Below are positions 1-37,665 of a stretch of DNA of 37,665 nucleotides, piece by piece. This DNA is from Parcubacteria group bacterium. GTDB lineage: Bacteria > Patescibacteriota > Minisyncoccia > Phycocordibacterales > UBA2135. The notes under the pieces were generated by a model. That model was not told where the DNA came from. It did not search any database and saw only the letters and a program-made list of their open reading frames with translations. Every line of letters starts with the position of its first letter. Within the stretch, counting starts at the first letter, position 1. Location: the NCBI GenBank assembly GCA_016204045.1, contig JACQLQ010000004.1:230927-268591 (forward strand), in the 5' to 3' direction. Both the position numbers and the translations under genes were made by a program.

Positions 1-1014
1 CCTGTCGGTGAGCGCGCGGTTCACAGCTTCCCCAATCTCTCTCCTGTCATTAGCAACATCAATAACGTTTTCCGGCCTCATGCGTCCCTGTTGGCGGTTG
101 CCGATGTTCACGACAGGAATACGAAATGTGGCGGCTTCGTGAATACCAGTCGAGGAGTTCCCGACAAGCACTCCAGCGCGTTTTAAAACGTTTGCAAAAA
201 CTTCATAAGAAAGCGTGCGGACACGGTGAATTGGTGTCCCTTCGATTGCCTGCACAATCGAGCGCCCGCCCGCATCGTTGTTTGGATACAGCAGGAGGGC
301 CGGTACATCAAGCTCTTTCAGGGCTTGAATCGTTTCTTCAATCTGGCCTGAAACCTCTCCAGCTTCTGTGGTTACTGTGTGCTGAATAATTAAGATGAAG
401 GGCTTGCTTGTGTCAAAACCACCAAGCTCTTGCTTAAGTTGATCTGACGCTATGTCGCGCGCAGAGAGGAGCGCATCAATAGAAGGACACCCGACAGGAA
501 ACACGTACTGCGGATCCTCGCCCATGCGAACAAGGCGATCCGCCGCATCTTTGTTGGCCGGAAAATGAAAGTGGGCAAATTTTGAAATCGCATGCCGCAG
601 ACTCTCATCGATGGAGCCAGAGACCTCTCCCCCCTGTACATGTCCCACGGGAATATTCATATGCGCGGCGGCAACTGCAACTCCAAAGTTTGCGCCGATG
701 TCAAACCCTGCGAGGACCATATCAGGCTTCAAGCGTTCGAGCTCCTCTGCAATGCGTTCCATGAATCGGGCAGTCGCCTGTACCATGTGGCGCCCTGTGT
801 CACCATGATCGTCTGCGAACATCGGGATCACCGAATCAATACGGAGTCCGTCCTTCTTTATGAGGTCAATTGACCTGCCATACTCTTCCAAAAGATGGAT
901 CCCGGTTACAATCAAATAATAATCCAAGTCTGGATCCTGGATTATCTTGTCTATAATGGGCTTAAACCTCGAGTAATCCGCCCGGCGTTCGGTCACAAAA
1001 AGGATTTTCCTCAT
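1..1014 (-). CDS. neuC: UDP-N-acetylglucosamine 2-epimerase, UDP-hydrolysing (NeuC type); C-terminus cut by window edge; not in supplied ORF track
   Basis: Hand translation of the minus strand from ATG 1014..1012 gives 338 uninterrupted codons down to position 1. The sequence reads MRKILFVTERRADYSRFKPIIDKIIQDPDLDYYLIVTGIHLLEEYGRSIDLIKKDGLRIDSV...MNIPVGHVQGGEVSGSIDESLRHAISKFAHFHFPAN...LVGNSSTGIHEAATFRIPVVNIGNRQQGR. The RADY, H-x-x-GGE, DE-x-x-RH-x-x-x-K-x-x-H-x-HF and GNSS segments are typical of NeuC/Epimerase_2. It is missing from the track because there is no stop codon inside the window. Confidence 0.85.
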   Translation of the reverse strand, partial: MRKILFVTERRADYSRFKPIIDKIIQDPDLDYYLIVTGIHLLEEYGRSIDLIKKDGLRIDSVIPMFADDHGDTGRHMVQATARFMERIAEELERLKPDMVLAGFDIGANFGVAVAAAHMNIPVGHVQGGEVSGSIDESLRHAISKFAHFHFPANKDAADRLVRMGEDPQYVFPVGCPSIDALLSARDIASDQLKQELGGFDTSKPFILIIQHTVTTEAGEVSGQIEETIQALKELDVPALLLYPNNDAGGRSIVQAIEGTPIHRVRTLSYEVFANVLKRAGVLVGNSSTGIHEAATFRIPVVNIGNRQQGRMRPENVIDVANDRREIGEAVNRALTDR

Positions 1015-1059
1015 GTCCCTTATTGTAACACCCGCGCAATATAAAAGGTTTTTGGGCCT

Positions 1060-2100
1060 CTAGAGGACATCTTTCCTTTTGATTTGGGCGTCTTTGGCTA
1101 TAGACCTCGCCGCCCTTTTCCCCAAAATCTTCGAATAATCGACTGCCTTAAGTTCGCCGGTTCCCGGACGCTTCACCCAAATATTTTTTTTGGTGAACTT
1201 CTCTCCTTTTTTGATTGGAGCAATGGAGACCACAGATGCAAACGCAAAATCAATTGTTGGCTGCTCTTCCCTTAGGGGCCCCTTGTGATCTCCGCGTGAT
1301 TCCCAGATTGCGCGGGACCCTTTGATGATTAGTGAGAGCTCTTGAGGGTCCATAGAAACCGCGATATCCTCCCCCTTCCATGCGCGGTCGGATGTAAAAT
1401 GACGTTCAAGTATTGATGCACCGAGCGCAACGGCGCCAAGTGCCGCCCATGGACCCGCCGAGTGATTGGAAAAACCGATTACAGCGTCGGGAAATGTTTT
1501 TTCCATTTTAGTGATTGCCTGCAAATACACCCGATTCCACGGTGTTGGGTACAAGTTTGTGCAGTGGAGCAATGCGAACGGAACCTTGTGCTTTTTCAAA
1601 ATGGCAACCGTCTTTTTGATCGAGGCAATATCATTCATGCCGGTCGAGACAATCATAGGTTTACCAAAGCGTGCGACATGTTCGACAAGTGGGTAGTTAT
1701 TGCATTCCCCCGAGCCGATCTTGAACGCTTTGACTCCCATTCTCTCTAGCCGGTCTGCTGCGGCCCTTGAAAACGGGGTGGAAAGAAAAATCATGCCAAG
1801 TTTTTCCGTGTACTTTTTGAGTTCCCGCTCCTGCTCCTCCGAAAGGGCGCACCGCGCCATGATTTCCCAAATGGAGATTTTCGCGTTTGCCGGTATAGTT
1901 TTGCGCGCTTCCGACTCAAGCATTTCATCTTCGAGCACATGACCTTGGAACTTCACACACTCCGCGCCCGCCTTCTTTGCGTCATGGATCATCCGCTTTG
2001 CTTTTGCCAAACTCCCGTTATGATTAATCCCAATTTCGGCAATGACAAATGGCGGGTGGTTTGAACCAATCTTTCTTTTTCCGATTTTAATTTCAGGCAT
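1060..2100 (-). CDS. neuB: N-acylneuraminate (nonulosonic acid) synthase, NeuB family with C-terminal SAF domain
   Basis: 346 aa. Contains PFVIAEIGINHNGSLAKAKRMI, CVKFQ, FKIGSGECNNYPL and STGM, plus a C-terminal IWVKRPGTGELKAVDY SAF-like segment. Lies 45 nt upstream of neuC on the same strand. Confidence 0.9.
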   Translation of the reverse strand: MPEIKIGKRKIGSNHPPFVIAEIGINHNGSLAKAKRMIHDAKKAGAECVKFQGHVLEDEMLESEARKTIPANAKISIWEIMARCALSEEQERELKKYTEKLGMIFLSTPFSRAAADRLERMGVKAFKIGSGECNNYPLVEHVARFGKPMIVSTGMNDIASIKKTVAILKKHKVPFALLHCTNLYPTPWNRVYLQAITKMEKTFPDAVIGFSNHSAGPWAALGAVALGASILERHFTSDRAWKGEDIAVSMDPQELSLIIKGSRAIWESRGDHKGPLREEQPTIDFAFASVVSIAPIKKGEKFTKKNIWVKRPGTGELKAVDYSKILGKRAARSIAKDAQIKRKDVL

Positions 2101-3061
2101 GATTTCTTTTCTTTTTTAGTATTTTTTTTAATTTTTCTACCACAAATTCGTCTGTCCTCTCTCTCGACTCGCGAGTGACCCCGCCAATATGCGGGACGAT
2201 AATGACATTCGAATGTTTCTTGGCGTATTCAAGAAGTGGGTATCCTCGCAGACGTACACCAACCTCGAATTCATCAGCGAGCACATCGGTGGCATATCCA
2301 GCCACACGTTTCCCCTTCAGGGCATGGAGGAGAGCTTTTTCATCGACAATCCGCCCACGAGCAGTATTTACAATATATACTCCCTTCTTCATCTTTTTAA
2401 AAGCATCTGCGTTCAACATATTCTCTGTCTCTTTATTCAGGTGTGCATGCAGAGAGATAACATCGCTTGCTTTAAGCAATTCGCTCAAAGAAACCTTCTT
2501 AGAGCCTGGAACGATACTTTTCTTGGTATGCGGGTCGTAAAAGATAACATCCATTCCAAGCGATCTTCCGTACTTCGCCATCCATGTCCCCAAGCGCCCC
2601 ATCCCAATAATGCCGATAGTCTTCCCATAAAGATTGGTTCCTCGGAAAAGCTCTCGTTTCCATTTGTACTCCTTAACCGAGCCAAAAGCCCAAGGCAAAA
2701 AGCGCACAATCGAAATCATAAGGCCTAGCGCAAGTTCCGCCGTGCCTGTAATCGTATTCAAAAACTTCGTTTCCCCCCAGAGACTCACGACTGCGATTCC
2801 TTGTGACTCGGCGTATTCAACATCGATGTTCTCGAGCGTATTTGCCGGAACTACAATTATCTTGAGTCTGGAAGCTTTGTCTATCGCTTCTTTGTTCACG
2901 ATTGGTTGTATGCCGACGACGATGATGTCATATCGAGGAACAATTCTAAGGAACTCATCTTGTGTGACGTGTTTGTAGTCGACATTGCCAAGCGTGTCCA
3001 ATACTTCTTTCGCCTTTGGGGCAAACGTAGACCCCAATGTGTTGAGAATTTTATATGTCAT
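2093..3061 (-). CDS. D-isomer-specific 2-hydroxyacid dehydrogenase (glycerate/phosphoglycerate dehydrogenase-like)
   Basis: 322 aa. Has the NAD fold GKTIGIIGMGRLGTWMAKYG, NTARGRIVDEKAL, and a catalytic-His segment VPHIGGVTRES. Its stop overlaps the neuB start by 8 nt. Confidence 0.85.
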   Translation of the reverse strand: MTYKILNTLGSTFAPKAKEVLDTLGNVDYKHVTQDEFLRIVPRYDIIVVGIQPIVNKEAIDKASRLKIIVVPANTLENIDVEYAESQGIAVVSLWGETKFLNTITGTAELALGLMISIVRFLPWAFGSVKEYKWKRELFRGTNLYGKTIGIIGMGRLGTWMAKYGRSLGMDVIFYDPHTKKSIVPGSKKVSLSELLKASDVISLHAHLNKETENMLNADAFKKMKKGVYIVNTARGRIVDEKALLHALKGKRVAGYATDVLADEFEVGVRLRGYPLLEYAKKHSNVIIVPHIGGVTRESRERTDEFVVEKLKKILKKKRNHA

Positions 3062-3063
3062 GT

Positions 3064-3783
3064 CTACATCTTAAATCTCTTTAAGTATTCCTCCGCTAAT
3101 ATGAGGTCCTCTTTCTTATCAATATCAATGAAACGATCGCTCTCCAGAACATATGGGAGGATCTTGTCACCAAAAAAGTTACCTTTTTTCATAATGGTGT
3201 CGTATTTCACCAGGAAGATTGCGCCATTTTGCCAATATACTTTTTGAGTTTTCTGCCGTGGACCAGTGTGCAAAGACTGCCCTTTCACATCAATGAGTGG
3301 CGATAAATATCCGCCCTCACCAATTGTCCATGACTTGAACGGATTTTGAAAGGGTTCGATAACAGAGCGCAAAGAGTCTGCTTCTGGATCATTTTGCAAA
3401 GCCACAATAGCCCTATCAACCTCCTCTGCCGTCCTGAAGGGGCATGGTGGTTCAAGCCACACAACTATATCTGGTGTGACCCCCTCTTTATCACGAAGAA
3501 ACTCGAGTGCGTGCTTCAAGACAGGGGCGGGCAGCGTATCATCTTGCGCTAACTCCGCTGGACGTATAAAGGGAACCTCTGCGCCGTATTCCCGAGCCAC
3601 GGCGGCTATCTTCTCATCATCAGTGGTTACAATGATGCGGCTGATAAGTTTACTTCTCTTTGCCGTCTCGATTGAATAAGCAATGAGGGGCTTGCCTCCA
3701 AGGGGTATAATATTTTTCCCAGGGATTCCCTTAGATCCGCCGCGTGCCGGGATAATAGCGACGATGTTCGATTCTTTTTTCAT
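3064..3783 (-). CDS. neuA: Acylneuraminate cytidylyltransferase family (CMP-nonulosonate synthetase), copy 1
   Basis: 239 aa. N-terminus VAIIPARGGSKGIPGKNIIPLGGKPLIAYSI is the CTP_transf_3 signature. 4-nt ATGA overlap with the upstream paralogue. Confidence 0.85.
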   Translation of the reverse strand: MKKESNIVAIIPARGGSKGIPGKNIIPLGGKPLIAYSIETAKRSKLISRIIVTTDDEKIAAVAREYGAEVPFIRPAELAQDDTLPAPVLKHALEFLRDKEGVTPDIVVWLEPPCPFRTAEEVDRAIVALQNDPEADSLRSVIEPFQNPFKSWTIGEGGYLSPLIDVKGQSLHTGPRQKTQKVYWQNGAIFLVKYDTIMKKGNFFGDKILPYVLESDRFIDIDKKEDLILAEEYLKRFKM

Positions 3784-4457
3784 ACTATCTTTTTAAACAA
3801 CCGCTCTGCGACAATAAAATCTATTGGGACATCTATGTCGAGCGACGCATAACGATCCATTTCGTAAAACCCGATCGCATCTCCACGAATTCTCCCCTCT
3901 TTGATTAACGACGTTTTGGAAATATAGAGCGCGCCGTTTTCTATGACCAAGGGTTCCCTCTTGTCGCGGTTCTGAACTTTTGAGAAAACAGGAACAAGTC
4001 TGTTTCCTTCGACAATTTTATGTTGGCCGTTTCTGATAATTTCAACACTCACCAGAGAATCAAAATCACCATTCAAAAATGTTCCTACCCCCTCATCTAT
4101 ATGCTCCGTCGTCCGAAGTGGCGAGGTTGGCTGCAATAAGAGAACAGCATCTGGAGTATAGGATTCTTTTTCAAGAGAGAGAACAGCATGAGCCAATACA
4201 GGATCCATTGGGGTTGCGTCTTCGGAAAGTTCTGCCGGGCGCATAATGACCTCTGCCCCATACTTTCTCGCAACCTCCGCTATCTCCTTATCATCAGTCG
4301 AGACAGCGACACGGTCCACAAAAAGCGAAGCAAGTGCTGCCTCGATGGACCATGCAATGAGGGGCTTGCCTCCAAGAAGTTTTATGTTTTTCCTGGGAAT
4401 CCCCTTAGACCCACCGCGAGCGGGAATTACAGCGAGGATCTTCAATGACTTTGCCAT
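3780..4457 (-). CDS. Acylneuraminate cytidylyltransferase family, copy 2 (tandem paralogue)
   Basis: Contains ILAVIPARGGSKGIPRKNIKLLGGKPLIAWSI. The N-terminal halves of the two copies look more than 50% identical by eye, while the C-terminal halves diverge. I prefer the ATG at 4457 (MAKSLKILAV...) over the track start at 4475, because a perfect TATAAT (4469..4464) lies inside the extension. Confidence 0.8.
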   Translation of the reverse strand: MAKSLKILAVIPARGGSKGIPRKNIKLLGGKPLIAWSIEAALASLFVDRVAVSTDDKEIAEVARKYGAEVIMRPAELSEDATPMDPVLAHAVLSLEKESYTPDAVLLLQPTSPLRTTEHIDEGVGTFLNGDFDSLVSVEIIRNGQHKIVEGNRLVPVFSKVQNRDKREPLVIENGALYISKTSLIKEGRIRGDAIGFYEMDRYASLDIDVPIDFIVAERLFKKIV

Positions 4458-4469
4458 TGTCTGATTATA
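4458..4469 (-). promoter_or_regulatory. -10 box placed for a leaderless transcript of the neuA-like/neuB/neuC operon
   Basis: The minus strand reads TATAAT-CAGACA-ATG. The perfect -10 hexamer ends 6 nt before ATG 4457, and there is no SD. Confidence 0.4.
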
Positions 4470-4512
4470 ACGCATTCAGCAAAACATCGGTTACTTTGTT
4501 TTGTAAAGAAAC

Positions 4513-4541
4513 TAGACAACCCGCTAAAGAAGTTGTATAAG
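4513..4541 (+). promoter_or_regulatory. Sigma70-like promoter for the IlvD/Edd-family gene
   Basis: TAGACA(4513-4518), a 17-nt spacer, then TATAAG(4536-4541). A ~36-nt leader containing AAGAGG precedes ATG 4578. Confidence 0.4.
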
Positions 4542-4577
4542 TAGACCAGTCTGTACGTGGTTAGAAAGAGGTGTGAT

Positions 4578-6290
4578 ATGCGTTTGCGCAGTAGGAACTG
4601 GTTCGGAGCTCCAGGAGTCAACGGATTCTTGGGCAGGGGCTGGATGAAGGGCCAGGGTTGGCCCGATGATGTATTTGAGGGAAAGCCGGTCATTGGCATT
4701 TGCAACACGTGGTCGGAGCTGACTCCTTGCAACGGCCATTTCCGTGAACTCGCCGAAAAAGTAAAGATCGGCGTGTGGGAAGCGGGTGGATTCCCGCTCG
4801 AATTCCCTGTTATGTCGCTCGGCGAAACTACTATGCGCCCGACAGCAATGCTTTTCCGGAATCTTGCCGCAATGAGCGTTGAGGAGACGATCCGCGCAAA
4901 CCCAATGGATGGAGTAGTGCTCCTTATGGGATGCGACAAAACTACTCCGTCACTTCTTATGGGGGCGGCGTCAGTTAATTTGCCGACTATCGGACTTTCG
5001 GGTGGGCCTATGCTTTCCGGAAAGTTCCGCGGGAAAAACATCGGGTCTGGCACGGGTGTGTGGCAGATGTCTGAAGATGTGCGCGCTGGAAAGCTTTCGC
5101 ACCAAGATTTCAGAGCAGCGGAAGGATGCATGAATCGTTCCAAGGGCCACTGCATGACCATGGGAACGGCTTCCACTATGGCGTGTATGGTTGAAGCGCT
5201 CGGCATGTCTTTGCCGGATAACGCAGCCATCCCCGCGGTAGATGCACGACGTTACCGGCTCGCGCACCTTACGGGGCGGAGAATCGTCGAAATGGTGAAT
5301 GAGGACCTTCGTATGTCCCAAGTCCTCTCGCGTGAAGCATTTGAAAACGCCATTTGTGTGAACGCCGCGATCGGTGGCTCCACAAACGCTGTAATCCACC
5401 TCATTGCCCTTGCACGACGCATTGGCATCGAACTCACGCTTAAGGATTGGGATAATATTGGGTCACGCCTCCCCTGTCTTGTTGATCTCGAGCCATCCGG
5501 CAAGTATTTGATGGAAGACTTCTTTTATGCTGGCGGGCTTCCTGTCGTATTGCGTGAACTCGCCGAAGCTGGGGTCCTCCGCAAGAACGCAATGACCGTA
5601 ACCGGAACATCCATTGGAGACAATGCGGCACATGCTGAATGCTGGGACAGAGATGTTATTCGCACCTTTGACAAACCCTTAAAGGAAAAGTCAGGAATTG
5701 CAGTATTGTATGGCAACTTGGCACCCGATGGCGCGGTCATCAAGCCATCTGCGGCAAGCCCAGAGCTTCTGCACCACCGTGGACGCGCTGTCGTCTTCGA
5801 GACGATCGAGGACTTTAACGCAGGTATCGATGATCCAAATCTTGACGTCGATAAGACCTGCATACTTGTTCTCAAGAACTGTGGCCCCAAGGGTTATCCG
5901 GGCATGCCAGAGGTTGGTAATATGCGCCTTCCGCCGAAACTCTTGAAACAAGGCATTAGGGACATGGTCCGTATTTCTGATGCGCGCATGAGCGGTACAG
6001 CCTATGGCACTGTTGTTCTTCACATCTCGCCCGAAGCTGCCGTTGGCGGAACGCTCGCTCTCGTGGAAAACGGCGACATGATTACCCTTAATGTTCCAAA
6101 CCGCACGCTTACTCTTGAGGTGTCTGAAAAGACCTTGGCGGCACGCCGAGAAGCATGGAAAGCTCCTTCGCTTCCCGAACGCGGACATGAGCGATTGTAT
6201 GCAGAACGTGTCGAACAAGCCCACCTTGGTGCTGACTTTGACTTCTTAAAAGGTTCGAGTGGTTCGCACGTCTCTCGAGACGCGCATTAA
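4578..6290 (+). CDS. IlvD/Edd-family dehydratase, sugar-acid (aldonate: xylonate/arabinonate-like) subfamily
   Basis: The N-terminus LRSRNWFG...GKPVIGICNTWSELTPCNGH...GGFPLEFPVMSLGE, then LLMGCDKTTPSLLMGAAS, CMTMGTASTMACMVEALG and a tail ending ...SRDAH, resemble XylD/AraC-type aldonate dehydratases as I recall them. ATG 4578 is preceded by AAGAGG; the track's GTG 4557 is rejected. It is the only plus-strand gene in its neighbourhood. Confidence 0.8.
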   Translation: MRLRSRNWFGAPGVNGFLGRGWMKGQGWPDDVFEGKPVIGICNTWSELTPCNGHFRELAEKVKIGVWEAGGFPLEFPVMSLGETTMRPTAMLFRNLAAMSVEETIRANPMDGVVLLMGCDKTTPSLLMGAASVNLPTIGLSGGPMLSGKFRGKNIGSGTGVWQMSEDVRAGKLSHQDFRAAEGCMNRSKGHCMTMGTASTMACMVEALGMSLPDNAAIPAVDARRYRLAHLTGRRIVEMVNEDLRMSQVLSREAFENAICVNAAIGGSTNAVIHLIALARRIGIELTLKDWDNIGSRLPCLVDLEPSGKYLMEDFFYAGGLPVVLRELAEAGVLRKNAMTVTGTSIGDNAAHAECWDRDVIRTFDKPLKEKSGIAVLYGNLAPDGAVIKPSAASPELLHHRGRAVVFETIEDFNAGIDDPNLDVDKTCILVLKNCGPKGYPGMPEVGNMRLPPKLLKQGIRDMVRISDARMSGTAYGTVVLHISPEAAVGGTLALVENGDMITLNVPNRTLTLEVSEKTLAARREAWKAPSLPERGHERLYAERVEQAHLGADFDFLKGSSGSHVSRDAH

Positions 6291-6294
6291 CCAC

Positions 6295-6336
6295 AACTCC
6301 GTGTATTGCGATGCAACACACGGAGTTTTTATTTGT
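6295..6336. terminator. Rho-independent terminator between convergent dehydratase (+) and Zn-dehydrogenase (-) genes
   Basis: AACTCCGTGT(6295-6304) pairs perfectly with ACACGGAGTT(6318-6327). Inner TTGC/GCAA pairs extend the stem, and TTTTTATTTG follows on the plus strand. The U-tract is on the plus strand only, so it is strongest for the plus-strand gene. Confidence 0.75.
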
Positions 6337-6340
6337 GGTT

Positions 6341-7603
6341 TTAGAGATTAACCTTCCCTACAACGCTGTAAAAAGTGGTTCCCTCCATTTGCTTTTTGTA
6401 TTCTCCGCCCCCTGTTTCAACAATGTGCACCAATTCCTTATGTAGGCCGCCCTTAATTTCTTTAACAAATGATTCGTATTTTTTAAGGTGGCGTGCAAGG
6501 AATGCTACTGCGTATGGAAAATTATTCTGGGGCGAAAGCCCGTTTAAGAACCTCTTCGCCCCCAGCAAAAGTTCGGGGTGACCGGCATCAATGCCGCTTA
6601 TTCCAGTATGGGAAGTCGTACAAAATGCTCCGCCTTTAGCGAGACTTTCGTGCATGAGTTTCATAATCGTCTCCCCCGAAAGCGTATTGTGACCGGCTGC
6701 GTCAACGATAAAATCAAATAGAACACCCTCGCCAAACTGGGATTCTAGATTTTCTTTTGAGTACGGATTTTCTAGATCCTTGGGGACAAGATACCTCTTC
6801 TCTTCAGGAATGGCGAACAAATCGCCCACATTGCAGAGATTCTCTTCATCAATATCTGCTAAGTAGACTTCCAGGTTTGGTAGCAGATCATTCGCAACTG
6901 CGACATGCCATGCGCCGATTCTTCCTGCCCCGACAATAAGCATTTTGGGGTTATCAAAGCCGCGTAATTGTTTGAACGTTGTGACTCCCATGGTGTCGCA
7001 CGACGTCTTGGCGCACGCGACAGCATCTGTTTGGGAAAAGACCGCAAGTTGATTTATATTCTCAAAACGCTTTACGGGGACACTGTATATATTAGACGCG
7101 GGAGCTATAACGAACCCGTTTGTGTACGCCCCAGGAAGATGCTCCCTCCCCGTTTGCTCCCTAACCCAAGAGGCGCCCGGCGAGGAGCCAATGCCGAGGA
7201 AGGTTGCGCCCTTTCTACAATACAGCGGAGGATCGCCACGTAGACAACTGGTACATTCTCCGCACCCAACATTAATATCAACCACCACAGTATCACCCAT
7301 AGAAATGCCTCGCTCCGAGAGCTTTTGGCGGGCATCCGGATTGGCCTCGACAACTCTTCCCACGAACTCGTGGCCTGCTACTGCAGGGTTTTTAGGATCG
7401 TCGAATGAGCGAGTGCTGCCTGGGGGAAAGTCCCTACTCCCACCCGCCTGATCTGTTGGGCACAACCCCACAACAAGGGGCTCAACACGCACCCCCCAGC
7501 GACCATTTCGACTCTTGGTGCTGTACTCAAAAACATCACTCGGGGCAATGACGTCCTCGAGCTTTGCTCTTCCTGGTTTATGAAATACGATTGATTCGGC
7601 CAT
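6341..7603 (-). CDS. Zn-dependent medium-chain dehydrogenase/reductase (sorbitol/threonine dehydrogenase-like)
   Basis: Contains GLCPTD ... AGHEFVGRV (catalytic Zn), GCGECTSCLRGDPPLYC (structural Zn) and LIVGAGRIGAW (Rossmann fold). The start is set at ATG 7603 (MAESIVFHKPG), 4 nt after the upstream stop; the track extension to 7657 would overlap the upstream gene by 50 nt. At about 420 aa it is longer than typical MDRs. Confidence 0.8.
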   Translation of the reverse strand: MAESIVFHKPGRAKLEDVIAPSDVFEYSTKSRNGRWGVRVEPLVVGLCPTDQAGGSRDFPPGSTRSFDDPKNPAVAGHEFVGRVVEANPDARQKLSERGISMGDTVVVDINVGCGECTSCLRGDPPLYCRKGATFLGIGSSPGASWVREQTGREHLPGAYTNGFVIAPASNIYSVPVKRFENINQLAVFSQTDAVACAKTSCDTMGVTTFKQLRGFDNPKMLIVGAGRIGAWHVAVANDLLPNLEVYLADIDEENLCNVGDLFAIPEEKRYLVPKDLENPYSKENLESQFGEGVLFDFIVDAAGHNTLSGETIMKLMHESLAKGGAFCTTSHTGISGIDAGHPELLLGAKRFLNGLSPQNNFPYAVAFLARHLKKYESFVKEIKGGLHKELVHIVETGGGEYKKQMEGTTFYSVVGKVNL

Positions 7604-7607
7604 ATAT

Positions 7608-8264
7608 TTATGCAGCAAACTTTTTTCGGTAGAGCTGTTCCGCAATCTCAAAATCAAACGGCGTATCTATATCAAGTGCCTCTTCTTCCGTAAGCTCATA
7701 TAAGAAGGGGTTCGCACCAACTGGGTTTTTGCGTTCTACCATTAACTCCCGTGCGATGACTGGAGCACCCCAGTGCAACGCAACAATGTCAGGAAGATCC
7801 TGGCTTCTCGGGAAATGCATTGGGTCAAAGTTCAGAGGTTTATTTTCTTTATATAAGAACTGCCTTACTCGGGAAACGGGCGCGACCGAATCATGAGCAC
7901 CCTCGATGTACTTTGCAACAATCTTGCCTATGGTCTCCGTCCCTAAAAGTGGGTAGGTTACCGCGCAATATACAATAACATCACCAGGAAAATGCTCTGC
8001 CATGTCTTGAAAAACATCTGTCATAGACACGGTGTTAGTTGCGAACTTCTGGTCTCTCTTCACAAGCTCCACACGTTCATACTGTGAAGCGATCTTCAAC
8101 ATTTCGTCATCATTAGAATTGACGACGATCCCATCCAAAAGTGGCACTTTGAGGAGCTGCTGGATTTTGATATCCAACAGCGTAGCATCCGCAAATGGAC
8201 GAATATTTTTATTGGGAACTCGTGTAGACCCTGAACGAACGGGTATGAGCGCTTTGATTTTCAT
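7608..8264 (-). CDS. Cytidylyltransferase, CTP_transf_3 (NeuA/KdsB/SpsF-like) family, third copy in window
   Basis: 218 aa. Contains MKIKALIPVRSGSTRVPNKNIRPFADATLL and a C-terminal LDIDTPFDFEIAE segment, both typical of the family. Confidence 0.7.
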   Translation of the reverse strand: MKIKALIPVRSGSTRVPNKNIRPFADATLLDIKIQQLLKVPLLDGIVVNSNDDEMLKIASQYERVELVKRDQKFATNTVSMTDVFQDMAEHFPGDVIVYCAVTYPLLGTETIGKIVAKYIEGAHDSVAPVSRVRQFLYKENKPLNFDPMHFPRSQDLPDIVALHWGAPVIARELMVERKNPVGANPFLYELTEEEALDIDTPFDFEIAEQLYRKKFAA

Positions 8265-8284
8265 TGATAATATAAACCCACACC

Positions 8285-9526
8285 TTAACCGATAAGTTTC
8301 ACTATTTTGTCGACCGAACTGACGTCGAGATGGGAATTATCGTAATATTTTTGCATTTCCCCTCTTTTAAAATTCATTAGCGCTTCTTTAAGAGCACTCT
8401 CTGTCTTAATGATGCGGTCGATATTGAAATGCTCCCCCGTCTTATCGAGGGCCGAGAACTCCGACAAGTTAACAAAGATTGCCGGAATGCCACTCGCTAA
8501 TACCATGTTATTAACGCTTGTGGAGGGCTCTCCTACATATATATCGGAAAGACAGATAAGTTCATCTGTTCTTGCCTCCTCCCCGAAAGATAATTGTACA
8601 CCTAATGCCTCATAGGGTTTATAAATTTCTTCCATGCTGTTCTCCGTAGGATGCATCCTCAATACAATATCGGCCGTATTCTCTGGAAAAACATCCCGTA
8701 TCGTTTTGAACAGGTAGTAATAATGCTCGACATGTTCCTCGACGGTCATCTTGTATTCTTTCGGTGGCGACAGGTAGAAGCGGTATAAAATGACTACAAT
8801 CTTTTTTTTGTTTTCTTTGAGACCATACTTCTCTAGCAACCGCTTTTTAAATATCGGATCAGAATCAATCTTTTGTTTTAATTCTCGTATAAGCTGAAAA
8901 TCGGGGGACCCAACGACATGTATGGTGTCCGGAGCATACCCTCTGTGTAGATATAAATCCGCTTTTGCCTTAGTAAAAACAATTATCTTTTTAGGCACCC
9001 CGGGCGTAAATCCGTATCTTGGTTCCTTGTGGAAAAGATCGAGCAAACCAGAAACCATTTGTACCGTGAAAAAATATAACCTCTTAAGGATACGCTTCGG
9101 GGCCGGGAAGCGCTCTACGAAACTTGCGTCCGATGACCATTGGAGCACAATGGTCTCTATGCCTAGCTTATTCGCTTCTTTGTATATCGTATCGAAAGCA
9201 TACCCTGATTTGTGGGCAATGATTTTTTGAGGTTTAACCCTCTTCAAGAATTCCCTACATGCATGAGCGTGAACATATCGTTCCCTAAGGGGGGTTACAA
9301 ACGGTATATGCTTCTTTCTTGGGTCAGGTAGTCCTTCTTCAAGAATATGGAATGCATGGTTCTTGTGCTCCGCGTATGAGATCATCTCTTTTCGACGAGC
9401 GCTGTCTCTGCCTATGAAGAGAAAGCCAATAGTATAGCTACCGCTAAGATGCGGAATAAAACGCTCAAAGTATTTGAGCGGGGCTATATAGGGAGGTATG
9501 AAAAGGATTTTTTCTTTCATGGACAT
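8285..9526 (-). CDS. Uncharacterised soluble GT-B-like transferase (TagF / KpsS / bacterial sialyltransferase-like C-terminal half)
   Basis: 413 aa with no TM segment. IVLRMHPTEN is followed about 40 aa later by YVGEPSTSVNNMVLASGIPAIFVN. This is the HP ... S-T arrangement seen in CDP-polyol phosphotransferases and CMP-sugar transferases. An EEG tripeptide (HILEEGL) lies near the N-terminus. The assignment is by motif memory only. Confidence 0.4.
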   Translation of the reverse strand: MSMKEKILFIPPYIAPLKYFERFIPHLSGSYTIGFLFIGRDSARRKEMISYAEHKNHAFHILEEGLPDPRKKHIPFVTPLRERYVHAHACREFLKRVKPQKIIAHKSGYAFDTIYKEANKLGIETIVLQWSSDASFVERFPAPKRILKRLYFFTVQMVSGLLDLFHKEPRYGFTPGVPKKIIVFTKAKADLYLHRGYAPDTIHVVGSPDFQLIRELKQKIDSDPIFKKRLLEKYGLKENKKKIVVILYRFYLSPPKEYKMTVEEHVEHYYYLFKTIRDVFPENTADIVLRMHPTENSMEEIYKPYEALGVQLSFGEEARTDELICLSDIYVGEPSTSVNNMVLASGIPAIFVNLSEFSALDKTGEHFNIDRIIKTESALKEALMNFKRGEMQKYYDNSHLDVSSVDKIVKLIG

Positions 9527-9544
9527 GTCTCTCTAGCACTACAA

Positions 9545-10681
9545 CTATTTTAACTGCCCCTCTTTCAATTCGAAAAGCACCGTCTTCAAAAATGCACCGG
9601 GGCGCAAAGACAAAAAGGCATCACGCGCCATCTTTTGCCTCTTCTTGTACTCCTCGTCACTCAACGAGTTATAAAAGTTTACGATCGTAGACTCAAGGTC
9701 CTTCATGCGACTATGATCAACGGACAGAACAAACTTGCTGTAATCGATATGCTTAGCAAGTGGGAATACATAATCAGTATCGACAAGGACGGGCATGCGC
9801 CCGAGTGATAGTGCCTCAAAAAATCTTGTGGATGTATTCCCCATCCCCTTCGGGGCAAGCACGAAATCAGATTCTAAAATACTCTGTACGTACGACTGCT
9901 CAACGTCTTTGGCGTTTATCACATCTCTCCCGTCGCGACCCCCTTTAGAAAAGAAAGATTTTCTCATAAAAAAATCTGTTTTGAGAAGAGAGGACTTTGC
10001 CAACGTTTCAATAGCTTTCCTCCTAAAATAAATGCCTGGCTTGTGCAGATCAGCGTGTTTGTCAAAAAAAAGATGTTTTTTTAGGTCGGAAAAAAGTACC
10101 CTACAGGCATAGGTACATTTGCGATAGAGACTGGGGAAATCAGCCCAACCATAAAAGCTGACCGTCGGTTTCTCTCGCTTGTGTCTGAGAATAAGGTTTT
10201 CCCAGGTTTTCCTTCTATACTCTTCGAGTCCGCTTGTTTTAAAAATTGGCAAATAGGGTGGCGCAATTATTTCATTCTCTCTTTTCTTGTACTTATACTG
10301 GGAATACCTGATCACGAAAGAGTGCGGAACATCAATATGCCCATCTGAATCACCCATTGCAAAAACGAGTATCTTCTTGCCGTGTGTTTTGGCAAGAGTA
10401 ACAAATTCGGAAACAAGTTGGAGATTACCTGTTTTCTCTAAAAAATTATAATCGTGTGGCAAAAGAAGAAAGTCGGCTTCTTGTGGGTCAGAGGTACTAC
10501 GCAAAAAATCAAGCGGGACGTCACCACTTGCCCCTTGGAAAAGATTCCAAAGACTGTTTTTGACATCTTTTTTCTGTAGAAAGCTCTCTAAAAAAAATGG
10601 AACCGGAACATCATTCAAGACGGCTCCTGTATAGAGCGCGACAGAGTCTTTGTCTTTACCTTCTTGTCCGGGGGTGTACAT
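9545..10681 (-). CDS. Exostosin-like (GT47-type) glycosyltransferase
   Basis: 378 aa. Contains EADFLLLPHDYN, then DFVLAPKGMGNTSTRFFEALSLGRMPVLVDTDYVFPLAKHIDYSKFVLSV, which matches the exostosin C-terminal signature (F-x-L-x-P-x-G ... S-x-R-x-x-E-A-L ... PV). Confidence 0.65.
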   Translation of the reverse strand: MYTPGQEGKDKDSVALYTGAVLNDVPVPFFLESFLQKKDVKNSLWNLFQGASGDVPLDFLRSTSDPQEADFLLLPHDYNFLEKTGNLQLVSEFVTLAKTHGKKILVFAMGDSDGHIDVPHSFVIRYSQYKYKKRENEIIAPPYLPIFKTSGLEEYRRKTWENLILRHKREKPTVSFYGWADFPSLYRKCTYACRVLFSDLKKHLFFDKHADLHKPGIYFRRKAIETLAKSSLLKTDFFMRKSFFSKGGRDGRDVINAKDVEQSYVQSILESDFVLAPKGMGNTSTRFFEALSLGRMPVLVDTDYVFPLAKHIDYSKFVLSVDHSRMKDLESTIVNFYNSLSDEEYKKRQKMARDAFLSLRPGAFLKTVLFELKEGQLK

Positions 10682-10690
10682 GCGGGGGTC

Positions 10691-12232
10691 TTATGACTGA
10701 AATCCAGAATGTAATTCATTGTAATAACCTTCGGTAACAATACGGATGTTCTCTTCATCGCTTATCTCTCTTCCTTTATTTATACCCCGGCGGTAATGAC
10801 CAACGACGCTTATTTTTTCGAGTGCCGCCAGAAAATCGATAATTCCTTGCTCGTTGGGGATAAAACCATGAGCGATCTTTTTAAATGCCTCTCTGCAATC
10901 AGAGACATTAGAGACTCGAAACACTTCGTCGTAATGCATAAACCATGTATAGCCGAACAAGAGCAGTGGCTTTTGGCGCAAAATCGCCTCGAGACCTGCT
11001 GTGCTCGTCACTGTCGCAACGGCCTCCGACTTCTGTATCAGATCAAATGTTGATGTTTCGACAGGGAGAAACACCACATTAGGAAGTTTTAAGATTTCTT
11101 GATAATACCCTTCGTATCTCCCGAGATGCGCGCGGGTGAGCTTCCACTGGGCATTATATTCTTTTACATAGATAACCCAATCCCGCGGAAGTGCTTTCGA
11201 CAACATCTCTATCATCAAGATTTGATCGACAAAAACACCACCCTCCGAGCTTGTCGAGCGTTCGGGTTGAAAATGAAGTGGCACATAAACAAATTTCTTT
11301 GAAAAATCTGGGGGCATCACTAAAGACTCGTACTCTCTTTGAAACGCCCTTCTTTTTCGAGCCCATTTGAGAAATTGTATTTTTAATCCGAGACCTGTAT
11401 AGGAGAGTCCATCAATGCTCAAAAGCACCCTCCTCCTAAAAAGCACCCACAAGTAACCCGCTGTGGTCTTGAAGAAGGTGAGGTGCTCAATGTTTCTCAC
11501 GACAGATCCGAGACTCGGGAAAAAACGCATTGCCTGTTCAATTCTGTCGTAACTGTTGTTGCGTATATAGACGGGGCGGGGGTCAAGTTTGAGACTTCGC
11601 TGGCTTTTGTAGCACTCTTGGAAATCGGGACCGAGATCATGAAGTGAGAACTTCTTTTTCTTGACATCTCCGTACGCAGACACTAGCTTTGAATAATTCA
11701 TGAAATCATCGTAGAAGATAAGCCGATCAGTGACGCCTCGGAGTGGCGATTGCATGATGGTTTTTATGTTCATCTTCTTGGCAAGACAATACAGCACATA
11801 TGCATGCGCCAGGTGAGGAATATCGTGAAAGAGAACCGCGTCCGGTTTGTAGTGTCGTAACACTCCGCTCCAGTACGAGAGGTACTCGTAATAGAGGTGC
11901 TTCTTCCTCGCCAAGGGAATGCCTGTATAGTCGATGCTGTTCATCATAATCAAAACCTGTGATTCGCACGGAAGCATCTCCTCGATTAATTCTTTACTCG
12001 GAGGTTCAAAAAGTTCAGTAGAAACTCCTGACGCTGGAACTCCACGTACAGCATCAAACGTAGTGTGAAAAATAGTGTTTGGAAACGCATCTCTGTCCTC
12101 GCAGGCCTTAGCGAAGTAGGGCTTCTCCCCCACCCAATAGACAATATCCAAACCTCGCCCTTTAAGTTCGTAGGCGCTTTTTACTAGCTGTTCAGTAATG
12201 AAGTCGATTAGAAAAATTTTCATATATCTCAT
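10691..12232 (-). CDS. Capsule-polysaccharide-biosynthesis type GT-B transferase (KpsS/KpsC-like, Capsule_synth)
   Basis: 513 aa. VYVPLHFQPERSTS and SEAVATVTSTAGLEAILRQKPLL resemble E. coli KpsS segments LAVLQVYNDSQI and AVVTINSTAGISALIHNKPL (recalled, not searched). ATGA start/stop overlap with the ABC exporter gene. Confidence 0.5.
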   Translation of the reverse strand: MRYMKIFLIDFITEQLVKSAYELKGRGLDIVYWVGEKPYFAKACEDRDAFPNTIFHTTFDAVRGVPASGVSTELFEPPSKELIEEMLPCESQVLIMMNSIDYTGIPLARKKHLYYEYLSYWSGVLRHYKPDAVLFHDIPHLAHAYVLYCLAKKMNIKTIMQSPLRGVTDRLIFYDDFMNYSKLVSAYGDVKKKKFSLHDLGPDFQECYKSQRSLKLDPRPVYIRNNSYDRIEQAMRFFPSLGSVVRNIEHLTFFKTTAGYLWVLFRRRVLLSIDGLSYTGLGLKIQFLKWARKRRAFQREYESLVMPPDFSKKFVYVPLHFQPERSTSSEGGVFVDQILMIEMLSKALPRDWVIYVKEYNAQWKLTRAHLGRYEGYYQEILKLPNVVFLPVETSTFDLIQKSEAVATVTSTAGLEAILRQKPLLLFGYTWFMHYDEVFRVSNVSDCREAFKKIAHGFIPNEQGIIDFLAALEKISVVGHYRRGINKGREISDEENIRIVTEGYYNELHSGFQS

Positions 12233-14016
12233 TCTCGTATGTTGTACATTTTGTAGAAATACGCCTGCTCATTGGCCAACAAATCTTTTGGCTTTCCCTT
12301 TTCGATGATCTCTCCGCGATCAAGAACAAGGAGTTCGTCGCAATTCATCACTGTTCCAAGCCGGTGCGCAATGACTAAAACTGTTATTTTGCCCTTAAGG
12401 TTCTCAATGACTTCTTGGATCTTTTTCTCCGATTCATTATCCAGAGCGCTTGTCGCCTCGTCCAAGATCAAAAAGCGGGGGTTCCGAGCAAGTACGCGTG
12501 CGATAACAATTCTTTGCCGTTGGCCAGCAGAAAACTGAACTCCACGTTCACCCACTATCGAATCAAAACCATTAGGCAAGGATGTGATTGTATCTTGGAT
12601 GTTTGCTTGCTTCGCCGCCTCTTGAATCTTCGCATCGGTTATCGCGTCATCAAAAAAACGTATATTGTTCGCAACTGTATCGTTTATGAGATGCAGATCT
12701 TGAGAGACATATCCTACTTTTTTCCTAAACTCGTGTAAGTCAATCTCGGAAATTGAAATACCGTCTACAAGAATATCTCCTGAATTGGGCTTAAAGAGGC
12801 GGAGCACAAGATCAACAATTGTGGTCTTGCCGGCACCAGAGGGACCGATGAGCCCGATAAATGAACCCTTCGCGATCTGGAAGGAAATGTTTGAAAGAAC
12901 ATTCTTGTCCGCTTTATAACCAAAAGAGATGTTGTTGAAAGAAAATGTTTTCTCAAAGCGAAACGGCTTACTGCCTTCATCCTGTTCTTGGTTTTGGACT
13001 ACATGTTCTTGATACGAAAGCACATTCTCAAGGTACGGGAGCATGCCAAAGATGGTCTGGGTATGGGTCTGGAATCCATGCACCTGAGTGAAGATTCTCT
13101 GTATCAGATACACAATTGCTATAAAAGCGGGGAGACTAAACGTACTCGTCTTATAGGAAACAGCAAAGAGTACTAGGACAAAGACCACACCGAACGGCTG
13201 GAAAAAAGACCCAAAAGCATTACTCAAAAGAGAGCGCCTAATCTGTAAAAGGCGCAATGCTTCAAAATTCGATTCTCCCACGAGAGAGACGGGGCTCGTT
13301 ACAGACATCGCTTTGATCGTCTTCATGCCAAGCACATTCTCATTAACAAAGTGCGCTATGTCACGCCCCCTTGAGGCAACTTCTCGAGTTATCTTGCGTA
13401 TCTTGTTGATAAGCGGCTGGAATACAATCATGACGACAATGCCTGTGGCCAGGGCAATCGAAGTAGTTTGAATGGATATATTGAATGCAATTGCGAGGAA
13501 AACAAGTAAGCTCGTCAGAATAAGCACGAGGGAGCTCACTGTCTCCAAAAGACGCATCACGTATCTCACCTCAACTGAAAGTATCTTTTCCAAGTGACCG
13601 ATTTTTTGGTTGAGCAAGTACCCCCATGTCGAGCGAAGGGACTTTTCAAAAAGTTCTGTGCGGACTCTTTTTTCATACCCATACGCTATCTTGTATTGTA
13701 TGTACGAACCAATAAATAAGACCATTGCCTTTAAGATAAAAAGCGCGGCAATGAAAAAGAGCAGATACGTTAATGTGAAATCGACTCCGACAAAACCAAA
13801 GACACGCTCAATTGACCTTGAGACAAAATCTTCCCCACCTGCCCCATCTCCAGTAATAAAAGAGAAGAGGGGTATCAAAGCGTTCGCCCCCACACCCTCA
13901 AGGAGGCCGCTTAAAAAACCGACTAGTGTCAGGACCGCAATCTGTTTTTTGTAGGGCCCAAACCCTCGCTTGAGCAGACTGATGTTGTGTAAGAAACTTT
14001 TAAAAAGTTTTTTCAT
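12229..14016 (-). CDS. ABC exporter, fused TMD-NBD half-transporter (MsbA/PglK-like)
   Basis: 595 aa. The N-terminal half has about 6 hydrophobic helices. Walker A is GLIGPSGAGKTT, the signature is FSAGQRQRIVIARVL, and Walker B is FLILDEATSALD, followed by H-loop VIAHRL. Confidence 0.9.
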   Translation of the reverse strand: MKKLFKSFLHNISLLKRGFGPYKKQIAVLTLVGFLSGLLEGVGANALIPLFSFITGDGAGGEDFVSRSIERVFGFVGVDFTLTYLLFFIAALFILKAMVLFIGSYIQYKIAYGYEKRVRTELFEKSLRSTWGYLLNQKIGHLEKILSVEVRYVMRLLETVSSLVLILTSLLVFLAIAFNISIQTTSIALATGIVVMIVFQPLINKIRKITREVASRGRDIAHFVNENVLGMKTIKAMSVTSPVSLVGESNFEALRLLQIRRSLLSNAFGSFFQPFGVVFVLVLFAVSYKTSTFSLPAFIAIVYLIQRIFTQVHGFQTHTQTIFGMLPYLENVLSYQEHVVQNQEQDEGSKPFRFEKTFSFNNISFGYKADKNVLSNISFQIAKGSFIGLIGPSGAGKTTIVDLVLRLFKPNSGDILVDGISISEIDLHEFRKKVGYVSQDLHLINDTVANNIRFFDDAITDAKIQEAAKQANIQDTITSLPNGFDSIVGERGVQFSAGQRQRIVIARVLARNPRFLILDEATSALDNESEKKIQEVIENLKGKITVLVIAHRLGTVMNCDELLVLDRGEIIEKGKPKDLLANEQAYFYKMYNIRE

Positions 14017-14027
14017 AATGACACGTG

Positions 14028-15413
14028 TTATGCGCGGGCGTCACCTACTATTTTTCGTATAACATCAATGATTCTGTCTGAGGATTTGCCATCAACCTTA
14101 AAACAGAGCTGTTCGAGCAGCCTCTTTCTTTCCTCTCTTTTTCGCGCAGGGTCAAGGAGGTAGAGGTTCAGACTTTCCTTAAGAGCCTCTTCTGATTTCA
14201 CTACGTCAACACCCCCGGCGGCCATGACCCATCGGTAATGATCTGAATCGTACCAAATGCTTGAGATATCTTCCCCTGTTTTCGGATGAAGGAGGATCTT
14301 GAACGCCACATTAATCAGGGGTTTATCAAAACAAACCCCGTCTAACGTAAGTGTTGAAGCAACCGCGACCAGCGCATCACAGTGGTGAAGCAAATTGGTG
14401 AATTTCTTCGTTTCAGAAACATTAGGATCCCATGGCTTCAGAAAATCCGACGTTGTAAAATTGTCGTCTACTATCACGTTCGAACCCTTGAACTCATCGA
14501 ACCTACCACGATCTTTCTCTGAAAAGTGGGGTCGGATTATTAATGCACATTTTTCCCCAAGCATGTCGTTCTTTACCCAGTGAGAAAGCAAGGAGACGAT
14601 ATGCTGATCGTCGCCTGACCACGCCCCTTCTGAACCATAAAAGATAATCTTCCTCTCTGGATCGACGCCATAGGAATGGCAGAACTCATCACGACTCACT
14701 AGTATCTCTGGCCTTCGATACCAATCAAACTGCGGGAAACCGGAAACGGAGATTTGAGCAGGATCAATTCTCTGGACACGAGCAACCTCTCTCTTCATGA
14801 TCTCGTTTTGCACGACCAGATGGTCGGGGACGAACCGATACAGTTGCATGGTCACATTGTCCCAGCTTTTAGGCATAGACACTGTCGGGACTCCTCGCCG
14901 CTCCGCTTCCTTCATCATACTTATATCGAGTTTCCCCATTACCGATGTGGAAAAAACTAAATCCGGTTTGTGGGTATCAAAATACTTACCGTACGCAGAA
15001 GCTGGAAATACTTTTTTTTCCAAAAAACGGGTGACTGTTTTCAGAAAATGGAACTTACTCAATGTCCCGTAGAAGAAAAGGTCAAAATACTTCCAGTACT
15101 GAGCCTTTTGCAGCCGCTTAAGATTAATTTGGCTATACACCCACGATGACCCACTGTAGACCAAAAAACTTGTCTGCCACGAGAAAAAGGAATACCCCCG
15201 AATGTGGATATCTGGAGCCCCCTCAAGAATGACGTGTTCATCTTCAAATTCTTTACGAAGATAATCGGCGACTTCTCCGTTCTGGGACGGAAAGAAAATA
15301 ACAATCTTGTATCCCGCCTTCTTAAGGCCGTCGAGGACGCCACTGCGCAAAATACCGCGGGCAAGAAACCCACGTGTAATAACAATGAAAATGGTTTTGA
15401 GCTTCTTTGCCAT
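14028..15413 (-). CDS. Uncharacterised GT-B-like protein, paralogue A (partner at 26954..28312)
   Basis: 461 aa. Shares with the 452-aa partner the blocks KTIFI, KPDLVF, MPKSWDNV, G-x-PQFD-x-Y, SR-x-EFC, KII-x-YGS, RPH, ASTL-x-LD and DGKS. I recognise no Pfam-level family with confidence. Confidence 0.35.
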   Translation of the reverse strand: MAKKLKTIFIVITRGFLARGILRSGVLDGLKKAGYKIVIFFPSQNGEVADYLRKEFEDEHVILEGAPDIHIRGYSFFSWQTSFLVYSGSSWVYSQINLKRLQKAQYWKYFDLFFYGTLSKFHFLKTVTRFLEKKVFPASAYGKYFDTHKPDLVFSTSVMGKLDISMMKEAERRGVPTVSMPKSWDNVTMQLYRFVPDHLVVQNEIMKREVARVQRIDPAQISVSGFPQFDWYRRPEILVSRDEFCHSYGVDPERKIIFYGSEGAWSGDDQHIVSLLSHWVKNDMLGEKCALIIRPHFSEKDRGRFDEFKGSNVIVDDNFTTSDFLKPWDPNVSETKKFTNLLHHCDALVAVASTLTLDGVCFDKPLINVAFKILLHPKTGEDISSIWYDSDHYRWVMAAGGVDVVKSEEALKESLNLYLLDPARKREERKRLLEQLCFKVDGKSSDRIIDVIRKIVGDARA

Positions 15414-16361
15414 TTATTTTTTTTGCAAGACAACAAAAATATACCCCCCTTCTTTCAAATCTTTTTCTGTCTCTTGATCGTAGACCGGCTTCAATATCTC
15501 GTAGAGAATATCCACCCATTTTTCTTTGTATTTTTTTCTTTCCTCAGCACTGAAAGAGTTTGCCATATCGATCAAGACCGGTGAAAGCGGGCGGAGACCA
15601 ATGTCCCACATGGTGAGGAAGAGCTTCGAATAGCAATATTGGTGGTGGACAAGCTTAAAGTTGTACTGCGTGGCCATCTCCTGCAATTCTTTGAGATCAG
15701 TCTGCCACAAATGCGACTCTATCCTGTTGCGATTGAGTTTCCTCAAGGTCTGTTCGTATCCGGGATAATTTTCGGGATGATATGAAATACAAAACTTTGT
15801 GAAATTCTTCGTCTGTAAAAACAAAAACGCCTTGCCGTCCTTCTTTAAAATGCGATGGAGCTCACGAAAAGAGTGATGCTTGTCAGAAAGCCAGTACAAG
15901 ACGTTTGAAATGACGGATCCGAGCGACTCCGACTCAATGGGCCATGCCTTGTTTCCATCTGCGGTGATGAGTTTCTCATACACTCCAAGAAACTCGGCTT
16001 GCTTAAGCAGGTTCTCTTTGTGGTCGAGGGCAAAATCAATAACTTGGTCGGGCTTCTTTATAATGTACTCCGGCTTCCCTGGGTTAGAAAACGAGTCGTA
16101 AATATCAACTCCCTGGTGAAAGGCGTCGAGACTACCGGCGTTGGTGAAAAAATCGTATTCGGGCGAGATTACGCCACCCATAGACACAAAACTCAAAAGC
16201 CCGTTCCCCGCCCCAAAATCAAGTGACGGGGATGTGAGCTTGTGCGGACCTTTTTGATACGCACTGTCCTGATACGCACACCACAATGCGTTTTCAGGCC
16301 GTAGCCAAAAAACTTCTAGGAATTTTCTAAGCATGTCTTTTTCTTTAATATCTTTTTTCAT
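15414..16361 (-). CDS. Class I SAM-dependent methyltransferase (putative)
   Basis: 315 aa. SLDFGAGNGLLSF is a motif-I-like G-x-G-x-G, and LKKDGKAFLFL follows later. Its stop abuts the start of the next gene. Confidence 0.55.
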   Translation of the reverse strand: MKKDIKEKDMLRKFLEVFWLRPENALWCAYQDSAYQKGPHKLTSPSLDFGAGNGLLSFVSMGGVISPEYDFFTNAGSLDAFHQGVDIYDSFSNPGKPEYIIKKPDQVIDFALDHKENLLKQAEFLGVYEKLITADGNKAWPIESESLGSVISNVLYWLSDKHHSFRELHRILKKDGKAFLFLQTKNFTKFCISYHPENYPGYEQTLRKLNRNRIESHLWQTDLKELQEMATQYNFKLVHHQYCYSKLFLTMWDIGLRPLSPVLIDMANSFSAEERKKYKEKWVDILYEILKPVYDQETEKDLKEGGYIFVVLQKK

Positions 16362-16371
16362 GGTGTTTACT

Positions 16372-17151
16372 CTACCCTAATGCTATTAAACGCGGGTCTG
16401 AAGGCCGCTCCTCAAGATACTTGGAAAGTATGCCGCTCTCAAGAATTTCGTAATACTTTTTCAATACCCCTTCGTTGAAATCAATCTTTTTGTAAAACTT
16501 GTCCTCTCCACCCGCCCACTGCTTCGTCCTTTGAAGCGCTTTGCCGCTCTCGAGTGTTTCCAGGATCGCGAGGAGGGCTTTGCCTCCTTCCACAATCGTC
16601 TTGCATCCGAGTGTGTGCACAGTATCTTCTGGGGCTATCTGGGGACGAACGTGTGCAATGATATCCCCGGAATCTATCCCTGCGTCAATGTGAAGTAAGG
16701 TGGCGCCTACATACTGGGGCTCTTTATTAACAATAGGCCAGAAGTTAGTTCCCGATCCTCGGTAGTAGGGGGAAAGACCGAGGTGCATGTTTATGAACTT
16801 CCCTGACGGAATGAGCGAGAGGAGGGGCTCTTTCAAGATCCAAGATCCGAATACGAATGCCGCATCAGGACGAAATCTCTTCACCGCCTCATACACAAAA
16901 GGTGTGTTAACTTCTTTGTGAAGTATCGGGAGTGTGGGAGCATGAAATGTTTCGTGCTCACCAAAAAATTTCTGCTCTGTTTCAAGTCGTAAAGCAAAAT
17001 GCTTCTTCACGAGAGCGCTCTCCTCCGAAGGGACTACGCCATCGTAGGATTTGCACTCGGACACTACAAGACATTCGGAAGCGCTCTTTGCAAGCGTATT
17101 AGCTATATATTTATGCCTTAAGGCATTACTTGTGAATACAACAATCCTCAT
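16372..17151 (-). CDS. Formyltransferase (Formyl_trans_N; sugar or amine N-formyltransferase candidate)
   Basis: 259 aa. FINMHLGLSPYYRGSGTNFW supplies the Asn-x-His and the S-x-x-RG of the formyl_trans fold, and HIDAGIDSGDII supplies the catalytic Asp. Confidence 0.75.
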   Translation of the reverse strand: MRIVVFTSNALRHKYIANTLAKSASECLVVSECKSYDGVVPSEESALVKKHFALRLETEQKFFGEHETFHAPTLPILHKEVNTPFVYEAVKRFRPDAAFVFGSWILKEPLLSLIPSGKFINMHLGLSPYYRGSGTNFWPIVNKEPQYVGATLLHIDAGIDSGDIIAHVRPQIAPEDTVHTLGCKTIVEGGKALLAILETLESGKALQRTKQWAGGEDKFYKKIDFNEGVLKKYYEILESGILSKYLEERPSDPRLIALG

Positions 17152-17180
17152 AAATATAGATACTTAAACCCGAAAAAGCA

Positions 17181-17203
17181 GGAAAAGGTCTTTAGACCTT
17201 TTC
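17181..17203 (-). terminator. Intra-operon hairpin overlapping the deacetylase stop codon (partial terminator or RNA-stability/processing element)
   Basis: The minus strand reads GGAAAAGGTCT-AA-AGACCTTTTCC followed by TGCTTTTTCGGG. The stem contains the last codons and the TAA of the CE4 gene. The next gene starts 40 nt later with no recognisable SD. Confidence 0.4.
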
Positions 17204-18136
17204 CAGGAAATCTCTTATATTATTCGTATCATAACGAGGAATACGAAACTGACTGTCCGTCTCCGAAACCCCTCGCTTTTCGGTTGTAAGCGCGTGCGTG
17301 AACCCTTCTTCCTTAAGAACCACGGACGCATATTCTGGAGCGCCCCCCTGGGGATAGGAAAGCAACGTAACCTCTCTCCCCAGTATACGACCCAATCCCT
17401 CTTTTGACTTAATGACTTCGTGCCTCACCTCTTTTTCACCCAAACGATCGAAGGGGGTATGTGTGTGACCGTGGCTTCCGATGGCAAACCCTTTTCTACC
17501 CAGTTCCTCAATTTCTACTGTCGACATGAAGAGGTCGCGCGCGAACTCCTTCTCGTCGAGGCCCAAAGTAAGAAAAACTCTTTGCAAAAAGGCATCTCTC
17601 ATCTCAAGCGGGATGATGTTCATGGTCTCCTTAAAGTTTGCTGTAAATACATCGTCCCACACCTTTCTTGCTTCCGTAATTCGCCTATCTTTAGGAATAG
17701 TATACGTAGCGACCTTGTCCGGATTAGTTTCCCTTAAAAAAACATTGAACTCCTCGACGAGTTTTTCTGTCGGGACATAAGAAAGGATGATATGTATCTT
17801 GTGCGTTGCTGGAAGTACATTTTCGAATGTTTCGGTAATGGGGAAAAAGGTCGCATGTTTTACAGCGTGTTTCTCTAATATAGGGACGGCGTTCTCAAAG
17901 TTGTCCTTGAGTCCGTCATCAAAAGTTACGGCGCACACCCTCTTGTCAGACTTCTCGCGGGCCGCCTCGAAAACTTCGGGGATTGAGACAACGGCGAATT
18001 GCTCTTTCAAAAAGGCAATCTGCCGATCAAATTCCGCTACCGGGCATGAATGAATTGCCGAGAACTTAGGATCAGGATCGCGTACATAATGATACGTGAC
18101 AAGTATTTGTTTGTCTTGGGGGTTAAATAATGTCAT
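17192..18136 (-). CDS. Polysaccharide deacetylase (CE4 / NodB homology domain)
   Basis: 314 aa. Contains VCAVTFDDGLKDNFENAVPILEKH (TFDDG motif 1), FFPITE, and IGSHGHTHTPF (His motif). TAATG 1-nt overlap with the upstream AsnB-like gene. Confidence 0.8.
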   Translation of the reverse strand: MTLFNPQDKQILVTYHYVRDPDPKFSAIHSCPVAEFDRQIAFLKEQFAVVSIPEVFEAAREKSDKRVCAVTFDDGLKDNFENAVPILEKHAVKHATFFPITETFENVLPATHKIHIILSYVPTEKLVEEFNVFLRETNPDKVATYTIPKDRRITEARKVWDDVFTANFKETMNIIPLEMRDAFLQRVFLTLGLDEKEFARDLFMSTVEIEELGRKGFAIGSHGHTHTPFDRLGEKEVRHEVIKSKEGLGRILGREVTLLSYPQGGAPEYASVVLKEEGFTHALTTEKRGVSETDSQFRIPRYDTNNIRDFLEKV

Positions 18137-19902
18137 TAATCTATAAATGCTCTAAACCATAATTCGAGGTTTACGCATTGCCAGATAAAAAAGGAATTGT
18201 CCTGATTCCCCTTCCAAAAGTCCTCCACCTGCCTTCCGAGAACTTCGTGGTTCCAATAGGGTCTTCGTTTAAATGACGGCGAATTGAGTATCTCCAAAAT
18301 CATCTCCTTATGATACTTCCTAAACCAATCGCCCTGCACACTGCTGAATGTCTTCTTTTCGGTCGCGCCGACGATATCTGGCAAATATTCCCCCATCGCT
18401 TCACGAATGAGAACCTTTTGGGAAAGCTCATTAATTTTATATTGAATGGGGAGAGAGAAGCAAAACTCAACTAAACGATAGTCCAGAAGGGGTAGTCGTA
18501 GTTCAGTGCCATACGCCATGCTCATGTGATCGTGGAATCTAAGAACACGCGGCAATTTTGTATGAGCAATATCTCTATACTGCGCATTCTGCACATGTGA
18601 ATCAAGAGGAGCCTCAAAAAAGATCGCGTTCTTTTCATGCTTTTTTACAAAGTCATCGTTCAAAATGTTGGCTCGTCGCAATGAGGATGCGTCCTGTCCA
18701 TACAAGCTAGGGGCAACTCTTTTTTGCGTAGGTTCTCCCCCTCTGTCTTTTTCGTATTCGTGTCGATAGTACGAATACCCCCCAAGGATCTCATCACCTC
18801 CTTGCCCCTCCAAAAGTACGGTCACGCCCTTCTCCCGCGCCATTCGGAACAGATGGTCGTGGGCAAGTGTTGGAATGCCACCATAGGGCTCCCCTTGCAC
18901 AAGATTCATGCGAGCTGCTTCAGTAAGGATAGTTTCGGGAGATATGCTTGTCGTATGCCACCTTGCCCTTTGCGCTTGATTCAGATGTGCTTCAATAGAT
19001 CGGCATTCATTGTACCTTTCGTCTTCATAGCAAAACGAGAAAGACGGCAAATCCTGATTCAGGATTTTTTTTGAGAAATAAAGCAGCGTATTGGAATCAA
19101 GCCCACTCGAAAGATTGATACCTACGGGCACATCACTTCTGAAGCGAATCCTTATCGCATCGGCAAGAAGCTCTTTGAACCGCCCCTTCAAGGACTCGGC
19201 ATCCTGTGTGTCTCCCCCCTTTAAGCTTCCGTGGTTTTTAAGATCCCAATACGAGGAGATGGTAATAGCCCCGTTCTCCCACAGGAGGTAACTCCCCGCT
19301 GGCAATTTTTGTATGTCAGAAAAGAAGGTTTCGTTCGTATGGTCATAAAGCCCGTAATAGAGATAATCAAATATCATTCGTTCGTTGGGGGCTTTCCCAA
19401 AACCAAGGGCATGAAGTCCTTTTATTTCAGAAGAAAAATAAAATGCGTTCCTTTGCACTGTATAGAAAAACGGCTTCACTCCCATTCTGTCTCGCGCACA
19501 AAAAAGCTTTTTCTCCTTTTTATCCCATATGGCAAAAGCGAACATCCCGTTAAGTCGGTTGAGGCATTTTTCGCCCCATGCCATATACGCAGCAAGAAGG
19601 ACTTCGGTGTCAGTCTCTGTTTTGAACTCATACATACCCTTTAACTCCTCCTTGAGTTCTACGTAGTTATATACCTCGCCGTTGTAGACAATGATAAAAC
19701 GCCCGTCATTTGAGACAAAAGGTTGGTGCCCGGCCTGTGTAAGGTCGATGATTGAAAGCCGCCTATGCCCTAGTGCGACACCCTCTTTGGCATCATAATA
19801 AAGTCCCGCATCGTCAGGTCCACGATGCGTCATGCTATCTCGCGCATGTTCAACTTGTTCCCGAGGAAGAGTCACCCCAAGGGCTCCGATTATTGCACAC
19901 AT
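18136..19902 (-). CDS. Asparagine synthase (glutamine-hydrolysing)-like amidotransferase, copy 1
   Basis: 588 aa. MCAIIG provides the N-terminal Cys nucleophile. Also present are HRGPDD, HRRLSIIDL, and the PP-loop-like NLSSGLDS. Confidence 0.85.
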   Translation of the reverse strand: MCAIIGALGVTLPREQVEHARDSMTHRGPDDAGLYYDAKEGVALGHRRLSIIDLTQAGHQPFVSNDGRFIIVYNGEVYNYVELKEELKGMYEFKTETDTEVLLAAYMAWGEKCLNRLNGMFAFAIWDKKEKKLFCARDRMGVKPFFYTVQRNAFYFSSEIKGLHALGFGKAPNERMIFDYLYYGLYDHTNETFFSDIQKLPAGSYLLWENGAITISSYWDLKNHGSLKGGDTQDAESLKGRFKELLADAIRIRFRSDVPVGINLSSGLDSNTLLYFSKKILNQDLPSFSFCYEDERYNECRSIEAHLNQAQRARWHTTSISPETILTEAARMNLVQGEPYGGIPTLAHDHLFRMAREKGVTVLLEGQGGDEILGGYSYYRHEYEKDRGGEPTQKRVAPSLYGQDASSLRRANILNDDFVKKHEKNAIFFEAPLDSHVQNAQYRDIAHTKLPRVLRFHDHMSMAYGTELRLPLLDYRLVEFCFSLPIQYKINELSQKVLIREAMGEYLPDIVGATEKKTFSSVQGDWFRKYHKEMILEILNSPSFKRRPYWNHEVLGRQVEDFWKGNQDNSFFIWQCVNLELWFRAFID

Positions 19903-19908
19903 ATAATG

Positions 19909-20721
19909 TTACTTGCCCGCCTCGCGACTTACTCCTTTTTCATACGCAAGAAAAGAAAAATAAGTGCGTGCAAAGTTTGGCACAAGATAGCCAAGGTTGT
20001 AGAGCAATATAAGAATCATATAGCCCCCCAGAAACTCCCACTGCTTGAGAAGTGCGAGAATGGTAATCCAGGTTACAATACCGGGTTCGGCAAAGAAATT
20101 TCCTTTGATAAGCGTGTGGTGATATATCTTCGCGAGACGGACAAATAATCCTGGGGGAGACCCCGCTTCACTTACATCGTCAAAAACACTGGTCTTTTCT
20201 TTCCCGCCCTTGTCCCAAAAGAAAGTCAGTATCTTTGTGTTCGTGAGACGGTAGAAAAGAAAGGAGATCGAAGTAAGCGCAGATAGAAAAAGTATAGACG
20301 ACGGAGTGAGAGCGTACACGGAGACATTCAATGAAAAAAGATAGTACCCTACAGATACGGGGACAACGGAGTAAAAGATGTCAGCGCCAAAGGAATCCAT
20401 GATGGCTCCATATGAAGAAGCTCCGCGCACACGCGCCATGTCGCCGTCGACGGAATCATGAAGAATGAAGAGGAGGAGAGATATGACTGCCACGAGAGGA
20501 TTACCAATGACAAAAAAATATGCAGCCGCGCCAATAAAAAGAAAGCTAATAAAGGTTATATGGTCCGGCTTGAGACCAAGGTTGAGATACAGATATGCGG
20601 GGTATGGCGCCAACAACTTCCCAATAGCGTTAATGGGTATAAGACGTTCTTCGATCTTTCGAGATACGCTTCTCCCTGGGTCATAGCGTGTCGCAAGAAT
20701 TTGTTTCAGTGTGTACTTCAT
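19909..20721 (-). CDS. CDP-alcohol phosphatidyl/phosphotransferase family membrane protein
   Basis: 270 aa and multi-TM. HDSVDGDMARVRGASSYGAIMDSFGADIFY matches D-x2-DG-x2-AR-x8-G-x3-D-x3-D. Confidence 0.85.
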   Translation of the reverse strand: MKYTLKQILATRYDPGRSVSRKIEERLIPINAIGKLLAPYPAYLYLNLGLKPDHITFISFLFIGAAAYFFVIGNPLVAVISLLLFILHDSVDGDMARVRGASSYGAIMDSFGADIFYSVVPVSVGYYLFSLNVSVYALTPSSILFLSALTSISFLFYRLTNTKILTFFWDKGGKEKTSVFDDVSEAGSPPGLFVRLAKIYHHTLIKGNFFAEPGIVTWITILALLKQWEFLGGYMILILLYNLGYLVPNFARTYFSFLAYEKGVSREAGK

Positions 20722-20722
20722 T

Positions 20723-21607
20723 TTAATAATGTTTGAACCATACCTCCCAAAGCTTAGCTTCTTTGGGAAAAGGCCGCTTCAGTGCGCGAACCATCCAGTT
20801 CTCACCCAAGATCCCCTCGGCATTGAGCAAAAAAAGGATGTTTTTAACAAAGTCAGGAAGCTTCAGTGTGTTGTAGGGTTTATACTCAAAGAATTCTCCT
20901 AGTCGTTTTTTCTTAACCTCAACATCTCCGAACTTCCTAAAGAATTTTTTCACTTGCCCCCTGGTGTAAACGTCGGTTTTTGGTGCACTCCCATGGACTT
21001 CCGAGACCTCGCTATAGACCTTTTTCCAATCAAAACCATGCTTCCACCACTTACCAAGCAAAAGCCCATGAATGAGGCATCGTTTAATGTAGTGTTTCCA
21101 TCCGCGCGCATAGACCAAGATCATGGCTTGTCCATCTGGCTTTAACACACGATATATTTCATCAATGGCTTTTTGTGTATTAGGCGTGTGGTGGACGACA
21201 CCAATAGATAGCACTACGTCAAATGTATTGTCAGGGAACGGCAGCTGTTCTGCGTTCCCCTCTTTAATCTCTTTGTAGGGAAGTTTTCGCAAGTCGAGGT
21301 TGAGTTTCGTCAACATCACTTGGTCTTGACCCAAATCAACTCCGGAGACAATGGCCCCGCCCTTCGCATACTCGATGAGGTCCGTCCCGATGCCAATGCC
21401 GATCTCAAGCACTTGCTCGCCAGGATGATACTCAAACTCCGCCCATTTTTTAATGTGCGGATAGTAGCGGTCATACCGCTTGAAAGAGAGCTCGTTAAAC
21501 CACGCCAGTGTAAAGGGCTCTTTTCGGGAGTACCATTGCTGGGGGATGTTTTTCTTCCCCCAATAATTTCTCACCTCTTCAATAGTCAGTTTTTTATTCT
21601 CCTCCAT
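20723..21607 (-). CDS. Class I SAM-dependent methyltransferase (Methyltransf_11-like)
   Basis: 294 aa. Contains VLEIGIGIGTDLIEYAKGGAIVSGVDL ... FDVVLSIGVVHH ... LKPDGQAMI. Confidence 0.8.
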   Translation of the reverse strand: MEENKKLTIEEVRNYWGKKNIPQQWYSRKEPFTLAWFNELSFKRYDRYYPHIKKWAEFEYHPGEQVLEIGIGIGTDLIEYAKGGAIVSGVDLGQDQVMLTKLNLDLRKLPYKEIKEGNAEQLPFPDNTFDVVLSIGVVHHTPNTQKAIDEIYRVLKPDGQAMILVYARGWKHYIKRCLIHGLLLGKWWKHGFDWKKVYSEVSEVHGSAPKTDVYTRGQVKKFFRKFGDVEVKKKRLGEFFEYKPYNTLKLPDFVKNILFLLNAEGILGENWMVRALKRPFPKEAKLWEVWFKHY

Positions 21608-21609
21608 AG

Positions 21610-23727
21610 TTACTTACTTTCCGATAGCTCTCCACGAAGCTGCGGAAGCACTAAAAACATCATTATATCACAGACATTTGTCCCCGTAGGGTGGCCGACA
21701 TGGATATTCGAGTTGATCTGGGAAAGAAGACGATTTGCTTTGTGTGACTCCAAAAAAGAGGATATTGCCGGATCGAGTCCTTTTTCTTCTAGAAGACGCA
21801 GTGAATGCGCATCAATGATGCCGCCCGCGGATTCGGGAATAAAATCAATACCATCTGTACCGACAGAAGCAACGCACCACTCTCCTTCAAATGGCTGAGA
21901 CTGGAGATGCTGCAAACATGCAAGAACAAATTCCTGATTCCTTCCTCCCTTCTTGTGCGGATAATCAAGCGTTACGGTTGTCTCTCCACCAAAGAGAAAA
22001 AGGGTTGGACGCTTAATTTCGTGCTCATGGACAAGATTGCACAGCTCATAAGCAACTTCCCGCGCCTCCCCTTGCACGTGAGACCTCACAACTACGTCTA
22101 AACCTTCGCCTTGTGCGCGCTCTTTGATCTTCTGGAGTACTCGGTCGTTGTCTGCAAGAATGTGGTGGCGCACATGAGAAAACTCATCGTCCTTTGAATC
22201 GATGTCTTTGTTTCTCTCAAGATATGCGAGGACGGTTTCCGGAATTTTCTCCCTCATGTTGCGTTTGTCGATAATCCGCAACGCATCGGCATACGTGGAA
22301 GAATCTTCCGCGAGAGGGCCCGAGGCGATGACGTCGAGATTGTTACCAACGACATCAGAGAGAACGAGAGAAATTATCGGTGTTGGGTAAAAGTGTTGGG
22401 CAAGCTTCCCGCCTTTAATCCGTGAGATTTTCTTTTTTATAATCGTGATGCCATGGACGTTTTCCCCGCTTGTGATAAGTGCTTGTATCGTCTTCTGTTT
22501 ATCTTCAAGTGAAATGCCTTCCGCAGGATATGACATGAGCGATGAGCCGCCCCCTGAAACCAACGCTATGACAAGATCGTCTCCTTGTATGTTGAACCTC
22601 TGCTTGAGTGCGAGAACTTTTTCAGACCCGGCAACACTCCTCTCTGTTGGAAGAGGGTGATCCCCTTCGTGGATCTCGATCTTTTCTGGAATATGGATTG
22701 TGTCATTTGAGATGACGACGCCTGCTGTTATTCTTTCTTTACCGATAATCCGCTCAAGCTCTACTGCCATTGCGGCAGAAGCCTTGCCGGCACCGATAAC
22801 AAAAATACGTTTTCCCTTGATGGGAAATTCTTTCTCTTGCACAAAAAGACTCTCGGGCGTAACCCTTACCGCCTCACGCATGAAACTCTTCGGAAGCGCG
22901 GACTGAATCCCCTCATGCGCTAACGAAAGCAACTTCTTTCGAAGCGGCGAAGTGGCAAGCTCCTCGTAATTTTTAAAAATGATGTTTTTTGCTTCGCTTT
23001 CCGCGCCAGAAAGAATGGTGCCAATGCACGCCTTCGCCTTCTCGTAATCATCCGGGGTATCAACTTCTGCCCATGCATAGTGGGGCAAGACCTTGTGCTT
23101 TCGAAGTGCAAATCTGCCGACCATCGCTTGAAGCGGAACAACAAAGGATATGTTTCTGTTGCCTGCTTCAAAAAGTTTTTCCGCCTCTTTGAAGTACACC
23201 CCACTCGCTTCCTGTGAAAGTTTGTATATGCCGATCGCCCACGCGCTCGCATCGGACTTCAAGTGTTTGCCGATCTTCCGCATGCTCCCATTTTCCAAGA
23301 CAACCTTCATGGCGTCATCTTCCAATTTTGGAGACGGATCAGCGACAAAGCTGTTCTCAAAATCATTCGAAAGAATGCCCTCCAAAATTCCTGGATGAAA
23401 GATGATGTCCCCGTTAAAAAAAATCATTCCGTCCGTAATGTGATCTCGAGCAAGCCATAAGGAATAGATATTGTTTGTTGATTCGTACTCCGAGTTCAAA
23501 ACATATGTTATAGAACAGTTTTTGTATCGGACACCGACTTTTTCCTGGACCGCTTCTCTACAATGACCAACTACGATAACGACCTCTGTTATGCCGCACG
23601 CAGAAAGATTGTCGAGCATATACTCGATTATTGTCTTTTCCCCAACTGGTAGGAGTGCCTTGGGATATTTTAGGGTCAAGGGGCGCATTCGCTTCCCCTC
23701 TCCGGCGGCACAAATGACGGCTTTCAT
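21610..23727 (-). CDS. Fusion protein: N-terminal LicC-like CTP:phospho-alcohol cytidylyltransferase + C-terminal MOFRL-family glycerate 2-kinase
   Basis: 705 aa. Residues ~1-240 (23727..23008) read MKAVICAAGEGKRMRPLTLKYPKALLPV...NSEYESTNNIYSLWLA...WAEVDTPDDYEKA. Compare LicC MKAIILAAGLGTRLRPLT...NDKYADYNNFYSLYL...IYEIDSVQDYRKL, recalled from memory. Residues ~255-705 (22965..21613) contain FVIGAGKASAAMA, HPLPTE, LVSGGGSSL, GISLEDKQKT, IKGGKLA, VLSDVVGNNLDVIASGP, GGETTV and VGTDGIDF, the hallmarks of DUF4147+MOFRL glycerate kinases. Confidence 0.8.
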   Translation of the reverse strand: MKAVICAAGEGKRMRPLTLKYPKALLPVGEKTIIEYMLDNLSACGITEVVIVVGHCREAVQEKVGVRYKNCSITYVLNSEYESTNNIYSLWLARDHITDGMIFFNGDIIFHPGILEGILSNDFENSFVADPSPKLEDDAMKVVLENGSMRKIGKHLKSDASAWAIGIYKLSQEASGVYFKEAEKLFEAGNRNISFVVPLQAMVGRFALRKHKVLPHYAWAEVDTPDDYEKAKACIGTILSGAESEAKNIIFKNYEELATSPLRKKLLSLAHEGIQSALPKSFMREAVRVTPESLFVQEKEFPIKGKRIFVIGAGKASAAMAVELERIIGKERITAGVVISNDTIHIPEKIEIHEGDHPLPTERSVAGSEKVLALKQRFNIQGDDLVIALVSGGGSSLMSYPAEGISLEDKQKTIQALITSGENVHGITIIKKKISRIKGGKLAQHFYPTPIISLVLSDVVGNNLDVIASGPLAEDSSTYADALRIIDKRNMREKIPETVLAYLERNKDIDSKDDEFSHVRHHILADNDRVLQKIKERAQGEGLDVVVRSHVQGEAREVAYELCNLVHEHEIKRPTLFLFGGETTVTLDYPHKKGGRNQEFVLACLQHLQSQPFEGEWCVASVGTDGIDFIPESAGGIIDAHSLRLLEEKGLDPAISSFLESHKANRLLSQINSNIHVGHPTGTNVCDIMMFLVLPQLRGELSESK

Positions 23728-23743
23728 GTACTCAATGGTAACA
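23728..23743 (-). promoter_or_regulatory. Extended -10 box placed for a leaderless transcript of the 14-gene operon
   Basis: The minus strand reads TGtTACCAT-TGAGTAC-ATG (TGn + TAnnnT, with 7 nt to ATG 23727). It lies directly after the terminator at 23772..23801. Confidence 0.35.
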
Positions 23744-23771
23744 CTTATTTTGGAGAAAAAGTCCCGTGTAT

Positions 23772-23801
23772 ATAGAAAAAACCCCTTGAAAATGGGGTTT
23801 T
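23772..23801 (-). terminator. Rho-independent terminator ending the hddC...aminotransferase operon
   Basis: The minus strand reads AAAACCCC-ATTTTCAA-GGGGTTTTTTCTATA, an 8-bp stem plus T-run. The stem includes the TAA stop of the aminotransferase gene. Confidence 0.75.
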
Positions 23802-25008
23802 ATGAACATTCCTTTTTCGCAAAATCGCGCATTCGCTCTATCCCTTCTATAGTGCGCTCATTTGTAAGGCCAACCCGGAAAAGGTCATTTCGTCCGAAAT
23901 CCTCACCAGGGGTCACCGCGACAAGCGACTCGCTGAGCAACGCTTCAGCAAGCGTGAGAGAGTCTTTAAATCTCCCCCCGAGACACGCGGACACATCAAT
24001 GGGCATGTAAAAGCTTCCCGAAGGATCCAGAACCTTGAGCGGTGTACCTTCTAGTATTGTCTTCGCGAGGGCCAATCGCTCTCTGTAGGAAGCAATCTCT
24101 TTGCGTATCTCTTTCTCAAGAAGCTGCTTCCTGTTTTGGAGAGAAACAAGACCCGCAAACTGTGTCACTGGGTCGACACAGACGATATTGTGCCGCTGAA
24201 ACCGAAGCATCGGTTCGACAAGCTCCTGGGGCACAATGGCATAGCCTAGACGCCGGGTGTACATGTGGTGGATCTTTGAAAAGCCGTTCAACACCACGAC
24301 ACAATCTTTATTTCCCCGAGCCACGCGAAGTATGGGACAAAAATCATCGCCATATACAAACCCGTCGTATATTTCGTCGGAAACGACTACTGCTTGCCCG
24401 TCCACAATCTCGAGTATGCGCTCCATTTCCTCGCGGCGGACAACATTGCCGAGAGGATTCCCCGGCGAGTTGAGAACGACGAGTCTTGTTTTCCCTGGGG
24501 TAAAGCGCCTTTCGAATTCTTCGAGGTCAACTCTTCCGTCGCTTGTAACGGAATAGAAAACGGGGGTCACTCGAGCAATAACAGTGTTCGCAAAGTATGG
24601 TGGATAATACGGGAGAGGTAGAAGCACTTCGTCACCTGGATCAAGCAGCAGCTGATAGAGCATCAGGAAGAAGGGACTTGTTCCGTTGTTGATAAAGACT
24701 TGGTCTGGACGTATTGAGACGGCATGCGTTCTCTCATACTCCTCGACGATTGCCTGGCGAAGCGATAGGAGTCCTTGCGCGTCAACGATCTCGCGCTTTT
24801 CCTTGTCATAGATACTCTTGGCCACTTCATCAGCAACAACTTCCTGCATGGGTACTTCGGACTTGCCCAAGTTGAGTTTGATGACGTCTTTACCTTTGAG
24901 GACGAGGTCGTTTGCCAATCGGTCAATGCGCAGTACGTGGAAATCGGGAATGCGTGACGCTATGCGAGAAAGGTGCATAGGGGGCTGTTTCTTTTCAAAA
25001 TTTCTCAT
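23800..25008 (-). CDS. PLP-dependent aminotransferase, class I/II (aspartate aminotransferase fold)
   Basis: 402 aa. Contains LNSPGNPLG, VSDEIY and NGFSKIHHMYTRRLGY (S-K PLP lysine context). It is the last gene of its operon; its stop codon sits inside a terminator stem. Confidence 0.8.
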   Translation of the reverse strand: MRNFEKKQPPMHLSRIASRIPDFHVLRIDRLANDLVLKGKDVIKLNLGKSEVPMQEVVADEVAKSIYDKEKREIVDAQGLLSLRQAIVEEYERTHAVSIRPDQVFINNGTSPFFLMLYQLLLDPGDEVLLPLPYYPPYFANTVIARVTPVFYSVTSDGRVDLEEFERRFTPGKTRLVVLNSPGNPLGNVVRREEMERILEIVDGQAVVVSDEIYDGFVYGDDFCPILRVARGNKDCVVVLNGFSKIHHMYTRRLGYAIVPQELVEPMLRFQRHNIVCVDPVTQFAGLVSLQNRKQLLEKEIRKEIASYRERLALAKTILEGTPLKVLDPSGSFYMPIDVSACLGGRFKDSLTLAEALLSESLVAVTPGEDFGRNDLFRVGLTNERTIEGIERMRDFAKKECS

Positions 25009-25024
25009 GAGAGTTTAGCAGACT

Positions 25025-26950
25025 TTATAGGCGAACACCATATTCCCGCATCCACACTTCCAGGTTGATAAGCGCCCAGACATCCCGACCCGTAAGAGCA
25101 TTTCGCCCTGGAGAAAGTCTCTGAGAAAGCATCTCTTTGTCGTAAAGGGAAGCAGAATGGGAGTCAGAAGCAAGCAACAGTTCCCTGCCGGTCTTTATCA
25201 GTGAGCCCGACAACCATTCATTAAGGGGGACAGGAAACCCAAGCTTTTTTCGCTCTGCGATCTCCTTGGGGAGGAATCTGCTCCCGATTTTACGCAACAG
25301 ATATTTTGTCACGTCGTGGACATCACTAATCTGGTCACTATTTAATACCCTTGCGTTCTCTCTGTCCCTCTCCGACTTCCACGCCATTTTGTATTTCATT
25401 GGTAAGGACGAAACATATTCTACGACCTTGTGGTCAATGAACGGGACCCGCCCTTCAACAGATGCTCCCATGGCGGCGTTATCCAGTCGTCCCAATATAC
25501 CCAAGAGGTGAATTCTTTGGAAAAAATGTACGTACTGCTCTGAGGAAGACAGTCCTTCGGCTTTTTTCAACTCACTCTTTATGTATTCTCTGTTTAAGAT
25601 CTGATCCTTAGCTTCGGGAAAAACTTCCCCACTAAGGAGCGAGCGTGTGGTCTCGTAGGCCGTATATGGATACTGAAACAAAAGGTGGTCAACAAGTTCC
25701 TCAAAAATAGCATCTCCGTATTTTTGTTTTAAATTGGAGAATAACGTCTTCTGCTCTTCGGGGGATAGTGCCTCCAGTTTGCGTCGTCCTGCCATCAGGT
25801 CAAAATCATCGCCGCTCCGAAATATTCTCCCATAGCCGCCAAAAAGTTCATCAGCCCCCTCACCAGAAAGTACCACAGTAATATGCTTTTTGAGTTCCTT
25901 GGAGAGGGCGAGGAGCGGAATTTCATTGGGCACATGAAGTGGGGCATCCTTATACCTAATCGCTTCCGGCAACATATCAAAATATTCATTCTCCCCCATG
26001 ACTATCTCGTGGTGATCAGTCTTGAGTTTCTTTGCAACCATGCGTGCGTGCCCCAATTCATTGAATCCCTCTTCCGAAAAACCTACGGAAAATGTTTTGA
26101 CCGGCTTATCCGATATCTCCGACATGAACCCCACGAGCGCGCTTGAATCAAGTCCTCCAGAAAGATACGCCCCGAGCGGCACGTCACTTATCATGTGGGA
26201 CTTGACTGCTTTTTTCAGGATTTCTTCTGTGTGTTTCAAAATTTCCTCTTCTCCGGCATCGCTTTTATCCTTAACGACAGGTAATTCCCAGTATTTTTGC
26301 GGCTTCGGAGCTTTGCCTTCAGTCACAAACGCGTAGTGACCCGGCAAAAATGAATAGACCCCTTCAAAAAAAGTACTCTCCCCGAGAGGGTATCTATAGC
26401 TCAAATAGTCTAAGAATGCTCTTTTGTTGAGAACCTTTGACATCCGCGCTGACTCAAGAATCCCCTTCATTTCTGAAGAAAAGTAGAAAACATCATTATA
26501 AAAGCTCCAAAATAATGGCTTTATGCCCAACCGGTCGCGTGCGACAAAAAGCACTCTCTCTTTTCTGTCCCAGATGGCGAACGCAAACATGCCGTCAAGT
26601 TTCTGAAGACACTTCTCCCCCCAGACTACATACGCCGCAAGCAAGACCTCGGTATCCGTTTGTGTCTTAAACTTGTACTTACTTCCAATCTCATTCTTTA
26701 ATTCTCGGTAATTGTAAATCTCACCATTGAAAACAATCGCGTATCTATCATCAAATGAAAAGAGCGGTTGACGCCCTTCGGGAGAAAGGTCAATGATGGA
26801 AAGCCGTCGATGCCCCAAGGCAACGCCCTCTTTGGGCTCATAGTAAAGCCCTGCGGCGTCGGGTCCACGATGCACCATGAGGTCGCGGGCCCTTTCAAAC
26901 ATTTCCCGTGAAGGCAATACGTCTCCAACGACACCAATGATTGCGCACAT
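25025..26950 (-). CDS. Asparagine synthase (glutamine-hydrolysing)-like amidotransferase, copy 2
   Basis: 641 aa. Contains MCAIIG, HRGPDA, HRRLSIIDL and the PP-loop YLSGGLDSS. The glutaminase domain looks roughly 65% identical by eye to copy 1. Confidence 0.85.
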   Translation of the reverse strand: MCAIIGVVGDVLPSREMFERARDLMVHRGPDAAGLYYEPKEGVALGHRRLSIIDLSPEGRQPLFSFDDRYAIVFNGEIYNYRELKNEIGSKYKFKTQTDTEVLLAAYVVWGEKCLQKLDGMFAFAIWDRKERVLFVARDRLGIKPLFWSFYNDVFYFSSEMKGILESARMSKVLNKRAFLDYLSYRYPLGESTFFEGVYSFLPGHYAFVTEGKAPKPQKYWELPVVKDKSDAGEEEILKHTEEILKKAVKSHMISDVPLGAYLSGGLDSSALVGFMSEISDKPVKTFSVGFSEEGFNELGHARMVAKKLKTDHHEIVMGENEYFDMLPEAIRYKDAPLHVPNEIPLLALSKELKKHITVVLSGEGADELFGGYGRIFRSGDDFDLMAGRRKLEALSPEEQKTLFSNLKQKYGDAIFEELVDHLLFQYPYTAYETTRSLLSGEVFPEAKDQILNREYIKSELKKAEGLSSSEQYVHFFQRIHLLGILGRLDNAAMGASVEGRVPFIDHKVVEYVSSLPMKYKMAWKSERDRENARVLNSDQISDVHDVTKYLLRKIGSRFLPKEIAERKKLGFPVPLNEWLSGSLIKTGRELLLASDSHSASLYDKEMLSQRLSPGRNALTGRDVWALINLEVWMREYGVRL

Positions 26951-26953
26951 ATA

Positions 26954-28312
26954 TTAAGATTGCGTAGTTAGAATCTGAAATAATGCCTGCACCATTCTCT
27001 CTGCGGATTTCCCGTCACGCTTATATATGAATTCATCGATTGTTCTTCTTGTTTCCCTCTCGCGCCCTTCTTCCAAAACACCTTTGAGGATTTGGAGGAA
27101 CTCTTCTTTGTTCTCGGCAAGCCATGTACCACGGGTCTCCATTAATTCTCTGATATAGTCACTAACAAATAAGCGCTTCACCGAACCATGTTCCTCCACG
27201 GATGCATCGACATCAAAATTGAAGTTCACCACCGGTATCCCGCACGCAAGAGCATCAAGCGAAAGAGTTGAGGCCGAATTCACGCACACATCAGCATGAT
27301 ACAACGAATTAAAGAGGTTGTAGACATGATCAATAGAAGTATCGAAATGATCCCTAAGTGCGTGGTTTTGTTTATCGCTTGTATCAACACTCAAGCCCTC
27401 TTCCCCCTGAAGTACCGCGAAGCGCTCCGCGTCTCCCTTATAACCAAGGTGCGGACGCACCAATATATTGGCCTCTTTAATGAACCCCTTCTTCATGTAC
27501 TCTTGTATCAGACGTACATGCTTTGTCTCATCAAACAATTCGGCCCCACCCGACCCGTAGAGAATAATTTTCTTTTTTGGATCAAACTTATGCTTCTCGC
27601 AAAACTCTTCTCGAGAAAGTAGTCCCTCCTTCCTCGCATAAAAATCGAACTGGGGCACGCCCGTTACAATAGTCTCCTCGGGAGAATAGCCCTGAAGTGC
27701 CAGAGCCTTCTCTCGAGTGAAATTATTCCAGACTAGGAGAAAGTCGGCCTTTGTGGGAAAAAGGGCTTGAGAGACGTTATCCCAGCTTTTGGGCATATCA
27801 ACGGTAGTAACCCCGAATCTCCTGGCGCTATTGAGAAGACCGCAATCGGCTCCCGAGGCGGTGTTGAACACAAGATCTGGTTTATATTTTTCGAAAAGAT
27901 CGTCGTGAGCTCGAAGCGGATTTACAAGAGCATGTATCCATCGGATGAGTCTTTTGGCCCCTGGGATGTATCTTAGCGGTGCAAAAAAAGCCATCCGAAA
28001 AGGAAGTAGAAACTGGTTGGGGTTTCTATGCGTGCCGATACTGTACTTGTAACGCGCATAGACACTGCTGTTGAATACAGCTCCCTTAGATAACTCCCGG
28101 AAAAAGCCCCGTAGCCGTTCGCGTTGATCCCAAAACAGCGGTTCAATAAACAAATCCTTGTGCTTGAACGCATCAAAAAGTTCTGGGGTTTTATAATACG
28201 GTGTCAGTAGAACGACCCTCATCCCTTTGTCGAGAAGGCCACGTATGACGCCTGTATGGAACAGATTACGAATGATGCCCCCTCGGGAGACGGTAATGAA
28301 TATCGTCTTCAT
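26954..28312 (-). CDS. Uncharacterised GT-B-like protein, paralogue B (partner at 14028..15413)
   Basis: 452 aa. Shares the same conserved blocks as paralogue A (MPKSWDNVS, GVPQFDFY, LVRPH, NSASTLSLDALACGIPVVNF). Confidence 0.35.
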   Translation of the reverse strand: MKTIFITVSRGGIIRNLFHTGVIRGLLDKGMRVVLLTPYYKTPELFDAFKHKDLFIEPLFWDQRERLRGFFRELSKGAVFNSSVYARYKYSIGTHRNPNQFLLPFRMAFFAPLRYIPGAKRLIRWIHALVNPLRAHDDLFEKYKPDLVFNTASGADCGLLNSARRFGVTTVDMPKSWDNVSQALFPTKADFLLVWNNFTREKALALQGYSPEETIVTGVPQFDFYARKEGLLSREEFCEKHKFDPKKKIILYGSGGAELFDETKHVRLIQEYMKKGFIKEANILVRPHLGYKGDAERFAVLQGEEGLSVDTSDKQNHALRDHFDTSIDHVYNLFNSLYHADVCVNSASTLSLDALACGIPVVNFNFDVDASVEEHGSVKRLFVSDYIRELMETRGTWLAENKEEFLQILKGVLEEGRERETRRTIDEFIYKRDGKSAERMVQALFQILTTQS

Positions 28313-28339
28313 TGGTCTATATAACGTCCTCTAGACTGT

Positions 28340-28933
28340 CTAAGTTCTCTCGGCGTGCTGAAAAGAATCCTGGAAATATTGAGTGAATAGGTGCAAAATG
28401 ACAGCGTGAATCCCCTCTACGACGCTGTAGCGCCCCTTGGGGGTGGGTACAAAGATCTTTGCATCGGCAAGTTCGTTTAGCTTCCCGCCGTCAAAACCGG
28501 AAATACCAATAACCGGAACACGGTGCTTTTTTGCCAACTCGACCGCCTTAATGACATTGGCGGAATTGCCGGAGCTTGAGATTGCAATGACGCAGTCGCC
28601 TTCCTGTATATAGTTCTGGAGTGGCCCAGCAAAAACCATGTCATACCCGATGTCGTTCGCCCATGCTGTTAACTCTTCTTCGGTTGTAGGGACTCGAATC
28701 GCTTGGAACCGCTTCGTACGTCCTTCGAGGTTGTAGCTGAAGACGGTTTTGTTAAAATCACTCACCCAATGTGTGGCAAGAGCAAGCGAACCTCCGTTTC
28801 CGAATATATAAATACGCCCGTCACGCTCATACGTCGCTTGGATGATGTTCATTGCCCGAGCAATTTCTTCAACGGGCAATTTCTTAATTGTTTCCCCAAC
28901 CTCGTCTATAAAGTTTTGGATGTAAACTCTCAT
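28340..28933 (-). CDS. gmhA: SIS-domain sedoheptulose-7-phosphate isomerase (GmhA-like)
   Basis: 197 aa. Contains [49 protein letters not shown] closely parallels E. coli GmhA [35 protein letters not shown] (recalled). Confidence 0.8.
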   Translation of the reverse strand: [197 protein letters not shown]

Positions 28934-28939
28934 GGCTTT

Positions 28940-29956
28940 CTATTGTTGTTGGTAGTTAAATAACACATCCGTACCCGATTGTACAAATTTTACTGGTATC
29001 TCTCTAAAATCCGAGAGTGCACTTCCCAAGGCGGCCTCTGTCACCATCTTTCGGATCACATCATGTTTTTGCGGGTCGGCAAGAAAAAGGACGCACCCTC
29101 CTCCACCGGCACCTAACACTTTTCCACCCCAAGCCCCAGCGGATCGCCCTGCCTCATAGAGAGTATCTATGGCCGTATTTGAAATATTGTTTGCGAGCGT
29201 TTTCTTTAACAGCCACCCATCGTGAAGCATCTCTCCCATCCCCTTCATGTCGCCCGCAATCAATAATCGCTCAAAATCAAAAACAGAATCTGACATTTTT
29301 CTGTACGTGTCGAAGTGTTTGTCTACGTCAGCGCTTTGAGTCTTTAAGACGTCAGAGGCCGAGCGCGTAATGCCGGTGAAGAAAAGGAGTACGTGGTCCT
29401 CGAGTGCGGAACGCTTTTTGAAGTCGAGAAAGAGTGGCTTAACGTTAACGGAGTCGTCCTCGTTGAACTGAATGAGGTTTAACCCGCCGTAGGAGGCGGC
29501 ATATTGATCTTGTTTACCGATTGGTTCTTTGAGCAAATCAATTTCCAGACGGCATGCGCCACACGCAACTTCTTCGGCACTGAGTTTGCGCCCCAAATGT
29601 ATGTTGAGCCCTTTTAAAAGAGCGGCGGAAAAACTAGAGGAAGAACCTAATCCTGTCTTACTCGGAAGGTCAGCGAATGAGCCGATCTCTATACCTGGGT
29701 CTGTAATACCCAAATCAAGAAGAGCGGCTTTGATGCTCGGGTGTTTCAAATCTCTAGGATGAGACGCTGATTCGGTTATGCTGTAGCGCAAGAGAAATTT
29801 GTTGAGAAGCGGCGTTGGGTGGATGACCGCGTACACGTACTTATTGATAGTCGTCGAAATGACTCTTCCTGGGTATGTACGATAAAAAGCAGGAAGATCG
29901 GTTCCGCCCCCAACAAAACTTATACGCAATGGTGAGCGTGTAATAATCATAATCAC
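28940..29956 (-). CDS. hddA: GHMP-family sugar kinase, D-glycero-D-manno-heptose 7-phosphate kinase-like
   Basis: 338 aa. Contains RISFVGGGTDLPAFY, GHMP motif II PSKTGLGSSSSFSAALL, and C-terminal GAGGGG. Confidence 0.75.
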   Translation of the reverse strand: MIMIITRSPLRISFVGGGTDLPAFYRTYPGRVISTTINKYVYAVIHPTPLLNKFLLRYSITESASHPRDLKHPSIKAALLDLGITDPGIEIGSFADLPSKTGLGSSSSFSAALLKGLNIHLGRKLSAEEVACGACRLEIDLLKEPIGKQDQYAASYGGLNLIQFNEDDSVNVKPLFLDFKKRSALEDHVLLFFTGITRSASDVLKTQSADVDKHFDTYRKMSDSVFDFERLLIAGDMKGMGEMLHDGWLLKKTLANNISNTAIDTLYEAGRSAGAWGGKVLGAGGGGCVLFLADPQKHDVIRKMVTEAALGSALSDFREIPVKFVQSGTDVLFNYQQQ

Positions 29957-30663
29957 TTTCTTGAGCCAAAAAAGACTTCTGCTTCTTTAAGCCTCTGCGG
30001 GGTGCCTATATCATAGAACCGGTGCGGAGAAACATAGGTTATAAGCTCCCCTCGCCGTATGAGTTCAGGAAAAAGCACATTGCCTATGGCGTCAGTATAG
30101 CCTTCTCCAATATACTCAAGGACCTTTTTATTGAACACCATGGCTCCTGCTTCTGCGTGGGTGCCGTTTGGGACTCCGCGCTGCTCATAGCCGGTGACGC
30201 AACCCTCCTCATCAACACACAAATTATTTGAGTAATTGTCGCCCCGTTCACTTTCATCTTTGAACTGGTACGACACTACAACGCCCTCCTTCCCCGACTT
30301 TGTGTAGAAATTAACAAGGTCCCTGTAATCAATCGGCAAAAAATTATCTCCGTACAAAAGCACAAATGAATCAGCAAGCTTTTCGTAAGCGAGGTGAAGA
30401 GCGCCGCCGTGTCCCAAGGGTTCGTGCTCCTGTGAGTATACTACCCGCAAACCGTAGGTACTCCCGTCACCAAAATGGTTTTCTATAACCTCCCCCAAGT
30501 GGCCCGTGAGAACAAGGATGTCCACAATGCCGTTTTCTTTCAAGAGTGCGAAAAGATGCTCAAGAAAAGGGCGGTTGCGCACGAGAACCATCGGCTTTGG
30601 AATCGTGTCAGTAAGGGGCCGGAGCCGCGTTCCTAAACCGCCCGCCAGTATTACCGCTTGCAT
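29953..30663 (-). CDS. hddC: Sugar-1-phosphate nucleotidylyltransferase (heptose-1-P guanylyltransferase HddC-like)
   Basis: Contains MQAVILAGGLGTRLRPLTDTIPKPMV and YGDNF. I prefer ATG 30663 over the track's TTG 30687, which lies upstream of a TGcTAGTAT extended -10. 4-nt overlap with hddA. Confidence 0.7.
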   Translation of the reverse strand: MQAVILAGGLGTRLRPLTDTIPKPMVLVRNRPFLEHLFALLKENGIVDILVLTGHLGEVIENHFGDGSTYGLRVVYSQEHEPLGHGGALHLAYEKLADSFVLLYGDNFLPIDYRDLVNFYTKSGKEGVVVSYQFKDESERGDNYSNNLCVDEEGCVTGYEQRGVPNGTHAEAGAMVFNKKVLEYIGEGYTDAIGNVLFPELIRRGELITYVSPHRFYDIGTPQRLKEAEVFFGSRK

Positions 30664-30679
30664 AAATGGGATACTAGCA
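30664..30679 (-). promoter_or_regulatory. Extended -10 box placed for a leaderless hddC operon transcript
   Basis: The minus strand reads TGcTAGTAT-CCCATTT-ATG (7 nt to ATG 30663). No SD. Confidence 0.35.
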
Positions 30680-30820
30680 CACTTCAATGGGGCAAAAAAG
30701 AAGCGGACACAACATGTAGGAAGGGTGTCAAGTACGTTTTGAGGAAGTGAATTATTAGAGATTCTGTGTTCTCATTGCGCATCCTCGTTCGTTGTAATAA
30801 ACTTAATTTCAAGCATTCTC

Positions 30821-30833
30821 TAAAATAAACATT
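30821..30833 (+). promoter_or_regulatory. -10 box placed for a leaderless transcript of the 3-dehydratase gene
   Basis: TAAAAT-AAACATT-ATG (7 nt to ATG 30834). No SD-like purine run upstream. Confidence 0.35.
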
Positions 30834-32024
30834 ATGCGAATCCCTACAGCAAACACATCAATCGGGCAAGAAGAAATAGAGGCCGTAATGAAGCTTTTGA
30901 AAGAAAACGTCGTCACCCCCGGTAGCAAGGTTCGTGAGTTCGAAGACGGCATTACCCGCGTGTTCGGCAAAAAGCACGGGGTTATGGTGAACTCCGGGTC
31001 ATCGGCGAATCTTCTTGCGCTCTACGCACACAAGAAACCAGGGCTTGAGGTCATTACCCCAGCGCTCACCTTTGGCACAACGGTCGCCCCCATCTTGCAG
31101 GCCGGAATGAAGCCAAAGTTTTTCGATTCCGAAGCAGACACATATGTAATAGATGTGGATGCAGTCGAAGAGTATGTCGAAAGCACTCCCAACGTGGAAA
31201 GGATCTTTATGATCCCCGCGCTCGTCGGCAACCTCCCCGACCTCACCCGATTGCGAGACTTGAGCAGGAAACACGGCAGCCTTTTTATACTCGATTCGTG
31301 CGACACGAACGGAGCGCTCTTTGACGGCAAGCCCATTGGCACGTATGCAGACATCGCCACAAGCTCCTTTTACAGCACACACATCATTACCGCCGGTGGT
31401 GGTGGAGGTGTCATAATGACTGACGATGACGAGTTGAAGTCGAAACTTCAGGTGCTCCGGGGCTGGGGGCGTGCCTCAGCGGGAACCCTTGAGTCAGAGG
31501 ATATTAACGTGAGGTTCAATTACTCAATAGACGGCATTCCCTACGACAGCAAGCTCGCGTTTAAAGAGTGCGGCTTCAACATGCAGGTGACGGAAATGCA
31601 GGGAACAATCGCAGTTGAGCAGTTGAAAAAACTGCCAGAGTTCATGCGGATAAGAAAAGCAACCTTCAAAAAGATTTTCGACTTCTTTAAAACAAAGCCC
31701 TACTTTATTACACCGAAACAGCACCCAAAGACGGACACTCTTTTCATTAACTTCCCATTAACACTCACTCCCGACTGTCCGTTTACTCGCCAGGAGCTCG
31801 TCGTCTTTTTGGAAAACCACGATGTTCAGACGCGCGCGCTCTTTTCGGGGAACATAACACGGCACCCAGGATTCAGAGATTTAGTGGGCGGACCAATCCC
31901 ATTCAAGAATGCGGACTATATCATGAAGAACTCGCTCCTCATCGGCTGCCACCAGGGGCTTACCGATGCACACTTAGAATATCTCTTTAGCGTCTTCGAC
32001 CTTTTCCTCAAAGAAAAGGTGTAA
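30834..32024 (+). CDS. DegT/DnrJ/EryC1-family PMP/PLP enzyme with His replacing the Schiff-base Lys: NDP-4-keto-6-deoxy-sugar 3-dehydratase (ColD / E1-DdhC type)
   Basis: 396 aa. Contains GVMVNSGSSANLLAL. The active-site segment IATSSFYSTHIITAGGGGGVIMTDDDE can be compared with ColD TFSSFYSHHIATMEGGCIVTDDEE (recalled). Lys is absent at the position where aminotransferases have SF-x-x-x-K. Confidence 0.7.
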   Translation: MRIPTANTSIGQEEIEAVMKLLKENVVTPGSKVREFEDGITRVFGKKHGVMVNSGSSANLLALYAHKKPGLEVITPALTFGTTVAPILQAGMKPKFFDSEADTYVIDVDAVEEYVESTPNVERIFMIPALVGNLPDLTRLRDLSRKHGSLFILDSCDTNGALFDGKPIGTYADIATSSFYSTHIITAGGGGGVIMTDDDELKSKLQVLRGWGRASAGTLESEDINVRFNYSIDGIPYDSKLAFKECGFNMQVTEMQGTIAVEQLKKLPEFMRIRKATFKKIFDFFKTKPYFITPKQHPKTDTLFINFPLTLTPDCPFTRQELVVFLENHDVQTRALFSGNITRHPGFRDLVGGPIPFKNADYIMKNSLLIGCHQGLTDAHLEYLFSVFDLFLKEKV

Positions 32025-32094
32025 AAGCGAATCTTCTCGCTTATTTGCGGTAAATATTCTACTATTGTCATAGTGATCTTTACGGAGAAAAGCT

Positions 32095-32457
32095 GTGCGT
32101 AAAACACCTGTGTTTCTCTTGTGCTTAGGAAGCTTAACGGCTTGTGTAGGGATGGAAAATATAGGAACGAGGCCCGTAGAGGCGGTGGTGGTAGGCAAAG
32201 AGGTGGCGGATGCTCCGAATTTTGCGCTGGGGATGCTGATCCTCGGTCTCCCGATACCAATGGGCACCGTCGAGCGCTGTACTCTCACTCTCGAAACTCC
32301 TACCGTACGTGAGCCAATTACTCTCGTAGACCCCCCGAACTGCAGAGACGCCGAGGTCGGCTCGCGTGTTCAAATCAAACTTGTGACACAAATGAGACCA
32401 GGCCCCGGGACTCCATCTCCATATACAGAATGGCAACTTCTCCGAGTTTTGAATTAA
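32095..32457 (+). CDS. Small predicted lipoprotein, unknown function
   Basis: 120 aa with a GTG start 7-8 nt after GGAG. The signal peptide MRKTPVFLLCLGSLTAC carries lipobox L-T-A-C. A strong hairpin terminator follows immediately. Confidence 0.5.
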   Translation: MRKTPVFLLCLGSLTACVGMENIGTRPVEAVVVGKEVADAPNFALGMLILGLPIPMGTVERCTLTLETPTVREPITLVDPPNCRDAEVGSRVQIKLVTQMRPGPGTPSPYTEWQLLRVLN

Positions 32458-32482
32458 AAGCCCATAGATGGGCTTTTTATTT
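32457..32482. terminator. Hairpin terminator, potentially bidirectional, between convergent lipoprotein (+) and GT2 (-) genes
   Basis: AAAGCCCAT-AG-ATGGGCTTT followed by TTATTT on the plus strand. An A-run upstream supplies the T-run for the minus strand. Confidence 0.75.
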
Positions 32483-32496
32483 CGTCGAGCGAGGAT

Positions 32497-32527
32497 GGAA
32501 AATGAAAGCTGTGCTTTCCTTTTCTCC
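32497..32527 (-). terminator. Second, imperfect hairpin just downstream of the GT2 stop
   Basis: The minus strand reads GGAGAAAAGGAAAGC-ACA-GCTTTCATTTTCC, a GAAAGC/GCTTTC core with imperfect extension. There is no clean T-run. Confidence 0.35.
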
Positions 32528-32558
32528 GAGTGAAGACGAAATATGAGACGAAGTGCTC

Positions 32559-33485
32559 TTACTTATTCTCTATCACCTCGCGAACAATATAGGGCATTTT
32601 ACCCCTTCCTTCGTAGTAGATTCGGAACAAAATCTCGGCGAGGAAGCCCATCATGAAAAGCAACATGCCGACGACGACGAGCAAAGATGCGAGGAGTGGG
32701 AGGGGTGTCTGTGTAAATGTCCAAAGCCCCATGAGCTTCAGCACAATCGCCGCTCCAGCAGTCACGATCCCAAGAAAGATGGAGGCGAGGCCCCACCCGC
32801 CGAAAAACATGAGCGGACGCATGAAGTAGTCGGCGAAAAACTTTACTACCAAGAGATCGAGAAAGAGCGTTGCTACTCTAAAGACAGAGTATTTTGTCTT
32901 GCCCGACTTACGTTCGTTATAGACAATAGGAACTTCGGTAACTTTAAAACCGCGCGCGTGACAGATTGCAGGAATGAACGCATGCATTTCTCCGTACAAA
33001 AAGAGGTCCTGAAATACTTCGCGCCGCGCGACTTTAAATTGGGACCCGAAATCACGAATATGAAGACCGGTTATGGTGCGCGTCACAAGATTTGCACATC
33101 GAGAAATGAGGCGCCTCCCCCATGTATCCTTCCTCCCCATGCGAAGCGTTGCGACCATGTCATATCCTTCCCGGAGCTTACTTACAAGCTTCGGTATGTC
33201 TTCCGGATTCTCCTGCAAGTCGGCGTCAATGATAACAACGACATCGCCCTTAGCTTGCCTCAAGCCTTCATTTAAAGCGGACGCGGGCCCAGTTCTGTGT
33301 CCAAAAACAACAATTTTAAGAGGCCTCAGGGTTTTTAAAATAGCGAGGGTGTTGTCGGTCGAAGGAGCATCAACGGCAATGATTTCATACGGCTCGTGCA
33401 TTTCATCGAGCGTTTTTTTAAGACGCGCGTGAAGCTCACGCACGTTCCCCTCTTCATTGTATGTTGGAAAAACGACTGAAATCAT
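32559..33485 (-). CDS. GT2 polyprenyl-phosphate glycosyltransferase (GtrB / ArnC / DPM1 / CsbB-like)
   Basis: Contains VVFPTYNEEGNV and VIIDADLQENPEDIP (D-x-D region), plus two C-terminal TM helices (ATLFLDLLVVKFF..., LLASLLVVVGMLLFMMGFL). I prefer ATG 33485 over the track's TTG 33518, which would overlap the upstream gene. Confidence 0.8.
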   Translation of the reverse strand: MISVVFPTYNEEGNVRELHARLKKTLDEMHEPYEIIAVDAPSTDNTLAILKTLRPLKIVVFGHRTGPASALNEGLRQAKGDVVVIIDADLQENPEDIPKLVSKLREGYDMVATLRMGRKDTWGRRLISRCANLVTRTITGLHIRDFGSQFKVARREVFQDLFLYGEMHAFIPAICHARGFKVTEVPIVYNERKSGKTKYSVFRVATLFLDLLVVKFFADYFMRPLMFFGGWGLASIFLGIVTAGAAIVLKLMGLWTFTQTPLPLLASLLVVVGMLLFMMGFLAEILFRIYYEGRGKMPYIVREVIENK

Positions 33486-33496
33486 AGCCACCTTTA

Positions 33497-34432
33497 TTAT
33501 TGATTCCCATACGGCCAATGCTTGATCGTTCGGTAGAACTTAATCAGTTCGGCAATGCCGAAGTCAAGAGAATACGCTGGCTTGAAGCCAGTTTTCTCGA
33601 CCTTCTCATTTGAGACGATGTAGTTCCTTTTGTCCGGATCCTCCCCTATTTCTGCTTCGACAAAATAAAAATCGGGAAGATGCTTTTGTATGGCTTCACA
33701 AAGCTCTTTCTTGTTTAAGTTGGCGTCAGAAAGTCCGAGATTATATGCCTGGCCCTTCATGGTATCGAAATGCTCAATCGCGTGGAGATACGCTCGGGCG
33801 ACATCACGAACATGAATGTAGTTCCTTTTAAAATGCGCTTGGAAGAGCACGATAAATCGGTCCATGACAGCACGGTGAACAAAATCGTTAACCAAGAGGT
33901 CAATCCGCATTCGAGGGCTTACTCCAAAGACTGTGGCGAGCCGAAACGCCATGCTGTTGCCCGCTTCCAATACAGCTTTTTCGGCCGCGACCTTCGTGCG
34001 ACCATAAATAGAAATGGGGTTAAGTGGTGTATTCTCATCACAGAAAGTATCATTCTGACCCACGCCATAACCGCTGTTGGTGTTTGGGTAGATAATCTTC
34101 TGCTCGGGCTTCCGAAGTTTCAAAAGCGTTTCTATTGCTCCAAGATTAGTAGTGTGGGCTCCAATCTGATCGCGATCACAGACCAATGCCCCCAAAATAG
34201 CAGCAAGCGGTATCACGATGTCTATATCTTTTAGAGCTTTGGCAAGCGCCTCCTCATTGCGCGTGTCTCCACGCAGAATTTCTAAATCCGGGGAATGCAT
34301 GAGGTGGGCGAGAGAAATTTGTCCATGCATAAAATTATCGAGCACGCGCACGCGGTGTCCTGCTTTGAGCAACTCCTCGGTCAAAATTGAACCAATATAT
34401 CCGCTTCCTCCTGTAAGTAAGATTTTACTCAT
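33497..34432 (-). CDS. NAD-dependent epimerase/dehydratase family (extended SDR)
   Basis: Contains KILLTGGSGYIGSIL (Rossmann fold) and SIYGRTKVAAE (Y-x3-K). The start is set at ATG 34432 (ATGAGTAA overlap with the upstream stop). Confidence 0.8.
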   Translation of the reverse strand: MSKILLTGGSGYIGSILTEELLKAGHRVRVLDNFMHGQISLAHLMHSPDLEILRGDTRNEEALAKALKDIDIVIPLAAILGALVCDRDQIGAHTTNLGAIETLLKLRKPEQKIIYPNTNSGYGVGQNDTFCDENTPLNPISIYGRTKVAAEKAVLEAGNSMAFRLATVFGVSPRMRIDLLVNDFVHRAVMDRFIVLFQAHFKRNYIHVRDVARAYLHAIEHFDTMKGQAYNLGLSDANLNKKELCEAIQKHLPDFYFVEAEIGEDPDKRNYIVSNEKVEKTGFKPAYSLDFGIAELIKFYRTIKHWPYGNQ

Positions 34433-36242
34433 ATTTGTATATGGTAACTCCGTTATCGTCATATACTATAGCATACTGCCTTATATATTCATCACTCCCG
34501 GCAAGGGCATGTTCGCGGGGGCCAACAAACACATAATCAAGGTGATAGGGCATCTCTTTCGGCAATGAGTAGTTGGCGTACGTGAGCAAGAGACCGTTTA
34601 GGACATCTTCCGGTAGGACGTATACCGGGTATTTCTCCGGACGCAGGTGCGAATCGAGGGCTCGACTATTATATTCTTCGGTAAAGAAGTTGAATACACC
34701 GAGGTGTGTCGATAGCACTTGAGATAACTTTTCCCCGGGGACACCAAAAAACTTGTGGGTGATATACATGCGCTCCAACACCTCTTTCTTCGATAGAAGA
34801 TTGTTTTGGGCTCGCGCCTGAAAGACCCTGTTGTGTGTGTACCCAGCAAGCTCAATCGTGGTCTCGATCGACGGAGTCATTACCACGCTGTCTTTGGGAG
34901 TATTTTTAGTGAGCCACTCATAGGCGTCCATGACAGGTTTGGACACTGTGTAGTTTGGCGCGTCTTTTATATTTTCTTTGATGCTGCTTTCGACAACATG
35001 CGTCGTGAGCAAAACCACAACCACAATTGCGAGTAAAGAAAACACTTTGGTGGTATTAATCGTGTACTTTCTTTTCAAATACGGAGCAACGCGGAGCCAC
35101 GCGTAATAGAGAAGCGTGGGCAAAAGCATGCCGTTTACGATCAAAAATACTTTGTTCCCCCAATGGTCGGATTGTATGGTGAACCCCGTGACAACGTTTA
35201 TGTTGTACGCAACAATGCCGGTAACAGCGAGGGTGGCAAGGAAGTACCCAAGCATCCTTTTAGAAAAGTGCTTTCCAAAGTACAGCGCGAGAGCGGCCAT
35301 GGCTACGAAGAGTGCGTATGTCTTCCACAGGAACCACCGTACTCCATGCCCCTCCTCAATCCCCATACGAGGCATAATGTCCCCATACGAAGAAAGCCCC
35401 GTGAGGTAATACTGGTTCAACCAAAATGGAAGCGAGATGACGACACCCGTGAGACCCGCAAAAAACACTGTTCGCGCTCCTGAATAATTTTTTGTGACGA
35501 GAAGCACCAAAAACAGTATCCCGAGAAAAATAGTTGCAAACACCCAATAGTAAAAATAGAGATAGAATAGAAGTCCGTAAAAGACGCCACCGAGTACAGT
35601 GAAAAGTTTTCTCCTGTTCTCATCGGTAAGCACTCGGTACATGCAATAAAACAGCATGACGAAAAAGGGGCCACCAGGGATGAACGAGTCGCGGGTAAGG
35701 AAATTGAGCTCGGATGCGGGGACGTTAGAGAACGGGATGAATTGGAAAAACAGCAATTTTAATTCCGTAAGGGAAGAAGGGGGAACTAAAACCATGAGCT
35801 GGGGAAAGAGCATGATCACATAGGCAGAAAAGAGCGAAAAGAGTTTGTTCTCTGTAAAACGAACAAGGAGAAAAAACAGTGCGAGGAAAAGCAAGACGGG
35901 AAAGAAAAGCTCGGAGAGTACTATCCCCGGAAACACCGAGTCGAATGGAAGCAAAAACGGCGAGACCATAAACGGAACGAGTATGGGCCATAAGATGGGG
36001 CCATCTTTATGCTCATAGGTGTCCATTTCTCCCGGGAAAAGCCTGCCATCAACCACATCTCGGTATCGAGATGCGCCGAAGTTCATGTGATCAAAATTTG
36101 GCTCCAGGGTAATAGGTATATACCGAAGGCCTTCAGATGTAAGTGTCTCGTAACGAACAAGGTGCGGTATAACAGAATAAACAAGGGCAATCGCAAAAAC
36201 TGCGACAACAAGCAAAATCTTAATTGGAGTGATGTTCCACAT
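34425..36242 (-). CDS. Polytopic membrane glycosyltransferase, GT-C fold candidate (ArnT / PMT / YfhO-like) with C-terminal extracytoplasmic domain
   Basis: About 605 aa with at least 10 hydrophobic helices. An acidic first loop (RYRDVVDGRLFPGEMDTYEH) is present, and the soluble C-terminal ~170 aa follow the last helix. No WWDYG (STT3) motif was seen. The start is set at ATG 36242 (MWNITPIKILL), overlapping the upstream GT4 by 23 nt. Confidence 0.5.
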   Translation of the reverse strand: MWNITPIKILLVVAVFAIALVYSVIPHLVRYETLTSEGLRYIPITLEPNFDHMNFGASRYRDVVDGRLFPGEMDTYEHKDGPILWPILVPFMVSPFLLPFDSVFPGIVLSELFFPVLLFLALFFLLVRFTENKLFSLFSAYVIMLFPQLMVLVPPSSLTELKLLFFQFIPFSNVPASELNFLTRDSFIPGGPFFVMLFYCMYRVLTDENRRKLFTVLGGVFYGLLFYLYFYYWVFATIFLGILFLVLLVTKNYSGARTVFFAGLTGVVISLPFWLNQYYLTGLSSYGDIMPRMGIEEGHGVRWFLWKTYALFVAMAALALYFGKHFSKRMLGYFLATLAVTGIVAYNINVVTGFTIQSDHWGNKVFLIVNGMLLPTLLYYAWLRVAPYLKRKYTINTTKVFSLLAIVVVVLLTTHVVESSIKENIKDAPNYTVSKPVMDAYEWLTKNTPKDSVVMTPSIETTIELAGYTHNRVFQARAQNNLLSKKEVLERMYITHKFFGVPGEKLSQVLSTHLGVFNFFTEEYNSRALDSHLRPEKYPVYVLPEDVLNGLLLTYANYSLPKEMPYHLDYVFVGPREHALAGSDEYIRQYAIVYDDNGVTIYKYE

Positions 36243-37326
36243 GATGTATTCTCTTAACAATTTCGAGCAGCTCTTCTCCTGCCTTACGCCAGGAGAATTG
36301 TTTCGCGCGAACAAAGCCCGCTGTAATGAGTTTTTCCTTTTTGTCAGAACTTTCTACGACTTCTCGCATGGCGGCCGCAATATCTTTTGGCTCGTAAGGG
36401 TCGACAAGAAGGGCCGAACCTTCTCCGCCAACCTCCCTCAAAGATGATTGGTTGGACGTAATGACGGGAACCCCACAATCCATCGCTTCTAACACAGGAT
36501 AACCAAATCCCTCAATAAGCGTGGGAAAAAGAAAGGCCTCTGTGCGCTTATAGACATAGGAAAGCTCTGGGTCATTCAAGTGCCCTACAAAGTGAATCTT
36601 TTCCGTGAGCTTATTTTCTTCAATAAAACGAAGTACGGAATCAAAATATTTCCCGCCTGATGGGTTTCCGGCGAGTACTAACGAATAATCTGGATGTGCC
36701 CCCTGAAACACGTGGAAGGCTTTAACGATATTTAAGATGTTCTTGCGTAATTTTAATATACCCGCGAAAAAGAAAAACTTTTCTGTGGGCAAGGGAACAC
36801 GCTTCTCTGGAACGACACAAATCCTCTTGAAGCCGCAGTACACGACATCAATTTTGCCCTCGGGGATCTTGAAGAGTCGGGCTGTCTCTTCTTTTGTCGC
36901 GTGCGATATGGCAACGATAGCATCAGCTTTTTTAAGTGAATAGCCGTGGATAAGAAAAGTTATGAGCTTCTTTAGCTGTCCATCCAAAGTCTTATCCGCT
37001 AAATACCAGTACGCGAAGTCGAGCGCGATGATTATTGATTTCGGCGGTTTCCAAAAGAAGGGCATGACAGGTGTGTTAAAAATATAGACGTCACACCTCG
37101 GAGCATTTCGGAGTTTTTCGAGCCAAAACCTTCCTCCGCCCAATGATACGAACTTCCAGTTTTCCCCAGGAAACTGCGGCGGGGTCTTTGGCGTGTTTTT
37201 AAGAAAAACATAATATTCGTTTTGAGAATCAACGTCGAGCATCCCCTTCGTCAACTCAAAAATAGTCCGTGCGAGTCCTGCCGGTTTGTCTTCATCATAT
37301 GGATGCAAAATGATGCCGATTTTCAT
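36220..37326 (-). CDS. GT4-family (GT-B, retaining) glycosyltransferase
   Basis: 368 aa. FLFPTLIEGFGYPVLEAMDCGVPVITSNQSSLREVGG is the E-x7-E region. Confidence 0.85.
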   Translation of the reverse strand: MKIGIILHPYDEDKPAGLARTIFELTKGMLDVDSQNEYYVFLKNTPKTPPQFPGENWKFVSLGGGRFWLEKLRNAPRCDVYIFNTPVMPFFWKPPKSIIIALDFAYWYLADKTLDGQLKKLITFLIHGYSLKKADAIVAISHATKEETARLFKIPEGKIDVVYCGFKRICVVPEKRVPLPTEKFFFFAGILKLRKNILNIVKAFHVFQGAHPDYSLVLAGNPSGGKYFDSVLRFIEENKLTEKIHFVGHLNDPELSYVYKRTEAFLFPTLIEGFGYPVLEAMDCGVPVITSNQSSLREVGGEGSALLVDPYEPKDIAAAMREVVESSDKKEKLITAGFVRAKQFSWRKAGEELLEIVKRIHHVEHHSN

Positions 37327-37329
37327 GCC

Positions 37330-37665
37330 TTAATGTATTCCTTTAATTAACGTGAGAATCTTTTCTGCCCTTTTATCCCATGTGTAGAGCTTCGAATGGA
37401 GAAGCGCCTCGGAAGCAAGTTCTCTGCCCTTTGTGGAATTTTCCAAAACAAATTGTATTCCGTTGAGGAGGGCTTCGGAGTTATCTGGTTTAACAAAGTG
37501 CACCTGCCTATCATTCACCACTGCATGAATCGACGGGAGGTCGGAAGCTACGATCGGAACGCCGCTTGCCATGTATTCAAAAAGTTTTATCGGTGCTGTA
37601 TCCATCTCCGAATACACAGCAAAACGCTTTTCTTTCGTTTCGAGCGAATTGGGAAGGACTAGCAC
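37330..37665 (-). CDS. GT4-family glycosyltransferase, C-terminal fragment (N-terminus beyond window)
   Basis: Contains PIKLFEYMASGVPIVASDLPSIHAVV (E-x7-E-like region). The frame is open to the window edge. Confidence 0.7.
   Translation of the reverse strand: MLVLPNSLETKEKRFAVYSEMDTAPIKLFEYMASGVPIVASDLPSIHAVVNDRQVHFVKPDNSEALLNGIQFVLENSTKGRELASEALLHSKLYTWDKRAEKILTLIKGIH

What the first reader, a model, noticed from the sequence alone, without database searches (positions are those of the whole stretch)
18136..23727. LicC-type cytidylyltransferase fused to a glycerate-2-kinase, operonic with a methyltransferase, CDP-alcohol phosphotransferase and AsnB-type amidotransferase: candidate CDP-glycerate / phospho-glycer(amide) transfer pathway
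Seen in sequence. One 705-aa ORF (21610..23727) joins a LicC-like nucleotidyltransferase domain to a complete DUF4147+MOFRL glycerate-kinase domain. The first domain shows G-x-G-x-R-x-x-PLT...PK and the NNIYSLWL block. The second shows GAGKASAAMA, SGGGSSL, GISLEDKQKT, IKGGKLA, LSDVVGNNLDVIASGP, GGETTV and GTDGID. This is the first gene after a strong terminator. Three genes follow with 0-6 nt spacing: a SAM methyltransferase, a CDP-alcohol phosphotransferase with an intact D-x2-DG-x2-AR-x8-G-x3-D-x3-D motif, and a Cys-nucleophile AsnB-like amidotransferase.

Established knowledge. LicC-family enzymes activate phospho-alcohols with CTP. MOFRL kinases make 2-phosphoglycerate. CDP-alcohol phosphotransferases move the phospho-alcohol from a CDP donor onto a hydroxyl acceptor; the IPCT/DIPPS pair for di-myo-inositol phosphate is an example. 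CofC/CofD use an NDP-activated 2-phospho-hydroxyacid in F420 synthesis. AsnB-like enzymes turn carboxylates into amides.

Inference. Kinase, then cytidylyltransferase, then phosphotransferase would install a phosphodiester-linked glyceric acid residue on a glycan or lipid. That residue might then be amidated and/or methylated. From memory, phosphoglyceramide substituents exist in some enterobacterial O-antigens; this needs a literature check. I do not recognise this kinase::cytidylyltransferase architecture or this gene set as a characterised system.
Basis: partly seen in the sequence, partly recalled or inferred. Interest (0 to 1): 0.8.

Follow-up and report, generated by a model that had tools for sequence, protein, structure and literature searches.

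The report
Fused glycerate kinase–cytidylyltransferase making CDP-glycerate
An uncultivated groundwater bacterium, probably a Parcubacterium, fuses a glycerate kinase to a CpgD-like cytidylyltransferase inside a surface-sugar gene cluster, which most likely makes CDP-glycerate to attach phosphoglycerate or its amide to a glycan or lipid; this is a new variant of chemistry first shown in Caulobacter in 2025.

Summary
ORF 21610-23727(-) is one 705-aa protein with an NTP_transferase domain followed by DUF4147+MOFRL. A methyltransferase, a CDP-alcohol phosphotransferase (PT) and an AsnB follow at 2, 1 and 6 nt.

The fusion is not an artefact. The exact protein occurs on three independent contigs. 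Fused homologues exist at 34-68% identity, and split CT+GK gene pairs occur in the same order elsewhere.

Caulobacter CpgD is a proven CTP:2-phosphoglycerate cytidylyltransferase, and CpgA is a CDP-alcohol phosphotransferase proposed to use its product. The window's N-domain is closer to CpgD than to LicC. It keeps CpgD's glycerate-contacting residues.

Corrections:
- The conserved module extends upstream. It is AsnB(25025-26950) – aminotransferase – CT::GK – MTase – PT.
- The terminator is modest.
- The PT motif spacing is x7/x4, not x8/x3.
- The kinase keeps six active-site residues but swaps three otherwise invariant ones (N/R/H to T/K/K), so its substrate might be a glycerate analogue.

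Verdict: a new variant of a known kind. Acceptor and final product are unknown.

The parts
23014..23727 (-). N-terminal cytidylyltransferase domain of the fusion (residues 1-~238), CpgD-like (COG1213/LicC-IPCT type)
   Evidence: Pfam NTP_transferase and NTP_transf_3. 28% identity over 239 aa to Caulobacter CpgD, pairwise E 3e-31. phmmer 96.3 bits to CpgD against 64.6 bits to LicC. CpgD residues G12, R16, K26, T88, N90, N110, D112, M147, K148 and K161 are conserved.
22984..23013 (-). Short linker of ~10-15 residues (LSGAESEAKN) between the two domains
   Evidence: Split kinases start at the sequence that follows this linker in the fused proteins.
21610..22983 (-). C-terminal class II (DUF4147+MOFRL) glycerate-2-kinase-like domain (residues ~249-705, plus stop)
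   Evidence: Pfam. Full-length matches to PH0495 (1x3l, 246.7 bits) and TM1585 (2b8n, 206.2 bits). K315, D458, E582, R596, D625 and N684 equal TM1585 K47, D189, E312, R325, D351 and N407. Clade-specific T428/K431/K433 stand where canonical enzymes have invariant N/R/H.
20723..21607 (-). SAM methyltransferase, the most conserved module protein
   Evidence: Methyltransf_11. 65-88% identity across 8 other loci. Best PDB match is phosphoethanolamine N-methyltransferase PMT-2, 58.6 bits.
19909..20721 (-). Divergent CDP-alcohol phosphotransferase, a membrane protein
   Evidence: PF01066, 34.2 bits. Invariant motif D-x2-DG-x2-AR-x7-G-x3-D-x4-D. AF2 model pLDDT 90.4. The top 16 Foldseek PDB hits are all CDP-alcohol phosphotransferases at probability 1.0, TMq 0.42-0.57. 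The family has only 57 hits in 5.8 billion proteins.
23800..25008 (-). Class I/II (aspartate-aminotransferase-like) aminotransferase, the most faithful neighbour of the CT/GK genes
   Evidence: Aminotran_1_2. Orthologues at 47-70% identity lie next to CT/GK in all 10 distinct loci examined. Best PDB hit is aspartate aminotransferase 1o4s, 186 bits.
25025..26950 (-). AsnB-type glutamine amidotransferase, the conserved module copy
   Evidence: GATase_7 + Asn_synthase. 50-65% identity to the AsnB immediately upstream of the aminotransferase in 7 bacterial loci, and 31% in L018.
23778..23801 (-). Terminator-like hairpin plus U-run overlapping the aminotransferase stop codon
   Evidence: It is modest (8 bp, 4 G-C) and the region is not distinguishable from shuffles.
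18136..19902 (-). It is not a conserved module member.
   Evidence: 35% identity to the upstream AsnB. The only orthologue (50%) is in L002, at a different position.
26954..28312 (-). TagF-like (Glyphos_transf / BFO_1060-like) transferase, 'upstream' type
   Evidence: PF04464, 37 bits. NCBIfam BFO_1060, 58 bits, below cut-off. Orthologues at 49-67% identity sit upstream of AsnB in L001, L004 and L014. L007 and L013 carry a Glyphos_transf gene in the same position, not checked by BLAST.
14028..15413 (-). TagF-like transferase, 'downstream' type, next to the ABC exporter
   Evidence: PF04464, 36 bits. 69% identity to the L001 gene that directly follows the phosphotransferase. No PDB sequence match.
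12229..14016 (-). Fused TMD-NBD ABC exporter (MsbA/PglK type), conserved at the end of the module
   Evidence: ABC_membrane + ABC_tran. Present in L001, L002/3, L004, L014 and L017.
2093..3061 (-). D-2-hydroxyacid dehydrogenase. It could reduce hydroxypyruvate, but it is not the orthologue of the module's dehydrogenase.
   Evidence: 2-Hacid_dh. 59% identity to the L004 copy beside the NeuB genes. Only 27-32% identity to the copies that sit between aminotransferase and CT in L002, L014, L017 and L018.

Best explanation
The 705-aa protein is a natural gene fusion of two consecutive enzymes.

1. Its C-terminal class II glycerate 2-kinase domain phosphorylates D-glycerate to 2-phospho-D-glycerate. 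This step is inferred from family membership.
2. Its N-terminal CpgD-like domain condenses that product with CTP to give CDP-2-glycerate. This is inferred from homology to a biochemically and structurally characterised enzyme.
3. The membrane CDP-alcohol phosphotransferase two genes downstream moves the phosphoglycerate from CDP onto a hydroxyl of a lipid or lipid-linked glycan, releasing CMP. One or both TagF-like transferases may also do this. The step is inferred from co-occurrence, and the acceptor is unknown.
4. The aminotransferase directly upstream, together with a D-2-hydroxyacid dehydrogenase in four related loci, probably supplies glycerate from serine via hydroxypyruvate.
5. The conserved upstream AsnB probably converts the carboxylate to an amide, giving glyceramide 2-phosphate.
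6. The very conserved methyltransferase adds a methyl group at an unknown position.
7. The product is exported or flipped by the MsbA/PglK-type ABC exporter as part of a surface glycopolymer that also contains nonulosonic-acid and heptose-type sugars.

The host is most likely a Parcubacterium (Patescibacteria/CPR).
For: Domains and active-site residues:
- Domain architecture.
- The CT domain aligns end to end with CpgD at 28% identity, E 3e-31. It scores 96.3 bits by phmmer, against 64.6 for LicC and 42-53 for IPCT and PntC structures.
- CpgD makes CDP-glycerate and prefers D-2-PG (PMC12275187).
- The CpgD residues that bind CTP (G12, R16, K26, T88, T93), those that H-bond glycerate (N90, N110) and those that pack against the 2D enantiomer (M147, K161) (PMC13228409) are conserved in the fused and split CTs. 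T93 appears as Ser. LicC has A-D-N at the N-G-D position.
- The kinase domain matches solved MOFRL kinases over its full length. It keeps all six presumed active-site residues listed for TM1585 in PMC1079889.
- All characterised class II kinases make 2-PG (PMC2063504).

Fusion and synteny:
- The fusion and the split CT-GK gene pairs in the same order argue for consecutive steps.
- The gene set AsnB, aminotransferase, CT, GK, MTase and PT recurs in 9 of 10 distinct loci. This includes a shuffled arrangement in a contig whose kinase NCBI labels Nanoarchaeota.
- At least 10 hits of the small PT family share a longest-contig length with module kinases.

Precedent, chemistry and host:
- In Caulobacter the proposed user of CDP-glycerate, CpgA, also carries the CDP-alcohol phosphotransferase domain (PMC11324152).
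- Glyceramide 2-phosphate exists as a glycan substituent.
- Host: the IlvD/Edd homologue is 80% identical to a Parcubacteria MAG protein. Named PT homologues come from Wolfebacteria, Parcubacteria and Patescibacteria.
Against: - No enzyme of this module has been assayed.
- The module's kinase clade replaces three residues that are 100% invariant in 81 ordinary glycerate 2-kinases. EINtvRKH becomes (E/G)(I/M)T..KKK. The MOFRL PRATT motif has F where G or P is expected. The phosphorylated substrate may therefore differ from glycerate.
- 2-PG is a glycolytic intermediate, so a dedicated kinase is not obviously needed.
- The module-type 2-hydroxyacid dehydrogenase is absent from the window and from several other loci.
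- L015 has aminotransferase-CT-GK with a TagF-like gene but no phosphotransferase and no AsnB. The phosphotransferase is therefore not obligatory.
- The phosphotransferase motif spacing is non-canonical, and TM-scores to solved family members are only about 0.5.
- CpgD residues S170 and W201 are not conserved.
- The methyltransferase's nearest solved relatives are phosphoethanolamine N-methyltransferases. That fit is odd for a substrate without an amine.
Confidence: 0.6

Rival explanations
1. The pathway logic is the same, but the small molecule is not glycerate. The kinase clade phosphorylates a glycerate analogue made by the neighbouring enzymes. Candidates are glyceramide, an amino-hydroxy acid such as isoserine or serine, or 2-hydroxysuccinamate made from Asp via AsnB, aminotransferase and dehydrogenase. 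The CT would then make a new CDP-activated head group, which is later N- or O-methylated.
For: - Three residues invariant in canonical glycerate 2-kinases are changed to T/K/K throughout the module clade. The separately fused P0039 lineage, in a different gene context, keeps RKH.
- In L017 the gene order AsnB-aminotransferase-dehydrogenase-CT-GK reads like a linear pathway from an amino acid to a phospho-hydroxy-acid. L014 is the same, and so is L003 with CT and GK fused.
- The methyltransferase is 65-88% conserved, and its nearest solved relatives N-methylate phospho-amines.
Against: - The CT keeps the exact residues that contact the glycerate moiety in CpgD: N90, N110, M147 and K161.
- All six presumed catalytic or binding residues of TM1585 are kept.
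- No MOFRL kinase with another substrate is known (PMC2063504).
- R-to-K and H-to-K changes keep the positive charge.
Confidence: 0.2
2. CDP-glycerate is made as proposed, but the enzymes that transfer or polymerise phosphoglycerate are the TagF-like GT-B proteins, by analogy with CDP-glycerol and TagF. The CDP-alcohol phosphotransferase does something else, for example building the lipid primer from CDP-diacylglycerol.
For: - L015 has aminotransferase-CT-GK followed directly by a Glyphos_transf gene and has no phosphotransferase.
- TagF-like genes flank the module in nearly all loci.
- The phosphotransferase's weak NCBIfam and Foldseek neighbours are CDP-diacylglycerol-using PIP synthases.
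- The CpgD authors themselves draw the TagD/TagF analogy.
Against: - The phosphotransferase family is tiny and almost confined to this module. Such a distribution is unexpected for a general lipid-synthesis enzyme.
- The TagF-like proteins match PF04464 only weakly (36-37 bits). They also resemble BFO_1060-type transferases and have no PDB sequence match.
- The L015 TagF-like protein is unrelated by BLAST to those of the other loci.
- Caulobacter's proposed CDP-glycerate user is a CDP-alcohol phosphotransferase.
Confidence: 0.25
3. This is a phosphocholine-type (LicC/Kennedy-like) pathway. The PMT-like methyltransferase makes phosphocholine, the LicC-like domain makes CDP-choline, and the phosphotransferase installs phosphocholine. 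The kinase fusion would be incidental.
For: LicC is the best match among solved structures. The methyltransferase's best PDB hit is a phosphoethanolamine N-methyltransferase.
Against: - The LicC match covers only the N-terminal 110 residues at 64.6 bits, whereas CpgD aligns over the full length at 96.3 bits.
- Pocket residues follow CpgD, not LicC.
- A recurrent fusion or adjacency with a glycerate-kinase homologue has no role in a choline pathway.
- There is no choline or ethanolamine kinase and no decarboxylase in the module.
Confidence: 0.04
4. The fusion is an assembly chimera or a frameshift artefact that joins two separate genes.
For: Split versions of the two genes exist in related loci, only 1-20 nt apart or overlapping.
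Against: - The identical 705-aa ORF occurs on three independent contigs.
- Fused homologues at 34-68% identity come from unrelated samples.
- There is an in-frame linker with conserved flanks.
Confidence: 0.01

Closest known systems
Caulobacter crescentus ceramide diphosphoglycerate (CPG2) pathway: CpgD (CCNA_01210/CC_1152) and CpgA (CC_1159)
   Same: CpgD is a COG1213 cytidylyltransferase that makes CDP-glycerate from CTP and, preferentially, D-2-phosphoglycerate (PMC12275187). The window's CT domain is its full-length homologue and shares its substrate-contacting residues. The proposed downstream user, CpgA, carries a CDP-alcohol phosphotransferase domain, as the window's PT does (PMC11324152).
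   Different: CpgD is a stand-alone protein, and its authors state that a dedicated phosphoglycerate-producing enzyme is unidentified. Here the kinase is fused to it. The window has no ceramide kinase (CpgB), CpgC or sphingolipid genes. The context is a glycan locus with an ABC exporter, AsnB, an aminotransferase and a methyltransferase, in Patescibacteria-like organisms. Identity is only 28%. The CpgA sequence could not be obtained, so it was not compared.
IPCT/DIPPS of Archaeoglobus fulgidus (di-myo-inositol phosphate synthesis; PDB 4mnd, 2xme)
   Same: A LicC/IPCT-type cytidylyltransferase feeds a CDP-alcohol to a CDP-alcohol phosphotransferase. Both domains are detectable homologues or fold neighbours of the window's proteins.
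   Different: In IPCT/DIPPS the cytidylyltransferase is fused to the phosphotransferase, and the alcohol is inositol phosphate. Here the cytidylyltransferase is fused to the preceding kinase, and the phosphotransferase is a separate gene with altered motif spacing.
TagD/TagF CDP-glycerol teichoic-acid system, and TagF-like capsule polymerases of ABC-transporter-dependent capsules (established knowledge)
   Same: A CDP-activated C3 polyol phosphate is transferred to a lipid-linked glycopolymer and exported by an ABC transporter. TagF-like (PF04464) genes flank the module.
   Different: TagD belongs to a different cytidylyltransferase family (COG0615). The C3 unit here is predicted to be the acid or amide, not glycerol. 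The TagF-like matches are weak.
Class II (MOFRL) glycerate 2-kinases such as TM1585 and PH0495, and the serine to hydroxypyruvate to glycerate to 2-PG route
   Same: Same two-domain fold family and the same six active-site residues. The neighbourhood of aminotransferase plus D-2-hydroxyacid dehydrogenase mirrors the serine-degradation route that I recall from Yang et al. 2008, J Bacteriol. That paper is recalled, not read here.
   Different: The kinase is fused to a cytidylyltransferase. N/R/H are replaced by T/K/K in the EINxxRKH motif. The context is biosynthetic rather than catabolic. The aminotransferase is class I/II (AspAT-like), not class V.
Campylobacter jejuni O-methyl phosphoramidate pathway (Cj1418 kinase, Cj1416 COG1213 cytidylyltransferase, Cj1419/1420 methyltransferases), from established knowledge
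   Same: A dedicated kinase, then a COG1213 cytidylyltransferase, then transfer to a capsule with SAM-dependent methylation. Cj1416 can use phosphoglycerate in vitro.
   Different: The kinase family and the substrate (glutamine) differ. No CDP-alcohol phosphotransferase is involved.
D-glyceramide 2-phosphate substituent of the Providencia alcalifaciens O22 O-polysaccharide (Ovchinnikova et al. 2012, cited in PMC6222762)
   Same: This is exactly the residue expected if the AsnB amidates a phosphodiester-linked 2-phosphoglycerate.
   Different: Only the chemistry is known to me. I found no paper that links it to genes, and the Providencia locus could not be examined with these tools.

Membership tests
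CpgD-type CTP:phosphoglycerate cytidylyltransferase (COG1213) | Nucleotidyltransferase fold with the G-x-G-x-R...K signature (CpgD G12, R16, K26) and the catalytic Asp (D112) | tested here: met
   G9, R13, K23 and D107 are conserved in the window protein, in all fused and split homologues (12 sequences in all) and in CpgD.
CpgD-type CTP:phosphoglycerate cytidylyltransferase (COG1213) | Cytosine-specifying positions (T88 backbone, T93 hydroxyl) | tested here: met
   T84 is conserved. Position 93 is Ser (S89), which keeps the hydroxyl.
CpgD-type CTP:phosphoglycerate cytidylyltransferase (COG1213) | Residues contacting the glycerate moiety or selecting the 2D enantiomer (N90, N110, M147, K161; water-mediated S170) | tested here: met
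   N86, N105, M140 and K154 are present. N90 and K161 equivalents are kept in all 12 module CTs, N110 in 11 of 12 and M147 in 10 of 12. S170 is Ala in most. LicC lacks N at the N110 position.
CpgD-type CTP:phosphoglycerate cytidylyltransferase (COG1213) | Catalytic formation of CDP-glycerate from CTP and 2-PG | not testable with these tools
   This needs an enzyme assay with LC-MS, as in PMC12275187.
Class II (MOFRL) glycerate 2-kinase | DUF4147 + MOFRL two-domain architecture | tested here: met
   Pfam E 3.6e-67 and 2.9e-22. Full-length alignment to 1x3l and 2b8n.
Class II (MOFRL) glycerate 2-kinase | Presumed active-site residues K47, D189, E312, R325, D351, N407 (TM1585 numbering, PMC1079889) | tested here: met
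   They map to K315, D458, E582, R596, D625 and N684 through the alignment, after removing the 12-residue tag offset of 2b8n.
Class II (MOFRL) glycerate 2-kinase | Other family-invariant residues: N159, R162, H164 of the EINxxRKH motif (100% in 81 ordinary homologues), and the PRATT motif D-x(0,2)-G-x(0,1)-D-[GP] | tested here: not met
   The window and 89-97% of the 37-member module clade have T428, K431 and K433. The motif reads D-G-I-D-F.
Class II (MOFRL) glycerate 2-kinase | [quoted passage not shown] | not testable with these tools
   Needs an enzyme assay.
CDP-alcohol phosphotransferase (PF01066) | Pfam model above its gathering score | tested here: met
   34.2 bits against a cut-off of 22.
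CDP-alcohol phosphotransferase (PF01066) | Signature D-x2-D-G-x2-A-R-x8-G-x3-D-x3-D | tested here: inconclusive
   All four Asp, the DG and the AR are invariant, but the spacing is x7-G-x3-D-x4-D in all 39 family members.
CDP-alcohol phosphotransferase (PF01066) | Polytopic helical fold like AF2299, PIPS or DIPPS | tested here: met
   AF2 pLDDT 90.4. The top 16 Foldseek hits are all family members at probability 1.0, though TMq is only 0.42-0.57.
Caulobacter CPG2 sphingolipid pathway (as a system) | Ceramide synthesis genes, ceramide kinase CpgB, and CpgC next to CpgD and CpgA | tested here: not met
   None of these families appears among the window's genes. The context is glycan biosynthesis.
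AsnB-type glutamine-dependent amidotransferase | N-terminal Cys nucleophile with GATase_7 and Asn_synthase domains | tested here: met
   Both copies start MCAIIG and pass Pfam and TIGR01536. Their substrate is unknown.

The most novel reading that the evidence does not exclude
Patescibacteria, and a DPANN-labelled archaeon from the same kind of groundwater, use a dedicated serine-to-CDP-glycerate line to decorate or polymerise a surface glycopolymer. The units would be phosphodiester-linked, amidated and methylated C3 acids, giving a 'teichoic acid' built from glyceramide phosphate rather than glycerol phosphate. In the stronger version, the altered kinase (T/K/K) and the PMT-like methyltransferase mean the head group is a previously unknown CDP-activated amino- or amido-hydroxy acid.
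Probability: 0.2. Interest if true: 0.75.

Novelty: new variant of a known kind. Interest (0 to 1): 0.58.

Why it matters
- CDP-glycerate was shown to be a real metabolite only in 2025, in one organism and for one lipid. This locus suggests that the same activated intermediate is used in a very different setting: surface glycan synthesis in ultra-small, uncultivated Patescibacteria, and apparently in a DPANN archaeon.
- It supplies what the Caulobacter authors said was missing, a dedicated phosphoglycerate-producing enzyme. Here that enzyme is physically fused to the cytidylyltransferase.
- It offers a testable gene set for the unexplained glyceramide 2-phosphate substituents of bacterial polysaccharides.
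- It gives a compact seven-gene marker for an envelope feature of organisms whose surfaces are almost unknown.
- The fused enzyme would be a convenient one-pot biocatalyst for CDP-glycerate.

Tried and rejected
1. Assembly or frameshift artefact: rejected.
2. LicC/phosphocholine reading: considered because LicC is the top PDB hit. I downgraded it after retrieving CpgD from a Caulobacter genome with the published cloning primer.
3. The downstream AsnB is not the conserved copy.
4. The window's 2-hydroxyacid dehydrogenase (2093-3061) as the module's hydroxypyruvate reductase: not supported as an orthologue, at only 27-32% identity to the module-type copies.
5. CpgA could not be compared.
6. The TagF-like proteins had no usable PDB sequence matches. 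No homologue search remained to build an alignment for structure prediction.
7. Literature searches for the fusion, for gene clusters behind phosphoglycerate or glyceramide phosphate, and for Patescibacteria teichoic-like systems found nothing relevant.
8. The Yang et al. 2008 paper on TM1585 is not held. Its content is cited from memory only.
9. I did not predict the structure of the whole fusion to look for juxtaposed active sites, because the tool returns no coordinates or inter-domain error.

Full report
**What is in the sequence**

Almost every gene in the window lies on the minus strand, in one long glycan-biosynthesis locus. The ORF at 21610-23727(-) encodes 705 aa. Pfam finds NTP_transferase/NTP_transf_3 at residues 2-119, DUF4147 at 267-504 and MOFRL at 576-687.

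Three genes follow it:
- a Methyltransf_11 protein at 20723-21607, after a 2-nt gap;
- a CDP-OH_P_transf protein at 19909-20721, after a 1-nt gap;
- an AsnB at 18136-19902, after a 6-nt gap.

Upstream lie an aspartate-aminotransferase-like gene (23800-25008), a second AsnB (25025-26950) and a weak Glyphos_transf match (26954-28312).

Between the aminotransferase and the fusion is a 72-nt spacer. It holds an 8-bp hairpin plus a U-run that overlaps the aminotransferase stop codon. The hairpin is modest, and the region folds no better than shuffled sequence, z = -0.11.

**Is the fusion real?**

- The identical 705-aa protein is called on three contigs from different sequencing runs.
- The word-indexed search found fused homologues at 45-68% identity (P0002-P0010) and one at 34% (P0039).
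- An exhaustive HMMER pass over 1.84 billion cluster representatives found the fused architecture in three 50%-identity clusters plus one fragment. The fusion is rare but recurrent.
- In the closest relatives where the two parts are separate genes, they lie in the same order: 1-20 nt apart in L004, L014 and L015, and overlapping in L017.
- The separate kinase begins MIFSNYKELATSPLR. This is the sequence that follows a ~10-15-residue linker in the fused proteins.

This is a clean gene fusion of neighbouring genes.

**The cytidylyltransferase domain**

Among solved structures, the best sequence match is LicC (1jyk). It scores 64.6 bits and covers only the first 110 residues. PntC and IPCT entries follow at 42-53 bits.

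A literature search for CDP-glycerate found that Caulobacter CpgD (CCNA_01210) is a COG1213 enzyme. It makes CDP-glycerate from CTP and phosphoglycerate and prefers D-2-phosphoglycerate (PMC12275187). Product-bound crystal structures are described in PMC13228409.

I recovered cpgD from a Caulobacter vibrioides contig by searching for the published cloning primer. Three results follow.
- The window's domain aligns with CpgD over 239 residues at 28% identity, pairwise E 3e-31.
- With the database size set equal to that of the PDB search, it scores 96.3 bits. That is clearly above LicC.
- A MAFFT alignment compared 11 fused CT domains, one split CT and CpgD. CpgD's G12, R16, K26, T88, N90, N110, D112, M147, K148 and K161 are conserved. 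T93 appears as Ser. S170 and W201 are not conserved.

According to the structural paper, N90 and N110 hydrogen-bond the glycerate, and M147 and K161 make the van der Waals contacts that favour the 2D enantiomer. In the tool-printed LicC alignment, the N-G-D of the window (N105-G106-D107) faces A-D-N. CpgD is therefore the closest characterised relative, and the substrate pocket follows it.

**The kinase domain**

The domain aligns end to end with PH0495 (1x3l, 246.7 bits) and TM1585 (2b8n, 206.2 bits).

Cheek et al. (PMC1079889) list six conserved residues that point into the presumed active site of TM1585: K47, D189, E312, R325, D351 and N407. I mapped them through the alignment, allowing for the 12-residue tag in 2b8n. 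They correspond to K315, D458, E582, R596, D625 and N684, and all are conserved. Every characterised class II kinase produces 2-phosphoglycerate (PMC2063504).

There is one real caveat. I aligned 37 members of the module clade against 81 ordinary homologues. Three positions that are 100% invariant in the ordinary enzymes (N, R and H of EINxxRKH) are T428, K431 and K433 in 89-97% of the module clade. The family's PRATT motif also reads D-G-I-D-F where G or P is expected. The distant fused lineage P0039 sits in a different gene context (two SDRs and a HAD hydrolase). It keeps RKH. The phosphorylated substrate is therefore probably glycerate, but an analogue cannot be excluded.

**The conserved neighbourhood**

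I read ten distinct related loci.

- The recurrent order is TagF-like, then AsnB (~640 aa), then aminotransferase, then a D-2-hydroxyacid dehydrogenase in some loci, then CT(::)GK, methyltransferase, CDP-alcohol phosphotransferase, TagF-like and an ABC exporter.
- The aminotransferase is orthologous in all ten loci (47-70% identity) and is always beside the CT/GK genes.
- The AsnB directly upstream of it is the orthologue of the window's upstream copy, 25025-26950 (50-65% identity).
- The methyltransferase is the most conserved protein of all, at 65-88% identity.
- The phosphotransferase is present in nine of ten loci. That count includes the truncated end of L013.
- A module-type 2-hydroxyacid dehydrogenase lies between the aminotransferase and the CT in L002/3, L014 and L017, and nearby in L018.
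- The window's own dehydrogenase (2093-3061) belongs to a different group. That group sits beside the NeuB/CMP-sugar genes, as in L004.

Two loci are informative exceptions.
- L018 is a contig whose kinase NCBI labels as from a Nanoarchaeota MAG. It carries the same gene set in a shuffled arrangement.
- L015 has aminotransferase-CT-GK next to a Wzt-type ABC ATPase and an unrelated Glyphos_transf gene. It has no phosphotransferase or AsnB.

**The phosphotransferase**

A profile search of 5.8 billion proteins returned only 57 hits. The named ones come from Wolfebacteria, Parcubacteria and Patescibacteria MAGs, plus one Chloroflexi MAG. At least ten hits share a longest-contig length with module kinases, which implies they lie on the same contigs.

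In all 39 aligned members the motif is D-x2-D-G-x2-A-R-x7-G-x3-D-x4-D. The four Asp are present, but the Gly and the third Asp sit one residue earlier than in the canonical pattern.

An AlphaFold2 model built on that alignment is confident, with mean pLDDT 90.4. Its top 16 Foldseek matches in the PDB are all CDP-alcohol phosphotransferases (PIP synthases, AF2299, IPCT-DIPPS). Probability is 1.0, and TM-scores are 0.42-0.57. It is a genuine but divergent family member with a very narrow distribution tied to this module.

In Caulobacter, the protein proposed to use CDP-glycerate, CpgA/CC_1159, also carries this Pfam domain (PMC11324152). I could not obtain its sequence for a direct comparison.

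**Host and locus**

- The IlvD/Edd-family dehydratase on the plus strand (4557-6290) is 80% identical to a protein from a 'Parcubacteria group bacterium' MAG. Its longest contig (344,533 bp) matches that of a phosphotransferase homologue from the same kind of MAG.
- By their record names, some related contigs come from groundwater metagenomes (Hainich and the ANAN16 records). The host is therefore probably a Parcubacterium. This is an inference.
- The rest of the locus encodes glycosyltransferases, a GmhA/HddA/HddC-like heptose trio, NeuB, three CMP-sugar synthetase paralogues, a KpsC/S-like protein and an MsbA/PglK-type ABC exporter. This indicates a lipid-linked surface glycopolymer.

**Most likely mechanism**

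Shown by homology to characterised enzymes:
- a kinase of the glycerate-2-kinase family;
- a cytidylyltransferase of the CpgD type with the CpgD pocket.

Inferred from fusion and synteny:
- the two domains act consecutively, taking glycerate to 2-PG and then to CDP-2-glycerate;
- the phosphotransferase, the TagF-like proteins, or both, move phosphoglycerate to a lipid or glycan hydroxyl;
- the aminotransferase, with a 2-hydroxyacid dehydrogenase where present, supplies glycerate from serine via hydroxypyruvate, as in the known serine-to-2-PG route;
- the conserved AsnB amidates the carboxylate, and the methyltransferase methylates an unknown position.

A glyceramide 2-phosphate substituent is chemically documented in the Providencia alcalifaciens O22 O-polysaccharide. 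I found no paper that links that residue, or this fusion, to genes.

**Rivals**

1. The small molecule is a glycerate analogue (confidence 0.2). This is suggested by the T/K/K substitutions, by the pathway-like gene order, and by the methyltransferase's nearest solved relatives being phosphoethanolamine N-methyltransferases.
2. The TagF-like proteins are the true phosphoglycerate transferases, and the phosphotransferase makes a lipid primer (confidence 0.25). L015 suggests this reading. It is compatible with the first half of the main model.
3. A phosphocholine pathway (confidence 0.04).
4. An artefact (confidence 0.01).

**Novelty and verdict**

CDP-glycerate synthesis by a homologous enzyme, and its proposed use by a CDP-alcohol phosphotransferase, were described in Caulobacter in 2024-2026.

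What is new:
- the fusion with the kinase, which is the 'dedicated phosphoglycerate-producing enzyme' that the CpgD authors said was unidentified;
- the tightly conserved seven-gene module with AsnB, aminotransferase and methyltransferase;
- the distinct phosphotransferase subfamily;
- the glycan rather than sphingolipid context;
- the Patescibacteria/DPANN distribution.

I rate it a new variant of a known kind, with interest 0.58.

Noticed in passing
window 22429-22446 (-), residues 428-433 of the fusion: The module's kinase clade carries T/K/K where 81 ordinary MOFRL glycerate kinases have invariant N/R/H (EINxxRKH becomes GITiiKKK). This may signal a changed substrate.
   Followed up: partly
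window 20723-21607 (-): The methyltransferase is the most conserved protein of the module, at 65-88% identity across loci, more than the fusion itself. Its best solved relatives are phosphoethanolamine N-methyltransferases. Its substrate is unknown.
   Followed up: partly
L018:4615-13014: A contig whose kinase NCBI labels 'Nanoarchaeota archaeon' (Hainich groundwater, 0.1 um filter) carries the same gene set (PT, GK, AsnB, aminotransferase, 2-hydroxyacid dehydrogenase, CT, MTase) in a shuffled order, plus a HIT-family gene. This could reflect sharing between CPR bacteria and DPANN archaea, or a mis-binned contig.
   Followed up: no
L015:5801-12778: In an NCBI assembly (GCA_964459145.1), aminotransferase-CT-GK sits beside a Wzt-type ABC ATPase with a Wzt_C glycan-cap-binding domain and an unrelated Glyphos_transf gene. 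There is no PT or AsnB. This hints that the phosphoglycerate unit could be a chain-terminating cap there.
   Followed up: no
window 4557-6290 (+): An IlvD/Edd-family (arabinonate-dehydratase-like) gene lies on the opposite strand in the middle of the minus-strand glycan locus. It is 80% identical to a Parcubacteria MAG protein and 73-75% to many unrelated bacteria. The overlapping minus-strand ORF 4442-5230 has no Pfam match and, like ORF 5691-6224 (not scanned), is probably spurious.
   Followed up: partly
L001:10213-11899 and L014:11460-13018: In two loci a ~257-aa protein with no Pfam match in L001 (none on record for L014) plus a NUDIX hydrolase are inserted between the kinase and the methyltransferase. 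The NUDIX enzyme might act on the CDP-linked intermediate.
   Followed up: no
P0423, P0433 (representative library hits): Other fusions of MOFRL kinases exist: HAD Hydrolase_3::kinase (690 aa) and DUF952::kinase (550 aa).
   Followed up: no
L016:206-4767: A distant fused CT::GK (P0039, 34% identity) that keeps the canonical RKH motif sits next to two short-chain dehydrogenases and a HAD hydrolase instead of the module. It may be an independent use of the same fusion.
   Followed up: no
window 1060-4475 (-), 7608-8264 (-) and L004:15712-19649: Three CTP_transf_3 (CMP-sugar synthetase) paralogues, NeuB and a second type of D-2-hydroxyacid dehydrogenase form a nonulosonic-acid sub-cluster. L004 has a similar NeuB/CTP_transf_3/dehydrogenase sub-cluster. 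The role of that dehydrogenase is unexplained.
   Followed up: no
L003:553-804, L007:5304-5492, L017:4985-5233: Small HTH_17 (excisionase-like) genes lie within two genes upstream of the module's AsnB in several loci, and directly before it in L003 and L017. They may be regulators or a mobility remnant.
   Followed up: no
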